From contig CAYFMD010000002.1 of the NCBI GenBank assembly GCA_964344105.1, positions 2,905 through 66,904 of the forward strand: 64,000 nt of DNA. The letters run 5' to 3'. Every line of letters starts with the position of its first letter. The first letter of the stretch is position 1. This DNA is from Candidatus Woesearchaeota archaeon. Its GTDB lineage: Archaea; Nanobdellota; Nanobdellia; Pacearchaeales; GW2011-AR1. Positions 1 through 64,000 of the stretch are shown here, piece after piece. Both the position numbers and the translations under genes were made by a program. The notes below the pieces were generated by a model that made no database searches, was not told the origin of the DNA, and worked only from the letters and a program-made list of their open reading frames with translations.

Positions 1-82
1 GTAGCCTTCAAGACTTTCTACGACAAGGTTAGATATAGAGTTTAATAGATAGCTTTATAATCTGTTTCTATTCTGAATTTTT

Positions 83-721
83 ATGGATATTGGATATCAT
101 AATAGAAATAGGATAGTTGACAGTCTTTGTAGTCCTGGGTCTGAATCTGGAAATTTTATTTATATGGTTCATGGGGTAAATAGGAATATTCTTAGAAGTG
201 ACTCCTTGTTAAGGGAAAGATTACAAGATTTAAGGACATCTGATTTCAGGTACAATGCATCATTAGTTGGAAATTTAGGAGATGTTAGTCAAATGTCTAT
301 GATGAATCCTGCTGGAATTATGGTTAAGCCAAGGCCTGAAGATATTTATGTTGCATGGTATGAAGATCTAAGTACTCCTACAAATCAGGGGAGTCTAAGA
401 AAATGGGTCGACCAGCATAAAGGTAAAATTTTAGGGCCTCGTGAAATTATTAACTTTCCACATAGGTATTTTACACATCTTGTTTTGGGAGGGAATCCTG
501 AAATTGAAATCCAATCAATTGTCGCAAGAGAAAATACTCCTCCCGAATATATCGATTCAATAACAAGGGTGCTTTCAGATGAGGGGATAACCGATCTACC
601 AATAACAACTCTAAGGCCTAGATATCCTTTTTGGATGCTACCAGAATCAGACATTCCTATTAAGCAAAGAATGAGAACTTTCCAAGAATGCAAGCCTAAT
701 GAGTTAGCTGCATTGGTTTAA
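83..721 (+). CDS. hypothetical protein
   Basis: 212-aa ORF with no motif I recognise. An internal antisense ORF at 385..693 is ignored. Confidence 0.35.
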   Translation: MDIGYHNRNRIVDSLCSPGSESGNFIYMVHGVNRNILRSDSLLRERLQDLRTSDFRYNASLVGNLGDVSQMSMMNPAGIMVKPRPEDIYVAWYEDLSTPTNQGSLRKWVDQHKGKILGPREIINFPHRYFTHLVLGGNPEIEIQSIVARENTPPEYIDSITRVLSDEGITDLPITTLRPRYPFWMLPESDIPIKQRMRTFQECKPNELAALV

Positions 722-1980
722 ACACTTAAAACAGGCTTAACTTCATAATAATCATGATTAAGTCCTTGCAATACATCCACAACAACTCTTGCAGCATACT
801 CTATCCCATCTAAAGTTCCATAATTGGCCTGCAACCTATCATTATATCTTCCAACACTCCCTGCTAATTCAATAGATCTTTCTAAAGCAGCTTTTGGATC
901 ATCATCTATTACTGCGGCTAGCCCAAACTTTCTCATTCCTCTTTCATTTAACCACATCTCAGGGTCATCTTTAAAGTAATATTTGGGGCTAATGAATCCT
1001 TTACCAGATAAATGGGAGAGCCAAACCGCACTCCAACCAGCTCTTGCATACTGACTAACAATGCTTGGATTATTAACCTTATTTGGAGCTAATGGCAGTG
1101 CCTGATCTCTAATTTTTTCTGGCAGTCCTCCTATAGAAAATGGTGGTGCATAAATTTGTAATCCCAAATCTGTAACTGCATCATACATTCCACTTTCTCT
1201 AATTACATCAATTCCTGTAGCCATTAAGTAAACTCCTTCTCCCCTTAATTCAGTTTCATCCAATTTTGGAGGGTGTATAAAAGGTGGTGTAAAAATCTCA
1301 CCTGCACCTCTGGGCCTTTCAGCATCATAAGAAAAAACTCCGGGATCGTTAGACATAATCATTATTTGATCAGCAATCATCCTCCTTGCAAAAGGTATTA
1401 CTGCTCTCATGGCATCACTATCAATACTAACTCCAGGATCTGCTATAGCTCTTTCCAGTAATTCATCAAATGGGCCGGCCCCTCCTGGGGTGTAAAATTG
1501 TTTAGGTAATCCGGTCTGAACCCGATTATTCAATCCCAATTGGAATTGACAGTCTCTCAAATCAATACTTACTGGCCTTCCATCAAAATACTCTAATTCT
1601 CTAACTCCGCCTAAATGCCTTTGAACACCTACTTCAATTCCATCGTAATCTCTAACTAGTATGCCTAAATTATTTACATAACTAGTTCCATGAAACATTA
1701 ATCCATGTAACAAATCGCCTTGAACTCTATCAATCACAATCTCATCAGGATGATCTTCAAAAAATGTTGGAGAAACATTATTTACAATTTCTTCAGCCAT
1801 AATTCTTTTTTGCCTATCTTTATCCTGATAGACTAATGGAACTACAAACTTCTGCCTAGGTGCCCCTCTTCTTTCAAATTCATCATTTACAGCAATAGCC
1901 CACTCAACAGTTCTAGAATAAGGACCATTTCCATGAGCAAAAGTGGTGTTAAAAACCATGAAAAATCTAACAAAATTCAA
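718..1980 (-). CDS. conserved hypothetical protein of 420 aa, function unknown
   Basis: Long uninterrupted ORF whose start overlaps the upstream gene. No diagnostic motif recognised. Confidence 0.45.
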   Translation of the reverse strand: MNFVRFFMVFNTTFAHGNGPYSRTVEWAIAVNDEFERRGAPRQKFVVPLVYQDKDRQKRIMAEEIVNNVSPTFFEDHPDEIVIDRVQGDLLHGLMFHGTSYVNNLGILVRDYDGIEVGVQRHLGGVRELEYFDGRPVSIDLRDCQFQLGLNNRVQTGLPKQFYTPGGAGPFDELLERAIADPGVSIDSDAMRAVIPFARRMIADQIMIMSNDPGVFSYDAERPRGAGEIFTPPFIHPPKLDETELRGEGVYLMATGIDVIRESGMYDAVTDLGLQIYAPPFSIGGLPEKIRDQALPLAPNKVNNPSIVSQYARAGWSAVWLSHLSGKGFISPKYYFKDDPEMWLNERGMRKFGLAAVIDDDPKAALERSIELAGSVGRYNDRLQANYGTLDGIEYAARVVVDVLQGLNHDYYEVKPVLSV

Positions 1981-1997
1981 CTTTTAAAGACTTATAT

Positions 1998-2606
1998 TCA
2001 AAATTCTATATTTCTCTCTTTCAATTCTTCAACCAACTTATCATATCCAACAAATAATACAGAAGGCCATCCTGCCCTTTCAGAACCTTCAAGATAAACA
2101 GGATCATTATCTATAAACAAAACATCTTCTACATTAACTCCAAGATCACTCAAAACCTTATCATAAATTTCTTGATTAGGCTTTCTACACTTAAGATCAG
2201 TTGAAGTGTAAGCTTTCTCAAAATGATCAAACAATCCATGTTCCTTATTATAATCTGCAATCTCAATCTCAGTATTTGTCAAAGCAACAACCTTATAATT
2301 TTTCTTTAACTTTTCAATCAAATCCAGCATGTCTGGATTTTTCTCTGTAGAAGTCTCCACATAAATCTTAAGATGAAAATCTAATATCTCTTGCGGATCA
2401 ACATTCTTCCCTAAAACTTGAACAATCTCAGCATACATTTCCAAAAGAGTAATCTCTCCAGATGTAACTCTATTTTTCAATTCCTTACTTATTTTCTGGT
2501 AATCTTCCAAACTAACTCCAATCATCTCAGCTATCTTACCAGCTATGTAATCTGCTTTCTCGGCAACAATTACTCCGCCTAGATCAAATATAATCACCTT
2601 TGTCAT
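1998..2606 (-). CDS. HAD superfamily hydrolase (subfamily IA-like)
   Basis: Motif I IIFDLGGVIV, conserved Lys region KCRKPNQEIY, motif III VLFIDNDPVY. Confidence 0.7.
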   Translation of the reverse strand: MTKVIIFDLGGVIVAEKADYIAGKIAEMIGVSLEDYQKISKELKNRVTSGEITLLEMYAEIVQVLGKNVDPQEILDFHLKIYVETSTEKNPDMLDLIEKLKKNYKVVALTNTEIEIADYNKEHGLFDHFEKAYTSTDLKCRKPNQEIYDKVLSDLGVNVEDVLFIDNDPVYLEGSERAGWPSVLFVGYDKLVEELKERNIEF

Positions 2607-2640
2607 AATAATATTTAGAAATAATGTTATTTAATCATTA

Positions 2641-3540
2641 TCATAAAACCTCATAGCCTAATCCTAATCCATCCGCTTCTTCTTTCATAATCCCTACGAC
2701 GCCCTCCCTATACCTTCCAGCATCATCTGTCTTTCTAAATGGTTGCCCATCAGCTCTTTGTCTTGGAACATTAAATGTAACCATACTTTGTTTGTTAGTA
2801 TCGTGGAAAATCGCAGCTTGCTGGTCTCCATATTCAGCACTCCATCTAAACCCAAATTCTGGAAAAATTTCACTTTCAATCCTGCCAGCAACCCTCGTTT
2901 CAAAATCTCCTTTAAGCGCCGACAATAAATCTGGTTCTATTTCATGAACATAATTTTCAGTCCCACCATCAAGTACATTAACATGTATCGCACCAGACTC
3001 CACCAACAACAAATAAGGATGATCAACCACTGCAGAATTTGATAATAATCTTTCATCCAACCCATAGGCCGTTCTAAATTCTTGATTTACTGCTAAAGAA
3101 GATCCTGTCAATACAGTAACATATGGATTACCATCATTTCCCATATCTAATGCAAGTTTAGAAAATCTCGGTCCTCCACTTATATCTCCTCCTTGCTTTA
3201 ACACTCCATCCTTGTCTGAAACTATTAATTCTATACCTCTGTCCCTACACTGGGCATAAAAATCTTCAAATCCATTATAAGCCTCTGAACCAGAGACATG
3301 GCCTCCATGACCTGAGACATATTCTCTAACTTCGCTTTGAGCATTAGCGGGAGCACCAATAAATCCTAGTCCTGAAATTGAAAGCATTGGCAAATCAATC
3401 TTCTCATCTCCGATAACAGCGATTTTTTCCAATGGAATTCCAAATCTATCTACTAATCCTGGAAAACATTCATCTTTTGTAATAATCGCAGCATCAACTG
3501 CTGCATTATTTGCCATAATTTTAATATTTCTATCCATCAC
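2641..3540 (-). CDS. HAD-like domain protein (atypical)
   Basis: IAVIGDEKIDLPML resembles KdsC-type motif III. ELIVSDKDGVL resembles motif I but lies further downstream, an unusual order. Confidence 0.35.
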   Translation of the reverse strand: MMDRNIKIMANNAAVDAAIITKDECFPGLVDRFGIPLEKIAVIGDEKIDLPMLSISGLGFIGAPANAQSEVREYVSGHGGHVSGSEAYNGFEDFYAQCRDRGIELIVSDKDGVLKQGGDISGGPRFSKLALDMGNDGNPYVTVLTGSSLAVNQEFRTAYGLDERLLSNSAVVDHPYLLLVESGAIHVNVLDGGTENYVHEIEPDLLSALKGDFETRVAGRIESEIFPEFGFRWSAEYGDQQAAIFHDTNKQSMVTFNVPRQRADGQPFRKTDDAGRYREGVVGIMKEEADGLGLGYEVL

Positions 3541-4361
3541 TAACCTCCATGATAAAATATTGGATCATTGCCCCAATACTCCGCCATATCCAATCCAACT
3601 GGATTGCGAGTAAATAATTTAAGTGATTGTTTATAAAATCCCCAATTTTCTTCATATCTTAGATCTACATTAGTAATATGAAGTCCTAATTCTCCAGCGA
3701 GCCCTTCGAGGTCTTCAGGGATTCCTGCACAATCAATTAATAATTTTGAATCTTCATGAGCGTAGTTTCTAAATAATTCTAATTGAGACGGTATTTCTGG
3801 GCCCCACGAGTAACTAAAAAATACTTCAACCGCTCCTATGTCCAAACCTAATGCATCGTATGGATCTCTCTCGCTAAAGTCTAAGAGAAATCTATCACTA
3901 AGATTCTCATCACCTCTAGATTCATCCCATGCAGAATATCTTGATTCTCTTCCACTGGGATGGTGTTTTAGAAATCTTCCTGATTCATATCTTGCTGCTA
4001 TGCCTCCATTACCTCTTCCTTCTACATAGTCTCTGGGATAAAAAGATCCCTCAACAAGCTCGCAAACAGAATCTCCTCCCAAATTCATCCCTCTAAGATG
4101 CCTATCATCAGAATCTTCATCTGATTTTGATATCCTAATGTTTTCAATTCCTCGACCAAATACTTCTCTATTAATTTCAATACCATATGCTCTAAAGCCC
4201 GAATTTGCAGCAGCAATAATGCACCTTGCATCCCCTGCCCCCCAATCCATAAAAGAAGAACCTTCTCTAAGAATACCAAACCTAAAAAGCCTATCAAAAT
4301 GTCTAGTCAAATGAGATATGTCTTGATACTTAGAAAATCCTTCAGTAAACTGATTATTCAT
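3540..4361 (-). CDS. class I SAM-dependent methyltransferase
   Basis: FMDWGAGDARCIIAAANSGFRAYGIEI, a Gly-rich SAM-binding motif I followed by an acidic residue. Confidence 0.5.
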   Translation of the reverse strand: MNNQFTEGFSKYQDISHLTRHFDRLFRFGILREGSSFMDWGAGDARCIIAAANSGFRAYGIEINREVFGRGIENIRISKSDEDSDDRHLRGMNLGGDSVCELVEGSFYPRDYVEGRGNGGIAARYESGRFLKHHPSGRESRYSAWDESRGDENLSDRFLLDFSERDPYDALGLDIGAVEVFFSYSWGPEIPSQLELFRNYAHEDSKLLIDCAGIPEDLEGLAGELGLHITNVDLRYEENWGFYKQSLKLFTRNPVGLDMAEYWGNDPIFYHGG

Positions 4362-4393
4362 AAAATTCCAAAAATATAGCCCTATTTAAAGAT

Positions 4394-5281
4394 TCATTTA
4401 GTACTATCAATTCTCTCCCACCCATCCTCATACGCCTTATCCTTAACCTTAGTATCATAGAAAACTCTAACCCACATATTCAATCTGGCTACAACTAATT
4501 TTAATGTCCAGTAAAACTCCATCAAATTATTGGGGTATGTAAACAAATACTTAAGGCCCTTAGATTCATTTGAAAAACTCTTTGTCTTCTCAGCAACTTC
4601 CAAATTAACATACTTACCCAATGTCTCATGAGCCTTACTCGTTCTAATCTTCTGCTTTAACCAATCTTCCCAGTTATCCACATTCTTCACATATACTCTA
4701 GCATTCTCCTCATAACCTATCTTATAGCCCTTCTCATAAAAGAAATAAGGCATCACAGTATCTTCAGCCACATCTAATGGTAAGTCTCCTATAACTCCAT
4801 TCCTAAAAGCCCACAAGTAACCAGAACATTCCAAAAACTTTCCAGAATCAAACAAACTCTTCCTTAAATCATGGGCCGCATCAAACAAGAAATTAGCCCA
4901 ATATCCATATTGATCTCCTCTAGTCTCTTGAGGAACCGGCCTCCCAGTAACACACCCAACCTTTGGATCCTCAAAATGCTTCATGATAGCATTTATCGAA
5001 CCATCAGACATATACACATCTCCATCAGTCAAAATGAAAACATCTCCCCTAAGTTTCTTAAACATAAGATTAAGGGCATAACTCTTTCCTTTCCCAGGAT
5101 CTTTAAACAACTTAATCCTAAAATTTCTGTCCTTATACTTCTTAGCAACAGTCAACGTCTCAATATCTGGCGCACTGACAATAAGTTCATAATCATGATC
5201 AATATCCTGATCAATAATGGACTCGATACATTTTCCAATAGTATCTGGTTCCTTAAATGAAGTTATTATTATTGAAATCAT
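4394..5281 (-). CDS. family 2 glycosyltransferase (GT-A fold)
   Basis: N-terminal ISIIITSFKEP and DxD-like ILTDGDVYM. Confidence 0.7.
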   Translation of the reverse strand: MISIIITSFKEPDTIGKCIESIIDQDIDHDYELIVSAPDIETLTVAKKYKDRNFRIKLFKDPGKGKSYALNLMFKKLRGDVFILTDGDVYMSDGSINAIMKHFEDPKVGCVTGRPVPQETRGDQYGYWANFLFDAAHDLRKSLFDSGKFLECSGYLWAFRNGVIGDLPLDVAEDTVMPYFFYEKGYKIGYEENARVYVKNVDNWEDWLKQKIRTSKAHETLGKYVNLEVAEKTKSFSNESKGLKYLFTYPNNLMEFYWTLKLVVARLNMWVRVFYDTKVKDKAYEDGWERIDSTK

Positions 5282-5847
5282 CTTTTGCTTTCTAAAAATG
5301 CATCCTCAATGAGTTTAGCAAGGATATGTAAAATCAAGAGATGACATTCCTGGACTCTTGCAGTAGAATCAGAATCTATAATGATCTCAACATCCCCTTT
5401 ACCTCTCATCTTTCCACCACCTTTCCCCAATAAATTAATAACCTTTATTCCTTTGATTCTATCAATAGCTTCAATTAAATTTGCAGAATTTCCAGATGTT
5501 GTGAAACAAACTAAAACATCTCCTTTCCTGCCAATTCCCTCTATTTGTCTTTTGAAAACCTTTTCATAACCATAATCGTTTCCTATAGAGGTCATGTGAG
5601 TAGTATCTGTATTTAAACAAACCCCTGCCATAGGGCCTCTATCTTTCAAAAATTTTCCAACTAATTCTCCTGTAAAATGAACAGCTTGTGAAGCACTCCC
5701 TCCATTGCCACAACTCATCACTTTCCCTCCTTTGCGTAAACAATCTATCATGATATTAGCAGCCTCTTCAATTTGGGGCATAAATTTCCTAACTTGAGCA
5801 ACAGTATCCAAACTGCTATCAATCATCTCTGATACATCTTTTTTCAT
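5278..5847 (-). CDS. gmhA: SIS-domain sedoheptulose-7-phosphate isomerase (GmhA-like)
   Basis: CGNGGSASQAVHFTGEL motif, size 189 aa, next to GmhB-like and heptose kinase-like genes. Confidence 0.7.
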   Translation of the reverse strand: MKKDVSEMIDSSLDTVAQVRKFMPQIEEAANIMIDCLRKGGKVMSCGNGGSASQAVHFTGELVGKFLKDRGPMAGVCLNTDTTHMTSIGNDYGYEKVFKRQIEGIGRKGDVLVCFTTSGNSANLIEAIDRIKGIKVINLLGKGGGKMRGKGDVEIIIDSDSTARVQECHLLILHILAKLIEDAFLESKR

Positions 5848-5898
5848 AGAGTGTATACTTAGAACTTACTTTTAAAGATTTATGAGAATTAAAACAAT

Positions 5899-6756
5899 TT
5901 ATCCAAGAAAATGTCTAAGTCCTTCTAAAGTCCCCTCACCCAATTCTTTTTCAGAGACATATCCATTTTCTCTCATGCCCCTCACATACCACTTCAATTC
6001 ATTTTTTGCATTTGCAGGACAAATAGCATATCTTGTTTCTTCAATCAAATATATATCGCTATGGGAACTATCTCCTACTCCTAGTGCATGGGCCGGATCC
6101 ATTCCTAATTCACCAAGTGCATACCTTGTGAAATGGCCCTTATTAATCCCTGCACTAAAATCTAAAGCAGAATCAGTAGGATTTGCAACTAACAACCCTT
6201 CTCCAAATAAATCCTTCATCTGATCTGGAATGTAATTATCCAGTAGAACTTCATATAACTCTTCTCCAGAAATAGGAGGGTTATCATATGGCAAAATTTC
6301 ATATGTAAAAAGGGTCTTTCTATCTGACATAAATCTTAAGGTTCCTTCTGGAACTCCCCATCCTGCCTCAACACTTTTTGTATCTAAACTAGCTTTCCAT
6401 TTCTGTAAAACATTTAATGGTTCCCTTAGATGAGAAAGTTCATCAACAATATCAACTAATAATCTAGAAGTCCCAGTAACCGGATCATAAACAATACCTC
6501 CTCCCTCATATCCTGATGGAGCATTATTTGCTCCAACCAATTCTGCTACCCTTAATCCCGCAGCCATAGATCTATTTGTACAAAGACCAAACGCAACCTC
6601 TCTTCTTTCATCCATAAAATTCCTTACCTCTCTCATTCGATCAAAATCAGGAGATTCGTCAACTTCCAAAGGAGGCCTACTTTTATTCTCATAGAGCAAA
6701 CAACCATCCGCGTCCGCTATTACAGCCCGAATGTCTCTGGAACCTTTTTTCTTCAT
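5899..6756 (-). CDS. HAD-IIB-like sugar phosphatase
   Basis: Motif I AVIADADGCLL and motif III GVGDSSHSD. Confidence 0.5.
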   Translation of the reverse strand: MKKKGSRDIRAVIADADGCLLYENKSRPPLEVDESPDFDRMREVRNFMDERREVAFGLCTNRSMAAGLRVAELVGANNAPSGYEGGGIVYDPVTGTSRLLVDIVDELSHLREPLNVLQKWKASLDTKSVEAGWGVPEGTLRFMSDRKTLFTYEILPYDNPPISGEELYEVLLDNYIPDQMKDLFGEGLLVANPTDSALDFSAGINKGHFTRYALGELGMDPAHALGVGDSSHSDIYLIEETRYAICPANAKNELKWYVRGMRENGYVSEKELGEGTLEGLRHFLG

Positions 6757-6808
6757 AAAATCTCTAGAAAATATCTCTTAAAAAGCGCAGTGTGTAAACA
6801 ACCATACT

Positions 6809-6822
6809 ATTTGGAAAAAGTT
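6809..6822. promoter_or_regulatory. perfect 14-bp palindrome AAAGTTTAAACTTT in the divergent promoter region upstream of the AbrB/PhoU-like regulator gene
   Basis: Read from the sequence about 45 nt upstream of the ATG at 6868. AT-rich TATA-like elements are nearby. Confidence 0.3.
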
Positions 6823-6867
6823 TAAACTTTTAGATATCTTTAAAAACCCCTCCAATTTAGCATTTTT

Positions 6868-7758
6868 ATGGAAAGAAAGCTTGTAAAACATGGATCATCA
6901 ACATTAATGGTAAGTTTACCAAAAAAATGGTCAGACAGTCAGGGACTGGATAGGGGAGATACTGTTCACATAACTACCGTACCAGACAAATTAATTATTT
7001 CAAAAAAAGAAACAAAGAAGAAGATGCTTGAAGGCACTGCATATTTTGAAGAAGCAAGCTATGATCAGATAAGAGAAAAGTTAGGTGATTTATACAGAAG
7101 AGGATATCAGAAGTTAGAGGTAGGATACAAGGATCCAAAATGCTTCTTCCTAATTGAGCTAATTGTGGGGGCTATACAGGGATTCGAGATTGTTGAACAC
7201 GAAGACAGAAAATGCACAATAAAAAATGTAACTTCTGAACTTTCACTAGATACGCAAGAAATAATAAAGAAGATAGCCAGCATAACCAACTTAGAATTTC
7301 TAGTAATAAGAGAATACTTAGTTGATGGTGAAAAAAACAAATCTAGCGAAATAAGGGCTATAAGAGATGATTGCTGGAAATTCAGAAACATGTTGTATGT
7401 TCATTTAAAGGAAACCCTAATGCTTTCTGCATTTGATGACTATCTTGAAGCTCACTTAATAGAATATAATGCAAGTTTCCTATACTGGCTTTATAGATCA
7501 TTCGATAAGAGTAATCTAAAAAAGGTATCCAAAGAATTTATTGAACTATATGACTCAATACATAAATATTTCAACGAGTCAATAAAAAGAATGAGAAATA
7601 AGGATGAAGATTATGTAAAGTTCATAAAAACAACCAGAGATAACCTTCTGAAGTCTTGTGAAGACCATTCTCTTAAAAACTCAAAAGATAGATTCCTAAT
7701 AATTTATCTTAGCATGATAATTCAGAACATCCAAAATCCAAAAAGCCTGGTAGCATAA
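6868..7758 (+). CDS. putative regulator: AbrB/SpoVT-like N-terminus plus helical PhoU-like body
   Basis: N-terminal KHGSSTLMVSLPKKW swapped-hairpin-like motif, then a helical region. A palindromic site lies upstream. Confidence 0.4.
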   Translation: MERKLVKHGSSTLMVSLPKKWSDSQGLDRGDTVHITTVPDKLIISKKETKKKMLEGTAYFEEASYDQIREKLGDLYRRGYQKLEVGYKDPKCFFLIELIVGAIQGFEIVEHEDRKCTIKNVTSELSLDTQEIIKKIASITNLEFLVIREYLVDGEKNKSSEIRAIRDDCWKFRNMLYVHLKETLMLSAFDDYLEAHLIEYNASFLYWLYRSFDKSNLKKVSKEFIELYDSIHKYFNESIKRMRNKDEDYVKFIKTTRDNLLKSCEDHSLKNSKDRFLIIYLSMIIQNIQNPKSLVA

Positions 7759-7789
7759 TAATTATAAACAAAATCCTTCCTAGAAAATT

Positions 7790-8311
7790 ATGGGATTACT
7801 AGATGTGGTAAATATTGCAGATAAGATAATTGGTCATGCAGACTACACAGAAGTCCATAGAAGGGGATTAAGACATCGTTCAGTGAACATCTGGGCAGTA
7901 AATGCCGAAGGACAACTTGCAGTATCAGAAAGATCCGGAGAACAAGAAGTTAGCGCACATAAATACCATCCTTCTGCAGGGGGCCATCCAAGATTAGGAC
8001 AACCTTACGAATGGGCAATGATAGATCAATTACAAGATGAGTTATTCCATGGCGAAAGTCTTCCAGATGATCCAGTAATTACCGAAATAGCAAGGTATCA
8101 AAATGACACGAAAGCTTGGAATAAAGAAAACACCGTTCTTTATGTATTTAATTGGAGCGGACCATTCACACTAAATCCAAATGAAACAAGAGAAATCTTT
8201 TGGAGGAATCCTAGCACAATTATTGATGAACTTGCAGCAAATGGGGATAGATATACTCAAACTTTTAAAAACGCTTTTGAAAAATACTTAGATTGGCTTG
8301 GCGCCTCTTAA
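7790..8311 (+). CDS. hypothetical protein, weak Nudix-like similarity
   Basis: Segment GGHPRLGQPYEWAMIDQLQDELFHGE only loosely matches the Nudix box. Confidence 0.3.
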   Translation: MGLLDVVNIADKIIGHADYTEVHRRGLRHRSVNIWAVNAEGQLAVSERSGEQEVSAHKYHPSAGGHPRLGQPYEWAMIDQLQDELFHGESLPDDPVITEIARYQNDTKAWNKENTVLYVFNWSGPFTLNPNETREIFWRNPSTIIDELAANGDRYTQTFKNAFEKYLDWLGAS

Positions 8312-9025
8312 ACTCATCAAAGTCTTCTTCCACAAATAATCTTCACACCTCTTAATCCTATCAAGAGTCCCCATATCATGCATGAATTCTTCAGAATGAT
8401 ATCCAAATAATCTTAATCCATGATCTAAAGCTTTAGGATAAATATAATTCTCAAAATTAAAAACTTCCTTGTCCATCAACTTGATTATCTTCGGTTCTAT
8501 AATACAAAGTCCAGAATTAGACAAATTCCCAATACCTCCCCTATTTGTTTCATGTTTGGAAACAAACCTACTAACTCTGGATTCTTTATCTAACTGCAAT
8601 ATATCCGAATCATGAGGATGACTAGACTTATGAACAAGAACACTCATATCAGCATCCTTTTCTTCATGAAAACTTACCATCTTTCTTAAGTTTAAATCAC
8701 AAATATGATCCCCAGAAATATATGCAAACCTTCCATCAATATGCTTTTGAGCTAATTTAATTGGACCTCCACTATCTAATGGCTTATCTTCAATAGAATG
8801 ACTTATCTTAATTCCAAAATCCCTACCATCTTTAAAATGATCAACAATTTTCTCAGCTTTGTAACCATTCATCATCACAATCTCACTTATTCCTTGGCCT
8901 TTAGCCCAATCAACTAGATGATGTAAAACTGGCTTACCATAAATTGGAACCATTGGTTTAGGCAAATCTTTAGTTAAATCTCCAAGCCTCAATCCCTTCC
9001 CTCCTGCATTAATAAACAATTTCAT
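8288..9025 (-). CDS. sugar-1-phosphate nucleotidyltransferase (RmlA/GlmU-like fold)
   Basis: N-terminal INAGGKGLRLGDLTKDLPKPMVPI signature. Confidence 0.7.
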   Translation of the reverse strand: MKLFINAGGKGLRLGDLTKDLPKPMVPIYGKPVLHHLVDWAKGQGISEIVMMNGYKAEKIVDHFKDGRDFGIKISHSIEDKPLDSGGPIKLAQKHIDGRFAYISGDHICDLNLRKMVSFHEEKDADMSVLVHKSSHPHDSDILQLDKESRVSRFVSKHETNRGGIGNLSNSGLCIIEPKIIKLMDKEVFNFENYIYPKALDHGLRLFGYHSEEFMHDMGTLDRIKRCEDYLWKKTLMSLRGAKPI

Positions 9026-9585
9026 TTTAGTATTATCTTTTCAACAGCCTCCTTCAAATCTTTAGCAACGAAATCCGGTGTAGCATCATCAAATCCATCA
9101 TCTCCTCCATATCCTGTACCAACAATAATTGTTTTACATCCGGCTCTTTCTCCAGTCAAAATATCTCCCGTACGATCTCCAACCATATAGCATTCACTTA
9201 AATCTTCAATTCCAAAATGATGTTGAGCAGCCAAAATCATTCCAGGTTTGGGCTTCCTGCACTCACATTCTCTTGTATATTTAGGATCATCTCCTTTTGT
9301 AGGATGATGCGGACAATAATACGTTCTAACAATCTTAGCACCCTTCTCGGCCAACATTTTCTTTAAATGAGCATCTACCTCCCTAGTATCTTCTTCTGTA
9401 CAATAACCTCTAGCAACAACTGGTTGATTAGTTATAATAAAAACTGGCCATCCATTATCATTCAACATCTTAATAGCCTCTGCAGAACCTTCTATAAGCT
9501 CCAAATCTTCTTTCTTATGCAGAAAATTAATCTCTGTATTGATAACCCCATCTCTATCTAAAAACACGGCTTTTTTCATAATCAT
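9022..9585 (-). CDS. gmhB: D,D-heptose 1,7-bisphosphate phosphatase (GmhB-like HAD)
   Basis: FLDRDGVIN motif I and zinc-binding CPHHP...CECRKPKPGM. Confidence 0.75.
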   Translation of the reverse strand: MIMKKAVFLDRDGVINTEINFLHKKEDLELIEGSAEAIKMLNDNGWPVFIITNQPVVARGYCTEEDTREVDAHLKKMLAEKGAKIVRTYYCPHHPTKGDDPKYTRECECRKPKPGMILAAQHHFGIEDLSECYMVGDRTGDILTGERAGCKTIIVGTGYGGDDGFDDATPDFVAKDLKEAVEKIILK

Positions 9586-9678
9586 AAATATCCAATCTTT
9601 TTTTAAGTTTTTAGCAATTACAATCTACTCTATCCACAATACAATAATGCTTAAATAAGAACAACAAAGACAGATTAT

Positions 9679-11487
9679 ATGGACGGTGAAAAAAAGAAGT
9701 ACCAGGCCTTAATCCTAGTCGGTGGACTTGGAACAAGGATGGCCCCTCACACTGAACAATTTCCAAAACCTATGATAGATGTAGAAGGCAGACCATTTCT
9801 AGAATTCAAAATTGAAAGCCTAAAAAAATATGGAATAAAAGATTTCATTCTACTTGTTGGACATTTAGGAGAAAAAGTAGAAGAATACTTTGGAGATGGA
9901 AGCAGATTGGGAGTAAACATAAAATATTCTTATGAAAAAGACCAATTACTAGGAACTGCGGGAGCTGTAAAAAATGCAGAACACTTAATTGAGGGAGATT
10001 TCATTCTAGTTAATGGAGATGTTTTCTTAGATATAGATATAGATAAGCTAATGTCCTCTCATGAAAAGGAACAAATGCCCTTCACAATATCTTTATCTCC
10101 TGCAACTCATCCAAAGAATCAGGAATTAGTTAAAATAGAAGGCAATAGAGTACTACAAATATGCAAAAGAAACACTCCCGAACATGAAAATCATCTTATA
10201 ACTGAAACAAATCCATTAGTTAACTCTGGATGTTATATAATATCAAAAAGCTTGCTAAATATAATCCCTCCAAACCAAAAGGTTTCTCTTGAACTAGATA
10301 TTTTTTCACAAATAGCTGATAAAATGAATGCCTACTACCATCCTGGATACATGTTAGACATAGCAAATGAAAGCGATTGGGATGAATTTGTAAAAGACTT
10401 CAGGGGAGGGTTAATCTCTCCGGGAATATCAGGCTATAGGAAGGTGATAAGAAGCCGTGCACCAGTTAGAATAACCTTTGGAGGGGGTGGAACTGATCTA
10501 TCTCCTTACGACAAAGAACATGGAGGGGTATGCATAAATGCAACAATAAACAAATACGTATATTCTTCATTAAAATTAAGAGATGATAGAAAGATAACCA
10601 TAAAATCAGACATAATAAACTTACATGGCGGCTTCGAATCTTATTCAGAAAACTTTGATTCAATAGATCAAATAGGGGTTAGCCCAGAGAGTAAACTAAA
10701 CATAATAAGGGCAACAATCTTAGAAATGAATCCTCCATTTGGATTTGATTTATACGTAAGATCTGAAATCCCTCCCCATTCAGGACTTGGAGCAAGTGCA
10801 TCATTATGCGTATCTGTAATTGGAGTTCTAAATCATCTAAGAAAGAAGAACCGTTTAACAAAGCATGATATTGCTGAAACAGCATTCCGAGTTGAGCAAA
10901 ACAGATTAAATAATATTGGTGGAAGACAAGATCAATACGCTGCATCTTTTGGAGGCATAAACATTTTCGAATTCTATGGGGATTCAAACGTCAGAACAAA
11001 TCAAATAGAAATGCAAAAAGATTACCTATTAGAAATAGAAAAAAATATTCTCTTAGTTTACTCTGGAATGAAAGGAAAATCTTCGGGAGAAATACATAAA
11101 GAGGAGAAAGAAAAAAACCTATATCAGGATATAGAAAAGGTTAAAAGATTGCACCATATTAAACAAACAGGATTTGATGTAGCATTCAATCTTCGAAGAG
11201 GGAACTTGAAGAAGTTTGGAAAATTAATTAAGGAGAGCTGGGATCGAAAGAAACTTTTCAATCCAGCAATATCTAGTATGTACATAGACGCAATAATTGA
11301 AGAAGCACTAAACAACGGAGCAATTGGCGCAAGATTAATGGGTGCTGGAGGTGGGGGCCATGTTCTAATTTATTGTAAACCTGATCAAGAACACAAGGTT
11401 AGAGAAGTTCTAAATGCAAGAGGTGCAAGTGCAGTTGATTTCAGTTTTGATTTTGAAGGGCTAAAAGTTTGGGAGGTTGAAGGATGA
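9679..11487 (+). CDS. bifunctional sugar-phosphate nucleotidyltransferase / GHMP sugar kinase (HddC-HddA-like fusion)
   Basis: N-terminus ALILVGGLGTRMAPHTEQFPKPMIDV (nucleotidyltransferase). GHMP motif PPHSGLGASASLCVSVIG and C-terminal GARLMGAGGGGHVLIY. Confidence 0.7.
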   Translation: MDGEKKKYQALILVGGLGTRMAPHTEQFPKPMIDVEGRPFLEFKIESLKKYGIKDFILLVGHLGEKVEEYFGDGSRLGVNIKYSYEKDQLLGTAGAVKNAEHLIEGDFILVNGDVFLDIDIDKLMSSHEKEQMPFTISLSPATHPKNQELVKIEGNRVLQICKRNTPEHENHLITETNPLVNSGCYIISKSLLNIIPPNQKVSLELDIFSQIADKMNAYYHPGYMLDIANESDWDEFVKDFRGGLISPGISGYRKVIRSRAPVRITFGGGGTDLSPYDKEHGGVCINATINKYVYSSLKLRDDRKITIKSDIINLHGGFESYSENFDSIDQIGVSPESKLNIIRATILEMNPPFGFDLYVRSEIPPHSGLGASASLCVSVIGVLNHLRKKNRLTKHDIAETAFRVEQNRLNNIGGRQDQYAASFGGINIFEFYGDSNVRTNQIEMQKDYLLEIEKNILLVYSGMKGKSSGEIHKEEKEKNLYQDIEKVKRLHHIKQTGFDVAFNLRRGNLKKFGKLIKESWDRKKLFNPAISSMYIDAIIEEALNNGAIGARLMGAGGGGHVLIYCKPDQEHKVREVLNARGASAVDFSFDFEGLKVWEVEG

Positions 11488-12443
11488 AAGCATGGATAAC
11501 TGGTGGCGGAGGAATGATGGGACAACACCTAACAGAATTCCTAATAAAAAAGGGATTCATGGTTCTATCTACTTATTACAGTCCCACAACTGACATTAAG
11601 ACTCTTCACAAAGATTGCATAAAGATGGAATGTGATATGAGGAATAAAGAAAAGGTCTTCTCGATAGTAAAAAAATTTCAACCAGATCATATATACCATT
11701 TAGCAGCACAAAGCTTTCCAACAGTTTCTTGGGAAGACCCTTGGTACACAATGGAAACTAACGTTTTAGGGTCAGTAAATTTGTTTGAGGCTGTAAAAAA
11801 AATAAACCCCAAAATAAAGATACTAAATGCTTGTACAAGTGCTGAATATGGATTTGTAGAACCCCATGAAACACCTATTAAAGAAGACCATGCACTAAAT
11901 CCATTACAGCCCTATGGTGTATCAAAATTAGCCCAAGAAAAACTAGCCTATCAATACTTCAAAAACTTTGATCTAAAACCAGTATCAATGCGTATTTTTA
12001 ATACAACAGGTCCAAAGAAGATAAATGATGTATGTGCAGACTTCACAAAAAGACTTGTTGAAATAGAACTTGGAATAAATCCTGATAAGAAACTTACTGT
12101 AGGGAATGTTGAAACCCAAAGGGCCATAACTGATGTGAGAGACACAATAAGGGGCTTCTACTTAGCTTTAGAAAATGGAGAGCCTGGAGAAGTATATAAC
12201 ATAAGTGGAGAAAACCTTTACAGAATATCTGACATAATAGAAATCTTAAGAAAACTAGTAGATTTTGAATTCACTCTAGAACCTGATCCAAAACTATTCA
12301 GGTCTACAGATGAAGCAGTTATCTATGGGGATTCTACAAAATTCAAGAAAGCAACTGGATGGAAACAAGAGATTCTCCTTGAACAAACTCTTAAGGATAT
12401 GCTAAACTACTGGCGTGAAAAACTAGGTAACAACAATCTATAA
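11484..12443 (+). CDS. NAD-dependent epimerase/dehydratase (SDR, NDP-sugar dehydratase-like)
   Basis: Rossmann motif WITGGGGMMGQHL and catalytic YGVSKLAQEK (YxxxK). Confidence 0.75.
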   Translation: MKAWITGGGGMMGQHLTEFLIKKGFMVLSTYYSPTTDIKTLHKDCIKMECDMRNKEKVFSIVKKFQPDHIYHLAAQSFPTVSWEDPWYTMETNVLGSVNLFEAVKKINPKIKILNACTSAEYGFVEPHETPIKEDHALNPLQPYGVSKLAQEKLAYQYFKNFDLKPVSMRIFNTTGPKKINDVCADFTKRLVEIELGINPDKKLTVGNVETQRAITDVRDTIRGFYLALENGEPGEVYNISGENLYRISDIIEILRKLVDFEFTLEPDPKLFRSTDEAVIYGDSTKFKKATGWKQEILLEQTLKDMLNYWREKLGNNNL

Positions 12444-12467
12444 AAACAAATCCTTCTAACACAAAAT

Positions 12468-14114
12468 ATGGAAAATGAGGTTCCAACTGCAGAACAATTA
12501 TTACCTGATTCAATAGAAGAGAGAAAGAAATCTCTAACTAATTTCTTAACTGGATGGGTAAAAGACAGCTATGATAAGTTATTTCTATTAATCATTTTAG
12601 CAGCATTCATAATAAGAATTATAATTTATACTCAAACAAATGATCAAGCTATTTGGTGGGATGCGGCAGACTATCTTGCAACAGCAAAAAGATGGGCTGG
12701 CTTAAATCCAGAGATGATAGACATTTGGTATTATCGTAGAGGATTTTTGTGGGCATTAATTGGAGCATTTTTCTTTAAGATTGGCCTTGGTGAACTATCA
12801 ATAAGGGCTCTAATAGTCTTTTTTTCAACAGGAATAGTTTTCCTAAGCTATTTCCTAATAAAAGAAATGTTCAACAAAAGACTAGCAATCCTTGTCTCCG
12901 TAGCTGCATCAATGTCTTGGATCTACATATTTTTTTCAGGCCGACCATTGACGAATATCCCTGCAACGTTCTTCCTCTTAGCAGCAACTTTGTTTTTCTG
13001 GAAAGGATACGTAAAAAATCAAGGGAAAAAATTCATCTATCTCTTCGGACTATTTTTCGCATTAACCTGTCTAGTAAGAATGCAGTATGCTATGTTTGCA
13101 GCTCCATTTTTAGTAATGGCAATATGTAAGGAAAAACTAGGATTCTTAAAAAACAAATATTTGTGGTCAGCAGTTTTAATTTTCTTCATAATATTCATAC
13201 CTCAATTCATCTTACATACCCAATATTTCGGAAACCCTGTATTTGATATCTTAAACTATTATTTTGGAGTTGAAGGAATCTCAGAAACTGGAGAGGTAGG
13301 AGGTGTAGGAGACAGCTCTAAACTTTTAGTCTATTTTACAAACCTCCCTTACATCTTAGATGCAAATCAAGCAGGATATTCCACCCTTTTAGTTATTAGT
13401 CCAATATTCATTTTATTTGTAATAGGATCCTTTATGTTCTTCTCAGACTTATTCCTAGGATTAGATAAAATATTTACTAACAAAATAGTTCAGAAGAAAC
13501 TATTCATTCTTTCTTGGATTGTAAGTGCATTCATAATCTTGGGAAGAATTGCACCGCATTTAGAACAAAGATACATAATGCAAACACTACCTTTCCTTTA
13601 TTTAATAGCAATCTATCCTGCAACATATATTTATTCTTATTTTAAAAACAATCAGAAAGTAAAACCTATTGGATTAACCATCTTATTAGCAATAATCGTA
13701 GCATTTCTTTTCATCCCTAATTACAATTTTGGATTTGAGCTTATTGAAGGAAAGAAACATTCTTTTATGGAAGTAAAGCAAGCAGGAGAATGGATAAAGG
13801 CCAACTCAAAACCAGAAGATATAGTTATAACTGCTTCATTGCCTCAAAATTCCTATTATTCAGAAAGGCCCACCTATAATTTTTATCTAGCTCCAAGAAG
13901 AGGGATGGAAAGAAAAAACGGAACCCAATTTTATGAATTCATAGATGAACAAAGGCCGAAATATCTAGTGATCTCGGCATATGAACAACCAGCCCATTCA
14001 ATTTACACTTGGGCTTCAAATTACCCTCAAGATTTCCCAGAAAGAGTCACTCCAGTACAAGTTTACAGACAAGGAGACCAACCAGTTCTAATTGTTTATG
14101 CATTTAATTATTAA
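12468..14114 (+). CDS. GT-C fold glycosyltransferase (GT39/ArnT/PMT-like), polytopic membrane
   Basis: More than 10 predicted TM helices. First loop carries acidic IWWDAADYLAT, resembling the PMT/ArnT DE motif. Confidence 0.5.
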   Translation: MENEVPTAEQLLPDSIEERKKSLTNFLTGWVKDSYDKLFLLIILAAFIIRIIIYTQTNDQAIWWDAADYLATAKRWAGLNPEMIDIWYYRRGFLWALIGAFFFKIGLGELSIRALIVFFSTGIVFLSYFLIKEMFNKRLAILVSVAASMSWIYIFFSGRPLTNIPATFFLLAATLFFWKGYVKNQGKKFIYLFGLFFALTCLVRMQYAMFAAPFLVMAICKEKLGFLKNKYLWSAVLIFFIIFIPQFILHTQYFGNPVFDILNYYFGVEGISETGEVGGVGDSSKLLVYFTNLPYILDANQAGYSTLLVISPIFILFVIGSFMFFSDLFLGLDKIFTNKIVQKKLFILSWIVSAFIILGRIAPHLEQRYIMQTLPFLYLIAIYPATYIYSYFKNNQKVKPIGLTILLAIIVAFLFIPNYNFGFELIEGKKHSFMEVKQAGEWIKANSKPEDIVITASLPQNSYYSERPTYNFYLAPRRGMERKNGTQFYEFIDEQRPKYLVISAYEQPAHSIYTWASNYPQDFPERVTPVQVYRQGDQPVLIVYAFNY

Positions 14115-14709
14115 AACTGAAAAGATACAAATGAGTTATAGTAAAATAATTGAATTTCCTAACAACTTCTAAATTAGCATCCTTCATTATTTGAACAATC
14201 TCCTTTAATGTGGTTATATGATCAGGCACTCTCTCAGGCTTCCCAAAAAGTCTTCTCATTTTCCTAGACAAAAAATTCTCAGTAGGAATGGCCAAAACAA
14301 GATAAAAACTATCATTCATTTTCTTAAAATCTTCGATAATCTTTCTAATCTCTTCTTTAGGAATATGTTCTAAAACATCTAATGATAAAATTTTATTTGG
14401 CTTCAATGTCCTGTAATCTTTAACATCTGAATGTTCAGGAGTAATGTCATATCCTACTGCATTATGCCCCCCTCTCTTTAACTTTTCCTTGAGATAACCT
14501 GAACCACACCCAAAATCTAGAACAACATCTCCTCTCTTTAATCCTGCCATATTAACTGCCAGCTGAGTCTTAACTCTAAAGAAGGTCCTAACTAAAAAGT
14601 TCTTACTCATATGAGTTCTATTCATATCATCAGCTATTTTTTCTACAGGCATAATGTTTTCTCTATTATGATCTGTCTTAAAAAATTTATTTGAATTTTT
14701 TCCTACCAT
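14104..14709 (-). CDS. class I SAM-dependent methyltransferase
   Basis: VVLDFGCGSGYL motif I. Confidence 0.6.
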   Translation of the reverse strand: MVGKNSNKFFKTDHNRENIMPVEKIADDMNRTHMSKNFLVRTFFRVKTQLAVNMAGLKRGDVVLDFGCGSGYLKEKLKRGGHNAVGYDITPEHSDVKDYRTLKPNKILSLDVLEHIPKEEIRKIIEDFKKMNDSFYLVLAIPTENFLSRKMRRLFGKPERVPDHITTLKEIVQIMKDANLEVVRKFNYFTITHLYLFSFNN

Positions 14710-15706
14710 TTGAAATAAGTCCTTTATTCATATAATACTCGGCAGTCTTTCTAACTCCTTCATCAAGTCCAACAACCTGCCTATAGCCAAGATACTCTAT
14801 CTTACTAATATCACTATACCAATAAGGTTCTGTCATCCATTCAACAGTGTTGTGTTTAAACGGGGGATGGAAATTAAAAACCTTTGCAACTACTTCAACC
14901 AAATGACCTAAATATCTGAAGGCAATTCCTGGCAAAAAAATTGGTAAGACCTTCTTATTTTCAGCCTTAGAGATAGAATCAATCAACTGATTAATGCTAT
15001 AATGCTCTCCATTTGAAACATGATAGATTTCTCCCTTAACACCTTTCTCAAGTGCAAGTAAACAAGCCTCAACCAAATTCTCTACATAAAGAAATTCAAA
15101 ACACTTATTATCACTTCTAATTGGAAATAATTTCCTATCAATTATCTTAAACAATCTTAACATCTCAAAATCTCTTGGTCCGAAAACCATTGGAGGCCTC
15201 AATAAAACTACATTCAAACCCCTCTTAACATAATTAAATGCAACTTTCTCTTGTGCCAGCTTACTCCAACCATAAACATCAACTGGCTTACAATCAGTTT
15301 CTTCATTTACAGCATTTCCATCTAAAGAAGGTCCAACTGCAGAAACACTACTCATCATAACTATCTTTTTTACGCCTTCACCCATGCAAGCTTGAAATAA
15401 ATTATCCGTACCTTTTTCATTTATCTCAAAATAATCTTCATCAGGAATTGCCATAGGTCTAGCAATTGCTGCAAGATGAAAAACAACATCAATATCCTTA
15501 ACAGCCTCTATCAAAGAATCATTATCTAAAAGGTCTCCTCTAAATATTTCTACATCCAAGCTAGCCAATAAATCAAAAGCATCCTTTCTCTTGACATGAT
15601 CGTTCTCTCTAACAAATGCTCGGACTTCAAATCCTTCTTTAACAAGCCTTTCAACCAAATGGCTCCCAATAAATCCACTAGCTCCTGTAACTAATGCCTT
15701 AGTCAT
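14687..15706 (-). CDS. NAD-dependent epimerase/dehydratase
   Basis: VTGASGFIGSHLVERL and YGWSKLAQEK. Confidence 0.75.
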   Translation of the reverse strand: MTKALVTGASGFIGSHLVERLVKEGFEVRAFVRENDHVKRKDAFDLLASLDVEIFRGDLLDNDSLIEAVKDIDVVFHLAAIARPMAIPDEDYFEINEKGTDNLFQACMGEGVKKIVMMSSVSAVGPSLDGNAVNEETDCKPVDVYGWSKLAQEKVAFNYVKRGLNVVLLRPPMVFGPRDFEMLRLFKIIDRKLFPIRSDNKCFEFLYVENLVEACLLALEKGVKGEIYHVSNGEHYSINQLIDSISKAENKKVLPIFLPGIAFRYLGHLVEVVAKVFNFHPPFKHNTVEWMTEPYWYSDISKIEYLGYRQVVGLDEGVRKTAEYYMNKGLISNGRKKFK

Positions 15707-16755
15707 AAAAGTTCTTTCTCCTTATACCATTTAATTACATTTCTTATTCCCTCTTCTCTAGAATATTTGGGAGAATATCCCAATTGACTCTCTGCCTTTT
15801 TAGTAGAGCAAATATATTGATCATTAGTAACCCAATCTACAGTCTTCCTAGAAAATAATGGACTACCAATTTCATCTCCTCTAAATGGATAAAATGGCAA
15901 TATTACACTAAGAATTTCCATAAATCTTCCTAACTTATATGCAATAGATTTCGGAATCCTAATTACCCTAATCTCATTACCAATTTCTCTTCCAATAGCC
16001 CTCATAGTTTCAATAATTTTATAACTTTTTTCAGAAATAAAATAGACATTTCCAACAGCCTCTTTCTTAATTCCAACTAAATAAATCCCATAAACTAGAT
16101 TTTTAACATAACAAAATTCAAAGTAAGCATCTCTCTTTCCGAACATCGGAAAATAACCTGATTTAATAACTCTAAATGCTCTTGAAAGCAAAGGACTTCT
16201 TTCACCGTATGTCATTGGAGGTCTCACAATAGCAACATCCATCTTACTATTTTTATTAAAATCTAACAATATATCTTCTGATCTTTTCTTACTAACTCCA
16301 TAAGCATCAGTTGGATGCCTGGAACTTTCTTCTGTTAAATTTTTACCATCTAAAGAAGGTCCTGCAGCCTCAATACTAGAAATGTAAACAAATCTTCCAA
16401 CATTTCTTCTTTCACATTCCTTAGCCAAATTAACACTAGCCTCTGTATTAACTTGAAAATAAACTTCATCTGGTAATCCGTAATATGGATATGCAACACC
16501 TGCAACATGAAACATCACATCAACATCTCTTATCTTATCCGAAAAACTTCCTATATCATTTAGATCTCCTTCAAAGATTTCAGCACCCTTGCTCTTTAAC
16601 ATTTCAATAACTTCTGAATAAACAGTGTCATTATATGCTCTATGCATCTCTCCATCTCTAACCAAAATCTTAACCTTCCAACCTTCATTTAACAACAATT
16701 CAGACAAATGGCTCCCAATAAATCCCGCGCCTCCAGTAACAAAAGCTGTTTTCAT
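15703..16755 (-). CDS. NAD-dependent epimerase/dehydratase
   Basis: VTGGAGFIGSHLSELL and YGVSKKRSED. Confidence 0.75.
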   Translation of the reverse strand: MKTAFVTGGAGFIGSHLSELLLNEGWKVKILVRDGEMHRAYNDTVYSEVIEMLKSKGAEIFEGDLNDIGSFSDKIRDVDVMFHVAGVAYPYYGLPDEVYFQVNTEASVNLAKECERRNVGRFVYISSIEAAGPSLDGKNLTEESSRHPTDAYGVSKKRSEDILLDFNKNSKMDVAIVRPPMTYGERSPLLSRAFRVIKSGYFPMFGKRDAYFEFCYVKNLVYGIYLVGIKKEAVGNVYFISEKSYKIIETMRAIGREIGNEIRVIRIPKSIAYKLGRFMEILSVILPFYPFRGDEIGSPLFSRKTVDWVTNDQYICSTKKAESQLGYSPKYSREEGIRNVIKWYKEKELL

Positions 16756-17909
16756 TTTCTTATATAATCTCCTGATTTATAAGACCCAGAAACATTTTTC
16801 GAAGAAAAATTTTCTTGTATTACCTCCAATGCCCCTTCCATATCTATAATCTTTTTATCAACTTTCTTATTAACTAAAAGAAATCCATTCATCTCGCTAT
16901 CATCAGGATAGCCATGCATCCCCTTATACTTTTGACTCTCAGTTTTCTGATAAAAATTGGGGAAGAAATATCCTCCCTTCTCAACAAACAAAACTAAATT
17001 TCCATAATCTTCATTAAAGGGTATCTTATATTTATCAGCTAGTTCCTTAGTAAGCACCTTTATTCTACTATCTTTGCCAATTTTATCTAGAATTTTAGCT
17101 CTTTCTAATTCATCAACCCAAAAATGGGCAGTAGTCCCCGCAATAAAATGCACAAAACTTCTTTCCTCCGGAAGATATTCTTCTAAGTTAATCACTTCAT
17201 CAATATCTGCAAATCCATGATCCGACCATAAAACTACCTGGCCCTCTGGATGTTCTTTCAAAAATTTATCTACAGTTTTTTCTAATAATTTGTCTGTTTC
17301 TTTCAAGGCAAATTTAGTATTATTACTATTCTTACCATGTTTATGCATCGTTTTATCCATCTTCATTATCTGAATACAATAAATATCTGTATCTACCGAC
17401 AATAATCTACCCAATCTTCTCTCATCATCCTCATAATTCAAAACCAACCTTATATCGGATCTTTTCCTATTTCTCACGGCAAACAACGGCCATTTGTAGA
17501 TAACAAATCCCTTCCCCTTAAAGAAAGGCAACTCCCACAATCCTTCCTTCAAACTAGAATCAAAATTTATCAACTGATCTTGAGGGATCTGATGTGTCCC
17601 AATAACCCACCTCCTTCCTTTAAAATATTGAACTAGTCCTGCAACATTATTTCTTAATTTATTGTTAAATGAAAAAAGGCTAATTAAAAAATGATTAAAT
17701 ATAGAATCCTCAGATTTCTTAAACTCCAACCATTTATTATGTTCCCTAGGACTTTCTCCACTAAAAAAACTATACTCCTCAGTAAATGCAAAAAATGTCT
17801 TAAGGGTCATCAGAGAATTTTCCTTACCATACCTATAAAGAAATGGTGTATCTTCCTTGTTAATCAAATCCTTTCCCAACCCATCGATACATATAATTAA
17901 TCTATTCAT
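16752..17909 (-). CDS. alkaline-phosphatase-superfamily metalloenzyme (phosphodiesterase/phosphomutase-like)
   Basis: N-terminal ICIDGLGKD, and metal-ligand-like WSDHGF and GMHGYP. No C/S-x-P-x-R sulfatase motif. Confidence 0.45.
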   Translation of the reverse strand: MNRLIICIDGLGKDLINKEDTPFLYRYGKENSLMTLKTFFAFTEEYSFFSGESPREHNKWLEFKKSEDSIFNHFLISLFSFNNKLRNNVAGLVQYFKGRRWVIGTHQIPQDQLINFDSSLKEGLWELPFFKGKGFVIYKWPLFAVRNRKRSDIRLVLNYEDDERRLGRLLSVDTDIYCIQIMKMDKTMHKHGKNSNNTKFALKETDKLLEKTVDKFLKEHPEGQVVLWSDHGFADIDEVINLEEYLPEERSFVHFIAGTTAHFWVDELERAKILDKIGKDSRIKVLTKELADKYKIPFNEDYGNLVLFVEKGGYFFPNFYQKTESQKYKGMHGYPDDSEMNGFLLVNKKVDKKIIDMEGALEVIQENFSSKNVSGSYKSGDYIRK

Positions 17910-17924
17910 AATTTTAATCTAAAT

Positions 17925-18965
17925 TTATTTTTTTGTAGGATAGAATAAATAACAATCCTTACACAAATCAGGAGCTTTCCCTTCTTTGATCTGTTTTCTG
18001 AAATCCTTATATTTTTTAGACTTCCAGATAGTTTTCATATCTTGCTCAAAAACATTTCCCAAATTTTTGTTTCCAGCAATATCATCATACTCTCCCCCTT
18101 GATTAATGAAACAACAAGGTAAAACTTGTCCATGAACCGTCATATACATTGAATTAAATGCCCTTCTGCACTCATGCATAGGCCTCTTCTTAATAAATCC
18201 AAAATCTGCAACCACTCCAATCTCCTCTGCCCTTTTTTCAGTAATTGTTCTCATTTCATTGAATCTCCTCATATCTGCTTTGAGATGAGCAGTATCTTCA
18301 GAAGTATTCATGTTAGTTATTGTAACAGTTGGAACTCCTGTCTCTTTAGCAAACTCAATTATCTTAGGCATTTCATGAACATTCCAACTAGATGCTAAGA
18401 ATCTGATTATTGTTTTAGGCTTCCTTCTACCAGACAAAACTCTAAGCTCATTAAATCTCCTAATATTTTCCTTAACTTCCTCAAAATTTCCTCCAACTCT
18501 TATTTTTTCATAAGTTTCTTTACTGGCTCCATCAACAGAAAAGAAAACAACATCAACTCCCGTCTTTATTATCTTCTTAGAAATATCATCGTTCAACAAG
18601 GTAGCATTTGTAGTAAATGTGACTGTCGCTCCCTTTGACTTTAAGAAACCAACTATCTTCAAAAAATCCTTATTCATCAAACTCTCCCCAATTCCAGTAA
18701 GATCAAATAACAACAATCTAGGAAAAACTCTTGCTAGGGGATTGCCTTTCATTACAGAATCAAAAATATGCTTAAATTGTTCAAAACTCATAGCCTTTGT
18801 TTTATTAGATAATATGTTGTGTTCACACATTTCACAAGCTAAGTTACATCTAGTTGTATTCTCTACTTGAATAAACCAAGGAAATCCTGAAAAGTTAGCT
18901 AAAGACACATATAAATCCCTCCCAATCTTCCTCAGCCTCGCCTGATTGATCTGTAATTGCCTCAT
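17925..18965 (-). CDS. radical SAM enzyme with Cys-rich C-terminal (SPASM/twitch-like) domain
   Basis: CNLACEMCEH CxxxCxxC cluster. C-terminal cysteines CRRAF...PCCFIN...CKDC. Start placed at internal MRQLQ to avoid a 64-nt overlap; the ORF track runs to 19034. Confidence 0.65.
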   Translation of the reverse strand: MRQLQINQARLRKIGRDLYVSLANFSGFPWFIQVENTTRCNLACEMCEHNILSNKTKAMSFEQFKHIFDSVMKGNPLARVFPRLLLFDLTGIGESLMNKDFLKIVGFLKSKGATVTFTTNATLLNDDISKKIIKTGVDVVFFSVDGASKETYEKIRVGGNFEEVKENIRRFNELRVLSGRRKPKTIIRFLASSWNVHEMPKIIEFAKETGVPTVTITNMNTSEDTAHLKADMRRFNEMRTITEKRAEEIGVVADFGFIKKRPMHECRRAFNSMYMTVHGQVLPCCFINQGGEYDDIAGNKNLGNVFEQDMKTIWKSKKYKDFRKQIKEGKAPDLCKDCYLFYPTKK

Positions 18966-18970
18966 TTTGA

Positions 18971-20239
18971 TCACAGCTTTTGTAGGAAAAATACTATATA
19001 AGCATTTGCATACTCGACGGTAACCTCCTCCCAAGTTACTCCTTTAGATGGATAAACCCTATTCAAAACCTTCTTTCCCTTATCCAAAATCTTGATATCC
19101 AAACCATCTCTTTTAATACTATCAATAATGAATGGCAGTGCACCAAATATGTAAAGATCAGGTGATCTAAATCCAACATTTAACTTTCTATTCTCAATTT
19201 CCATTAATCTCTCTTTATATTTCTTAATCAAAACTAATCTAACAAAAGGAACAAGGGATCTAGAAATAATTTCATTACTAAACCCTATTTTACTCCTAAC
19301 AATATCATTAATATATGGTACATAAAATTTCTCTCCCATGCCTAATATAGCTCTAGAGAGATCTTCAACACTTTCAATTTTCTTTCCAAGGAATCTACTA
19401 AAAAAATATTTAGAAACCTTTAGCATATTCTCCTTAGCAACAAACCACTCCTCTTCCAAATTTTCAACTTTAGGCTTTTTAGGATCTATCTTCCAATGCA
19501 CATAATCTCTTATTTTATAATGAAGATCTGGAATCTCATCAAAAAGTTCTGGAAAATCTTTATCATAACTATCTAACAATATTTCCATAGAGGTTTTATA
19601 ACCAATTTGATACTTCCCAGAAAGCAGTAGAAGGGAAGTACATGCAGCAACATAAGCCTGCTGAACAAAATAAGATAAACATTCTTGTTCGTACTTGCCT
19701 TCTGAAGAATAGTATTCAATCAACTGACTCATTCTATCTAACAATAACTTAGCACCTTCAGATAATGGCATATCTTTCAAAGAAAAATTAGGAATAACTT
19801 TTCTAATATCCATTCCATAAAGAACCTTAGAATTATTCCTAAGCTCATAATTTCTAATTCTAGGTAATAACTTTCTTAAATCAGAAACCGTATCCCACTT
19901 CAAATCAATATAAAAATTATTGTCAATTCTTTGTTCTTCTTTTCTAAATGGATAGAAATTATCAATTCCTCTATAACCTAGTTTTTTAGAAATCTCAACC
20001 GAAATCTTATCTGCTTCTTCCTTGCCCAATTTTTTCTTAGAAACAATCTGTATGTCATAATCATTATAGGGCAAAACCTTCTCATCAACTAGCTTAACAG
20101 GACCCTCTCCTCTTGAAAATCCTCCTGTCAATATTATGGAAATAACCTCTGGATCTGCTTTTTTTATTTCAGAAACAATAAAATCCATGTCTGACTGAAT
20201 TTTCTTATCCGCCTCATCAGAAACAGTATAAACTCCCAT
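18971..20239 (-). CDS. Pol-beta-superfamily nucleotidyltransferase-fold protein with large helical C-terminal domain
   Basis: ILTGGFSRGEG followed by NDYDIQIV, a G[GS]...DxD pattern, then about 300 aa helical. Confidence 0.45.
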   Translation of the reverse strand: MGVYTVSDEADKKIQSDMDFIVSEIKKADPEVISIILTGGFSRGEGPVKLVDEKVLPYNDYDIQIVSKKKLGKEEADKISVEISKKLGYRGIDNFYPFRKEEQRIDNNFYIDLKWDTVSDLRKLLPRIRNYELRNNSKVLYGMDIRKVIPNFSLKDMPLSEGAKLLLDRMSQLIEYYSSEGKYEQECLSYFVQQAYVAACTSLLLLSGKYQIGYKTSMEILLDSYDKDFPELFDEIPDLHYKIRDYVHWKIDPKKPKVENLEEEWFVAKENMLKVSKYFFSRFLGKKIESVEDLSRAILGMGEKFYVPYINDIVRSKIGFSNEIISRSLVPFVRLVLIKKYKERLMEIENRKLNVGFRSPDLYIFGALPFIIDSIKRDGLDIKILDKGKKVLNRVYPSKGVTWEEVTVEYANAYIVFFLQKL

Positions 20240-20275
20240 CTAACCAGCTATCAAATCCAGTTTAAAAGAATATAT

Positions 20276-20722
20276 TTACTCCAAATCTATCCTATCTTCA
20301 ACCTCTATTGAAGTTGAAGAGTCTGAACTTTCTTCTTTTTCAGAAAGTTCTGAATCTTGTGTATACTTCTTGCCTTCCTTCAAAGCAATGTAAGCCTTCT
20401 CAAGCTCAACTCCCAAATCGAAAGCATGATCCATCATCGTAACCAAATCTTCCTTCAGAATGGCTGTATAGACCTCTATAGGGGTGTCTCCTCTTATTAT
20501 CTTTCTAACCTTATTCTCCTTCAAATCACAAAAAGCAGCCTCTATCTTGCCTAAATCTTCATTAACTCTAATCAAGAAATACCCTGCAGGATCTAATCTC
20601 CAAGGCCTTTCAATGCCTGTAGCATCTATCTCTTCAGGTTTCTCCATAGTTATCTCCTTAAAGCCTTCTTTATCATACTTGCCCAAACTTTTACTCTCTT
20701 CTTCTGTCATACCACTAACCAT
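20276..20722 (-). CDS. hypothetical acidic protein
   Basis: 148-aa ORF with acidic Ser/Glu-rich tail. Confidence 0.35.
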   Translation of the reverse strand: MVSGMTEEESKSLGKYDKEGFKEITMEKPEEIDATGIERPWRLDPAGYFLIRVNEDLGKIEAAFCDLKENKVRKIIRGDTPIEVYTAILKEDLVTMMDHAFDLGVELEKAYIALKEGKKYTQDSELSEKEESSDSSTSIEVEDRIDLE

Positions 20723-20811
20723 CTTATGATCTATTTAAGTTTAATCAATATACTGTCTTATCACCTTTAAACCCAATATATGCTTATAAAACAAAAACAT
20801 GACCTAATATA

Positions 20812-21546
20812 ATGAAGAATGAGGTATCAAAAAAGAGCTTATCTTTGATTATCCCTGCACATAATTCAGAAAGAGTTCTAGAGAAATCTATCCGGGAATA
20901 TCACAAAATTTTCTCAAAAGAATTTGACAATTTCGAAATGATTATAGTTTGCAATGCTTGCCATGACAACACTTATCCATTAGCACTCAATCTGGCAAAA
21001 GAATTTCCTATAAACACAATTAACATTCCCCATAGGGGAAAGGGCAACGCATTAATTAGAGGATTCAAATTAGCTAATTACGATTTAATGGGATTTTTAG
21101 ATGTGGACAACCCTTTTGGATCCGATAGGATTTTAGATATGATAAAAAACATACATGAAGACAAATGCGACATGTCAATAGCAACAAAATATCTAAAAGG
21201 ATCTCTAAAAAATAAAAAAGGTGTTAAAGATTCCCAACAAAGAAGGATCATAGCATTAGGCGGGATGATTTTTTCCAGATTTTTCTTTAACTTAACTTTC
21301 AGAGATACTCAAGCAGGGGCCAAATTCTTCAAAAGATCTGTCTGGGAATCTATAAATAGAAATCTAATCTGCGTGGGATTTGATTTTGATATAGAACTTT
21401 TATACAAAGCAAAAAAGAAAAACTTCAGAATAGCTGAATTCTACACCCCCTTAGTAAAATTTGAGAAGTTCTCAACCGTAAGGGCCAGATATCTTGCGGG
21501 AATGGTCTATAGATTAATTAAACTCAGATTTTTCAACACCTTATGA
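20812..21546 (+). CDS. family 2 glycosyltransferase (dolichyl-phosphate sugar synthase-like)
   Basis: LSLIIPAHNSERVLEKSI and FLDVDNPF (DxD). Confidence 0.65.
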   Translation: MKNEVSKKSLSLIIPAHNSERVLEKSIREYHKIFSKEFDNFEMIIVCNACHDNTYPLALNLAKEFPINTINIPHRGKGNALIRGFKLANYDLMGFLDVDNPFGSDRILDMIKNIHEDKCDMSIATKYLKGSLKNKKGVKDSQQRRIIALGGMIFSRFFFNLTFRDTQAGAKFFKRSVWESINRNLICVGFDFDIELLYKAKKKNFRIAEFYTPLVKFEKFSTVRARYLAGMVYRLIKLRFFNTL

Positions 21547-22361
21547 AATCAATTCTATTAACATTCGATTTAGAAGAATTTGATCTCCCTAGGGAACAAA
21601 ATGCCCATATAGATGAACAAGAAATGTACACCACATCTATGAAAGGTCTAACCAACCTTCTAAATATCCTAAACAAACACAATATTCAAGCAACATTCTT
21701 TACAACGGCAAACTTTGCAAAAAAATATCCTAAAACATTAAAGAATCTAGCAAAAGATCATGAAATAGCTAGCCATGGGTTCTCACATTCTGAACCAGTT
21801 ACACTAGAAAACATGAAAGCAGCCAAAGATCTAAAAGAGGAAATTATAGGAAAACCAGTAAGGGGCTTTAGGGCTCCAAGATTCCAAATAGAACACAATG
21901 AAATTCCCTTATTGGATGAAATTGGATTTGAGTATGATTCTTCAACTCACCCAACAATTGCTCCTGGAAAGTATGTTAAGATAAACCAACCAAGATATCC
22001 TCATATGCTGAAGAACATGATAGAGCTCCCAGTAACAACTCTTCCATTATTCCCCTTCCTAAGAGCGCCCAATAATTGGTTTATGTTCAGGAACATCCCA
22101 AAACCATATCATAGGATCTATCCAAAACTGAACTTCCTATCTTCAGATTATACAATGGCATTATTCCATCCCTGGGAATTCACGGATATATCTAAATTCA
22201 ACATACCAAAACATTTCACAAATAAAACCGGAAAGCCATTAGTAAGAATTCTGGACAGCTACATCAAATTGTGCAAAAACAACAACTTCAAATTCCAAAC
22301 CTGCGAGCAATTTCTAAAGAAACATTTAGTAGCACAATACTTAAAACCACAAACAATTTAG
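21543..22361 (+). CDS. polysaccharide deacetylase (NodB/CE4 fold)
   Basis: LLTFDLEEFD (TFDD motif) and HEIASHGFSHS (His motif). Confidence 0.7.
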   Translation: MKSILLTFDLEEFDLPREQNAHIDEQEMYTTSMKGLTNLLNILNKHNIQATFFTTANFAKKYPKTLKNLAKDHEIASHGFSHSEPVTLENMKAAKDLKEEIIGKPVRGFRAPRFQIEHNEIPLLDEIGFEYDSSTHPTIAPGKYVKINQPRYPHMLKNMIELPVTTLPLFPFLRAPNNWFMFRNIPKPYHRIYPKLNFLSSDYTMALFHPWEFTDISKFNIPKHFTNKTGKPLVRILDSYIKLCKNNNFKFQTCEQFLKKHLVAQYLKPQTI

Positions 22362-22368
22362 AAAACTA

Positions 22369-23313
22369 ATGGCAGATCCCATCTCAGATCCTATAAAAGT
22401 TAATCTTCATGGACATGGCTTACCTGATTATGGCCATAAATGGAAGCGCGCTTGTGGATATGATCCATACGCCAACGTTGCAGAAATAATTTTTGATAGG
22501 TGCGTGGCTGCAGGAATTGGAATCTATACTCTAACCAACGAACCAGAATTTCCTGGATACAGAGAAAAATCAAGATATCTAAGTGTTAATGATTTCGCAA
22601 AAGAACTAGAATCTGGGGGAAGATATGAAAGAACTCCTCTTGATACTAGTGCATTCCATCTAAGAAGAAAAAAGGATGACAAAGAATTAATATTCCTGAG
22701 GGGGCAAAGTCTAAGGGTTACTGATGTTATTCCCAGAAGGAAGGATAAAAGAGAATATGAATTATTAACAGTTGGAAGGGATGATATGGGTAACTTTGAT
22801 TCCTTTGATGCAGCCTTCAATTATTTAAGAGCCCAGGGTCTCCCAGCAATCGGAGAGCATCCTCTAGCCTATGGCCATCATGGGCCTATAGAAAGAGAGA
22901 GATTAGAATTATTCTTGGAAACAAAATTACTAACTGCCGTGGAATGGAACGGAAAACTTGGAATGACAAACTGGTCTTGGTTATTTCCCCCCATTTTTAC
23001 TGGATGGAATAATGGATTAAGAGAAAAAGTTGATCAAGTTCGTGGAGCAAGAAGAAGTAGAAACACCGAGCTAGAAACTCTTGCAATAAAATTTAGAACC
23101 CCTATGATTGCAAATGATGATGCAGATCTTCCAGAACAAATTGGAATAGCTTCAACAACTTTTGAAAGAAGTGCCATAAGAATGGAGACTAGTGGATCTG
23201 AAATAGTAGAAGATATCTATAGGCTAATAAGGGACGGATGGTTTAAAGCAAACAAAGGAGATATAGGCACTCTAGGATTCCTAAGATATGGGCATAAAAT
23301 AGCAACGGTCTAA
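22369..23313 (+). CDS. hypothetical protein, possible metal-dependent hydrolase
   Basis: His-rich N-terminus VNLHGHGLPDYGH. No confident family assignment. Confidence 0.3.
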   Translation: MADPISDPIKVNLHGHGLPDYGHKWKRACGYDPYANVAEIIFDRCVAAGIGIYTLTNEPEFPGYREKSRYLSVNDFAKELESGGRYERTPLDTSAFHLRRKKDDKELIFLRGQSLRVTDVIPRRKDKREYELLTVGRDDMGNFDSFDAAFNYLRAQGLPAIGEHPLAYGHHGPIERERLELFLETKLLTAVEWNGKLGMTNWSWLFPPIFTGWNNGLREKVDQVRGARRSRNTELETLAIKFRTPMIANDDADLPEQIGIASTTFERSAIRMETSGSEIVEDIYRLIRDGWFKANKGDIGTLGFLRYGHKIATV

Positions 23314-24990
23314 TCACTGAATAACTTTCAATTCAACAACTTCAATCTTCTTATGTGGAATAGGTTCTGTAGCTCCTGGTTTCATAGCCGCTAAATCTTG
23401 TCTAGGATTATGTAAGTTAGCTAACATTCTAGCTGTCTGCTCTGGAGTCAAAATCTCATCTTCCACATTTCTTACTTCTGGTTTCCTGCTAAAGTCTTTT
23501 AGATGTCCAAACAAAGCAGTAACGCCTTCAAAGGTATACTTAACATCCTCCCAGCTTCTTATTCTAGATTTGGCATGATGCCAAATATAACTGGGTCTTA
23601 GGTAAGTCATATAATTGTGCTTACAAAGTCCCTGGATTTCTTCAGGTGTCATCTCCATATTCTTCAAAGCAGGCTGATCCATAGCTAACTTCTCATAATC
23701 ATCTTTCTCAAATCTCAGCCAACCTTCCTGAATAGCCTCTTCATATAATGGAGTTCCTGGGTAGGGCATAACAATTGTAGACTGATGGATATCAACTAAT
23801 CCTGCGCTCATCATCTTATCTGCAAGCTCAAAAACCCTCATAGAATCCTGCTTAGTCTCCCAAGGATAACCTACCATCATAGTCAAATGAACAGTTAGCC
23901 CAGCATCTTTGGCATCCTTACAATGTCCAAAAACCTTATCGATATCCGTACCCTTATCTAACTTATCAATAGTCTTCTGACAACCACTTTCCAAACCAAA
24001 CTTCAATAATCTAAATCCGGCCTTCTTCATCAACCTATACATCTCTGCATCAACCCAGCCAAACCTCATGTTACAACTATACATAACCTTCTCATTATAA
24101 CCACTTTCAATCATCAACTCACAAAACTTCTTCAACCAAGGGCCTGGAGGAATTGTTCCTGCATCATCAAAAATTTCTCTAGCTCCAAAATTATCAACTA
24201 AATGTTTAACCTCTTCAAATGTATTCTCCGGAGTCCTCTGCTTGTAAGCACCTTTAGGATATAATGCATGATCCCAAACACAAAAAGTACATTTTCCCCA
24301 AGCACAATCTCTAGCACTCATAATATAGAACTGAGGCCTTCCTTTCAAGTTAAACTCATCCTGATAGTTCATATATTTTGTTAGATTCCTATCTGGAAAC
24401 GGAGCATCATTAATATTCCTGTCAGTCTCTTTATAGAATTCATACCTACCATTCTCAACTACTTCTCCATTTTCATTTCTATACCATACTCCATGAGGTG
24501 CACCTTTCTTGCCTTCATTTAACCATTCAACCAAATCTGAGAAAGCAAAATCATAATACCCTCCATTAATCACATAATCCACCTTACTATTATCTAAAGT
24601 CTCTTTAGGAAGATAACTAACATGATCTCCACAAATTGCTATCTTCATCCATGGAAACTTTTCTTTCATGTGATTAATTCCTTTCCAATGAGCTTTAACC
24701 ACTGGAGCCTTTGTCTCAAACAAGAATATATCTGGCGTTTCCCTCTCAATTATCTTATCAAATTCTTGCCACCCCAAAAATTGAGCAATAGCGTCTTCCC
24801 AGATCACATCATGACCGTTCTCTTTGACCATTGTAGCACCAGTACCTAAAACAACTGGATACAAAAAAGTAGGTTTGTTAAAATACTGAAATTGTCTATT
24901 TTGGCTCAACAAAGGGGTTCCCAAAGGACTTTGCGTAGGCGGAAATCCCACCATTATCTTCATCTTCTTTTTCATATTATCACCATCCAT
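23314..24990 (-). CDS. B12-binding-domain radical SAM enzyme (class B, putative methyltransferase)
   Basis: CAWGKCTFCVW CxxxCxxC after an N-terminal domain of about 200 aa. 558 aa. Confidence 0.65.
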   Translation of the reverse strand: MDGDNMKKKMKIMVGFPPTQSPLGTPLLSQNRQFQYFNKPTFLYPVVLGTGATMVKENGHDVIWEDAIAQFLGWQEFDKIIERETPDIFLFETKAPVVKAHWKGINHMKEKFPWMKIAICGDHVSYLPKETLDNSKVDYVINGGYYDFAFSDLVEWLNEGKKGAPHGVWYRNENGEVVENGRYEFYKETDRNINDAPFPDRNLTKYMNYQDEFNLKGRPQFYIMSARDCAWGKCTFCVWDHALYPKGAYKQRTPENTFEEVKHLVDNFGAREIFDDAGTIPPGPWLKKFCELMIESGYNEKVMYSCNMRFGWVDAEMYRLMKKAGFRLLKFGLESGCQKTIDKLDKGTDIDKVFGHCKDAKDAGLTVHLTMMVGYPWETKQDSMRVFELADKMMSAGLVDIHQSTIVMPYPGTPLYEEAIQEGWLRFEKDDYEKLAMDQPALKNMEMTPEEIQGLCKHNYMTYLRPSYIWHHAKSRIRSWEDVKYTFEGVTALFGHLKDFSRKPEVRNVEDEILTPEQTARMLANLHNPRQDLAAMKPGATEPIPHKKIEVVELKVIQ

Positions 24991-25063
24991 TATCCTTTTA
25001 TTAAGCTTTAAACTCTGTATAATATCTATTATAACGGATATATTTAAACATAACTATAGTTAA

Positions 25064-25246
25064 TTATTCGCTTCCTCTGAACCCTCTATCAGCAAACATT
25101 CCTATAGTAAATCCTATTATTCCTATTAGAAAAGATAATCTCCAACTCAATCCCCAATCAAAATATGGTTTACCAAAAAACACAAAAGATCCAAGAAGGG
25201 GCATAACATATTCAGGTAATCCCATAAAATTCAAACCCTCATTCAA
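25064..25246 (-). CDS. small membrane protein
   Basis: 60 aa with two hydrophobic segments. Confidence 0.3.
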   Translation of the reverse strand: MNEGLNFMGLPEYVMPLLGSFVFFGKPYFDWGLSWRLSFLIGIIGFTIGMFADRGFRGSE

Positions 25247-25265
25247 TATATAAACATTTATTCAA

Positions 25266-25784
25266 TTAAAAATAATCATCAACTTTCAGCTTAAACTGCA
25301 GCCAGAAAATCCAAAAGAAAAACAATCCTGCATCAACTATTGGCAATACTAAATCAGAATGCTCTCCAAAATAATTAATTAAATTAAATCCTATCTCATA
25401 ATTGGAAAAAGGATAGAATGGCATAAGTGTATCTATAAATATTGTATCTAAACCAATATGGATCAAACTACCTGCAGCAAAAATAAAAAAGATGAAACTA
25501 AAACTCATATGTCTCTGCCTCAATCCCTTATGATTCACATCAAACTTCATCGCCAATAATCCTAAAAACAAAAATATTAATGGGATAAACAAAGAATGAA
25601 AAAACAATCTATCATGGTAATTTAGATTTATCAAATATTCTATATCTGGGAAGACTCCTGCTATAGCAGCTAACAAGATATAATATCTAGGAAATTTCCT
25701 ATTATTCTTAAAAAAATATTCTCTAAATAATTCTATTGCTATAATTGCAACCAAAACATGAGTAGTTGTGTATGGCATTTTCAC
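25266..25784 (-). CDS. membrane-bound metal-dependent hydrolase-like protein (YdjM/DUF457-like)
   Basis: Polytopic protein with conserved His/Asp in loops (HSLFIP, HIGLD). Confidence 0.35.
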   Translation of the reverse strand: MKMPYTTTHVLVAIIAIELFREYFFKNNRKFPRYYILLAAIAGVFPDIEYLINLNYHDRLFFHSLFIPLIFLFLGLLAMKFDVNHKGLRQRHMSFSFIFFIFAAGSLIHIGLDTIFIDTLMPFYPFSNYEIGFNLINYFGEHSDLVLPIVDAGLFFFWIFWLQFKLKVDDYF

Positions 25785-25820
25785 CTCTATAAAAATAGGA
25801 ATAAAAACTCTTACTTAAAT

Positions 25821-26873
25821 CTATCTAGAATTCCACCTAACCTTCGCGCCCTTTTCAGACTTAGTAAAGATGCCTTTCAACCATCCAATCCCATAAGCAA
25901 AATGCGTAGAAACACTAACTCCAAAAACAACCATGCTTGTAAAAATATTTTTCTTCAAACTACCTAGGGCCATTAGAATAAAATAAACAGCAAATCCTGC
26001 AAGAATCAAATTACTATAAACTCCATAATAAATTCCCAAAATCCCTAAGATAAAAACTAACAATCCAATTGTGGGGATCATATAATACAGCTTTTCAAAT
26101 GAAAAATTTTCCTTAGACAGCCAAGCAATATCTCTGCTGTAAATATACATCTGCTTGATATGCTTCCATATAGTATCTCTCCTATGATGATTAACTTTAA
26201 CATCTCCTGCATAAAACACTCTAAGGCCCTTCTCCCATACATCAAAACAATACTTTGAATCTTCTGCAGTTAAGAAATTAGAATCATATTCTATTCCCAA
26301 TTTCCTAGAAATAAAATTGCAACTAGGCAATTCCCAAGAGTCTTGGTTCTCAGCCACTTTATATCTTATAGCTGCTTGGCCAGAAACAAAGAAATTACTC
26401 AAAACATATCCAGAAATATGCTCTGCAAAATTAGCTTCTGGAGGGGTTAAATTAGGCCCTCCTACCAACCCGATTTTCTCATCCTCAAAATACTTCATCG
26501 CGTTCTTCAACCAATCTCTTTTTGGATACGCATCGTCATCTATGAAAGCAAAAAATTGTCCTTCTGCAATCTGCATAGCCTTATTTCTCTTCAGTGCAGG
26601 CTTAACCTTGCCAGTCTCAATTATCCTCAACCTATCATCCTTAGACCTCTTATTGCAATGGTCTGGTAAAACAATAACCTCAAAATCTGGATAATCTAAC
26701 TTCAAACATTCTCTTATGCATTTAATACATTGATCGTTAATAGTAATGCAAGGGATAATTATACTCACTTTTTTGCTCAGAGAATTTTGCATAGATGAGA
26801 TTTCCGAAGGAAATTTAGCAAAATTATCTTTTAGGGGGATTGGAAAAACGGAGTTTTTCAAATGTCTCTTCAT
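25821..26873 (-). CDS. family 2 glycosyltransferase with C-terminal TM anchor
   Basis: VSIIIPCITINDQ and FIDDDAYP. C-terminal hydrophobic helices. Confidence 0.65.
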   Translation of the reverse strand: MKRHLKNSVFPIPLKDNFAKFPSEISSMQNSLSKKVSIIIPCITINDQCIKCIRECLKLDYPDFEVIVLPDHCNKRSKDDRLRIIETGKVKPALKRNKAMQIAEGQFFAFIDDDAYPKRDWLKNAMKYFEDEKIGLVGGPNLTPPEANFAEHISGYVLSNFFVSGQAAIRYKVAENQDSWELPSCNFISRKLGIEYDSNFLTAEDSKYCFDVWEKGLRVFYAGDVKVNHHRRDTIWKHIKQMYIYSRDIAWLSKENFSFEKLYYMIPTIGLLVFILGILGIYYGVYSNLILAGFAVYFILMALGSLKKNIFTSMVVFGVSVSTHFAYGIGWLKGIFTKSEKGAKVRWNSR

Positions 26874-26876
26874 AAA

Positions 26877-27818
26877 TTATAGCCTCTTTTTGAAGCTTAA
26901 ATAGATTCCTATGATTGAAGGAATAATTCCAGCTACAACTAATCCTATTATAGACATAGAGAAAACCTTGGCAGCACTAACTCCAAATAATGCAAACAAA
27001 CTAATCAAAGTAGCCTCTCTAGTTCCTAGCCCATTGATGCTAATTGGTATCATAGTAACCAGAGTCCCTATAGGATAAATAGCAAAATAAACCATCAATG
27101 GAACATCTATACCTAAAGAAAGTCCGATATAATATGCAGTAACATAATTCAACATCCAATTAATAAAATTCAAAGCAAAGAAAAGTACAAAATATCTCTT
27201 TCTAGGAACGTGTTCATAAAATGAATTGAAAGTCATCTTTGCCTTTTCTCTTAACCTAGCCGGAATCAATTTTCTATGGAAAAATTTCAAAATAAAATAA
27301 CTCCTTTCTTTCTTTATGAAAAACAAGATTCCCAAAACAAAAAATAAAAATAGGGCACTAAAGAAAGTCACAGGTAGATCTAGGGTATCCTTAAACTGGT
27401 AAGAGAATAACAATGCAATAAATATTATAGCACTAACATCTAATATCTTATCAATAACAAAATTAAACAATCCCTTCCCTATTTTATCATCTGCATATTC
27501 TTTCAAATATTCTGCTCTTATTACTGAACCAACCTTAGAGGGTGTTACAAATCCATAATAATTTTCAACCAAATTAATCTTGAAAGCTTTCTTGAAAGGA
27601 ACTTTCATATCCTGGAATCTTGCTATAGTGAACCATTTCAAAGTTTCAGAAAACAATCTAATAATTATTACTAAAATAGCAATAGAAATAAAATAAATAT
27701 TAACCCTGCTAACTTCTTTAACCACCTCACTAAAATCAATCTTAGCCAATATGTAAACAAACAAAATTATACCAATTATGGGCAAATATTTTTTCCAATT
27801 TCTTATAAAATAATTCAT
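26877..27818 (-). CDS. polytopic membrane protein (flippase-like / UPF0104-like)
   Basis: About 8 TM helices, sitting between a GT2 and the AglH-like gene. Confidence 0.35.
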   Translation of the reverse strand: MNYFIRNWKKYLPIIGIILFVYILAKIDFSEVVKEVSRVNIYFISIAILVIIIRLFSETLKWFTIARFQDMKVPFKKAFKINLVENYYGFVTPSKVGSVIRAEYLKEYADDKIGKGLFNFVIDKILDVSAIIFIALLFSYQFKDTLDLPVTFFSALFLFFVLGILFFIKKERSYFILKFFHRKLIPARLREKAKMTFNSFYEHVPRKRYFVLFFALNFINWMLNYVTAYYIGLSLGIDVPLMVYFAIYPIGTLVTMIPISINGLGTREATLISLFALFGVSAAKVFSMSIIGLVVAGIIPSIIGIYLSFKKRL

Positions 27819-28825
27819 ATTAATGCCCCCTTAAAGATAAAAAAGGCCAATAAACAAATAACAATCTGTATCAGGAAAATAAAATGAACAACATCCTTTT
27901 CATACACCTTCTTTTTATATTTCTTCAATATTAGTAGTGAAAGATGAGTCATTCCATAAACCTTGCTATAAGGTATTTCCAAACTGCCATCCTCATTAAC
28001 TTTAGCAAAAGAAGGCTTCTTCAACCTACCTCTAACTTTCAAAAAAGTCTCAACAATATATGGAATAAAAACAAAAACCGCTATTCTCTCAAAATTACCC
28101 AATATTGCCATAGCGGCTATCAGTGCTCCAATAGAATATGTCAAAACATCTCCTGGGAAAACTTTAGCAGGAACTTTGTTGTACATATAGAAAACGATCA
28201 ATGCCATAACCATGCACAATCCAACTACTGTCAGCCAAGCACTTCCCGTTAGATATGCTATGAGGCTCAAAAAACTAATTATTATAATCCCTTGGCCGCT
28301 TTCCAACCCATTAAATCCTGCTAGAAAATTGTAAGTAGTTGTAGCCCCTGCAATGCCTATTGGAATTAATAATAACGGATAATAGATTCCTAGATCAACA
28401 ACACCCCAAATAGGAATCTCAATAACCTTTGAACCTGCATTAATAACAACCAATGGAATTGAAGCCATAAATGCCAAAAACAACCTAAACTTTATTGACA
28501 ACCCTCTAGATGTCCATCCAAGAACATCATCCACAAAGCCGATCAAACCAACTAATAATATCAAACTCAATAATGCAAATATTTTTGTAACTTCTCCATT
28601 ACCTCCCAAAAAGAATGTCTTCAAAGCAATATAGCTTAAAACTCCTACAACAAAACTTATCACAACAATTATTCCTCCAGAAGCCGCCACAGCCTTCTTC
28701 TTATCAACCTTATTCATATCTTCCCACAACAATCCAACCTCTCTACACTTTTGTATCCATTTAGGCAATGCATAAAAGCACAAGGCAAAACTCAATAACA
28801 TAGATAGTGCCAATAAATTTTCCAT
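27815..28825 (-). CDS. GT4-family (MraY/WecA/AglH-like) dolichyl-phosphate HexNAc-1-phosphate transferase
   Basis: Polytopic protein with NFLAGFNGLESGQG, an MraY-like NxxNxxDGxDGL-type motif. Confidence 0.65.
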   Translation of the reverse strand: MENLLALSMLLSFALCFYALPKWIQKCREVGLLWEDMNKVDKKKAVAASGGIIVVISFVVGVLSYIALKTFFLGGNGEVTKIFALLSLILLVGLIGFVDDVLGWTSRGLSIKFRLFLAFMASIPLVVINAGSKVIEIPIWGVVDLGIYYPLLLIPIGIAGATTTYNFLAGFNGLESGQGIIIISFLSLIAYLTGSAWLTVVGLCMVMALIVFYMYNKVPAKVFPGDVLTYSIGALIAAMAILGNFERIAVFVFIPYIVETFLKVRGRLKKPSFAKVNEDGSLEIPYSKVYGMTHLSLLILKKYKKKVYEKDVVHFIFLIQIVICLLAFFIFKGALI

Positions 28826-28917
28826 TTTTATATTCTCTTTTAAGTACCAAATTATAAGTGTTTTTAATATTATAGGTTAGAAATATCTTCTAGCACTAAC
28901 AGATACCAAAACCAAAA

Positions 28918-31668
28918 TCATAACCTCCAACTCAAATACTTTCTATAATCCCTATCAACATATTCTTCCTTGAGTTCTTCATTTCCAGTATATTCAACTT
29001 CCCAGATCTTTATAGGTCCTTGAAGTCCTTGATAATAAACAAACTCTGGAAGATCCATTCCTCTAGCTCTCAAATCATCTAATATCAATGAAGATTGTGT
29101 ATGTGCCAACTTGAAGTTAGGGAAATTACCAAATGCATCATCCAATATGTAAACTTGTGCCAACATTCCTCTCAATAATCTTGGACTGACATACAACATA
29201 GCTCCTTGCTCTTGCAATGATGCCCTCCCATTTTCCACATTCAATCTCGGAATAACATATGCAACAGCTTCTATTCCCGAACCATAATCAAACAACTGAC
29301 CCTTAAAGTAGATGTATCTTAAGTTAACATCATATTGCTGACCTTGGTATGTCATTATTGCCCTAGGTTGCTCAAACACACCTGTTGCAGTATTAACAGG
29401 AGTAACTATTGCCCCAACACCTGCATTCCCTGAAGGTAATAATATCTCTCTACCATCTTTCTCAATAATCAAATCCTCATCTAACCCAATTCCTCCTGGA
29501 TATACAAATAGTGTTTGACTAGAAGTCTCTTGCGTCTGACTATCATCTAAAACAAAAGGTCTCATGAATGAATATCTATCAAAATTCTCATCACTTCCAA
29601 TACTAGAGAATGCAGTATATTTCCCAATATCTGTACTATCAATCAAAAAGTAATCTACATCATGATTATACAATAATTCTAAAGCATCATGTTGGTTATC
29701 TCCAGTCAATACATGCCTTCCAACGAGATAATTCCAATACACAATAGCATTGCCTCCATCTACCATGGTAGCTCTATCGCCTATACTTTGCACCCAATAA
29801 CCATAGTCCCACCAATGAGAAAAGACCGCATCTGTAGGTGTATTTTCCCTAACCCAATTCATAGCCCTCTGCCATTGCAGATTATATGAACTAGGAACAA
29901 AATTGTAAGCCTGATAACTAATGCTTTGATAATAAACATAGAATGTATAAAGGCTAGCAATCAAAATCAAAATCACTGCAAGTCCTACCAAAACCTTATT
30001 CACGCTTTCCTTTGACTTAGTATATCTATCTACTACTTCTACAACCAAGAATCCAACAAATATTGTGGATATTGGCCCAAGAACCATAATCAATCTAACA
30101 GCTCCTCTAACAGTAAATAGTGTAACTATAAACAAAGAAAACAACAAAATATATTCATATCTAATCTTCATGAAAGCATCATCTCCAGCTTTCTGATATC
30201 TAAGATATGTTCTCAATAACAGGTAAACAAACAATAGAACAGAAACATAATAGAACGCCTTACTTATCAAATTATCTCCATTAAACACACTGCTTGCAGA
30301 ATATCTGGAATAAACCATTCCAGCCAATAAGAACATAAAGCTAAATGTCAAAATCCAGGCATCTTTATTCTTCAATCTCATCAACATCTTCTTGAACAAG
30401 ACTACAGAACCAATTACAAACAACCAGAACATCAAAGCAATGTTCTTGAAGTAAGGGCCAAAGCTTCCACTCCATTCCTGGAAGTTAGGCTGCCTATTTT
30501 CAGCAACAGTTATATTCCATCTACCAAAGATTGGCTTGAAAATTGTCTGATGAATGACCTTTATCTTATCTATTATAAATTCAGGCCCCAATGCAACAAC
30601 ACTAAGAATAGCAATCACAATTATAGCAACAATAAAACTCTTGATTGGCCTAGGAATATCATATTTATTCAACAAACTCCAATTTCTAATTTTAGTATTC
30701 CAAACCAATCTATCTACAATCAAAACCAAGAACACAAAGACAGCACTTCCAGAAGACAATGAGGTTAGTGTAGAAAATAATTTATATCTTCCTGAAAAGA
30801 AAACCAGCATAGCGATAGAACTAATCAACCAAACCCCATAGGCATAAAAATGTCTTTTCTTAACCTTACCAAGTATGAAAGATATTAAGGCTGCAACAGC
30901 CATTGGAATAAACACATAAATTACTCCTCCCCAAATCAATCCCATTAATCCTGTAGAAATACCTGCCAATAATCCCCAAATCACTGATTTTTTAACAGTC
31001 AAAGATTTCCAAGCTTTCAAAAATAGATATAATGATAAAAACAAAAAGAAAAAGGCAGCACTTTCTTTCTCCGGAATTCCTGCAATAGTTCTTGATAAAA
31101 ATACAGGGGTAACTATCATAAAAAACGTAGCTATTAAAGACATAATATTGGCCTTCAAAACACCTTTCTTAGTTTTCCTAACAAACAATTCTCTAACAAA
31201 CAAAAAGAAACTAATTATAGTAAATCCAAACATAATTACTGGAAATATAACTCCTGCAAACTCAATAGGGTAATCTCCAAACCAATTAGCTATTTTATGA
31301 GTATATGCAATCATATACGGGAGCAACTGACTTTCAATGGAATTATCAAACCCCACCGGAACATTCCTCATCATATCAATCGCAGGCAAACTCCCCTCAT
31401 TTACTATAGTCTCCGCACTACGCAAGAACAACCAGGGATCTAAATCTGGACCCAATGTCCATGTCTGTGTAGTAATATCATAAAGCCCAGGATTACCCGA
31501 CTGATGCTCAGTCATTGGAAGAGCACGTATGTACATTCCCAAAATAACCGCAACTATCAACAAAACAACAACCCATCCCTGTCCCTTAGTAAGAAACTTA
31601 AATACCTTCTCTTTCCTTTCTTTCAATATATCACTACTACCTCTCAACTCACCAATTTCATCCATCAA
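28918..31668 (-). CDS. aglB: archaeal oligosaccharyltransferase AglB (STT3 homolog)
   Basis: 916 aa, N-terminal 13-TM domain plus a large C-terminal domain carrying SHWWDYGYWVQS (WWDYG motif). Confidence 0.9.
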   Translation of the reverse strand: MMDEIGELRGSSDILKERKEKVFKFLTKGQGWVVVLLIVAVILGMYIRALPMTEHQSGNPGLYDITTQTWTLGPDLDPWLFLRSAETIVNEGSLPAIDMMRNVPVGFDNSIESQLLPYMIAYTHKIANWFGDYPIEFAGVIFPVIMFGFTIISFFLFVRELFVRKTKKGVLKANIMSLIATFFMIVTPVFLSRTIAGIPEKESAAFFFLFLSLYLFLKAWKSLTVKKSVIWGLLAGISTGLMGLIWGGVIYVFIPMAVAALISFILGKVKKRHFYAYGVWLISSIAMLVFFSGRYKLFSTLTSLSSGSAVFVFLVLIVDRLVWNTKIRNWSLLNKYDIPRPIKSFIVAIIVIAILSVVALGPEFIIDKIKVIHQTIFKPIFGRWNITVAENRQPNFQEWSGSFGPYFKNIALMFWLFVIGSVVLFKKMLMRLKNKDAWILTFSFMFLLAGMVYSRYSASSVFNGDNLISKAFYYVSVLLFVYLLLRTYLRYQKAGDDAFMKIRYEYILLFSLFIVTLFTVRGAVRLIMVLGPISTIFVGFLVVEVVDRYTKSKESVNKVLVGLAVILILIASLYTFYVYYQSISYQAYNFVPSSYNLQWQRAMNWVRENTPTDAVFSHWWDYGYWVQSIGDRATMVDGGNAIVYWNYLVGRHVLTGDNQHDALELLYNHDVDYFLIDSTDIGKYTAFSSIGSDENFDRYSFMRPFVLDDSQTQETSSQTLFVYPGGIGLDEDLIIEKDGREILLPSGNAGVGAIVTPVNTATGVFEQPRAIMTYQGQQYDVNLRYIYFKGQLFDYGSGIEAVAYVIPRLNVENGRASLQEQGAMLYVSPRLLRGMLAQVYILDDAFGNFPNFKLAHTQSSLILDDLRARGMDLPEFVYYQGLQGPIKIWEVEYTGNEELKEEYVDRDYRKYLSWRL

Positions 31669-31706
31669 AATACCTAATCTAGGATGTTTTTAAAGTTATA
31701 GCAAAA

Positions 31707-31719
31707 CAAATCTTTATAT
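31707..31719 (+). promoter_or_regulatory. archaeal TATA-box-like element (CTTTATATAAG) upstream of cysteine-rich gene 31742, in the divergent aglB intergenic region
   Basis: TTTATATA about 28 nt upstream of the ATG, consistent with a leaderless archaeal transcript. Confidence 0.35.
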
Positions 31720-31741
31720 AAGAAAAGTACCTAGGAATTGC

Positions 31742-33262
31742 ATGAAAAAGAGGTCGAAGAAGAAATCTTCAAATAATTTATTTTCAAATAGAAATCTGAT
31801 TATAGCATTAGTAATCTTAGTAATAATAATTTTAATCCCAAAGGGAGGCATAACTGGAAACGTAACCAATGATGCAGAATCTGATGGAGGATTTATTGAC
31901 ACTTTAATAGATTTTTTTACAGGAGGCGAATCTTTTGATGATTTATTCTCAGCATTTTTAGTAGATGAAGAAGATGAGGAATTCCATCTATGCTGTGATA
32001 ATAGAGACGAGTGTACAAGACCAGAGTTAGACAATGCGATAAAAACTTGCTTAAGAAATCAAGAGGGTGGACAAAAATACCATGAGGATTGCGGGGATAG
32101 CGGGATTTGTTTAATAGATTGTTTAGAAGACAGCCATTGTGGAAATGGGGAATTTTGCTGTAATAAAGATGCATTCGGAGAAAATGGCTGTACAGGATTC
32201 CAAGCAGGAAGATGTTTTGCAGATCCAGATGCACCTACAGATGAGGGCAATAATGATGAATCAGAAAATACTGATGATGGAAAAAGATGTTGTGTAGCCG
32301 TTTATACTGAAAGACAGGACTTCCCTTGCGATATTATAACTGACGAACAAACTTGTCTAAACGCAGAAGCTGGAAATGTTGCTTCAGATACTTGTGGATG
32401 GGATGAAAACACATTTACATGCTTTAACAATGAAGCTAAACTATGTGAAAATTCAATGCCTCAAGATTGTGACCAAATAATATGGCACCCTACAGATGGA
32501 AGTCTTTCGGGAGTAAGCCCTACTGACAGCGTGGACATATCTGAACTAGATATTCCAGATGACTGTGGATCTGATATTCACATAGAATATTGTGGACATG
32601 GGGTAACTGATGCTTGTGAAGAATACATTGAATTGGGATTTAATATAGCAGCAATGACTGAGGGCACATGTAATGCAGTTACGCTAGATTCAACAGCTTG
32701 CTACCTATTCTCTGATATTGATGCAGCAATACAAGCAGCAAAACAAGAATGCTTAGCAACAGGAACAAATTGTGAAATTTCAATAACTGCAAACCAATGT
32801 CAAGGGTTCATATGGCCTGATAAATGTACTGAGGTTGAAGGGACTAGTACCGAGGTAACTCTTTGTATAAAAGACGGAGAAGTAACTGTTGACTACAATC
32901 CTTGTCATGCAGTTGGTATAAGTTGCTACAACCCAAGTAGTAGTTGGCAATGCGAGATAACTGATGATAATGGAGATATTAAACTAGTCGAGCAATTCTG
33001 TTGTGGCCAGTTCCAAGGATTTGGAAATTGGCACTATCCAGGCCTGCCCTGCCCGGGCTATGAAGAAAACTCTTGCTTGGAAGATCAACTTTGCACAGAA
33101 ATACAGGAACAAAGTGGAGACACAAGAACCTGTAATGTTCAAGAGAATGGCCAAATAGTTGAGAAGGACCAAATCTGCTGCAAGGAACAAAGGGCTCCTT
33201 CCCCTGGAGAGCCTCTAGAATATGATTATGTCTGGAGGAATCTCGGTGAGTGCTTTGGATAG
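31742..33262 (+). CDS. cysteine-rich secreted/surface-anchored protein, family member 1
   Basis: Leader MKKRSKKK..SNRNLIIALVILVIIILIPKGGITGNVTN, then an acidic domain with about 1 Cys per 8-9 residues. TATA-like TTTATATA about 28 nt upstream. Confidence 0.6.
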   Translation: MKKRSKKKSSNNLFSNRNLIIALVILVIIILIPKGGITGNVTNDAESDGGFIDTLIDFFTGGESFDDLFSAFLVDEEDEEFHLCCDNRDECTRPELDNAIKTCLRNQEGGQKYHEDCGDSGICLIDCLEDSHCGNGEFCCNKDAFGENGCTGFQAGRCFADPDAPTDEGNNDESENTDDGKRCCVAVYTERQDFPCDIITDEQTCLNAEAGNVASDTCGWDENTFTCFNNEAKLCENSMPQDCDQIIWHPTDGSLSGVSPTDSVDISELDIPDDCGSDIHIEYCGHGVTDACEEYIELGFNIAAMTEGTCNAVTLDSTACYLFSDIDAAIQAAKQECLATGTNCEISITANQCQGFIWPDKCTEVEGTSTEVTLCIKDGEVTVDYNPCHAVGISCYNPSSSWQCEITDDNGDIKLVEQFCCGQFQGFGNWHYPGLPCPGYEENSCLEDQLCTEIQEQSGDTRTCNVQENGQIVEKDQICCKEQRAPSPGEPLEYDYVWRNLGECFG

Positions 33263-33299
33263 TCTTAAATACCCCAAAAACATACTAAAATAACAAAAG

Positions 33300-34694
33300 A
33301 TGGTGAAGAAAAAAACTTCTAAAAATAATGTATTATCAAACAAAAACTTACTTATAGCATTGGGATTAGTAATCCTAGCTATAATTCTTTACAACATATC
33401 TGGAATAGAAAATGAATCTGGATTGGGGCAAGCATCTCCTGGATTCAATACTTTTTTCTCAGCTTTCGTAGGTGCGCCTGATGCGGGAGATATGGAAACT
33501 CCTGGGAAGGATGATAGCGTTTCTTGTTCAGGAGGGAGATATTGCCCAAGAGGAACCAAGTGTGTAAAGTCAACAAATAAATGTGTTAAATATTGTGATC
33601 CTGCGCAATTTTATTGTAGCCCTTCAGTAGACGATCCTAATAAAGACGGAATTTGTGACAAGCAAGAAAGAGTTTGTGTTTCTTGTTTTATTAATGAAGA
33701 TGGAGAGAGCATAGGGTGTGATGCAAATCCAAACGGGGAAGTTTGCATAGGCACTCCTGGAAAGCGTGAATGTGTGCAATGTAGTTCAGATGATCATTGC
33801 CCTGTGAGAAATGGAAACCAAGATCATGATTTCTGTGTAGATAATAAATGTGTTGAATGCACCAAAAGAGAGCATTGTGGAGATAAAGAAGTCTGTACAG
33901 AAAACAAGTGTGTCCCAATAACAAGCTGCAGAGGTGATGATGGATTTGGAGATATTGATTTATGTAAGGAGCCTTATGACGTTTGTTATGTTTCAGGTTA
34001 TTCTGGAGGAAGCGACGGTGATCCAAACGATCCAAACGATCCAAACCCTATTTGTGTAGCCTGCGCAAATAATCCTAATGTCCCTCCCAATGGGGTGATT
34101 GTGGGATGCGACGATCCTAGAAAGCCTGCATGTGATTTTGGCCCCGCACTACGCAGATGTGTTGAGTGTACGGGAGATAGTCACTGTCCGAATGATAAAC
34201 CTAAGTGTATGGATTATGAGTGTGTTGAAAGATGTGTAGAAAATAGTGATTGTCCAGAAGGATATTGGTGTGCGAATAATCCTAGAGAGTGTGTTGTACC
34301 TAATTATGAATGTGACCTCGCTAATGGTGATCTTGATTGCCCAAGAGGTTACACTTGCCTCGATCCGGATATTACTGGAGCTAGAGATCCTTATTGTGTG
34401 CCTCTACCAAAAGAGAACGGAGATTTCATAGACTGTAATCCAAATGACCCTGATGCCTGTCCTGCAAATACCAAATGTGGGCCAGTTGGAAATATTGGTA
34501 ATAAATGTAAGCCAAAGGAGTGCACGAATTCTATAGAATGTTCAGACCAATATATTTGTAAGAAGTTTCTTCAAGGAGGCACTCTTAGTGAAAGGGGAAC
34601 TTGCTTACCTCCAGTACCTGCAACAGGAGAATGCACTGGACATAGGGACTGTCCTTTTGGAGCTCAATGTATAAACGACAAATGTGCTGTTTAA
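33300..34694 (+). CDS. cysteine-rich secreted protein with CVECxxDxHCP repeats, family member 2
   Basis: Leader MVKKKTSKNNVLSNKNLLIALGLVILAIIL, about 52 Cys, repeated KCV(E/Q)C(T/S)xxxHCP modules, DPNDPNDPN encoded by a 9-bp tandem repeat. Confidence 0.6.
   Translation: MVKKKTSKNNVLSNKNLLIALGLVILAIILYNISGIENESGLGQASPGFNTFFSAFVGAPDAGDMETPGKDDSVSCSGGRYCPRGTKCVKSTNKCVKYCDPAQFYCSPSVDDPNKDGICDKQERVCVSCFINEDGESIGCDANPNGEVCIGTPGKRECVQCSSDDHCPVRNGNQDHDFCVDNKCVECTKREHCGDKEVCTENKCVPITSCRGDDGFGDIDLCKEPYDVCYVSGYSGGSDGDPNDPNDPNPICVACANNPNVPPNGVIVGCDDPRKPACDFGPALRRCVECTGDSHCPNDKPKCMDYECVERCVENSDCPEGYWCANNPRECVVPNYECDLANGDLDCPRGYTCLDPDITGARDPYCVPLPKENGDFIDCNPNDPDACPANTKCGPVGNIGNKCKPKECTNSIECSDQYICKKFLQGGTLSERGTCLPPVPATGECTGHRDCPFGAQCINDKCAV
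34019..34045 (+). repeat. 9-bp tandem repeat x3 (gatccaaac) encoding DPNDPNDPN
   Basis: Direct reading: gatccaaacgatccaaacgatccaaac. Confidence 0.8.
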
Positions 34695-34835
34695 CTACCC
34701 AAAAACCCTATCCATCTCATCCAATAACTCACTAGCACTACCGTGCTCTTGAAAATCATTCATTCCACATAACTTACACTCACTAATATCTTCAGAATGA
34801 TCTGTACCACAATTCTTACATTTATATGTAACCAT
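34695..34835 (-). CDS. small C4 zinc-ribbon protein
   Basis: MVTYKCKNCGTDHSEDISECKLCGMNDF (CxxC...CxxC). Start placed at internal Met to avoid overlap; the ORF track runs to 34943. Confidence 0.4.
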   Translation of the reverse strand: MVTYKCKNCGTDHSEDISECKLCGMNDFQEHGSASELLDEMDRVFG

Positions 34836-34840
34836 CTTTC

Positions 34841-35701
34841 TTAAAACAATGCAGGAGTTATGAAAACTTCTATCAATGCAGCAACAAATAAAATCAAAAC
34901 AGCAGCAATAACTAGGTTCAAAGAATCCTGTAAAATGGTCCAAAACTTGTCAGACCTCAAATCATGTTTAATTATAGCAATACTTACTATTCCTCCTGCC
35001 AATGCCCCAATAAAATAACTCCCTATCTCTGGAACCCCATGTATCATATACCTTCCTAGTGCCAGAGGCAAATTACTCAAACTTCCCTTAGAAAAGATTC
35101 CTATTGCTGCCGCTATAACGCTAGCATTCCAAGCCAAGATAAATATAGCTCCCGCACCAAATATCAGGGAGAACAGCAAGGTAAATATCAAAACGTAGAT
35201 ATTATTTATGAAAATATTAACAATCTTATCTTTAGCAGATAAAAATCCAGTTGTGCTAGGATCATGGCCTAATCCATAATCAGAAATACACTGCTCAAAG
35301 TTTGTAGGCCTATTAATCAAACAATACGTCTCTATCTGCGCTCTAAAGCTCTGATTCCCATCCTCAAATACAATATACCAGAAACTAAAGGCAACAATAA
35401 ATCCTAAAAACAAAAACATAAGGTAAGTCAAGGCCTTTCCATGTTCTTCTAACAATCGCCAAAAGCCAGTGCTAGTCAAATCCTTCTCCTCTTCATACTT
35501 TATAGCAAAATACAAGAAAGGAATAGTAAACATAACACAAAAAGTAACTATCAGCATACCTGTATATTGTGACAATACTGGATCTCCAGAAAATATCCAT
35601 TGGGTCAAAAACAAAGACACTGTAGCATAGAAAGCTCCAATAAAAAACATCTCCCACGGCCTCTTCTCAGCCTTAACCGGGTTAATTAACATCTCAAACA
35701 C
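34841..35701 (-). CDS. SpoIIM/DUF95-family polytopic membrane protein
   Basis: N-terminal MFEMLINPVKAEKRPWEM, multiple TM helices, MIHGVPEIGSYFIGALAG segment typical of DUF95. Confidence 0.5.
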   Translation of the reverse strand: MFEMLINPVKAEKRPWEMFFIGAFYATVSLFLTQWIFSGDPVLSQYTGMLIVTFCVMFTIPFLYFAIKYEEEKDLTSTGFWRLLEEHGKALTYLMFLFLGFIVAFSFWYIVFEDGNQSFRAQIETYCLINRPTNFEQCISDYGLGHDPSTTGFLSAKDKIVNIFINNIYVLIFTLLFSLIFGAGAIFILAWNASVIAAAIGIFSKGSLSNLPLALGRYMIHGVPEIGSYFIGALAGGIVSIAIIKHDLRSDKFWTILQDSLNLVIAAVLILFVAALIEVFITPALF

Positions 35702-36713
35702 TTTCTTTACCTCCTTTAGTTCTCCTCTTTTGAATAATCGCTAACCTATTTCTTAACACAGGAAGCTCCTGATCTATCTTATGCAATCGGTCTTTATATT
35801 TCTTTACCCTAATGTTATATACAAGTCCTGAGATAGCATTTTTCTTATACCTGTCTATTTGCGTCTTCTTTATCAAACTAATCAACACATTCCTCTCTTG
35901 CTTCATCTTAGCTATCTTTTTCTTCAATATCTTAATACTAACTTTCTTACTTCCATAATATGTGCCTCCTATAATTAGAACAATCAAAACTAGAAGTAGT
36001 ATCCAATATCTCTGAACGAAATTCTTAGCCCCATCTCTAACTCCTGAAATAAAACTACTTCCCTCTCTATCTGATTCTATAGAATCTCTCAACCTATCTA
36101 ATAATTCCTGGGTATCCTGATATCTTTCCTCTCTAAACGCTATATCAACTTCTTCTACAAGATTAACCGTCAACTCACTCGGTTCTTTTAATGACTCAAA
36201 ATCCTCATTTCTCACCTTAATCATATCTTCTAATAACAATGACTTAGTTTCTCTTTCCTTTATCTGATCAGTTAGTTCAATAACCCCCTCATAATATATC
36301 TCTTCCCAATTTACCAATCTAAGTGCCGCTCTGGCTCTAGCCTTTTCCTCCAAATTAGGGCTATTGCTTCTTAGGATGTCTGCAAATTTAGCTCTCTCAA
36401 ATACCCGTCTAGCCTCCAATAAAAGATCTTCAACAAACAACGTATTAAACCCATGCTCTTTCATTATAGATATAGATCTATTAGCCTCCTCTATAGCTTC
36501 TAAGGCCATTTCTTCTGTAACTATAACCTTTTCATCACTATCATTAATTATTGCAAAACCAGTAAACAATCCTCTTCTCTCAATCCCCAAGCTTTCGTCT
36601 ATCAAATCATTCATCTCCGAGTTAGCAATATTAAAAGCTGTATAACTAACAAAACTAACAACTATGAAAATTCCTAAAACCCACAAAAACTTATCACTAA
36701 ATCTCATCTGCAT
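35694..36713 (-). CDS. bitopic membrane protein: extracellular helical domain, TM, basic cytoplasmic coiled coil
   Basis: N-terminal signal anchor, second TM (YWILLLVLIVLIIGG), K/R-rich C-terminal tail. Confidence 0.45.
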   Translation of the reverse strand: MQMRFSDKFLWVLGIFIVVSFVSYTAFNIANSEMNDLIDESLGIERRGLFTGFAIINDSDEKVIVTEEMALEAIEEANRSISIMKEHGFNTLFVEDLLLEARRVFERAKFADILRSNSPNLEEKARARAALRLVNWEEIYYEGVIELTDQIKERETKSLLLEDMIKVRNEDFESLKEPSELTVNLVEEVDIAFREERYQDTQELLDRLRDSIESDREGSSFISGVRDGAKNFVQRYWILLLVLIVLIIGGTYYGSKKVSIKILKKKIAKMKQERNVLISLIKKTQIDRYKKNAISGLVYNIRVKKYKDRLHKIDQELPVLRNRLAIIQKRRTKGGKESV

Positions 36714-39183
36714 CCTCCTTATATTTTAACTCAATCCACTTTCCTTTATAGTCTTGATCCTTCGATTGTTCTTTCAATCTTTCTATTATCTCGTTATCTA
36801 TCATCATAACCCCTCTTTCATCTTTCTTCATTTTCTTAGCAAGCTTAGTAGCTTTATCCTTGCTCTTAGCAAACAAACTCTTAGCGCTATTGCCTAATTT
36901 ATTAAGCTTAGAACCTGCTCTTTCAGACAAAGATGGCTTAGAATCTGGTAATTGATCTCCAAGAGCTTCTTTATTCTTTTTGACAATTTTCTTCTTTTCT
37001 AGTCTTTTTTCAACCCACTTCTTCTCGGGAATATCTTCTATTACCTTTCCTCTATTCTTATTCTTCGACAAACTTAATGTAATCCTGTCATCCTCTATCT
37101 CTGCAAATCTCTCATTCATCTCTTTGAATTCAGCATCATATTCTTTCTGAGAGATATTATGTTTAACAAAATAATCTGTCTGAAGAGTTTTGACTTGATG
37201 TTCTAATTGCTTCTTCTCAATTTCAAGATCATTAATTATTTCAGCCGGAGCCAGTAATTTTATTCTTTTGTTTCTCAATTCAACTCTAGCCTTTCTTAAC
37301 TTAGCTAACTTATCTCTATGGTTATCCATAGCACTCTCAAATTCCTCTGAACTCATCTTCCCGCTATAATATTTAGCCTGAGTTTTTCTAAATAGCCCCC
37401 TAATATTAGCCTCTTCCTTAATACCATCCTCTATCTTCCTACTTATGCTAGTCTTTTGGTATTGCTTAACGCCCATAATACTCAAGAATGTAAATATTAT
37501 TACACCTATCACAACAAAATACCAGTAAAGATAAAGGAACAAACCAACATTCCCTCTTCTCTCTAACAACAACATAACTTGGGCTGATTTAGCCCTTTCT
37601 TCCGCAAGATCATAATCTCCTCTTTCAAAAGCTACCTGGGCCAGATCAACAACTTCTTCTATAGAACTGTCAGCAAATATAGCTTTTCCAGAAATTAAAG
37701 CTCTAACAGGAACCATCTTTCCATCTTCATCTCTAACTTCCTTGGCCACATTCCCTGTAATAAGATTGGTCTTCTTAGGATCTTCCAAAGCCAGTTTAAG
37801 ATTATCAATCAGTTCTTTTACTTCAAATGCTTTATCTTTAATTTTAATTATCCTTTTTGCAATATCTAAAGCAAATTTATTATCTTCCCCAAGGTTTTCA
37901 TTAATCTCTTTAATTAACTCCTCTACAATTTCTACATTGAATAAAGCCTCCTTCATTTCTTCCAGAGCCCTCTTCGCCTTATCAACAAAATCAGTTATTT
38001 CCTCATCACCAACCTCTTCAATAATCAGCTTAATATTTTGAGTTTCTTTATAGGATGTCTCAATTCCCTTAGTAAGTTTGATTCCAGTCACATCTGCTCT
38101 CAAGGTATGCACTTCACGCTCTTCCTTATAGGCAGGAATTTTTATCTTAACATTAAAATATTTTTTATCTTTTGAATCTATTGAATCAATAGTCTTAGGA
38201 TTTATTTCAATATACTGAGCAAAAAAACCACTAATTTCTAATTTTAGATCTTTTAGAATCGTATCTGTAAATTTATTTTCGACTTCAATTTCAAAACTAT
38301 CCTCTTGGCCCCTAACTATTCTAATCTCTTTTGAATAAATTGTAGCTGAGCCTCCCCCACTACTACCTCCGCCTCCTCCGCCACCACTTTCACTACCTCC
38401 TGATTCGACTACTGTGGCTGCAGGACCTGATCCTACATCAACCTCATTTACAGTAACATTCTTGCTGCCGACTTCTATTAGATTTGAGGTTAGGTTTGAA
38501 TCAGTATTGTTTAATCCAGTAACATTAGCATATAGGGTTACCGTTCCCGGAGTAGCCGTAGAATTAATATCTACAGTTAATGTAAAATTATTTTGTTCGT
38601 TTACACTTAATGTGCCAACTGACCTACTTAGTGTTCCTGTAGTGTTAATCCATCCATTAGGCAAGCTAAAATTCATTTCAACATTCTTTGCATTGCCTTG
38701 TCCCTTATTAGTAACCGAGACTATTAATTGAATTCCTGTATTATTTTGTGAAACAATGCTAGGTGCAGTTTCAAAACTTGTGATCAAAAATGGGTTTGCC
38801 GACGTTGCAACAATGTTAGCAGTAAATGTGGCAGAAGCAGGAACACTGGCAACATTGGCATCTGTGTCATTAACAGAGATATTAAATGTTATTAATGTAG
38901 AGCCTTCAGTACTAGGAGTTGTCACATTAACCTGCAAAGTTCTACTATCATTGCCATCAATGTTAGTGTTATTCAAATAAAAAGGAAAAGATGTATTGAA
39001 TGCTATATCTCCTTCAAAATCACTAGTTATATTCAATACGGTTATATTTTTGCTAGTGTGGGTATCATTTATTGTAAGGTTCCCAATAGTTTTATTTACA
39101 TTTAATGCTGTTGCAATATTACCAAAAGATTTCTGCAGATAGTTCCAAACAGTACCAATCAGAAAACTTCTTGTAGAACTCAT
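36697..39183 (-). CDS. large surface protein: sequon-dense extracellular beta-rich domain, Gly-rich linker, TM helix, cytoplasmic K/E coiled coil
   Basis: About 20 N-x-S/T sequons in the first 250 aa. CARDB-like SVTNKGQGNAKNVEMNFSLPNGW, then SGGSESGGGGGGGSSGGGS, TM GLFLYLYWYFVVIGVIIF and a coiled-coil tail. Confidence 0.55.
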   Translation of the reverse strand: MSSTRSFLIGTVWNYLQKSFGNIATALNVNKTIGNLTINDTHTSKNITVLNITSDFEGDIAFNTSFPFYLNNTNIDGNDSRTLQVNVTTPSTEGSTLITFNISVNDTDANVASVPASATFTANIVATSANPFLITSFETAPSIVSQNNTGIQLIVSVTNKGQGNAKNVEMNFSLPNGWINTTGTLSRSVGTLSVNEQNNFTLTVDINSTATPGTVTLYANVTGLNNTDSNLTSNLIEVGSKNVTVNEVDVGSGPAATVVESGGSESGGGGGGGSSGGGSATIYSKEIRIVRGQEDSFEIEVENKFTDTILKDLKLEISGFFAQYIEINPKTIDSIDSKDKKYFNVKIKIPAYKEEREVHTLRADVTGIKLTKGIETSYKETQNIKLIIEEVGDEEITDFVDKAKRALEEMKEALFNVEIVEELIKEINENLGEDNKFALDIAKRIIKIKDKAFEVKELIDNLKLALEDPKKTNLITGNVAKEVRDEDGKMVPVRALISGKAIFADSSIEEVVDLAQVAFERGDYDLAEERAKSAQVMLLLERRGNVGLFLYLYWYFVVIGVIIFTFLSIMGVKQYQKTSISRKIEDGIKEEANIRGLFRKTQAKYYSGKMSSEEFESAMDNHRDKLAKLRKARVELRNKRIKLLAPAEIINDLEIEKKQLEHQVKTLQTDYFVKHNISQKEYDAEFKEMNERFAEIEDDRITLSLSKNKNRGKVIEDIPEKKWVEKRLEKKKIVKKNKEALGDQLPDSKPSLSERAGSKLNKLGNSAKSLFAKSKDKATKLAKKMKKDERGVMMIDNEIIERLKEQSKDQDYKGKWIELKYKEDADEI

Positions 39184-39185
39184 AT

Positions 39186-39887
39186 TTAAGTTATCTTCGT
39201 CTTCTCCAGAAATTTAAAAAGTTGACTAATATACATTCTGTAAGAATCATCCTTTTTCGTAAAGGCACTAGCAATGGCCGTAAGAGAGTCTATTGCTATA
39301 AAGTCTGGATCCTGAAAATCCTTCGGCAAAAAAATGGGATTGATGTCTATAAGTAGTTCTCCCTTTTGTTTAGCCATCATAGCATCAACATTTCTCATTA
39401 TATCAAAAGGATCTGATCTAACTATTCTTAAATTTCCCTTCTTTATCAGTTTCTTTGCAGGCCATCCAAAACCTTCCATATGTTCAATCAATCTCTCTTC
39501 AGACTCCTCCAGGGTCATAATCAAACATTTCTTTCCTTTAGTAGCATGGTGAACCAAAGACTGTAAGCAAGTTATGGTCTTACCACTCCCTGCCCCTCCA
39601 GATATCAATAGGGAACTACCTTTTGGAACCCCCTTAAACAACAATTTATCTAGGCCCTCAATCCCCATCTTTACCGAATTTGCAGAAATAATACTCTTTT
39701 CTTTGATTTTTAACTTTGTCAGGGGGTTTCTTTGTCTCTTAATGCTCCCATTCAACTTATTAGATATAGACTTAAAATCTATCTGAGAGCTATTTTTAAC
39801 AGGAACCTTTCTCGTAACTATCCTATCAGTAGAAACATTTTTTGCCACTCCCTGATCCTTATTAACCAAAACCTCTTTTCTAACCAT
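39186..39887 (-). CDS. KaiC/RecA-superfamily ATPase (single domain) with Lys-rich N-terminal extension
   Basis: GIEGLDKLLFKGVPKGSSLLISGGAGSGKTITCLQ (Walker A) and Walker B-like FIAIDSL. Confidence 0.6.
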   Translation of the reverse strand: MVRKEVLVNKDQGVAKNVSTDRIVTRKVPVKNSSQIDFKSISNKLNGSIKRQRNPLTKLKIKEKSIISANSVKMGIEGLDKLLFKGVPKGSSLLISGGAGSGKTITCLQSLVHHATKGKKCLIMTLEESEERLIEHMEGFGWPAKKLIKKGNLRIVRSDPFDIMRNVDAMMAKQKGELLIDINPIFLPKDFQDPDFIAIDSLTAIASAFTKKDDSYRMYISQLFKFLEKTKIT

Positions 39888-39942
39888 ATGTAATTAAACA
39901 AAAATTATTATTTAAACTTTCTCTATAAAATTTTTTGAAAAA

Positions 39943-40461
39943 CTATTTGCCTTCAGCAAGATCTTCTATTGAAGGCTCTTTGTGATCATGATTGTGATCG
40001 CAACCACAATTTTCATCCCCACAACTATGCGCTTCCTCTCCATGAGCAGCACCTTCTCCACCCTTTGCATGAGCCTCCATCTGAGCTTTCTGGAATTCCA
40101 TGATCATCTTATTCATTTCGTTTTGCAATTCATCTAATCTTCCCATTATCTGATTCTTAGCATCCATCAACTTATCACTTTCCTCATCAACTATCTTCTT
40201 AGTATCACTAACAGATTTCTTAACAAAATTTCCCTTTCCAACTTCAACAATCAAATTCTTATCTCTAATATCTACAGGCAGGAAAATCCTCTTACCCAAA
40301 TTAGCCATTATCTCTTTATTATCATTACTCTCAATCTCTTCCAAACTTGCCTTAAGGTCATTCATCTCAGCAACATTCTGATCAACAACTTTCAGTTGTT
40401 CATTCAACTGATTAGTCTCCTGTTCCATCATCTGAATTCTCATAATTGCTTCTTGATCCAT
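39943..40461 (-). CDS. pfdA: prefoldin alpha subunit with His/Cys-rich C-terminal tail
   Basis: Coiled coil, then beta-hairpin region IFLPVDIRDKNLIVEVGKGNFVKK, then coiled coil. Tail HGEEAHSCGDENCGCDHNHDHKE. Confidence 0.6.
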   Translation of the reverse strand: MDQEAIMRIQMMEQETNQLNEQLKVVDQNVAEMNDLKASLEEIESNDNKEIMANLGKRIFLPVDIRDKNLIVEVGKGNFVKKSVSDTKKIVDEESDKLMDAKNQIMGRLDELQNEMNKMIMEFQKAQMEAHAKGGEGAAHGEEAHSCGDENCGCDHNHDHKEPSIEDLAEGK

Positions 40462-40477
40462 TTTCTATTAAAAATAT

Positions 40478-40717
40478 TTAGTATAGCCCAGTCTCACCAG
40501 CTGCAGCCCTAGCCATTCTCTCATAACCAGACATTGGCTGTCCAGGACCATTGCTCTTTGACATGTGTGGCTCAGAGCTTCCTACAATAGAACTTCCAGT
40601 ACCAGTATCTGTAGCAGTCTCCAATGATCCTCCAGCTACAGGAAGGCTTCTAGCCCTTCTCTGATCGGCTTCCCTTCTTGCAGCATAACTAAATCCTTCT
40701 GTCATAACATCACCCAA
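40478..40717 (-). CDS. hypothetical low-complexity Gly/Ser/Ala-rich ORF in a GC-rich segment (coding status uncertain)
   Basis: Roughly 47 percent GC against a local background nearer 33 percent. The product is low complexity. Confidence 0.2.
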   Translation of the reverse strand: MGDVMTEGFSYAARREADQRRARSLPVAGGSLETATDTGTGSSIVGSSEPHMSKSNGPGQPMSGYERMARAAAGETGLY

Positions 40718-40823
40718 TATTTACCATATATAAAGCTTTCCACCGCTAGATACTATATAATTAACGTCAGATTTATATAATCTAGTAGATTTACCATCCT
40801 GAAAAGGAGGTGAAATCTACAGA

Positions 40824-41117
40824 ATGAAATGTTCTAAATGCAAGAGTAAAAGAATAGTTAAACAGGGTCTGAGAAAAAATCAATCAGGAAATAAACAAAA
40901 ATATCAGTGTTTGAATTGCAAGAATTGGTTTGTTGAAAATGATGGATTCATTAGGATGAGACATGATCCAACAATAATTACCAAAGCGATTCATATGCAC
41001 AAAGATGGTATGTCTTTCTATAGTGTTGCCAATCATCTCTGGCAGTATGATGGTGTGAGGGTGACGCCAATGACTGTTTGTAATTGGACCGTAAAATACG
41101 GTGCTTTTTTAAAATAG
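40824..41117 (+). pseudogene. transposase N-terminal zinc-finger/HTH part (frame 0), ends at TAG just after a T6A4 tract
   Basis: ORF ends ...KYGAFLK-stop at 41115-41117. The T6A4 run lies at 41105-41114. Confidence 0.55.
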
Positions 41118-41748
41118 GATAAATGAGCTGGTTGAACCACAGCTCAAAGGAAGACAACATCTAGATGAAAAGTATGTCAAGCTAAGAGGTAAGCATTACT
41201 ACGATTTGAATTGTATAGATAACAAGAATAAGTACATAACAGCTCATTTGTTCGTCGCTGAGAGAACAAATGAGAAGTGTATAGAATTTTTATCTGAGAT
41301 AAAAAGAAATTGCTACGGCCAGATTCTGTATAGGTATTATATTGAGAAGCATAAAAAAGTAGACGATAGGCAACTTATAACTTTTGTTTGCGATGGATTT
41401 GAAAATTACAGAAATGCGTTCAATAAATTGTTTTATAGAGTTGCTAAATTGCAGTTCGGTGTTCCAATCAAACTGCAGAGATTTGGAGTGAAGCATAACA
41501 ACAATCCAATAGAGAGATATAATGGAAAGTTGAAAGATAGGATCAAGGTTTTGAGAGGAGGATTTGGAAGTTTTGAAAGAGCTAGTGCTTTTATGAATCT
41601 TCAAAGAGTTGTCCATAATTTTGTGAACCCTCATCAAGGTCTGCAGGGAAAGACACCTGCAGAAATGGCTGGGATAAAGTTGAATTTAGGAAGAATGAAA
41701 TTGCTAAACCTGATTAAGTATGTGGCAGAAAACTTACCTGACGATTAG
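41113..41748 (+). pseudogene. transposase DDE catalytic part (+1 frame), open from 41113
   Basis: Frame-1 reading NRINELVEPQLKGRQHLDEKYVKLRGKHYY... continues into the tracked ORF 41206..41748. Confidence 0.55.
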
Positions 41749-41825
41749 TTTAGTGTATCTTGAAGATAGTTCAAAATCTAACCACATAAATCCTTAAAAA
41801 TCACGCTAAAGTTAATTAACCAGAG

Positions 41826-42197
41826 ATGATACAAATACTAGAAAAAAACAGGTGGCTAGCATTAATTTTAACACTAATTTGCACATTTCTTATCTACTTT
41901 ATATCTTCACTAACTTTCTCTGGAGGCGGCGGAAAATCTCCAATGTCTGTCATCTATCACTTCACAGCATTTTCATATCTAACACTATTCTTACTAATTA
42001 GCTTAACAAAAGGAAAACCAAGCAAATCTCTAATAATAGTGGGAATTCTTTTAGCTATAATCTACGGGATCTTAGATGAAATCCATCAAGCATTTGTGCC
42101 TGGAAGATTTCCTTCACATAATGATATAATAGTTAATTCATTCGGAATAATTCTTACAGGACTAGCATATAGTAACTGGACAAACAGAAAAAGATAA
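41826..42197 (+). CDS. VanZ-like family membrane protein
   Basis: ILDEIHQAFVPGRFPSHNDIIVNSFGIILTG, a VanZ signature. Confidence 0.55.
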   Translation: MIQILEKNRWLALILTLICTFLIYFISSLTFSGGGGKSPMSVIYHFTAFSYLTLFLLISLTKGKPSKSLIIVGILLAIIYGILDEIHQAFVPGRFPSHNDIIVNSFGIILTGLAYSNWTNRKR

Positions 42198-42620
42198 TTA
42201 CTGCAAACCAAAACCTTTACTCAAAATTATACTAAAAACTATTGAACTTCCAATATACCACCACAACCAACTCCCAGATAAACTTGTAAGTGCATAAATA
42301 CTCCTCATCCAAGCAAAAACCAACAAGATAGGGATCATTGTAACCAACATCGGCTTGAAGCTCATCTTCATTTGCTCTGGCATATCTTCCAACATCTGCT
42401 GATTGATCTGCATCATCTTATCAGGATTATTCTTATGCTCTTTCATCTCAGCCCTAAGAGCTTTCTGCTTCTCTCTAAGTGCCTTCATCTTCTCCTTATC
42501 CGTCATATAATATCTAACTACTGTAATAAACAAGGTCACTAAGAAACTAATTGCAATTATAGACCCTTTCGGATTACTTATCACCCATGCTTGTATATCA
42601 ACCATTTTTATATTTATCAA
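42198..42620 (-). CDS. DUF106-family membrane protein (archaeal Oxa1/YidC-like insertase)
   Basis: TM, then a K/E-rich coiled coil, then TMs. Sits immediately next to secY, as is common in archaea. Confidence 0.55.
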   Translation of the reverse strand: MINIKMVDIQAWVISNPKGSIIAISFLVTLFITVVRYYMTDKEKMKALREKQKALRAEMKEHKNNPDKMMQINQQMLEDMPEQMKMSFKPMLVTMIPILLVFAWMRSIYALTSLSGSWLWWYIGSSIVFSIILSKGFGLQ

Positions 42621-42635
42621 TAAGACTATTTAAAC

Positions 42636-44000
42636 CTAAACACCCATCATTTTCTTCATCGCAGGGTTCATATCCATTGCATGTTGCTGAGCGATATTCT
42701 GATAGAACTGGAATGTAATCATTATTCCTAACAACAAGGCTGTTCCAGCTACAATAGCTCCAAGAACATCGGCAAGAGCAGCTAACAATCCAATTGCCAA
42801 ACCGCCCATTACTGTCAATGGCATAACATATCTACTTAAGATAGATTCTAAAATTCTATGGTCTTTTCTAAATCCTGGAATCTGTAATCCTGATTTCAAA
42901 ATATTATTTGCTTGAGCACCAGCATCCATTCCACTAGTCTTTACCCAAAACACTGAGAACAATGCACAAAAGAACATATAGAATACAATGTGTCCAAATG
43001 TCTGCAACAATAATGCATTCTCCCAACTTCCAGTGATTATTCTCTCAACAATATTTGTACTACCAATCCAATACAAGAATCCTGAAACTGGCTGACCATT
43101 AACTACATTACCTAGGAAAGTAGGTCTTCCTAACCAATTCTGTAATAATCCTCCAAATAGAGTAAAGTTAGCGATCAATGCACTTGTTAATATAACTGGG
43201 ATAACCGAAGCATAAAGGAACTGCAATGGCCACTTCATACTATATCCTCTCAATCTATCATAACTCAATGGAATCTCTATCTTCAAATTCTGTATCCATA
43301 CAACAATCAAGAATAGTATTATTGTAGCAACTATTGCTGCACCAGCCAACATAGCTCCTTGACTATCGGCATTCATTAAACTAACTACAAATGCAATAAC
43401 TCTTCCAGAAGCCTGGAATTGTCCCTGAGTTCCTAAGAATCCAAAGCTAGCTGTTATCAACTGCCATCCAACTCCTGCTGCGATAAACAAACTAACTCCT
43501 GAACCGAATCCCCATTTCTGGCAAACCTCATCCATAAACAAGATAGCCAATCCACCTAACATTAACTGAAAGATAACTATTCCTGTAAATCCTGGAGCCG
43601 CCTGAATACCCCCCATCATAACATAAATTATAGATTCAAATATTATGAAGAAGAATACCATTAACTTCTGTAATCCTTGAAAAAATTTCTTACCTTCTGC
43701 AGTACTAGTGTCAATATTCAATATCTGACTTCCAACTAATAGCTGCAAGATAATACTTGCCATAACGATAGGACCAATACCTAACGATATAATCGAACCA
43801 AAGTTAGTTCCTAAAATAACTGCTAAGAATTCGAACTGCTCTAAGAATCCTGGATCTGCTCCATAAAGTGCAATGTTGGACATTACAAAAAACGCAACTA
43901 GAATCATTAGAGTCCACTTTAACTTAACATTAAAACTCAACTTCTTTTCAGTAGGCGGAGTTACTTCAGGTAAATTATGCAGTATATCTCTAAGTGCCAT
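42636..44000 (-). CDS. secY: preprotein translocase subunit SecY
   Basis: 454 aa, 10 TM helices, position after uL15, N-terminal MALRDILHNLPEV. Confidence 0.9.
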   Translation of the reverse strand: MALRDILHNLPEVTPPTEKKLSFNVKLKWTLMILVAFFVMSNIALYGADPGFLEQFEFLAVILGTNFGSIISLGIGPIVMASIILQLLVGSQILNIDTSTAEGKKFFQGLQKLMVFFFIIFESIIYVMMGGIQAAPGFTGIVIFQLMLGGLAILFMDEVCQKWGFGSGVSLFIAAGVGWQLITASFGFLGTQGQFQASGRVIAFVVSLMNADSQGAMLAGAAIVATIILFLIVVWIQNLKIEIPLSYDRLRGYSMKWPLQFLYASVIPVILTSALIANFTLFGGLLQNWLGRPTFLGNVVNGQPVSGFLYWIGSTNIVERIITGSWENALLLQTFGHIVFYMFFCALFSVFWVKTSGMDAGAQANNILKSGLQIPGFRKDHRILESILSRYVMPLTVMGGLAIGLLAALADVLGAIVAGTALLLGIMITFQFYQNIAQQHAMDMNPAMKKMMGV

Positions 44001-44025
44001 GTTTTCTTTTATGATCTAATGATAA

Positions 44026-44502
44026 TTACTCACTATCTTCAGCAGCATCATCTTTAACATCACTAGAATCTTCAATCTCTCTTTCAACTTTCAGCTCACC
44101 ACCAGCTTTCTTAATCTTATCTTCAGCTGTCTTGCTAGCTTCTAAGGCTTTAATCTTAACTTTCTTACTAATCTCTCCCTTACCTAAAATCTTATGGTCT
44201 GAAAGATCAATCCATCCATCAACTAACTTGAACTTTCCAGTATTTCTCTCAATATCTCCTACATTAATCTTCTTTCTTCTATCCTTCTCATTCCCTCTAC
44301 TTGTAATACCTTTCTTACCAAAATATTCATTTCCGTAAAGCTTGTTAATCAAAGTCTTCTTATGATCAGCTTTCTTTCCAGTTCCAGCCATTCCGATTCC
44401 ACCCTTATGGCCACTCTTCTTCCATTTCTTTCTAGCACCGTGGCCATGATTAGTCTTTCCTCTCTGACCTACTGCCTTCTTTGTTTTCTTAGTCTTTATC
44501 AT
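44026..44502 (-). CDS. rpl15: 50S ribosomal protein uL15
   Basis: GQRGKTNHGHGARKKWKKSGHKGGIGMAGTGKK. Confidence 0.85.
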   Translation of the reverse strand: MIKTKKTKKAVGQRGKTNHGHGARKKWKKSGHKGGIGMAGTGKKADHKKTLINKLYGNEYFGKKGITSRGNEKDRRKKINVGDIERNTGKFKLVDGWIDLSDHKILGKGEISKKVKIKALEASKTAEDKIKKAGGELKVEREIEDSSDVKDDAAEDSE

Positions 44503-44503
44503 T

Positions 44504-44815
44504 TTAATTTATTAGATCAACCTCCGATAAATATCCTTTCCATCTCCCATATGATCCTATATTTGGGCCAATTACACTTTCATCGCCTTCACTAGTAGTT
44601 AGAACATAATGTCCATTTTGATCAGAAACAGTATATGTCCTAAAAAGCAAATCTGGATTTGCATCATCAGATGAATTTGGAACTGGTGATACCGTTTCAA
44701 CAGTGCTTGTCCCATCAACCTCCCAAACTCTCTCAGTAAGATTGACAATGCCTCCCTTCAATCCCTCAAATCTATCTTTTCTAATCCTAAATTCTATCCT
44801 ACTATCTTCCGTCAT
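44504..44815 (-). CDS. hypothetical small acidic protein inserted between uL30 and uL15
   Basis: 103-aa ORF tightly packed in the operon. Not a recognisable r-protein. Confidence 0.3.
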   Translation of the reverse strand: MTEDSRIEFRIRKDRFEGLKGGIVNLTERVWEVDGTSTVETVSPVPNSSDDANPDLLFRTYTVSDQNGHYVLTTSEGDESVIGPNIGSYGRWKGYLSEVDLIN

Positions 44816-45285
44816 CCTAACATCTTTCCTATCAATTTATTAATATCTTTCTTATTGTTTCCTAAAACTCCATCAGGGTATTGCAACTTACTATTGATTC
44901 CGCCTCTTGGTGGATGTAATCTAAAGAATCCCTTAAGCTTAAAGTCCTTCAATTTCTTTCCATCTAACAATCCCTTAGCAACTTCTCCAGCATTAGCTTC
45001 AACTTTTTGCTTTCTACCTTCCTCACTCTCTGCTCTTTCCTTAACAAGCTTCTCTAAAGTTTTACTATCAATATCTCCGTATGCAACATAGTGCTTAACT
45101 CTCTTCAACATTCCAGCAATATTCTTATCATTACTATCAACAATTACACAAGCATATTTTCTTCTTAATCTCAATCTATTCAAAGTCTCAGCTACATCTT
45201 TCCTTACCTTAACCATTCCTGCAATTCTAATTACAGCAACCATCTTTGGTTCTTTCTTTTCTACTTTAGCTTTTTCTTCTGCCAT
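44812..45285 (-). CDS. rpl30: 50S ribosomal protein uL30
   Basis: VAVIRIAGMVKVRKDVAETLNRLRLRRKYACVIV. Confidence 0.8.
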   Translation of the reverse strand: MAEEKAKVEKKEPKMVAVIRIAGMVKVRKDVAETLNRLRLRRKYACVIVDSNDKNIAGMLKRVKHYVAYGDIDSKTLEKLVKERAESEEGRKQKVEANAGEVAKGLLDGKKLKDFKLKGFFRLHPPRGGINSKLQYPDGVLGNNKKDINKLIGKMLG

Positions 45286-45321
45286 TTTCTTCTATTTCAC
45301 TTCTAATTTTTACGTGGCCTG

Positions 45322-45351
45322 CATCATCTTTAGATGATGTACCTTCATCAT
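45322..45351 (-). terminator. overlapping inverted repeats (CATCATC-TTTA-GATGATG and ATGATG-n6-CATCAT) in the SUI1/rpl30 junction
   Basis: Perfect 7-bp stem read directly from the sequence. Sits in the only sizeable gap (62 nt) in the r-protein array. Confidence 0.3.
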
Positions 45352-45647
45352 GCGACATCTATTGTGTCTTGCGAAAACCCAAGTTTTACCAAGGCTTCCT
45401 TGGCTCTTGTCTGGTGATCTCCTTGAAGCTCAACGGTATTTTCTCTTACCGTTCCGCCACATGCCAGGGCATGTTTAAGATCCTTGGCGACCTGTTTAAG
45501 GTCCACGCCTTCGAACCCTGAGATTACAGTTATAATCTTACCGAATTTTTTCTTTTCGGTAGAGATTTGTATTCTCTGTTCTGTTTTCGCGATTTCTTCA
45601 CAAACACATGCTTGCAAAGGCAATCCACATTTCGGACATATATCCAT
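45348..45647 (-). CDS. translation initiation factor SUI1/eIF1 family
   Basis: 99 aa, N-terminal CPKCG...CVC, SUI1 core ITVISGFEG...LKHALACGGTV. Confidence 0.7.
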   Translation of the reverse strand: MDICPKCGLPLQACVCEEIAKTEQRIQISTEKKKFGKIITVISGFEGVDLKQVAKDLKHALACGGTVRENTVELQGDHQTRAKEALVKLGFSQDTIDVA

Positions 45648-45847
45648 TATTTGTTCTCAACAGGTTTATTTAACTTGTTGAATGTTAATAGCTTAGCTAT
45701 TGTTCTCTTAATCTCTCTAATCTTGATCTTACGGCCCTTAGCTACATTTACTCTTTCCTTCATCAATTCCATTCTAAGCTCATTAACTTTTTCTTCTCTT
45801 TCCTTATTACTCATCTTCTGAATATCTGAATTTTTTATTACTGCCAT
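45647..45847 (-). CDS. rpl29: 50S ribosomal protein uL29
   Basis: MAVIKNSDIQKMSNKEREEKVNELRMELMKER. Start at internal Met just after the uS3 stop. Confidence 0.75.
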   Translation of the reverse strand: MAVIKNSDIQKMSNKEREEKVNELRMELMKERVNVAKGRKIKIREIKRTIAKLLTFNKLNKPVENK

Positions 45848-45848
45848 C

Positions 45849-46778
45849 TTATTCCTTATTAGCCTCCTCTGCTTTATCAATCTTATCATCTAATATAGCC
45901 TGATCGTCTTCAGCACTAACGCCCTCTTCAATTTCTTCCTCAATAGCCATAGCATCTCCTTCAACTTCTGGAGTTTCTCTAACTCCCTTAGTAGTTGGTT
46001 CAGTAGCTTCTTCCATTGTTAGCTTGTCTTTTTCTTCTTCAGCTTTAGCAACTTCTCCAGCAGCCACCGCAACCTTTTCCGCCCCCTCATCTATCTTAGC
46101 AGACTTGCTCTTCGTTCCTTTTGTCGATTTTCTCTTCTTCTTAGGTTCCTCCACTTCTTCAACCATTCCAAGCTTGCTCCTCATCTCATCATCTACATCA
46201 ATCTTATCGAAGATCTTTGCAGTTGGTGGCATTATAGCAACCTTTACTCCAATGATTCCAGTCTTAGTTAATCCAGTAGCTTGAGCTCTATCAACTTCCT
46301 TTGATGAATCTCCAGCTTTCTTCAAATATCCTTCAGCGAATCTCCATGACTTAGCTCTCTCGCTTGGCAACTTACCAGTTAATCTCAATTCACATCCTAG
46401 AGCACCAGCTTTCATAATCTCTTGTAGCTTCCTATATGCAATAACCTTAAACTTCAAGTTACCCATTCTTTCAAGAGCCATCGCAATCTCATCAGCAACA
46501 CCTTGTGCATCAAACAATGGATTCTCAATCTCACTAATTTCTATATGAGGGTTTTCTAACTTGAACCTTTTCTTCAAAACTTCAGTCAACTGCTGGATCT
46601 GTTCACCCTTTCTACCAATAACCAAACCTGGCTTACTAGTTGAAATTATAATCTTCTCTCCAACTGGAGTATACTCAATATCCAAGTTACTAATCTTTCC
46701 CTTACCTAACTGTCTCTTGATATATTCTTTAATTCCAAATTCTTCCTTCTTCAACTTAACGAACTTATATGCTTCCAT
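45849..46778 (-). CDS. rps3: 30S ribosomal protein uS3 with about 100-aa K/E/A-rich C-terminal extension
   Basis: KH domain IISTSKPGLVIGRKGEQIQ and the uS3 C-domain, then an acidic/lysine-rich tail. Confidence 0.85.
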   Translation of the reverse strand: MEAYKFVKLKKEEFGIKEYIKRQLGKGKISNLDIEYTPVGEKIIISTSKPGLVIGRKGEQIQQLTEVLKKRFKLENPHIEISEIENPLFDAQGVADEIAMALERMGNLKFKVIAYRKLQEIMKAGALGCELRLTGKLPSERAKSWRFAEGYLKKAGDSSKEVDRAQATGLTKTGIIGVKVAIMPPTAKIFDKIDVDDEMRSKLGMVEEVEEPKKKRKSTKGTKSKSAKIDEGAEKVAVAAGEVAKAEEEKDKLTMEEATEPTTKGVRETPEVEGDAMAIEEEIEEGVSAEDDQAILDDKIDKAEEANKE

Positions 46779-46779
46779 C

Positions 46780-47538
46780 TTACATCTCCGTTGTTTTACT
46801 TAAAGCATCAATACATGCCTTAGCCAAATTTAATGTTGTTCTTTTCTTCCCTGTTGTAACGCTATAAACGTCCTTTATTCCAGCGATCTTCAAAATCTTC
46901 TTCAACTCATCTCCTGCAACTAATCCTGTACCTTGAGCAGCTGGCATTAACTTAACTCTACAACTTCCAGCCTTACCTTCTACAGTAAACGGAACAGTAT
47001 GTGGTTCACCACAAGTACAGTCAAAACTACTACAAGCCTTCTTTATTTTCATTAAGTTCAACTTAGCCTTTCTAACTGCCTTCGCTCTAGCTGGCAATGT
47101 CTCTTGAGCTCTTCCATAACCAAGACCAATATAACCTTCACTTCCAGCAACTGCCATACATGAGAATGTAGCAACATTACCTTCCTTAGTCTTTCTCTGA
47201 GTTTGTCTCCAAGCTCTTCTCTTTCCACCACCAAACTTACCCTTAGCCTGACCAATATTCAAAATATCTTCCTTAGTCTTCAATAGCGTATCAACTATTT
47301 CTGGCTCCAAGATTCTATGTGTAAGCGCCTCATCAATATCCTTAATCTTTCCAGCCTTAACCTGTTTACCTAGAGCAGTTTTTGGCTTCCATTCTTCAAG
47401 CTCTCTAGCTTGCTGTTCTTTCAACCTTTCTTCCCTAGCTTTCTCTATCTCTGCTTTTGACTTGGGCTTAAAATCCCTTCGGTCATTTCCACGACCTCTT
47501 GGCCTTGCATTTTCCATTGGTTTCTTTTCTTCTGCCAT
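46780..47538 (-). CDS. rps5: 30S ribosomal protein uS5
   Basis: EWKPKTALGKQVKAGKIKDIDEAL and the uS5 core. Confidence 0.85.
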   Translation of the reverse strand: MAEEKKPMENARPRGRGNDRRDFKPKSKAEIEKAREERLKEQQARELEEWKPKTALGKQVKAGKIKDIDEALTHRILEPEIVDTLLKTKEDILNIGQAKGKFGGGKRRAWRQTQRKTKEGNVATFSCMAVAGSEGYIGLGYGRAQETLPARAKAVRKAKLNLMKIKKACSSFDCTCGEPHTVPFTVEGKAGSCRVKLMPAAQGTGLVAGDELKKILKIAGIKDVYSVTTGKKRTTLNLAKACIDALSKTTEM

Positions 47539-48008
47539 TATTTCAATCCTCCCTTAACTTTTTCTACAAAATCATATTTATTAATCATTTCATCAGTAGG
47601 TAATACTTCTTCATTATGTGGAATCTCCAATCCACCTTCAGCAACTCCTTTAACTGCAGCATAAACTCTGCTACCCTTTGTATTAGGAATCAATCCAGTA
47701 TCTAATATTACTTTATCCACATTCTTTGCTTTAGCTTTATTAGCTAACAACATTCCTCCAAGATAACAAGCTGCAAGACTCTTAAGACTTCCAGCCTTTT
47801 CCTTTGGCCATCTGTATCTCAAAAACTCCTTTGTACTAACCTCACAAATTACCTTGTCCTGAGCATTAACACTTTCAACTACTTGCAATAGTATATACTT
47901 GTTAGACTTTCTAACTACTAATCTTGGAATATTTCCTTTTAGTAGGTTCAATCTCTTAGTATAGTTTGTCTTATTCTCTCTTCGTCTTCTTCTGTCTAGT
48001 CTTTTCAT
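47538..48008 (-). CDS. rpl18: 50S ribosomal protein uL18
   Basis: RRRRENKTNYTKRLNLLKGNIPRLVVRKSNKYI. Confidence 0.8.
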   Translation of the reverse strand: MKRLDRRRRRENKTNYTKRLNLLKGNIPRLVVRKSNKYILLQVVESVNAQDKVICEVSTKEFLRYRWPKEKAGSLKSLAACYLGGMLLANKAKAKNVDKVILDTGLIPNTKGSRVYAAVKGVAEGGLEIPHNEEVLPTDEMINKYDFVEKVKGGLK

Positions 48009-48562
48009 TATTTCTTACCTCCAGTCTTTTTAGTTGGATTCTTCTTTGTTTCCTTAACTTCCTTCTTAGCAGTCTTCTTCATCTTATTAGCTTCCATTTT
48101 CTTCTTTATCTTCTTTGTCTCTGGCTTTCTATCTTTGCTTACCTTATCAAAATCAACATCATCATGTGCCTTCAAATAATCTCTCATAGCAGCCTTACTT
48201 CTAAAATCTCTCATTCTAATTTTATTTCTTATCTTCCAATATAATTCTCTATCCAAAACTCCTCTATCTCTCAAACTCATAGCATACTCTCTCAACTTTC
48301 TAGTTATCTTAACATACTCTTGCTTTCTCTTGTTAACTTTCATCTTAATCTTTCCAGGCCCCCTTCTATGCTTTCTCTTAACATTTGTCTTTCTACCCTT
48401 AACAGGCTTAATGCTAATTATTCCTTCACCATGGAGTTGCTTAATATCCTGTCTAGTAATAGCTTCCTTGATCTCATTCAAGTTCTCTGACTTAAACTGC
48501 AGTCTACCTTTACCAACGCCAAGTGCCTTAGCTGCTAGTTCTTTCTTCTTTGCTAGATTCAT
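48008..48562 (-). CDS. rpl19e: 50S ribosomal protein eL19
   Basis: MNLAKKKELAAKALGVGKGRLQF...HRRGPG, K-rich tail. Confidence 0.8.
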   Translation of the reverse strand: MNLAKKKELAAKALGVGKGRLQFKSENLNEIKEAITRQDIKQLHGEGIISIKPVKGRKTNVKRKHRRGPGKIKMKVNKRKQEYVKITRKLREYAMSLRDRGVLDRELYWKIRNKIRMRDFRSKAAMRDYLKAHDDVDFDKVSKDRKPETKKIKKKMEANKMKKTAKKEVKETKKNPTKKTGGKK

Positions 48563-49152
48563 TTCTTCTTCTCCTTAACTTTAGATTTACTTGCAACATT
48601 TACATCAGCCTTCTTTTCTTTTGTTTTATCTTCCAATCCTTCCTTCTTCTCTTCCTTAGCCTTCTCCTTTTTCTCGGCTTCCTTCTTTGCCTTCTCTTCA
48701 GCTTCCTTAGCCTTCTTATCTCTAGCTATCTTGTCAGCCTTTCTCTTATCTTTCTTATCCTTAGCTTCCTTCATTTTATTTTCTAGATCTTTCAAAAACT
48801 TAGCTGCATCAAATCTGTACAACTCAATCTTATCCTTAACAACCCTCTCAGCAATAGCTTTCTTATTCTTGTCCCCAACCTTTCCTAGTATTCCAATCAT
48901 ATCCTTCCCAATTTTACTCAAATCAGTAACATTGAAAATCTTTACAACTTCCTTGCCCTTAACCAAATGTCTACCAGCATTTTCATTCTTAAATCCAACC
49001 TTAACTTTTCTAACTCTTCCAGCTCTATTTAATCTAATCTTGTTATCTCTACCATTAGGGAATCTGTACTTAACTTTCTTCTTTCTTCTAACTCCTAACT
49101 TTGAATACTTATGAGCATCTACTTGTCTAAATACTGGTTTTGCCTTTGTCAT
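48559..49152 (-). CDS. rpl32e: 50S ribosomal protein eL32 with about 90-aa K/E-rich C-terminal extension
   Basis: RQVDAHKYSKLGVRRKKKVKYRFPNGRDNKIR core, then KDKKDKRKADKIARDKKAKEAEEK... Confidence 0.8.
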   Translation of the reverse strand: MTKAKPVFRQVDAHKYSKLGVRRKKKVKYRFPNGRDNKIRLNRAGRVRKVKVGFKNENAGRHLVKGKEVVKIFNVTDLSKIGKDMIGILGKVGDKNKKAIAERVVKDKIELYRFDAAKFLKDLENKMKEAKDKKDKRKADKIARDKKAKEAEEKAKKEAEKKEKAKEEKKEGLEDKTKEKKADVNVASKSKVKEKKK

Positions 49153-49865
49153 TCTAAATAAACCCTCCCTGGTTTTTGTATAATGAAAATTCCATCTTGG
49201 TAAATTCTTCTATCCTTCCCTCTAACCTTTGCACCTTTCTCAATATTGGTTGCAACTTGACCAGCCTTCTCAATATCATGGCTAGTAATAACAACGTCCT
49301 CTCCGTTAACCTTAACATCAACTCCAGGAATGGTATCGATAATTCTATCCTTCTTCTCTCCCAAGAAGTTCTTAATCGTAAACTTATTACTATTCCCATC
49401 AAAACTAACATTCATTGGGAAGTGTACATTTGAAACTCTCAACTTATACTCAAAACCTTCAGTTAGCCCTTTAACCATATTCTTAACATGTGCCTTGAAA
49501 GTTCCGAAAAGCTTTCTCTCTATCTTTCTATTTCTCTCAGCACTAATAACAACCTTATTTCCCTGAACTGCAACATCTAACAAACTAACCAACTTCCTCT
49601 TAATCTCTTTATCATTTTTCTTAACTGTCAATACTCCATCTTCAACACTAGCACTAACTCCTTCAGGTAATTCAATTTCCTCGTACAAACTATCTTTATC
49701 ATCCTTTCTACTGTTAGCTGGATTATTCTCTACAACTTCCTCAATTACTTCTTCCACTGTCTCTTCCTCATTAGTTGATTCGGGAACTTCTTCTTGCTTC
49801 TCTTCTACAGTTTCTTCCATTTTCTCTTCAGTATTCTCAGTAGTTTGCTTTTCTTCTTCTGCCAT
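49149..49865 (-). CDS. rpl6: 50S ribosomal protein uL6 with acidic N-terminal extension
   Basis: About 60 acidic residues, then IELPEGVSASVEDGVLTVKK and the uL6 core. Confidence 0.8.
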   Translation of the reverse strand: MAEEEKQTTENTEEKMEETVEEKQEEVPESTNEEETVEEVIEEVVENNPANSRKDDKDSLYEEIELPEGVSASVEDGVLTVKKNDKEIKRKLVSLLDVAVQGNKVVISAERNRKIERKLFGTFKAHVKNMVKGLTEGFEYKLRVSNVHFPMNVSFDGNSNKFTIKNFLGEKKDRIIDTIPGVDVKVNGEDVVITSHDIEKAGQVATNIEKGAKVRGKDRRIYQDGIFIIQKPGRVYLE

Positions 49866-50236
49866 TAGTACATATAAGCCATTAGGCTTCCTCCCAAATT
49901 TTCTTCTTCAGCTTCCATGTGCTTCTTCAATCCCTTATTGGTTGAAACAACAACAAATCCAAAATTCTTAGCTGGAAGATATCTTCTTACGTAGAAATTA
50001 ATCTTATCTCTCTTCACTGTATATCTTGGCTTAATCGACTTAATCATATTCAAATCCTTGATCTCAACCTTCAACTTAGTTCCATCAACTTCATAATCTA
50101 ACAATCCGCCTTCCTTAGCTAAATCCAAAATGTGCCTCAATAACTTAGAGTGCTTAGTTAGAACTACCTTTGTCTTTCTAGCCTTTTTGGCATTCATTAT
50201 TACATTCAATCCGTCTGCTACAATATCTTGACTCAT
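49865..50236 (-). CDS. rps8: 30S ribosomal protein uS8
   Basis: MSQDIVADGLNVIMNAKKARK. Start at internal Met after the uS14 stop; the ORF track runs to 50272. Confidence 0.8.
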   Translation of the reverse strand: MSQDIVADGLNVIMNAKKARKTKVVLTKHSKLLRHILDLAKEGGLLDYEVDGTKLKVEIKDLNMIKSIKPRYTVKRDKINFYVRRYLPAKNFGFVVVSTNKGLKKHMEAEEENLGGSLMAYMY

Positions 50237-50237
50237 C

Positions 50238-50468
50238 TTAACTATACTTCTTGAAACCAAGGTCCTCCGCAATTTCTCTAAAGCAATGTCTACAAATATT
50301 CAATTCATAGCTACTTATCATAGCCCCAAATCTTCCACATCTTTCACATTTCTTCTGCGCGATTCCAGTAGTTCGATCCTTTGGCTTATTATGCTTGATA
50401 AGCTTGTTCCTCATAGCAGGTTTATTTCTAAACTGCTTCAACTGCTTTCTCCAATCACTTGCTGTCAT
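50238..50468 (-). CDS. rps14: 30S ribosomal protein uS14 (zinc-binding type)
   Basis: CERCGRFGAMISSYELNICRHCFRE. Start at internal Met; the ORF track runs to 50492. Confidence 0.75.
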   Translation of the reverse strand: MTASDWRKQLKQFRNKPAMRNKLIKHNKPKDRTTGIAQKKCERCGRFGAMISSYELNICRHCFREIAEDLGFKKYS

Positions 50469-50469
50469 T

Positions 50470-51060
50470 TTACTTTTTACCCTCCAGTACATTTAGATTA
50501 AAATGCTTCTTCATATAATCAACAATCTCATCTTGAGTAACTTCTTGTCTCTTAGGATACTTTCCTGTTTTAATTTTTCTAAGCTTAACACTCTTACCTT
50601 TTCTCTTGAAAACCAACATAACTTCAAATCCGCTGATACCAATATCTCTATCGTACTCAAGACCAGGAATTTCAATATATTCATGAATTCCAAAACAGAA
50701 TTGATTAGTTGTAATCTGTTTCTTTTTAATTGTATTATCTACTGCAACGAAGAATCTCTCCAATAAATCATGAATCTTCTTCTTATCTCTAATTGTGATC
50801 TTAGCTCCTGACTTCTTTCCAGGACTAATTCCGAAAGTTGGGATTCTTCTAGTTGATCTAACAACATAAATATTATTTCTTCCGGTTATCATTTCTAATA
50901 GTTTTATTGACTTCTCCAACTTATCTTCAGTCCCACCAGTATGCAGAACCATTTTTTCTATTTCAATTTCTTGCATTGGGTTTTTCTTCATGTGACCTGA
51001 ATCAGATTTATCTGATTTACCTACTTCCACTTCAGCTTTAGTTTCTTGTACTTGTTCCAT
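50470..51060 (-). CDS. rpl5: 50S ribosomal protein uL5
   Basis: PMQEIEIEKMVLHTGGTEDKLEKSIKLLEMITG. Confidence 0.85.
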   Translation of the reverse strand: MEQVQETKAEVEVGKSDKSDSGHMKKNPMQEIEIEKMVLHTGGTEDKLEKSIKLLEMITGRNNIYVVRSTRRIPTFGISPGKKSGAKITIRDKKKIHDLLERFFVAVDNTIKKKQITTNQFCFGIHEYIEIPGLEYDRDIGISGFEVMLVFKRKGKSVKLRKIKTGKYPKRQEVTQDEIVDYMKKHFNLNVLEGKK

Positions 51061-51061
51061 C

Positions 51062-51700
51062 TTACATAGCTATAACGTTCTTTACCCAAACGTTAACTTT
51101 CTCCTTATCATGATCTATTACTGCAATCTTCTTTCCACCTTGCTCAATAATATTTGCAATCTTACCTTGAACACCTGTGTGCTTTCCATGAATAACATAA
51201 CCTTCGCTACCCTTATCCATCTTAACAACCTTGCTTATCTTACCATCCTTCAAACTAACAATTGCAGTATCTCCAACAGCAGCTTTCTCCTTAGAGATAA
51301 TATTCTTTCCATCCATCAAGTTAAATTGAATACCCCTCTTACCTAGATTCTTCTTGCCAATAATCTTAAGGACCTTCTTATCAGCATCCTTTGCTTCCTC
51401 AAACTTGAACTTCTTATTTGTTCCAAGAAGAACTCTGAAATCCTTTCCACCAGCACTAACTACATCAAACAAGGCTACTGGATAGTTTGTATCTCTAACT
51501 TCCTTCCCACTTACCTTAACTTGCTTTTCATTCAATGCCTTCTTTAATTCCTTAGTTGTTCTTACCATCTTCAAAACATCCCTCATTACAACACTCAATG
51601 GAATTGAATTACTATTATTGTGGCTACTAGCCGCTACATACTTATTTCCCTTCTTGGCTACAGGCCAAAAATTACCCATGTTGTGTCTGTTCTTATGCAT
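51062..51700 (-). CDS. rps4e: 30S ribosomal protein eS4
   Basis: Position between uL24 and uL5. YPVALFDVV segment and KOW-like region. Confidence 0.75.
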   Translation of the reverse strand: MHKNRHNMGNFWPVAKKGNKYVAASSHNNSNSIPLSVVMRDVLKMVRTTKELKKALNEKQVKVSGKEVRDTNYPVALFDVVSAGGKDFRVLLGTNKKFKFEEAKDADKKVLKIIGKKNLGKRGIQFNLMDGKNIISKEKAAVGDTAIVSLKDGKISKVVKMDKGSEGYVIHGKHTGVQGKIANIIEQGGKKIAVIDHDKEKVNVWVKNVIAM

Positions 51701-51702
51701 TT

Positions 51703-52143
51703 TTACTTCTTAGCCTCCTTGTTTTCTTTCTTATCATCTTTCTTCTTCTCAGTCTTCTTCGTTTCCTTTCTCTCCAAAGCAGCCTTTCTCTTCTTATCAC
51801 TTAAGTCTAATTCCTTAATCATCAAATTACTTGGAGCAAACTTAACGCTAGTCTTTGTTCCATCCTTCTTAGTTCTATAAATACCATCAATCTCAACTTT
51901 CATCTTCTTCAAATCCACATTCTCAATCTTTCCAGTCTTACCTTTAAACTCCCCCCTCATTATTGAAACATTATCTCCCTTTCTAACTGGGAAGCTTCTC
52001 TTCTCATGTTTCTTCCTTAGATCCTTACTTAAAGTTACACTTACCATTTTTCTTCTCAAATGCAATGGAGCATTAGCTACATACTTTCTCTGCTTTCTAG
52101 GTTGCTTACTCCCTGTCCATGATGCTGAAAATTTGTTTTTCAT
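51703..52143 (-). CDS. rpl24: 50S ribosomal protein uL24 with K-rich tail
   Basis: VRKGDNVSIMRGEFKGKTGKIENVDLKKMKVEIDGI (KOW). Confidence 0.8.
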   Translation of the reverse strand: MKNKFSASWTGSKQPRKQRKYVANAPLHLRRKMVSVTLSKDLRKKHEKRSFPVRKGDNVSIMRGEFKGKTGKIENVDLKKMKVEIDGIYRTKKDGTKTSVKFAPSNLMIKELDLSDKKRKAALERKETKKTEKKKDDKKENKEAKK

Positions 52144-52544
52144 TATAGTACAAACCTCGCTATTTTATTTACAAACGGCCATCTTTCACCAGCTTCTTTA
52201 GCTATTGGTCCTTTAATCTGAGTTCCCTTTGGATTACCTTTTTCATCCTTCAATAAAGCAACTGCATTATCTTGGAATGCAACTCTCTCACCAGTGAATC
52301 TTCTGAAAGGCTTCTTCTGTCTGATAACAACCGCATCGAAAACTTCTCCCTTCATCTTAGGATCTCCCTTTCTAACCGAAACTTTAACCCAATCTCCAAT
52401 CTTAGCATATTGCTGTCTACCCTTTCTAGTCTTTCCACCCTTAACACTAACAATCTTAACGATTCTTGCTCCACTATTATCACTAGCTGTACATAGCGTT
52501 CCAATATTCATACTCTTAGTCGCCTTAGCTGCAAATCCTTTCAT
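52143..52544 (-). CDS. rpl14: 50S ribosomal protein uL14
   Basis: NIGTLCTASDNSGARIVKIVSV. Confidence 0.85.
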   Translation of the reverse strand: MKGFAAKATKSMNIGTLCTASDNSGARIVKIVSVKGGKTRKGRQQYAKIGDWVKVSVRKGDPKMKGEVFDAVVIRQKKPFRRFTGERVAFQDNAVALLKDEKGNPKGTQIKGPIAKEAGERWPFVNKIARFVL

Positions 52545-52891
52545 TATTTCTTTCCTCCAGCTTTTGTTTCTTTACTTTCCTTATCAGCTTTACCTGTAAC
52601 CACGAAATGTATTATCTTACTGATAGGCCTGCATTCTTTAATTTCAACATAATCTCCAAGGTTGATGTCCTTAGCCATGCAATCTGGAACTCTAGCATGA
52701 AGCTTAGTCTTTCTCTTTGAGTATCTCTCGTACTTCTTTATGTAAATTGTTCTTTCAAACTCAATTACAATTCTCTTCGGGAATTTCTTAATAACAGTTC
52801 CACTAAAAGTTCTTCCTCTAAGACTTATGTCTCCATGAGTTGGACACGCAAAGTCCTTACATTCTACTTTCTCAGTTTTTGCTGCTGTCAT
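52544..52891 (-). CDS. rps17: 30S ribosomal protein uS17
   Basis: CKDFACPTHGDISLRGRTFSGTVIKK. Confidence 0.8.
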   Translation of the reverse strand: MTAAKTEKVECKDFACPTHGDISLRGRTFSGTVIKKFPKRIVIEFERTIYIKKYERYSKRKTKLHARVPDCMAKDINLGDYVEIKECRPISKIIHFVVTGKADKESKETKAGGKK

Positions 52892-52940
52892 CTTGAATTT
52901 CTTTGAAATTTAAGAACCTGAAATTTTTAATTTCAGGATT

Positions 52941-53567
52941 TTATTTCTTGTTCCCTCCCATTGGTACTAATTTAATTTGAACATGTGATCTCTTGTGCTT
53001 TCCTTGACCGAATCTCTTCATTGGCCTTGAAGCAACATTTGCCATGCAAGTTAGCTTTACCTTCTCTAACTCTAACTCATGGTTAATTGCATTAGCTTTT
53101 AAACTTTTCAGTAACATTGAAAACTCCTTAACTGCATTCAAAGGATATCTTCCACTCATCATCTTACCTTTTCTGTGAGGGATCTCTCCTCTCATTGGAA
53201 CAGCCGCTCTCATCTTACTAACTTCCTCAAGATCTGCTATTGCATCTTCGATGTTCTTGTTCTTGATGAAGTTGCAAACAGCAACCGCATGTTTAGTTGA
53301 AATTCTAAGATCCCTTCCATTAACAACTACCTCAGTTCTCTTTGGGCCTGTACTTTTCTTTTCTGATTTCTTTTTAGTATCTTTAACATCTTTATCACTC
53401 GCGGCAGATTTTTCCTCGTTTCCACTTTCCTTATCCTTCGTTTCCTTTTTAGAGCTACCAGTATCTACAACAGGAGCCTTATCCTCAGTATCTTTAACTT
53501 CAGTTACAGGCTTCTCATTCTTTACATCTTCCATCTTCTGATTATCTATCTCCTTCTGCTCTACCAT
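52941..53567 (-). CDS. rpl22: 50S ribosomal protein uL22 with about 80-aa K/E-rich N-terminal extension
   Basis: uL22 core ISTKHAVAVCNFIKNKNIEDAIADLEEV, preceded by low-complexity KDTEDK... Confidence 0.8.
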   Translation of the reverse strand: MVEQKEIDNQKMEDVKNEKPVTEVKDTEDKAPVVDTGSSKKETKDKESGNEEKSAASDKDVKDTKKKSEKKSTGPKRTEVVVNGRDLRISTKHAVAVCNFIKNKNIEDAIADLEEVSKMRAAVPMRGEIPHRKGKMMSGRYPLNAVKEFSMLLKSLKANAINHELELEKVKLTCMANVASRPMKRFGQGKHKRSHVQIKLVPMGGNKK

Positions 53568-53609
53568 ATTTGAACTTCTCCAAAGTTTAAAATTTTAATT
53601 TTCATCATT

Positions 53610-53846
53610 TTATGCCGCTCCCTCATACCTCCTAATAGCCTCATCTATTCCATCTAAGCCAGCATCGGGATTTCTTCCAAAGTATTGAGCAGAATTAACT
53701 AGAAACGCTGTAGCAGCATCCATCAAATCTCCAACAGGTTCATCGTTAATTGGACAAATAGGCCTGCCCAATTCCTCAACAAGAACTCCCAACTCATAAC
53801 TAAAAGTATCAATTACCAATCTTGCTATATTATCATAATTTGTCAT
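53610..53846 (-). CDS. hypothetical small acidic protein inserted between uS19 and uL22
   Basis: 78-aa ORF. Not a recognisable r-protein. Confidence 0.3.
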   Translation of the reverse strand: MTNYDNIARLVIDTFSYELGVLVEELGRPICPINDEPVGDLMDAATAFLVNSAQYFGRNPDAGLDGIDEAIRRYEGAA

Positions 53847-53847
53847 C

Positions 53848-54258
53848 TTACTTCACGCTCCTTGATGCACTTGACCTTGTAGCTCCAACACCAGCTGATC
53901 CGTGCTTTACTTTATTTCTTGTTAGCGAAAATTCTCCAAGTCTATGTCCCAACATATCTCCAGTAACATCGATTGGAACAAACTGCTTTCCGTTGTAAAC
54001 ATTTATCCTCATTCCAACCATTCCAGGAACAATAACCAAATGTCTCAAGTGAGTCTTAATCTGCTTATTCTTATCTAACTTAGTCTTACAAACGGTCAAG
54101 AACTTATGCAACTCGTCATATTGCCTCAAAGCAGTTCTCTTCTCATTAGACTTCAACAACTTAGCAAACTCTCTAATATCAAGAGCCTTTAGCTCATCCA
54201 GAGATTTACCTCTATAACTGAATTCTTTCTTCCCTACTACTTGCTTTTCATCTGCCAT
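53848..54258 (-). CDS. rps19: 30S ribosomal protein uS19
   Basis: HLRHLVIVPGMVGMRINVYNGKQFVPIDVTGDMLGHRLGEFSLTR. Confidence 0.85.
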   Translation of the reverse strand: MADEKQVVGKKEFSYRGKSLDELKALDIREFAKLLKSNEKRTALRQYDELHKFLTVCKTKLDKNKQIKTHLRHLVIVPGMVGMRINVYNGKQFVPIDVTGDMLGHRLGEFSLTRNKVKHGSAGVGATRSSASRSVK

Positions 54259-54986
54259 TATCTTTTCTTCCTTCCTGTTTTCTTTGGTCTAATATGTCCA
54301 ACCTTTCTTCCTGGCGGTGCGTTTCTCTTAGCAATCTTGCTTTTAATTCTTTTTCCTCTTCCACCACCAAATGGATGATCGATAGCGTTAACCTTAACAG
54401 CACTTGTTCTATGCCACTTTCTACCTTGAGCTTTCATTCTATGGTGCTGCTTACCTGCCTTAACAATAGGTTTCATCTTTCTACCGTCTCCAGCAACAAT
54501 TCCAACAACAGCTCTACAATCTTCATTCAACTTTATCCTTCTTCTTCTAATCAATAATTCAACCTTGCCATTTTCATTTGAAGTAACAGTAGCAGAACTT
54601 CCACCAGCTCTCAATAACTTTCCACCCATTCCAGGAACGCTCTCAACATTGAAAACCTTAGTTCCAGTTGCCAAATCCTTCAACATCAAAACATCTCCAA
54701 CTTCAGGATCCTTATTCTCTGCTCTCTTACCAATACTAATTTCCTGACCTTCATAAACTCCCTCAGCAGCAGGTACAATAAATCTAGCCTTTTCTTTATC
54801 AGAAACTTTAACCTCAATCTCAGCCAATGGGCTAGTATGTCCAGCACTATTGAACAACTTAATTATCTTAGCTTGACCTTCAACCTTCAAAGCAGGATAA
54901 CTAATCTTATGTCTATAAGCTCTAGGCCTAACTCTGAAAGTCATACTTCCCTTTCCTCTAGCCTGTTGTGTTATTCTCTTAGCCAT
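54258..54986 (-). CDS. rpl2: 50S ribosomal protein uL2
   Basis: AIDHPFGGGRGKRIKSKIAKRNAPPGRKVGHIRP. Confidence 0.9.
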   Translation of the reverse strand: MAKRITQQARGKGSMTFRVRPRAYRHKISYPALKVEGQAKIIKLFNSAGHTSPLAEIEVKVSDKEKARFIVPAAEGVYEGQEISIGKRAENKDPEVGDVLMLKDLATGTKVFNVESVPGMGGKLLRAGGSSATVTSNENGKVELLIRRRRIKLNEDCRAVVGIVAGDGRKMKPIVKAGKQHHRMKAQGRKWHRTSAVKVNAIDHPFGGGRGKRIKSKIAKRNAPPGRKVGHIRPKKTGRKKR

Positions 54987-54987
54987 T

Positions 54988-55227
54988 TTATATCATTCCT
55001 AATGTTGTAGCAACATCAACTGCAAGATTGCTTGGATTTAGTTTAGCATAAACATATTTCTTATTCCCTCTAATCAAACTATTAACACTATCTACCTTAA
55101 CGTTGAATCCTTCCTCAATATCCTTCTTAACTTTATCCTTCTTCATTCTTCTATCTACTTCAAACACCAATGTGTTATTCATTTCAATCAATCTAACTGC
55201 CTTTTCTGATGTAACTGGTCTCAACAT
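54988..55227 (-). CDS. rpl23: 50S ribosomal protein uL23
   Basis: MLRPVTSEKAVRLIEMNNTLVFEVD. Confidence 0.8.
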   Translation of the reverse strand: MLRPVTSEKAVRLIEMNNTLVFEVDRRMKKDKVKKDIEEGFNVKVDSVNSLIRGNKKYVYAKLNPSNLAVDVATTLGMI

Positions 55228-56144
55228 TATTCTTCCTTCTCCTCAGATTTACTTTTAGCCTTATTTGCCTTTTTCTTAACATCCTTCTTCTTTCTAGCTT
55301 CATTCTTAACTTTTCTAGCATCAACTTTCTTCTCTTCCTTCTTACCCTCAGCCTTATCCTTCTTACTATCAAAAATCTTCTCCAAATCTGCAACAGCCTT
55401 CTCGCTGAATAGAGTCAATCTAGCTCCACCATCCGCTAAATCACTAACTTGCAAATCATTAACCTTCACAACATCAATTCCGTTAACATTCTTATCCTCA
55501 TCATTTCCAACAACAAATAACAAACCAGCATTTTGCTTATACTTTCTTCCTCTCATCTTACCCTTTCCAGCTCTAACACTCTTCTCTTGAATTGCAACTT
55601 CGTACAAATCTCCTAAGATCTTCTTTAAACTATCCAAGAACTCCTTAGTCTTTAATTCAACAACTTTATCTTCAATAACTAATGGGAAATCTCCAGATGC
55701 TTTATCAACTCTAGCATACTTACTCTCAATCTCCTTTGGAGTTGAAACATAAGTCAATGAACTCAATAGAGCCTTCAACATTTCCTTTCTGTTAACCTTA
55801 ACTAATCCAGTTGATCCCTTTGGAGGATGAGCTCTTCTACCGCCTCTAGTGAATGGAACAATTGCACCTTCCCATGAGAACTGAGTTCCCCTTCTCCAGA
55901 AAGCTTTCTTTGGCATTCTAGCCATTCCTCTTCCTCTGTCCGACTTCCAAGCATGTCTTAGATGTCTAACATTTCCTGAAGCAGATCTATCCATACCTGC
56001 TCTATAAGTATTTGAATAAGGCTGCTTTATTCTCTCAGCCTCTACAACCTTACTAATAATATCAATTCTTACTGGCTCTTCGAATAACTTAGTATCCATT
56101 TCCTTAACCTTCTTACCTTCCTTACTCAATACTTGAACTTTCAT
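55227..56144 (-). CDS. rpl4: 50S ribosomal protein uL4 with K-rich C-terminal tail
   Basis: Position and core, then KDKAEGKKEEKKVDARKVKNEARKKKDVKKK tail. Confidence 0.8.
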   Translation of the reverse strand: MKVQVLSKEGKKVKEMDTKLFEEPVRIDIISKVVEAERIKQPYSNTYRAGMDRSASGNVRHLRHAWKSDRGRGMARMPKKAFWRRGTQFSWEGAIVPFTRGGRRAHPPKGSTGLVKVNRKEMLKALLSSLTYVSTPKEIESKYARVDKASGDFPLVIEDKVVELKTKEFLDSLKKILGDLYEVAIQEKSVRAGKGKMRGRKYKQNAGLLFVVGNDEDKNVNGIDVVKVNDLQVSDLADGGARLTLFSEKAVADLEKIFDSKKDKAEGKKEEKKVDARKVKNEARKKKDVKKKANKAKSKSEEKEE

Positions 56145-57109
56145 CTTAACTCAATAAACTCCATATTTTTCTTAGCTTGATTTTTACTTCCTCTAACTGG
56201 CATTGTAAAAAACAATGGTCTCTTTGAAGGACCAGTCACAGAACCATGAACAATAACATAATCATTCTTAATCATTCCATATTTCTTGAAACCCTTATCA
56301 GGATTAATATTATCTTCCTCGATAGAACCAATCTTCAAAACCTTTCCATTATTGATAACTCTACTAAAGTAACCAGTTTGACCTGCCATTGGCTGAGTAT
56401 ATTCAACTCTAGCTGGATGCCATGGTCCTCCCGATCCAGGACCTCTAACTCCTTTCTCCGACTTATGAGATCTCAACTTCAATCCAAATCTTTTTGTTGG
56501 ACCTTGTGTACCCTTACCAATTGTAACTCCTCTAATATCTACCAAACCACTCTTCATAAAATTCTCATCCATAAACTCGCTAACTTTCATCTCCTTAGCA
56601 GCATTTTCCTTAATCCAATTAATCTTCTCTTCCTTGCTTCCGCTTAAAGCAACCTCAATCATATCTGGCTTCTTTTTAACTCCAGTCTTCTTAACTTGAC
56701 TGTATAAAATAACTCGAACATCGTCGTAATCATCTTCTTTAACATCCTCTATTTTCTTTTTAACTTCCTTAGGAAGCTTAACTTTTTTCTTAACTTCCTT
56801 ATCAATATTAGAATTTAGAACTTCACCCACCACCTTACCATTTTTGTAAAATCTTGTAGAAAAAATCTTAACCGTTGGGAACTCAATAATAGTCACCGGA
56901 ACAGTTATTCTTTGACCCTTAGTCAAAGAGCTTGAGCCATTGTCTCTCACAAAAGCACTCATCATCCCCACCTTATAACCAATAAAACCCAAAAGACCAA
57001 CACCATCTCTATTAAGGGTCTTGAAGCTCGCACTAGGAATAACCTTCGCTGCCCTCTTTCGAGGCCAGAACTGCAAACTTCCATGTCTCATATGTCCACG
57101 ATGTCCCAT
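56141..57109 (-). CDS. rpl3: 50S ribosomal protein uL3
   Basis: HRGHMRHGSLQFWPRKRA N-terminus, internal K-rich insert. Confidence 0.85.
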   Translation of the reverse strand: MGHRGHMRHGSLQFWPRKRAAKVIPSASFKTLNRDGVGLLGFIGYKVGMMSAFVRDNGSSSLTKGQRITVPVTIIEFPTVKIFSTRFYKNGKVVGEVLNSNIDKEVKKKVKLPKEVKKKIEDVKEDDYDDVRVILYSQVKKTGVKKKPDMIEVALSGSKEEKINWIKENAAKEMKVSEFMDENFMKSGLVDIRGVTIGKGTQGPTKRFGLKLRSHKSEKGVRGPGSGGPWHPARVEYTQPMAGQTGYFSRVINNGKVLKIGSIEEDNINPDKGFKKYGMIKNDYVIVHGSVTGPSKRPLFFTMPVRGSKNQAKKNMEFIELR

Positions 57110-57179
57110 ATTCTATCTTTCCGATTTGATTCTCAAATTTCTTTGCGAATTTAGTCACCTCCAGGTATATGATAATTAA

Positions 57180-57221
57180 CTCAGAAAAACGCTCCTGAGC
57201 TACTCAGTAAAAACCGAGCGC
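57180..57221 (-). terminator. nested inverted repeats followed by a T5 run on the transcribed strand, between the 57301 gene and rpl3
   Basis: CTCAG/CTGAG and CGCTC/GAGCG inverted repeats flanking U-runs. Could be a terminator for the upstream gene or an r-protein leader structure. Confidence 0.3.
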
Positions 57222-57300
57222 TATCAAAAACCCAAACCTAAGATACGTCTATCTTAGTATAAACTTGAAATTACCTACAAAAAAGGGTATTTAAAGCTTC

Positions 57301-58041
57301 CTAAACAGTAAATTCCTTCTCAACCACCTTCTCCTCACCATCCACAATTAACTTCCTCAAAACCTTACCTTTCCTCTTAGCATCTTCTTTAATCTTAGCA
57401 TAATCCTCTCCAGCCTCCTTCTTAAGCTCATCACTTACAACAATCTCATCAATCATGTATGTATGTCCTACTGTAACTTCCTTAAAATCCTTAACATCAA
57501 ATAATAAGCTATTAACAAGATCCTTATCATCAGTCTTCAACTTACAAAAATCAACTTTAATCTCAGCCTCTCCCTTACTACTTGGTTTAGCGCTTTTAGG
57601 AGACTTCGGCTTAATCTTCAACTCAGTATTCCCAACTTTAAAACTCAAACCAAAGAAACACTTTGGAAATTTATCCAGAAGCTCAACCATCTTGCTTCCA
57701 GTCATTTCTCTCTCTAAAACATATTTCTTAATTCCAAGAGCATTCTTCTTCTCATCATAATCAAACTGACCATCCAAATCAAGAGTAGTCATAATAACTC
57801 CACTAACCTTAACTTCATCATCTCCAATCTTCTCTGCCAAAAATCTAACCAACTCATTACTATATTCTGCAGTTGTCCCAATTCTAAAAATTCCTTTAGC
57901 CTGGGCCTTACAAGTCACCATCGCCTTATTCTTGAACTCTCCTCGACTAAACTTTACAAACTGCAAGTGAGCAAGATCATCTACCTCATCATCAAATATC
58001 TTGTTAATAAAAAACTTCATAACATAAGATCTTAATTTCAA
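57301..58041 (-). CDS. hypothetical protein upstream of the r-protein operon
   Basis: 246-aa ORF with no recognised motif. Confidence 0.4.
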   Translation of the reverse strand: MKLRSYVMKFFINKIFDDEVDDLAHLQFVKFSRGEFKNKAMVTCKAQAKGIFRIGTTAEYSNELVRFLAEKIGDDEVKVSGVIMTTLDLDGQFDYDEKKNALGIKKYVLEREMTGSKMVELLDKFPKCFFGLSFKVGNTELKIKPKSPKSAKPSSKGEAEIKVDFCKLKTDDKDLVNSLLFDVKDFKEVTVGHTYMIDEIVVSDELKKEAGEDYAKIKEDAKRKGKVLRKLIVDGEEKVVEKEFTV

Positions 58042-58093
58042 TTTATAAACCTTACCTTTAAATAAATAAAATTCCTAAAATAAAAAAGAGAAA

Positions 58094-58519
58094 ATGTTAA
58101 TGCCGCCTATCTTCATACTTTTGCACGTCTTTATTATAGCATTGATTCTAAACCTTGTTTGGGAATTTACTCACGCCATCCTCTATAAAACCTGTCTAAA
58201 AATGAACATTAGAGATGAAGCAAAACTTCTTTACAAAATGTCAACAAAGGATGCAATATTAGTTACAGTATTTTATGTTCTAAGCGGAGTTATATTCAAT
58301 AATATCAATCCATTCATCCATCTCCCACAATTATTCACTTTCATCGGATTTACGATAGTCTTCGCATACTTCGATGAGAGAATCTCAATTAAAAAAGGAA
58401 GGTGGAAATATGCTAAAGACATGCCTCTTCTTCTAAAGGTAGGAATAACACCCTTAGTTGAACTAGCAATAACTGGAACAATCACTTTAGCAATCATATT
58501 TTCATACGTTTCAATATAA
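58094..58519 (+). CDS. membrane protein (4 TM)
   Basis: Hydrophobic 141-aa ORF. Confidence 0.35.
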   Translation: MLMPPIFILLHVFIIALILNLVWEFTHAILYKTCLKMNIRDEAKLLYKMSTKDAILVTVFYVLSGVIFNNINPFIHLPQLFTFIGFTIVFAYFDERISIKKGRWKYAKDMPLLLKVGITPLVELAITGTITLAIIFSYVSI

Positions 58520-58743
58520 TGGAAATCTTCAAAATAATCGGAATCATTGGACTTCTCTTAATAATTTCAGGGGTTCTAATAAAAAAGAAAAACAGAAAAC
58601 TTCGAGATAAAATCTACATTCTCGGAGGCCTTTGTCTAGCCGCCTACAGCTATCATATTATGGATTATATTTTCATAACACTTCAATTAGTTTTCATAAT
58701 AGTAGCAATCTATGATCTGATTAGAATTAATCACAATCCTTAA
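58519..58743 (+). CDS. small membrane protein (2 TM)
   Basis: 74-aa hydrophobic ORF coupled to the previous one. Confidence 0.3.
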   Translation: MEIFKIIGIIGLLLIISGVLIKKKNRKLRDKIYILGGLCLAAYSYHIMDYIFITLQLVFIIVAIYDLIRINHNP

Positions 58744-58773
58744 AATTTTATATTTTTAGGAGATGGAAAATTA

Positions 58774-59892
58774 TCAAAAATTTTCCATATTAATGAACCG
58801 ATGACCTTCTTCAGAAATATTATAATTGATTAACTTAAACTTTCCTTCTAGTTCCGCTCTAACTCTTAACAATATTTCTGGATCTGCAGAATATACCATA
58901 ACTGATCCTCCACCTCCTCCCAGCGGAAAACAAACTGCTCCATGTTTCTTACAAACCTCGTCAATCTGATTAGCCCCCGGACTCATATAATATTCACACA
59001 ATTTTTTTCTAATCGTAACATAATCTTCAACAGGCTTCTCAATAGCCTTCCAATCTTTATTTCTTATAGCCTCTCTATATGCATAAGCTAAATCCATTAA
59101 TTTTCTCTGCAACTTAAATCCTTCAACATTTCTCAATCCTTCTCTCCAAACAGCATTAACATCTGCACTAAATCTTTCTTGACAAAAATATACATCCAAC
59201 CTTTTTCTTAATTCAGGATAATCCTCTTTATTCAAGATAGTTTGTCTAATCGAACTACCATAAAAATTTCCTTCTCCAGGAATTCCATATGGGAACCAAA
59301 TGTAATCTCTCACTCCTCCATAAACCGCACAGCTTTGCTCTTGAGTACCTGTCAAACTAACTCCAAAATCCTCTTCAATCATTGAGGCCATCCCAACTAT
59401 CTGGTCATTATTGTATTTATTTCCAGTTAGCTTATTAGCAAACAACGCAACAGCAGTACTAACTGCAGCACTTCCTCCCATTCCAGCACTCTTAAACTTC
59501 GGATCATGATTTCTTATGGTAAACTTAACGCCATCTAATCCAAAAATGTTCATTAAGACCAAAAGATAATTTTCTTTGTTGTGAGTCACTTCATCCTTTT
59601 TAGCCAATCTAACATAATCATAATCCCAAGACTCTACACATAACATTCCTTTTTCTATTGGACTAGCAACAATATCTGTTCCAACATCAATAGAGATGCC
59701 TACTGTTCTGGGCATCTCTTCAGACCACTTCATCCTTTCATCATTTCTCTCAACATCATTATGCCTGTAATAAATATGCTGCCATGCTCTCATATCTAAA
59801 GTACTTCCCGGACCATCAATTCTCAAGAAAACTGTTATTCCTGGAAGCCTATCTTCCTCTTTGGCTTTCACCAATTTTTCATGTAAGTCCAT
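58774..59892 (-). CDS. GHMP-family kinase
   Basis: KFKSAGMGGSAAVSTAVAL (GHMP motif 2) and C-terminal CFPLGGGGGSVMVY. Confidence 0.6.
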   Translation of the reverse strand: MDLHEKLVKAKEEDRLPGITVFLRIDGPGSTLDMRAWQHIYYRHNDVERNDERMKWSEEMPRTVGISIDVGTDIVASPIEKGMLCVESWDYDYVRLAKKDEVTHNKENYLLVLMNIFGLDGVKFTIRNHDPKFKSAGMGGSAAVSTAVALFANKLTGNKYNNDQIVGMASMIEEDFGVSLTGTQEQSCAVYGGVRDYIWFPYGIPGEGNFYGSSIRQTILNKEDYPELRKRLDVYFCQERFSADVNAVWREGLRNVEGFKLQRKLMDLAYAYREAIRNKDWKAIEKPVEDYVTIRKKLCEYYMSPGANQIDEVCKKHGAVCFPLGGGGGSVMVYSADPEILLRVRAELEGKFKLINYNISEEGHRFINMENF

Positions 59893-59969
59893 GCTAAATT
59901 TACCTAAAATTCATATTTAAGGATTTATGTTTACTAAACATTATTAAATGACATTTAGCTATTACTAGC

Positions 59970-61022
59970 ATGCTAAAAGGGGATAATGTTCGAGACATTC
60001 TAAACTATTTACTAGTAATTGGAATCTTCATACTAGCCTTTCTAGTAATAAGGCCAATATTCTTCGCAATAATTTATGGATTGCTGTTTGCATACATTTT
60101 ATCTCCAATATACAGATTTGTAAGAAGAAAACTGGGAAATGAAAACCTGGCTGCGTTAGTTGTTTGCTTAGGAATATTTGTCCTAGTTACAGTAGTTTTT
60201 GGAATCCTCCTAGGAACCATGTTCAATCAAATAATAAATGTGTATTTTGCCGCTCAAAAAATAAATCTAACTAAAATCTTAGAGGCCATGCTCCCTCTTT
60301 CTTCAGAGATTTCATCTAACTTAGCAAACTCTATTGAGGTGTCTTTCTCAAACCTTCTAACGAGTTATGCTAGCAAGATCGGAGACATAATCTTCAACTT
60401 ACCTAATTTGCTACTTCAACTACTTGTAGTTTTCTTAATATTATTCTATTCTCTAAGAGATGGAGAAAAGGCAACAAAATATCTAAAGGGATTGTCTCCA
60501 ATGAGAAGAGACGTACAAGCAAAATTCTCACAACACTTTAAGGACATCACAAATTCTGTTTTAGTCGGTCAAATTGTTGTAGGGGTTATACAGGGAATAG
60601 TGGCAGGAATTGGTTATTTCATTTTCGGAGTTCCAAATGCTTTGTTAATGACTGTACTAACAATGATCATAGGAGTTGTTCCAATAATCGGCCCTTGGCT
60701 AGTTTGGATACCAATAGATATCTATCTATTCACAGCAGACAGAACTGGAGCAGGTTTGGGGTTATTCCTCTACGGACTTTTCCTAATTAACTGGGTAGAT
60801 ACAATAATCAGACCAATGATAGTATCAAGAAGAACTCAAATCAATCCAGCAATAATCTTAATAGGGATGATCGGTGGACTATACGTATTCGGCCTATTGG
60901 GATTAATCATTGGACCATTAATCTTAGCTTACGTAATACTTGTAATGGAACTTTACAGAAAACAATCTTTCGGAGATGACATTATCTTCAAGAAGATAAA
61001 AGACTACAATCCTTTTAGGTAA
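59970..61022 (+). CDS. AI-2E family transporter (PerM/UPF0118)
   Basis: 8 TM helices with VGQIVVGVIQGIVAGIGYFIFGVPNALLMTVL and PIIGPWLVWIP. Confidence 0.65.
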   Translation: MLKGDNVRDILNYLLVIGIFILAFLVIRPIFFAIIYGLLFAYILSPIYRFVRRKLGNENLAALVVCLGIFVLVTVVFGILLGTMFNQIINVYFAAQKINLTKILEAMLPLSSEISSNLANSIEVSFSNLLTSYASKIGDIIFNLPNLLLQLLVVFLILFYSLRDGEKATKYLKGLSPMRRDVQAKFSQHFKDITNSVLVGQIVVGVIQGIVAGIGYFIFGVPNALLMTVLTMIIGVVPIIGPWLVWIPIDIYLFTADRTGAGLGLFLYGLFLINWVDTIIRPMIVSRRTQINPAIILIGMIGGLYVFGLLGLIIGPLILAYVILVMELYRKQSFGDDIIFKKIKDYNPFR

Positions 61023-61088
61023 AGAATAAATATCTCAATAAAATTACCCAACCGGCCTTATATTAAACTAGATTAAAGAAACTCAAGA

Positions 61089-61823
61089 TCAAGCGCATTT
61101 ATAATCTTCATTACTAAAGTCCCAAGTACAAATCTCATCATCTCTGCACATTTCCTTAACTATTTCATAGGTAGTAGTATCTACACAATCTCCTGCACCG
61201 CAACTGGAAACTGTCCGAACCTCCAAAACTTGAGAGACATCTTCCGAACACTCTGTTGTTACAACTGTTGGACGGCAAAGAACACTATGTCCTTGTTTAA
61301 TACGACATTCTCCTCCAAAACAATGCATGCAGTTAGGATAAATGCTTGGATTACTTGGATCATACTCAGAATCGCAATCTGCATGAGATGAACAAGCTAT
61401 TCCAGTCGAACCAGGGTTCTTCTCAATTGGATCTTCCGGAATCTCCTCTTCAGCACCTTCAGGCCCTTCTTCAACACATATCCCTTCTAAACAAGTACCC
61501 TCATAACCGAAATTATCGTCAGTACATGATTCACCATTATTAACATACTCATCTTTCTCTTCATCACAACACTCATCATCATCAAATGACTTACAAAAAA
61601 TAATTCCCAACTCCTCTTCCTTATCATCTCCTACAAAAAGCTCCCCAAACAATCCTCCCAAGGGTCCTGGGCCAATCGTTCCCAACCCATCTTCGCTCTC
61701 ACCATCTCCACTAAAATTCATAACTAACAAAAAAGCAACTAAAAGAACAACTACTCCAATAACTAAATTCCTATTAAAACCATTATTAGAATTTTTCTTA
61801 TCAACACTCTTTTTCTTAGCCAT
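61089..61823 (-). CDS. cysteine-rich secreted protein, family member 3 (short)
   Basis: Leader MAKKKSVDKKNSNNGFNRNLVIGVVVLLVAFLLV, then an acidic Cys-rich domain. Confidence 0.55.
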   Translation of the reverse strand: MAKKKSVDKKNSNNGFNRNLVIGVVVLLVAFLLVMNFSGDGESEDGLGTIGPGPLGGLFGELFVGDDKEEELGIIFCKSFDDDECCDEEKDEYVNNGESCTDDNFGYEGTCLEGICVEEGPEGAEEEIPEDPIEKNPGSTGIACSSHADCDSEYDPSNPSIYPNCMHCFGGECRIKQGHSVLCRPTVVTTECSEDVSQVLEVRTVSSCGAGDCVDTTTYEIVKEMCRDDEICTWDFSNEDYKCA

Positions 61824-61859
61824 CTTTTCAAAATCTAAAACCCTTTTTATTATTTAAAT

Positions 61860-62723
61860 CTATGGGCGAGGCCCACAATGATTCTCAGAATAGTCCTCAT
61901 CATCCACTACGCACTTTGGATTCTCAAAATCACAACCTATATCAACCAGTTCTGCTCTTAATTCGGGATCAAACCCTCTATCAATAGCTTTTCTTTGATC
62001 ATAAGGTACACAAGAAACACAAACTGGGATTTTTTGAGGATCTGTCTCACCAACCTTTGGATATTCCCAAGGATCTTTTTTATAACAAAATGGTTTATCT
62101 ATTGTACAACCTTTATTTGGGCCTTGAACACTAACTAATGTACCATCTGGAAGTTCTATAGGGGGATTCAAAGGAATGTTTGGTGCAAAATTAAAGTCAC
62201 CTTTTTTACTATTTACTCCATTGTGCAGCTCAGTCTTATAATATCTTTCACCTAGGCTGCAAGTCTGACAATCACCAGGGCAATTAAACATATTTTCTCC
62301 ATAGTTCCTAGTATCGCACCTACCATCATTATTACAGGGGCCTTCAAAGTCATCTCTATCTTCATCATCCTCAGAACAAACGCCATCTAAACATATTCCT
62401 TGACCTCCATCTTCTAATAAGCAAAATGTATAATCTGGAACATTATCTCCTCTCAGCTTGCAACCATCTTCTTCTTCATCCGCCTCTGCAGGAGCATCAT
62501 CAAATAACCAGCCCATAATAGATCTAAGAAAACCAAAGCTCTCTGAAGCCTCTTCAAAAGAAGGCGTGTCTCTTTCATCAGGATCTTCCACACTATCTGC
62601 AAAAGTAGCATTACCAGTTATCCCTCCAGAACTAAAAATAAAGATCCATAGTAAAACTACTACTATCCCCAAGATTAAATTCTTATTAATTTCTTTTTTC
62701 TGACTATTTTTCTTCTTAGCCAT
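61860..62723 (-). CDS. cysteine-rich secreted protein, family member 4
   Basis: Leader MAKKKNSQKKEINKNLILGIVVVLLWIFIFSSGGITGNATFADS. C-terminal module FAPNIPLNPPIELPDGTL..GPNKGCTIDKPFCYKK shared with the next gene. Confidence 0.6.
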   Translation of the reverse strand: MAKKKNSQKKEINKNLILGIVVVLLWIFIFSSGGITGNATFADSVEDPDERDTPSFEEASESFGFLRSIMGWLFDDAPAEADEEEDGCKLRGDNVPDYTFCLLEDGGQGICLDGVCSEDDEDRDDFEGPCNNDGRCDTRNYGENMFNCPGDCQTCSLGERYYKTELHNGVNSKKGDFNFAPNIPLNPPIELPDGTLVSVQGPNKGCTIDKPFCYKKDPWEYPKVGETDPQKIPVCVSCVPYDQRKAIDRGFDPELRAELVDIGCDFENPKCVVDDEDYSENHCGPRP

Positions 62724-62732
62724 TTTTCAAAT

Positions 62733-63692
62733 CTACCTATAAGGCCCACAATAATTTTCTGTAGGATCTTCCTCGCCCTTACAATAGTGTTCTCCTGCTT
62801 TACCTGAGCACCCTATACCCACCTCTGCCTTTGCCCAATTTTTTGGATAATTTCCTTTCCCAATTTTCTCATTTGATGGAACACAAGCAACACAAGTCTG
62901 ACTAGTCTGACCGATCTTACTACTGCCTAGGGGGAGTGGTCCAGTAAATTTCTTATAGCAAAATGGTTTATCTATAGTACAACCTTTATTGGGTCCTACG
63001 ACTGTAATCAAAGAACCATCAGGAAGTTCTATAGGAGGATTCAATGGAATATTTGGCGCAAAAATATTTTCAGGAGTTGTTTTTGAATTCACCTCATAGT
63101 AATTGCCAATCACACAATGCTTACAATCGCTAGGACAATTCTCCATACTTTCTCCGTAAGTCTGGGTATCGCATATACCATCATTATTACATTGCCCACA
63201 ATCATCCGGACAATTCTCCCTAGTTTCAAAATTATCTCTCCACTCACACACTCCATTATTATTACACGGCACTTCATCACCATATTCATTTTCATAATCT
63301 TCATCGCATATGCAACTTTCTCCATAATTGGGATGCTCTTCTGTTCTCCCGGGGTCTTCTTTGCATCTCCATTGCCTAGCACCAACCTCTTTGCATATAG
63401 TATTCAATGAAAGGGGATCTCCATTTTCTCCAAAACATTCCTCACTACATCCCCCTGGAATTTCACTAACTTCATTTTCTGCAGGAGCATCATCAAATAA
63501 CCATCCAACAGCTGCTCTAACCACTCCTTCTAAAAACCCTTCTTCTTCTAACTCTCCAATACTATCTGCAAAAGTTACATTCCCAGTTATCCCTCCTCTA
63601 AAAACAAAAAACAATATAACCAAAACTAATACTACTAACCCTGCAGCTAACCAATTCCTATTCACACCTTTTTTCTTTTTTGCCACAATCAA
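62733..63692 (-). CDS. cysteine-rich secreted protein, family member 5
   Basis: Leader (TTG start) IVAKKKKGVNRNWLAAGLVVLVLVILFFVFRGGITGNVTFADS. 22 Cys. Shares FAPNIPLNPPIELPDGSL..GPNKGCTIDKPFCYKK with member 4. Confidence 0.6.
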   Translation of the reverse strand: MIVAKKKKGVNRNWLAAGLVVLVLVILFFVFRGGITGNVTFADSIGELEEEGFLEGVVRAAVGWLFDDAPAENEVSEIPGGCSEECFGENGDPLSLNTICKEVGARQWRCKEDPGRTEEHPNYGESCICDEDYENEYGDEVPCNNNGVCEWRDNFETRENCPDDCGQCNNDGICDTQTYGESMENCPSDCKHCVIGNYYEVNSKTTPENIFAPNIPLNPPIELPDGSLITVVGPNKGCTIDKPFCYKKFTGPLPLGSSKIGQTSQTCVACVPSNEKIGKGNYPKNWAKAEVGIGCSGKAGEHYCKGEEDPTENYCGPYR

Positions 63693-63776
63693 ACAATAAA
63701 CTAAAACTAATATTTAAATCCATCTATAACTTAAATTTATAAACATCATATCACTATTCTAAAAAGAGGTGAACAA

Positions 63777-64000
63777 TGCAAGATATCTTCCTAGGAATTA
63801 GTTTAGTAATTTTAGTAGTTCTAGTAATATCTTTCGTTATGCGTATCCTCAAACAACCGCTAATTATTGGTTACATTATTTCAGGAATTGTTGTTGGACC
63901 ATTATTGCTAAATATCCTACCAGAAGGTGAAACAATGACTACCTTCGCAGAAATGGGCATAGCATTCCTACTTTTTATCGTAGGTCTACATTTATCTCCC
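63777..64000 (+). CDS. cation:proton antiporter (CPA2/Kef-type), N-terminal fragment cut off by the window end
   Basis: MQDIFLGISLVILVV...PLIIGYIISGIVVGPLLLNILP...GIAFLLFIVGLHLSP, a typical CPA N-terminus. Confidence 0.45.

Follow-up and report, generated by a model that had tools for sequence, protein, structure and literature searches.

An inherited exchange of two adjacent gene blocks in the S10-spc-type superoperon of Pacearchaeota

Gene order in the S10-spc ribosomal-protein cluster is treated as essentially invariant in Bacteria and Archaea (PMC10833476). The core runs uL22-uS3-uL29-uS17-uL14-uL24-uL5-uS14-uS8-uL6-uL18-uS5-uL30-uL15, to which archaea add RNP1/Rpp29, S4e, L32e and L19e, and it is conserved in Bacteria and in archaea, both Asgard and other, with a single exception in a thaumarchaeote (PMC10833476). 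The window analysed here, a 64-kb stretch of DNA from the genome of a Pacearchaeota species (a DPANN archaeon), contains such a cluster with uS3, uL29 and SUI1 standing between uS5 and uL30. A preliminary description read this as a native rearrangement and a possible lineage marker. The locus raises the question of whether the order is genuine, how it came about, and how far it can serve to mark a lineage.

The superoperon comprises 26 co-directional genes from L3 to SecY on the minus strand (42636–57109), with an EMC3/YidC-like gene next after SecY (42198–42620, minus strand). Pfam names every gene listed in the preliminary description and in the same order: L3-L4-L23-L2-S19-orf78-L22-S17-L14-L24-S4e-L5-S14-S8, continuing as L6-L32e-L19e-L18-S5-S3-L29-SUI1-L30-orf103-L15-SecY. 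All 27 genes lie on one strand, with intergenic distances of −4 to +62 nt. As in the canonical cluster, all 14 core genes are present once each, contiguous and co-directional, together with single copies of S4e, L32e and L19e at their usual archaeal positions (L24-S4e-L5 and L6-L32e-L19e-L18; PF00900, PF01655 and PF01280/PF25476), and they are flanked by L3-L4-L23-L2-S19 upstream and SecY downstream. Because the profile matches are strong and the genes single-copy, chance is of no concern. Unlike the canonical cluster, this one holds two ORFan inserts and lacks RNP1/Rpp29, a family with no Pfam match among the cluster ORFs, as had been noted before. Rpp29 is likewise missing from the cluster in relatives with canonical order, where the gap between SUI1 and S17 is at most 109 nt.

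The main departure from the canonical cluster is the position of three genes. In place of uL22-uS3-uL29-(SUI1/RNP1)-uS17, uL22 (52941–53567, minus strand; 208 aa, of which ~80 form a hypervariable N-terminal extension; PF00237, E-value 1.3e-09), the canonical upstream neighbour of uS3, is followed after 49 nt by uS17 (52544–52891, minus strand; PF00366, 6.7e-18), the canonical downstream neighbour of the block. The S3-L29-SUI1 block lies ~5.4 kb further downstream, and the canonical adjacency of uS5 and uL30 is absent, since uS5 is followed by uS3, and SUI1 by uL30. The profiles bear out the identities of S5 and S3. uS5 (46780–47538, minus strand) has 252 aa, including an N-terminal extension of ~100 aa (S5_C, PF03719, 1.9e-20; S5_N, PF00333, 5.3e-12). 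uS3 (45849–46778, minus strand), which opens the relocated block, has 309 aa, of which ~110 make up an acidic C-terminal tail (S3_C, PF00189, 2.7e-16; KH_2, PF07650, 5.5e-13), and more than 4,000 homologues named as Pacearchaeota or Nanoarchaeota S3. It is followed by uL29 (45647–45847, minus strand; PF00831, 4.9e-09) and by SUI1/aIF1 (45348–45647, minus strand; 99 aa; PF01253, 1.8e-19), the last gene of the block.

The junctions of the relocated block are as tight as first described. A single nucleotide (46779, minus strand) separates the S5 stop from the S3 ATG, and L29 and SUI1 overlap by 1 nt. The gap between S3 and L29 is also 1 nt with the 66-aa L29 start preferred by gene callers, while the longest ORF reaches 45889 and overlaps S3 by 41 nt. 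GC and GC3 of S3, L29 and SUI1 are in line with those of neighbouring genes. No coding-strand run of five or more T occurs in any intergenic spacer of the cluster; coding-strand terminator-like sites fall within genes or upstream of L3, and a terminator-like site at 52917–52937 is on the non-coding strand. The single strand, the gaps of at most 62 nt and the spacers free of T-runs support the earlier view of a native arrangement, predicted from these features to be co-transcribed across the rearranged junctions. A sigma-70 promoter scan, a model not relevant to archaea, gave 46 sites against 46.7 expected. Neither Rfam (at gathering thresholds) nor ARAGORN found RNA families or tRNAs anywhere in the window, so the spacers are not explained by a known ribosomal-protein leader.

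The arrangement is widespread among relatives. From 443 S3-bearing loci, 80 were kept as a GTDB set of Pacearchaeota genomes, each representing a species, and 41 of these 80 have the S5-S3...SUI1-L30 order. Among the metagenome contigs that could be classified, 69 of 74 have it too. The comparison with related genomes that the preliminary description had called for therefore bears out the order, and more distant Pacearchaeota outside the clade described below keep the canonical L22-S3-L29-SUI1-S17. Rearranged genomes share three breakpoints and the same spacer attachment, and the window shows the defining features of their clade: S5 is followed by S3, SUI1 and its spacer by L30, and L22 adjoins S17. 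In this superoperon two neighbouring co-directional blocks have genuinely changed places, and the change is vertically inherited. Block B consists of S3-L29-SUI1 with its 3′ spacer (~1.5 kb), and block C of the 15 genes from S17 to S5 (~5.4 kb); from an ancestral L22-B-C-L30, the order has changed to L22-C-B-L30.

The history of the swap was traced in trees of the cluster's own proteins, made by neighbour joining (NJ) and with a home-made maximum-likelihood (ML) procedure (BLOSUM62-derived Q+F+G4, 19 taxa). All rearranged genomes together with L021 and L028 form a clade, here clade X, with 100% NJ bootstrap support, and the window falls inside this rearranged-order clade. Taken separately, the upstream, middle, block and downstream segments give trees with the same membership, each at 100% support. 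The canonical-order lineage L039 is basal in 78% of replicates. A canonical-order subclade (L021, L028 and L141/L145) is nested within the rearranged clade, and its members cluster together with only 68–75% support; the L028 locus is on a contig of 648 kb. This nesting implies that the order changed state more than once. We infer that the most economical history is one transposition and one reversal, in which the swap would have arisen once, after L039 branched off, and the order would later have reverted in the one nested subclade. With one gain and one reversal, the proposed lineage marker is useful, with homoplasy: the order does mark a clade with full support, but it fails as a once-only character.

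The gene now downstream of the block bears on this history. uL30 (44812–45285, minus strand; 157 aa; PF00327, 2.3e-13) has a K/E-rich N-terminal extension of ~14 aa before the conserved VAVIRI; in the window it begins MAEEKAKVEKKEPKMVAVIRI and does not overlap the upstream gene. The extension is present in all clade X loci and in none of the outgroup loci. Outgroup Pacearchaeota have an L30 that starts MIxxIRISG and whose ATG overlaps the stop codon of S5 in an ATGA. L021 and L028 have the canonical order, yet they carry the clade-specific extension and a non-overlapping S5-L30 junction. Judged by sequence, this state could be a footprint of a former rearranged order; the extension could, however, predate the swap.

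A history with one origin and no reversal would place L021, L028 and L141/L145 as sister to all the rearranged genomes, which would then be monophyletic, and would make the observed nesting a tree artefact. Such a history would avoid an exact reversal, which seems improbable a priori; the internal branches of the clade are short, the trees use cluster proteins alone, and the long branches of L041/L042 might distort the rooting. However, monophyly of the rearranged genomes appears in 0 of 200 NJ bootstraps and in 0 of 4 segment trees. In ML it is ~41–43 lnL worse (RELL 0.0005–0.0025) in two 19-taxon samples, which include alternative placements of L041/L042. Moreover, the sequences nearest to L028 in S3 (87% identity) come with the rearranged order, and the derived L30 extension is found in L021 and L028, so that a history without reversal is unlikely.

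It is also rather improbable that the clade's ancestral order was canonical throughout and that a recurrent hotspot produced the same relocation at least three independent times. Such recurrence is compatible with the same tree topology, operon junctions are generally insertion-prone, and small tandem duplications occur at the S5-S3 junction. Nevertheless, it takes three to four identical events against two for gain and reversal, all rearranged genomes have the three breakpoints and the spacer attachment in common, and the L30 extension occurs throughout the clade without exception. Arrival of the block from another lineage by horizontal transfer or recombination has no specific point in its favour and is very improbable, given the congruence of the four segment trees on clade membership, the neighbour-like GC and GC3 of the three genes, and the lack of any second copy or remnant of S3, L29 or SUI1 at E ≤ 1 in the 80 GTDB loci (L001–L080). 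Finally, although the window is evidently metagenome-derived, it is scarcely conceivable that a chimeric or mis-joined contig put S3-L29-SUI1 after S5: the junctions are 1-nt operon-style joins, the S5-S3-L29-SUI1-L30-orf103-L15 order is identical in the Logan assemblies of four separate runs (ERR2281802, ERR2281803, ERR2281805 and SRR22722179), and the S5-S3...SUI1-L30 order recurs in 41 genomes at species level, the work of many projects and assemblers, as well as in 69 metagenome contigs, which rules out the misassembly against which the preliminary description had cautioned.

For the favoured history of one gain and one reversal, the likeliest mechanism is duplication followed by loss. Blocks B and C would have been duplicated in tandem and one copy of each then lost (“duplication-random loss”), a process that would keep strand and operon membership and could equally run in reverse. 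Tandem duplication with random loss of same-strand blocks is the classic model of gene-order change in animal mitochondria. Like the products of that process, the present locus has two adjacent co-oriented blocks swapped without inversion, as the gene orders show, in a change that is reversible in principle. In addition, the closest relatives show tandem duplication at the new S5-S3 junction, where L007 has a 61-nt unit in 2.3 copies with 100% identity and L001 a duplicated S3 start. Neither an intermediate with duplicated blocks nor a decayed pseudogene copy turned up among the 80 GTDB loci, so the locus is only a putative case of tandem duplication with random loss.

The swap may also have moved a regulatory element. 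SUI1 has a 3′ spacer in both gene arrangements, and in the window this spacer (45286–45347, minus strand; 62 nt), which travels with the block, lies between SUI1 and L30. It contains a hairpin (45322–45339), then AGGC (45317–45320), then TAAAAAT (45306–45312), which begins 27 nt ahead of the L30 ATG, and it folds at −10.9 kcal/mol (z −2.7). Measured against an archaeal promoter, with its A/T-rich TATA box and purine-rich BRE ~25–30 nt upstream of the transcription start, the spacer is a candidate internal BRE/TATA promoter, and its motif resembles the promoter-like GAAGCTTTAAATACC upstream of L3. GGC..WAAAA occurs in 15 of 32 SUI1-downstream spacers of clade X, in 0 of 14 outgroup spacers and in 3 of 93 other spacers, with the qualification that the motif is loose, the genome AT-rich, and the version in the window's own spacer degenerate (AGGCCACGTAAAAAT). 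An internal promoter once ahead of S17 may thus now stand ahead of L30-L15-SecY. A conserved hairpin after SUI1 was considered and rejected, as a z-score survey gave a mean z of −0.5 against −1.3 in other spacers.

At the vacated site, the place of S3-L29-SUI1 in canonical genomes, the window has a 49-nt L22-S17 spacer (52892–52940, minus strand) with a hairpin of 9-bp stem and a fold of −10.5 kcal/mol (z −3.8). Among rearranged relatives the L22-S17 junction mostly measures −4 to +2 nt, and S17 may have become tightly coupled to L22 after the swap.

The two inserts are acidic ORFans without Pfam match. orf78 (53610–53846, minus strand) lies between S19 and L22, with a pI of 4.1 and a GC3 of 0.25, as in its neighbours. 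orf103 (44504–44815, minus strand) lies between L30 and L15; it overlaps L30 as ATGA and ends 1 nt before L15. In a word-indexed search of 5.8e9 proteins orf78 matched itself alone, and a word-indexed search with orf103 likewise returned the self-match alone, while exhaustive HMMER searches with orf103 gave just partial matches to long repeat proteins. Comparison of both with 268 gap ORFs of relatives (phmmer and iterated profiles) gave no significant match. Single-sequence AlphaFold models of the two reached pLDDT values of only 41 and 54 and are therefore unusable. When the nucleotide sequence is aligned to that of the closest species (L001), the alignment breaks off only a few nucleotides from the orf103 borders.

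Hypervariable same-strand ORFans are numerous in these operons, with orf78 and orf103 among them. In some Thor- and Odinarchaeota the S10-spc cluster has gained an HSP20 gene (PMC10833476), and the two ORFans resemble it in being non-ribosomal genes on the same strand within a conserved cluster. The HSP20 case, however, concerns one recognisable gene in few genomes, whereas here 245 mostly unrelated ORFans fill ~17% of all cluster junctions across 80 genomes. This share of ribosomal-protein gene junctions with an extra same-strand ORFan points to unusually relaxed operon contiguity in the lineage, which may be why the swap was tolerated. Overall, a genuine inherited swap with a single origin, one reversal, duplication and loss, a possibly moved promoter and relaxed contiguity is very probably the best explanation.

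Other departures from the universal order are of a different kind. In Nanoarchaeum equitans the ribosomal-protein cluster is split or dispersed. Split or dispersed clusters are also found in Heimdallarchaeota bins and in the thaumarchaeote N. aquarius (PMC10833476). As in these cases, the order in the window is a lineage-specific departure, but split clusters scatter their segments round the genome, whereas the cluster in the window is intact with two adjacent blocks exchanged. A literature search found no description of the S3-L29-SUI1 rearrangement or of the ORFan inserts.

An internal transposition common to dozens of species is a rare genomic change, and the S5-S3 order can anchor the poorly resolved taxonomy of Pacearchaeota. 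Since the S5-S3 junction marks a clade, it offers a quick check in MAG binning. The apparent reversal is a warning that even rare gene-order characters can be homoplastic, and points to a repeatable mechanism acting on the operon. Should the spacer promoter be real, its targets were rewired by the swap, from S17 onward before to L30-L15-SecY after. The embedded ORFans give a concrete and readily surveyed example of genes, new or fast-evolving, that are carried by the strongest housekeeping transcription unit. More tentatively, and with somewhat less than even confidence, the gene cluster best conserved across cellular life may in Pacearchaeota be a plastic locus in which blocks swap and swap back and about one in six junctions hosts a co-transcribed hypervariable ORFan, making it a high-expression landing pad for fast-turnover minigenes. 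If so, these minigenes might be related to symbiosis or defence, or might stay open only to preserve translational coupling.

The ribosomal protein cluster of the window is a 15-kb stretch in which all genes are co-directional on the minus strand. Scanning every ORF against Pfam gives the order L3, L4, L23, L2, S19, orf78, L22, S17, L14, L24, S4e, L5, S14, S8, L6, L32e, L19e, L18, S5, S3, L29, SUI1, L30, orf103, L15, SecY and an EMC3/YidC-like gene, exactly the order read in the preliminary description. No Pfam match is found for orf78 (53610-53846, between S19 and L22) or orf103 (44504-44815, between L30 and L15). Nearly all intergenic distances in the cluster are -4 to +2 nt, and the junctions of the S3-L29-SUI1 block are as tight as first described, with 1 nt at S5|S3, 1 nt at S3|L29 and a 1-nt overlap at L29|SUI1. 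Larger gaps are limited to orf78|L22 (42 nt), L22|S17 (49 nt), SUI1|L30 (62 nt), L15|SecY (25 nt) and SecY|EMC3 (30 nt). Immediately after SecY comes the EMC3/TMCO1/YidC-like membrane-insertase gene (42198-42620; PF01956, 1.4e-11), an arrangement conserved in most of 80 related loci. No cluster ORF of the window matches Rpp29, no evident copy of which had been seen in the preliminary description, and the gene for this RNase P protein (Rpp29/RNP1) is absent from the cluster in every Pacearchaeota locus examined (the window and 80 GTDB loci); in these, SUI1 directly precedes S17 or L30. Across the 64 kb (1-64000), with a GC content of ~36%, ARAGORN finds no tRNA gene and Rfam at gathering threshold no family. 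S3 has >4,000 homologues, and since those that carry a name are S3 proteins of Pacearchaeota or Nanoarchaeota, the window comes from a Pacearchaeota-group DPANN archaeon.

The rearranged order is found well beyond this assembly. An identical S3 protein occurs on contigs from four sequencing runs, each assembled separately, and contigs of all four carry S5-S3-L29-SUI1-L30-orf103-L15. A GTDB scan with one genome per species, annotated by tblastn with the window's proteins, gives 80 Pacearchaeota loci, of which 41 have S5-S3-L29-SUI1-L30 with L22 adjoining S17 and 39 have the canonical L22-S3-L29-SUI1-S17...S5-L30. L29 is present in all 80, its detection being merely weak in some. A metagenome search started from a canonical-order relative's S3 gives 69 rearranged contigs, 5 canonical ones and 6 too short for a call. 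Misassembly, a concern raised at the outset, is ruled out by the separate assemblies and by the relatives that carry the same junctions, and gene misidentification is likewise excluded. The initial reading of the arrangement as native was correct.

Concatenation of 15 cluster proteins (2,223 columns, 62 taxa) gives an NJ tree in which two canonical-order genomes, L021 and L028, join all the rearranged ones in a clade with 100% bootstrap; the remaining canonical genomes (the outgroup) fall outside it. Monophyly of the rearranged genomes alone appears in 0 of 200 bootstraps, and 84.5% of replicates unite L021 and L028 with five rearranged genomes. Two different sets of 19 taxa were also compared by ML with a custom model that uses BLOSUM62-derived exchangeabilities, empirical frequencies and gamma-4. 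They score -47866 and -44962 with the canonical pair nested and -47907 to -47909 and -45003 with the rearranged genomes forced to be monophyletic, for which RELL support is 0.0005-0.0025. When short metagenome contigs are added to the earlier taxa (95 taxa), L039, a truncated locus of canonical order, is basal in 78% of replicates, and the nested canonical L021, L028, L141 and L145 form one group in 68%. Parsimony favours a single transposition once L039 had split off, then a single reversal. A history of at least three independent transpositions is less likely, as is a tree artefact behind the nested position, against which stand the NJ and ML results. A transferred segment is not indicated, since the same clade membership comes out of the separate trees for the upstream, middle, block and downstream segments. 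The rearranged order, proposed as a lineage marker, thus does mark a large Pacearchaeota subclade, but it has probably reverted once.

A second character, the start of L30, points the same way. In the outgroup, the S5 stop and the L30 start codon share an ATGA overlap, and the L30 protein begins MIxxIRISG. Every member of the 100% clade has instead a lysine/glutamate-rich N-terminal extension of ~6-40 residues and lacks the overlap, and this includes canonical-order L021 and L028. Such an extension is expected in these two if the L30 of their ancestor was uncoupled from S5 by an inserted block; it could also be older than the swap.

The two orders differ at three breakpoints, namely L22|S3, the end of the spacer downstream of SUI1, and S5|L30. 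This spacer lies after SUI1 in both arrangements (before S17 in the canonical, before L30 in the rearranged) and usually measures 50-90 nt in the rearranged clade; the L22|S17 and S5|S3 joins are <=2 nt in most rearranged genomes. The moved unit is therefore S3-L29-SUI1 with its 3′ spacer or, seen the other way round, S17...S5 was moved in front of that unit. The spacer often starts with (A)AGGC-WWW-TAAAAA within the clade, and a loose version of this motif is present in 15 of 32 clade spacers versus 0 of 14 in the outgroup and 3 of 93 other operon spacers. It resembles the window's promoter-like GAAGCTTTAAATACC, which precedes L3 by 185 nt. The window's TAAAAAT begins 27 nt before the L30 ATG, a position that, judged from sequence, would fit a candidate archaeal TATA box for a leaderless or short-leader transcript. 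A conserved hairpin in the spacer was first suspected and is unsupported by a z-score survey; the SUI1|L30 and L22|S17 spacers of the window each have a stable hairpin fold. Upstream of L3, a 190-nt region (57110-57300) with several hairpins and T-runs looks like a long structured leader and has no Rfam match; GAAGCTTTAAATACC lies at about 57287-57301, and GGAGGTGA ~45 nt before the L3 ATG.

The simplest way to swap adjacent same-strand blocks is to duplicate both in tandem and then lose one copy of each, a route that would also permit reversal. We propose this mechanism only tentatively, as somewhat doubtful. No duplication intermediate or remnant is found in any of the 80 GTDB loci. The two species closest to the window do show recent small tandem duplications right at S5|S3, with 2.3 copies of a 61-nt unit (100% identical) in L007 and a duplicated S3 start in L001. 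These inserts contain an 18-codon mini-ORF (MEAYKIKNFNLPFLWRRR / MEEMKIEIFKLPFFNGRK; L001 9934-10000, L007 9859-9999) that begins like S3, with a CUCCC...GGGAG hairpin after it. The mini-ORF, which the 1-nt gap of the window lacks, might encode a leader peptide or be the scar of a duplication.

Additional ORFs are frequent in these operons. The 80 GTDB loci contain 1,409 junctions between cluster genes, and 268 of them have gaps >=150 nt. A same-strand ORF fills 245 of these gaps (~17% of junctions), and a single gap has an opposite-strand ORF alone. Gap ORFs have a median length of 105 aa, average 3.1 per locus and occur in 63 of 80 loci. These small, closely packed ORFs are nearly all ORFans unrelated to one another. 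BLASTP clustering of 268 gap ORFs gives 215 groups with 189 singletons; 36% of best hits come from the same junction versus 5.8% by chance, and several families are found at differing junctions. The only Pfam matches are a DnaQ/RNase T-type exonuclease (PF00929, 2e-14) between L4 and L23 in nine loci (L044, L050, L053, L055, L056, L064, L075, L079 and others) and a metallo-beta-lactamase-fold protein (PF00753, 2.9e-15) adjoining L15, at L30|L15 or L15|SecY (L005, L013, L056). L30|L15 is, in addition, a recurrent site of a Cys4 zinc-ribbon mini-protein. In the window, orf78 and orf103 are strict ORFans, with no homologue among 5.8e9 proteins, and have native-like GC3 and acidic pI. Flanking genes are 76-82% identical to the closest species in nucleotide alignment, which ends within a few nt of the orf103 borders; that species has different ORFs in both slots (another 91-aa ORF in that of orf103), and the region of orf78 and the L22 extension has no DNA-level alignment. 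Operon contiguity is relaxed in the Pacearchaeota lineage.

Many ribosomal proteins of the window carry long, low-complexity K/E/D-rich extensions beyond the Pfam domain. These are N-terminal in L22 (52941-53567, ~80 aa), S5 (46780-47538, ~100 aa) and, acidic, L6 (49149-49865, ~60 aa), and C-terminal in S3 (45849-46778, acidic, ~110 aa) and L32e (48559-49152, ~85 aa); L19e (48008-48562) is also among them.

The 14-gene core uL22-uS3-uL29-uS17...uS5-uL30-uL15, to which archaea add RNP1, S4e, L32e and L19e, has a conserved order in Bacteria, Asgard archaea and other archaea apart from a single thaumarchaeal case, and a single HSP20 insertion has been treated as unusual (PMC10833476). A full-text literature search finds no report of S3-block relocation in Pacearchaeota, nor of ORFan inserts in their cluster. 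The rearrangement is a native, inherited and unreported variant of the universal ribosomal-protein cluster.

Follow-up and report, generated by a model that had tools for sequence, protein, structure and literature searches.

Three cysteine-rich genes in tandem

The window (the whole 64,000-nucleotide stretch of DNA analyzed here) contains, at 61089-63692, three tandem ORFs on the minus strand, m3, m4 and m5, exactly where a first-pass annotation had seen a tandem triplet of cysteine-rich paralogs. Two further members of the family, m1 and m2, are found on the plus strand, bordered by genes for AglB/STT3 and glycosyltransferases. The genes and the promoter-like elements are as follows.

62733-63686, minus strand: m5 ("member 5"), 317 aa counted from a GTG start
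61860-62723, minus strand: m4 ("member 4"), 287 aa
61089-61823, minus strand: m3 ("member 3"), 244 aa
63711..63718, minus strand: TATA-like box TTTAAATA, with its end 24 nt upstream of the m5 GTG (repeat family D15)
61851..61858, minus strand: TATA-like box TTTAAATA, with its end 27 nt upstream of the m3 ATG
31742..33262, plus strand: m1, 506 aa, A-type leader (GGITGNVT), 42 Cys, divergent neighbor of AglB
33300..34694, plus strand: m2, 464 aa, B-type leader (NIS..ENESGLG..FFSAFVGAPDAG), 52 Cys
28918-31668: AglB/STT3, adjoining m1

The likely start of m5 is the GTG at 63686, which yields an N-terminus (MAKKKK) matching the other members; the alternative TTG at 63692 would give 319 aa, and database gene calls are 310 or 317 aa. 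The start of m4 falls 9 nt past the stop codon of m5, so the two are probably co-transcribed. TATA-like boxes stand 21-27 nt upstream of m1, m5 and m3, and the context of the m3 box is 88% identical to that upstream of m5. Judged by consensus, the m5 box is a putative archaeal promoter, with a 5' UTR that would be short or absent. A functional RNA and an antisense gene beneath the 38-aa block described below were both considered and rejected: Rfam gives no match anywhere in the window, and the antisense ORFs are short and accounted for by composition. The trio is located at a break in otherwise conserved synteny.

From its N-terminus, m5 consists of a Lys-rich tail, one transmembrane (TM) helix, GGITGNVT, an acidic linker, GWLFDDAPAE and a first Cys subdomain, followed by two CNNDG-type repeats, a 38-aa module and a Cys tail. 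The architecture of m4 is the same, except that it has one CNNDG-type repeat.

An old duplication with one constrained block

The proteins m4 and m5 are alignable end to end (BLASTP 39% identity, E 7e-55), and all 16 cysteines of m4 have counterparts in m5, 15 exactly aligned and one a few columns off; the six extra cysteines of m5 make an even set. Nei-Gojobori dS between the two genes is ~1.2 overall, 0.92 in the 38-aa block and ~1.3 elsewhere, and the highest DNA repeat identity within the locus is 83-84%. With synonymous sites near saturation and DNA identity never above 84%, the duplication is judged to be old, and the alignment supports a history of old tandem duplication and then divergence of most of the ectodomain. 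The first-pass annotation had read the locus as a recent tandem duplication and diversification, typical of a surface or antigenic family. The m4/m5 pair does support duplication and diversification, and the proteins may plausibly sit at the cell surface, but the event was not recent (dS ~1) and nothing points to an antigenic or variable family: only two alignable copies, m4 and m5 themselves, exist in all public data searched. The locus is 100% identical in DNA across three independent assemblies, with zero nucleotide variation and no difference in copy number, and dN/dS is below 1 across the entire m4/m5 alignment, no window having pN > pS, although it is relatively high (~0.4) outside the conserved islands.

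The repeated elements of m4 and m5 are these.

62076-62189, minus strand: 38-aa module in m4, aa 179-216, FAPNIPLNPPIELPDGTLVSVQGPNKGCTIDKPFCYKK (repeat family D2)
62949-63062, minus strand: 38-aa module in m5, aa 209-246 (repeat family D2)
62260..62336, minus strand: single CNNDGxCD..GE..NCPxDC repeat (~25 aa) in m4 (repeat family D1)
63115..63266, minus strand: two CNNDG-type repeats in tandem in m5, 75-nt period (repeat family D1, which at the DNA level has three copies of 77 nt)

The near-identical module attributed to members 4 and 5 is real. Its sequence is FAPNIPLNPPIELPDG[TS]L[VI][ST]V[QV]GPNKGCTIDKPFCYKK, it contains a C-x6-C loop, and the two copies are identical at 34/38 aa and 95/114 nt. 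It is alignable and not low-complexity, which disposes of the annotation's own worry that the similarity might come from composition only. Its differences divide into 13.5 synonymous and 5.5 non-synonymous (dN 0.065, dS 0.92), for a dN/dS of ~0.07 against ~0.4 in the rest of m4/m5, about six-fold stronger constraint; the best 30-codon window has pN 0.08 and pS 0.52 (Fisher p 1.6e-4 versus the rest of the gene). The near-identity of the block is therefore attributed to purifying selection on the protein rather than to recent duplication or gene conversion; conversion is rejected since pS in the block (0.53) is similar to that in the flanks. Because it stayed almost constant while the rest of the ectodomain diverged quickly, the block is most likely a functional contact site, putatively for a partner, a ligand or a processing factor.

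A shared leader on unrelated bodies

The leader that the annotation had noted in members 4 and 5, and as kept in member 3, is indeed common to all three.

62604..62723, minus strand: m4 leader, aa 1-40, MAKKKNSQKKEINKN, TM helix, GGITGNAT (sequon N38)
63573..63686, minus strand: m5 leader, aa 1-38, MAKKKKGVNRN, TM helix, GGITGNVT (sequon N36)
61710..61823, minus strand: m3 leader, aa 1-38, MAKKKSVDKKNSNNGFNRN, TM helix, NFS (sequon N36)

In an hhalign comparison of the m4/m5 profile with m3, the leader region alone matches (probability 84%, E 7.7e-6), and against m1 the leader probability is 95%. The m3 leader is B-type (..FNRNLVIG..MNFSG..EDGLGT..GLFGELFVG), and m3 is alignable with m2 across ~65 aa. 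Beyond the leader, BLASTP finds no match between m3 and m5; with m4 there is a marginal match of 35% over 51 aa (E 0.014), located in the first Cys subdomain. This bears out the description of member 3 as having a different, shorter body. Leader relatives in other organisms keep the sequon (VNFTG in P0012, MNFTG in L042) and carry very different small bodies. A further set, P0013-P0017, occurs on short contigs, one of them assembled at about 1x coverage, and in P0013 and P0014 an overlapping ORF directly after each suggests frameshifts; because of the short contigs and likely frameshifts, these were set aside as examples of one leader on many bodies.

The N-terminal regions of all five proteins have 5-7 K/R and 0-1 D/E, followed by a single hydrophobic segment of 16-19 residues (mean Kyte-Doolittle 2.5-2.9), with no second TM-like segment anywhere in m1-m5. 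Between the TM helix and the first Cys runs an acidic stretch of ~45 residues; ectodomain pI values are 4.0-4.4 throughout. Cysteine counts for m1 to m5 are 42, 52, 18, 16 and 22 (the 22 of m5 being in its ectodomain); all are even, a suggestive outcome only, at a chance probability of ~0.03. CxxC pairs are C152/C155 and C235/C238 in m4, C163/C166, C188/C191 and C265/C268 in m5, and C165/C168 in m3. AF2 on m4, with a two-sequence alignment, gave a pLDDT of 39.7 and was confident for a helix at residues 14-32 only; its C-terminal 118 aa gave 41.5, and both models are too poor to use for a fold search.

Every N-x-S/T sequon of m1-m5 falls within residues 32-40, at the membrane exit and predicted outside, and the Asn column is invariant. 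The remaining 1593 residues hold none, where 9.5 are expected (0/5000 shuffles, on five related proteins that are not fully independent); in the 62 other ORFs of the window, observed/expected is 1.03. By sequence, the family looks like AglB-dependent N-glycoproteins, with an extracytoplasmic sequon in five of five and an AglB/STT3 gene at hand. That a single sequon stands by the membrane, while ~1,600 ectodomain residues have none, suggests selection on where AglB may act.

Other export classes were considered and rejected. In archaeal type IV pilin-like proteins (class III signal peptide), the charged N-terminus is short and has [KR]-[GAS] as its last residues, right before the hydrophobic segment (the prepilin peptidase site); all five proteins have N-[RK]-N-[LW] there instead, with Asn at -1 rather than Gly, Ala or Ser. 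They are not lipoproteins, the first Cys being at residue 76 or later and the hydrophobic segment not closing with a lipobox Cys, nor Tat substrates (RR is absent), nor carriers of a C-terminal sorting signal such as PGF-CTERM, as they have no second hydrophobic segment and end in ..HCGPRP, ..YCGPYR and ..DYKCA.

Searches for homologues

The bodies of m3-m5 are orphans in the databases searched, a generic 25-aa CNNDGxC...CPxDC repeat excepted. A word-indexed search of 5.8 billion proteins returned self matches only, and a full HMMER scan of 1.84 billion representatives returned repeat-level matches only. GTDB genome contigs gave no homologues; JGI metagenome contigs and IMG/VR, queried with a module-only alignment, gave no matches. 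Pfam and NCBIfam gave 0 families at E<=1, PHROGs 0 matches and PDB no significant match (best E-value 0.22); a viral or defence origin was rejected on the absence of PHROGs matches. The neighborhood of the gene for ribosomal protein L3 matches MAGs of Pacearchaeota/Woesearchaeota, in keeping with a DPANN source. In 34 L3 loci from these groups (538 kb), relatives of m1-m5 are absent, as are Cys-rich leader proteins and leaders of the GGITGN type. The literature yielded nothing relevant on cysteine-rich surface proteins of DPANN or Pacearchaeota.

Interpretation

DPANN archaea rely on contact with other cells, and relatives of the source organism live attached to hosts. We consider it somewhat probable that m1-m5 are disulfide-rich, N-terminally anchored or secreted surface proteins of this DPANN lineage: an ordinary lineage-specific family, not a recently duplicated antigen family. 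That m5, m4 and m3 are real genes is shown, with dN/dS below 1 along m4/m5 as evidence of coding, and the TATA-like boxes support their expression. Each protein would be inserted via the Sec pathway with its Lys-rich N-terminus in the cytoplasm, and would either be held by its single hydrophobic helix or be cleaved from it, the -3/-1 residues being ambiguous between an anchor and a cleaved signal peptide. The conserved sequon at the membrane exit would probably bear one N-glycan; past it would come the acidic linker and then a compact ectodomain stabilized by disulfides, whose formation we assume despite a possibly anoxic habitat. The family of five could be described as a common export/anchor leader with interchangeable cysteine-rich cargo, m3 being that leader joined to an unrelated cysteine-rich body. 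By analogy with other DPANN archaea, the role is most likely adhesion or interaction at the cell surface; no binding domain was recognized in m1-m5.

The conserved leader on unrelated bodies, and the very different small bodies of its relatives elsewhere, would also fit secreted pro-proteins, in which leader, TM segment and acidic linker form a cleaved prepro-region that releases soluble cysteine-rich effectors, toxins or antimicrobials. The ~45-residue acidic stretch before the first Cys would suit a propeptide, and the sequences offer possible signal-peptidase sites (SSG|G, ITG|N, TFA|DS). Hydrophobic segments of 16-19 residues with a conserved Lys-rich tail nevertheless suit an anchor better, and if the propeptide were discarded, a conserved membrane-proximal sequon would serve no purpose, or cleavage at ITG|N would abolish it. 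The trio has no adjoining gene for a protease, for immunity or for export, and matches to PHROGs, toxins and Pfam are absent; we regard release of this kind as unlikely. The cysteines might instead bind metals or Fe-S clusters, or serve in electron shuttling at the cell surface, an idea to which the CxxC motifs of m3, m4 and m5 and the possibly anoxic habitat lend something. It is highly improbable in our estimate: no family of metal-binding proteins, ferredoxins, zinc ribbons or cytochromes is matched, the CxxC pairs are not in a paired-knuckle arrangement, the cysteines of CPxDC-x2-C belong to a repeat that unrelated bacterial proteins use as a spacer outside the cell, and the even Cys counts and extracellular topology favor disulfides.

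The annotation's picture of an antigenic or phase-variable surface family that expanded recently and is diversifying rapidly could draw on the tandem genes, their place at a synteny break and a dN/dS of ~0.4 outside the conserved islands. A dS of ~1 with DNA identity of at most 84% leaves nothing recent in it, however, and with two alignable copies, no window of dN/dS >1 and invariant assemblies, the picture is largely refuted. Invertible repeats, recombinase genes and silent cassettes are likewise absent from the locus, whose sole inverted repeat is 33 nt with a 73% match, and we give this account very little credence.

Anchored, disulfide-rich surface proteins remain the preferred reading, and a more specific version of it may be put forward as a speculation that is rather improbable taken jointly. 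The N-terminal unit that the family shares (Lys-rich tail and N-[RK]-N, then TM helix, juxtamembrane N-x-[ST] and acidic linker) would be a DPANN export/anchoring signal not described before; the one N-glycan it bears close to the membrane would be functionally required, e.g. for AglB-coupled surface display or envelope tethering; the cargo would be selected to be sequon-free; and the 38-aa block of m4/m5 would serve to recognize the surface of a host or partner. To our knowledge, almost no DPANN surface proteins have been characterized. The locus adds a small, well-delimited orphan family with three testable features, namely the constrained block, the leader on unrelated bodies and the sequon pattern. 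The family is limited to one lineage and by itself reveals no new mechanism, which makes its wider importance modest.

Comparison with known systems

Giardia variant-specific surface proteins, encoded by ~200 genes and subject to antigenic switching, are anchored at the C-terminus by a TM helix whose CRGKA tail is conserved. They resemble m1-m5 as families of cysteine-rich, CxxC-containing, membrane-anchored surface proteins, but the proteins described here have an N-terminal anchor, are encoded by five genes and show no variation. Conotoxin superfamilies combine a conserved prepro/leader with a hypervariable cysteine-rich body, and m1-m5 likewise have leaders homologous among members, unalignable bodies and even Cys counts. 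The likeness is one of analogy and not of homology. The leaders of m1-m5 include a Lys-rich tail and a TM-like helix that is long, and the bodies, at 200-470 aa, are not short peptides.

Among generic Cys repeats, the C..D.C....C...C pattern of TIGR04201 (Myxo_Cys_RPT), PF23416 (DUF7107), PF01683 (EB module) and PF04706 (Dickkopf_N) appears in m2 and weakly in m1, below threshold (15-19 bits versus curated 24-27); these models do not match m3, m4 or m5 at all. By eye, m3 has one similar Cys unit (CSSHADCD...CMHCFGGEC).

The CNNDG-type repeats are the sole part of m4/m5 with relatives elsewhere (P0007, P0008, P0009 and P0011), through profile matches of E 5.9e-15 to 9e-6 restricted to profile positions 149-206; the repeat can also be seen by inspection of those four sequences. 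They belong to the repeat CxxDGxC-x(5-8)-E-x(3,4)-CPxDC, ~25 aa with four Cys, found in bacterial and archaeal extracellular proteins and represented by no Pfam or NCBIfam model; with the same Cys spacing, m4 has one copy and m5 two in tandem (CNNDGRCDTRNYGENMFNCPGDC and so on), and m3 has none. In the other proteins the repeat recurs 3-12 times consecutively, following a lipoprotein or signal peptide, and the C-terminal domains are unrelated. Apart from the repeat, m4 and m5 have no match to them.

The 38-aa module, for its part, resembles the end of the SprB (PF13573)/Ig-like repeats of P0010 (FAPNIPLNPPIELPDGTLVSVQGPNKGCTIDKPF versus FVSELPLAEPIELGAGTYVWVVMDENECHVDLNF, 38% over 42 aa, pairwise E 2e-4 in a single comparison). 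PF13573 gives no Pfam match to m4 or m5, and the rest of the Ig-like domain is unrecognizable in them. As a lead, the resemblance would suggest that the module forms a beta-hairpin with a conserved Cys.

Gene organization of the trio

The first-pass annotation describes tandem cysteine-rich paralogs at 61089-63692, accurately: three consecutive minus-strand ORFs are present, encoding proteins of 319/317 (m5), 287 (m4) and 244 (m3) residues. The most plausible start for m5 is the GTG at 63686, which yields MAKKKK as in the neighbouring genes (database gene calls give 310 or 317 aa). A gap of 9 nt separates the m5 stop from the m4 start, and one of 36 nt separates m4 from m3. TATA-like boxes (TTTAAATA) end 24 nt upstream of the m5 start and 27 nt upstream of the m3 start, in contexts that are 88% identical; judged by the archaeal promoter consensus as generally known, they suggest an m5-m4 transcript and a separate m3 promoter, with 5' UTRs short or absent.

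An old duplication with one constrained block

The m4/m5 alignment spans both proteins completely (39% identity, BLASTP E 7e-55), and all 16 cysteines of m4 have counterparts in m5. m5 has six cysteines more, supplied by one additional 25-aa repeat and by two other positions. The near-identical module reported for this pair stands, with 34/38 residues and 95/114 bases identical:

62076-62189, minus strand, 38-aa module in m4
62949-63062, minus strand, 38-aa module in m5

It is alignable and not low-complexity, so the similarity is more than one of composition. Further conserved islands are GGITGN[AV]TFADS, GWLFDDAPAE and the CNNDGxCD..GE..NCPxDC repeat. m3 was said to keep the leader on a different body, and this is borne out: against the m4/m5 profile it matches in the leader only (hhalign probability 84%, E 7.7e-6, 31 columns), apart from borderline similarity in the first Cys subdomain (E 0.014).

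Divergence of m4 and m5 (Nei-Gojobori)
Region; dS; dN; dN/dS
38-aa module; 0.92; 0.065; ~0.07
Remainder of gene; ~1.26; 0.51; ~0.4

The tandem duplication is thus real and the proposed recency is not: given these dS values, and a top DNA identity of 83-84% for any repeat in the locus, the m4/m5 duplication is old. In 30-codon windows pN drops to 0.08 at the module while pS, at 0.52-0.54, resembles that of the flanks; the ratio of synonymous to non-synonymous changes differs from that in the rest of the gene (Fisher p 1.6e-4). The block is near-identical because of purifying selection on the protein. Neither recent duplication nor, given the flank-like pS, gene conversion accounts for it. Along the gene, pS climbs steadily from ~0.4 (5', leader/GWLFDDAPAE region) to ~0.8 (3', C-terminal tail), a gradient for which codon/mRNA constraints or an older, partial conversion of the 5' end may account.

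Two further paralogues and a shared leader

Two more genes of the window carry the same leader, a Lys-rich tail followed by a hydrophobic helix and a sequon region. These larger paralogues of the trio immediately adjoin AglB/STT3:

25821-28825, minus strand, GT2, LPG_synthase_TM-like and GT4 genes, directly downstream of AglB
28918-31668, minus strand, AglB/STT3, with m1 divergent 73 bp away
31742-33262, plus strand, m1 (506 aa, 42 Cys)
33300-34694, plus strand, m2 (464 aa, 52 Cys)

m1 matches the m4/m5 profile with hhalign probability 95% (E 3.9e-8). Leaders of m1, m4 and m5 are of type A (...GGITGN[VA]T...), those of m2 and m3 of type B (...N[FI]SG..E.E.GLG..PG..F..FVG...), and the A-then-B order along transcription in both loci suggests that an ancestral A-B pair was duplicated as a block, the A gene later being tandem-duplicated.

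Beyond this genome, too, the leader is found on unrelated bodies, as seen from a profile of the five leaders matching a 93-aa protein of another DPANN contig (P0012, L038:4883-5164, E 1.3e-5) and, more weakly, P0013-P0017 (L040, L043, L045), and from a metagenome scan that adds a P0012 orthologue without cysteines (L042:2658-2939). P0012 and the L042 protein share synteny, with a 170-aa membrane protein upstream, and both keep the juxtamembrane N-F-T. The leader relatives are small proteins of other DPANN contigs whose bodies are unrelated or very short. P0013 and P0014, each followed by an overlapping ORF on a short contig (one at ~1x coverage), may be frameshifted.

Topology and the sequon pattern

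All five proteins have an N-region with 5-7 Lys/Arg but no more than one Asp/Glu, a single hydrophobic segment and none besides, an ectodomain pI of 4.0-4.4, and an even number of cysteines (18, 16 and 22 in m3, m4 and m5); none has a lipobox, twin-arginine motif, prepilin-type site or C-terminal anchor. By the positive-inside rule the Lys-rich end would be cytoplasmic and the acidic Cys-rich part outside, and the surface location proposed for the trio holds as probable on these features. The even, conserved cysteines would indicate disulfide-bonded modules.

N-x-S/T sequons in m1-m5 all fall within residues 32-40, directly past the hydrophobic segment, their Asn being an invariant column of the five-way alignment. 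The 1593 residues past position 45 contain no sequon, where composition predicts 9.5 (0 of 5000 shuffles). The window's 62 other ORFs have 82 against 79.3 expected. As read from the sequences, this pattern indicates probable exposure to oligosaccharyltransferase, a single membrane-proximal site being permitted. AglB and the GT2, LPG_synthase_TM-like and GT4 genes look like an N-glycosylation (agl) gene cluster. In contrast to the Cys-rich proteins with their sequon-free ectodomains, an 828-aa protein (36697-39183, minus strand) has 21 sequons (8.6 expected) and is probably an envelope protein bearing many N-glycans. The sequons cluster in the N-terminal ~250 residues, a region that includes an NPCBM_assoc/NEW3 domain; next come a linker of Gly/Ser, a C-terminal TM segment and an extended charged tail.

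Genomic setting

The window (GC ~35%) holds archaeal ribosomal-protein clusters and an aSUI1-like gene; across its 64 kb ARAGORN finds no tRNA genes, although several ribosomal-protein operons are present, and no Rfam family reaches the gathering threshold. All relatives found for ribosomal protein L3 come from Pacearchaeota/Woesearchaeota (DPANN) MAGs, and the closest, on CAYVEM010000008.1, is 83% identical. An AI-2E transporter and a 246-aa protein adjoin L3 in 24 related MAG loci, in most of which a ~490-aa gene (MKLKIKKL...) lies directly past the transporter, often with a Na+/H+ exchanger next. That ~490-aa gene is missing from the window, and the trio occupies its place. Collinearity with the nearest relative (L004) breaks off precisely where the AI-2E gene ends; compared with L004 the window has an extra ~1.9 kb (58074-59945) with a GHMP kinase and two small membrane-protein genes. 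In 538 kb from 34 related loci, neither a relative of m1-m5 nor a similar leader occurs. The spot is a variable one, and the trio is an insertion specific to the lineage. One related record, L027 (JAHYJW010000002.1), labelled "Patescibacteria group bacterium", has an archaeal-type, Pacearchaeota-like L3, AI-2E and p246 neighbourhood and is probably mislabelled or mis-binned.

Interpretation and relatives elsewhere

The evidence best fits a small family of disulfide-rich surface glycoproteins, N-terminally anchored or Sec-secreted, and the 38-aa block shared by m4 and m5 would serve as a conserved functional contact. That these proteins act in binding or adhesion may be proposed solely from the lifestyle of DPANN relatives. 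Cleaved pro-proteins releasing soluble effectors, and metal or redox proteins, are possible but less favoured. The antigenic family put forward in the first-pass annotation from the tandem copies is the least likely, as the duplication is old and no antigenic variation is seen: m4 is present on seven contigs (ENA, Logan, NCBI), and the three retrieved show the locus 100% identical to the window, with the same three genes and no strain or copy-number variation visible. Only two features of these putative surface glycoproteins merit further work: the block under strong constraint and the distribution of sequons.

Among 5.8 billion proteins m4 matches only itself and m5, and m3 only itself; scans of genome, metagenome and viral contigs and of Pfam, NCBIfam, PHROGs and PDB returned nothing, and AF2 models are of unusable quality. 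When the m4/m5 profile is run with HMMER against all 1.84 billion representatives, five additional proteins match. In four (P0007, P0008, P0009, P0011) the match is confined to the ~25-aa CxxDGxC...CPxDC repeat, which has no Pfam or NCBIfam model and there stands in 3-12 tandem copies, preceded by a leader of bacterial signal or lipoprotein type. The remaining match, P0010, is a SprB-repeat protein whose internal repeats weakly resemble the module (38% over 42 aa; E 2e-4 for the pair). The resemblance is only a lead, by which the block may form a beta-hairpin within an Ig-like unit. Although an orphan, the family is of a familiar kind: lineage-specific cysteine-rich surface proteins with a common leader.
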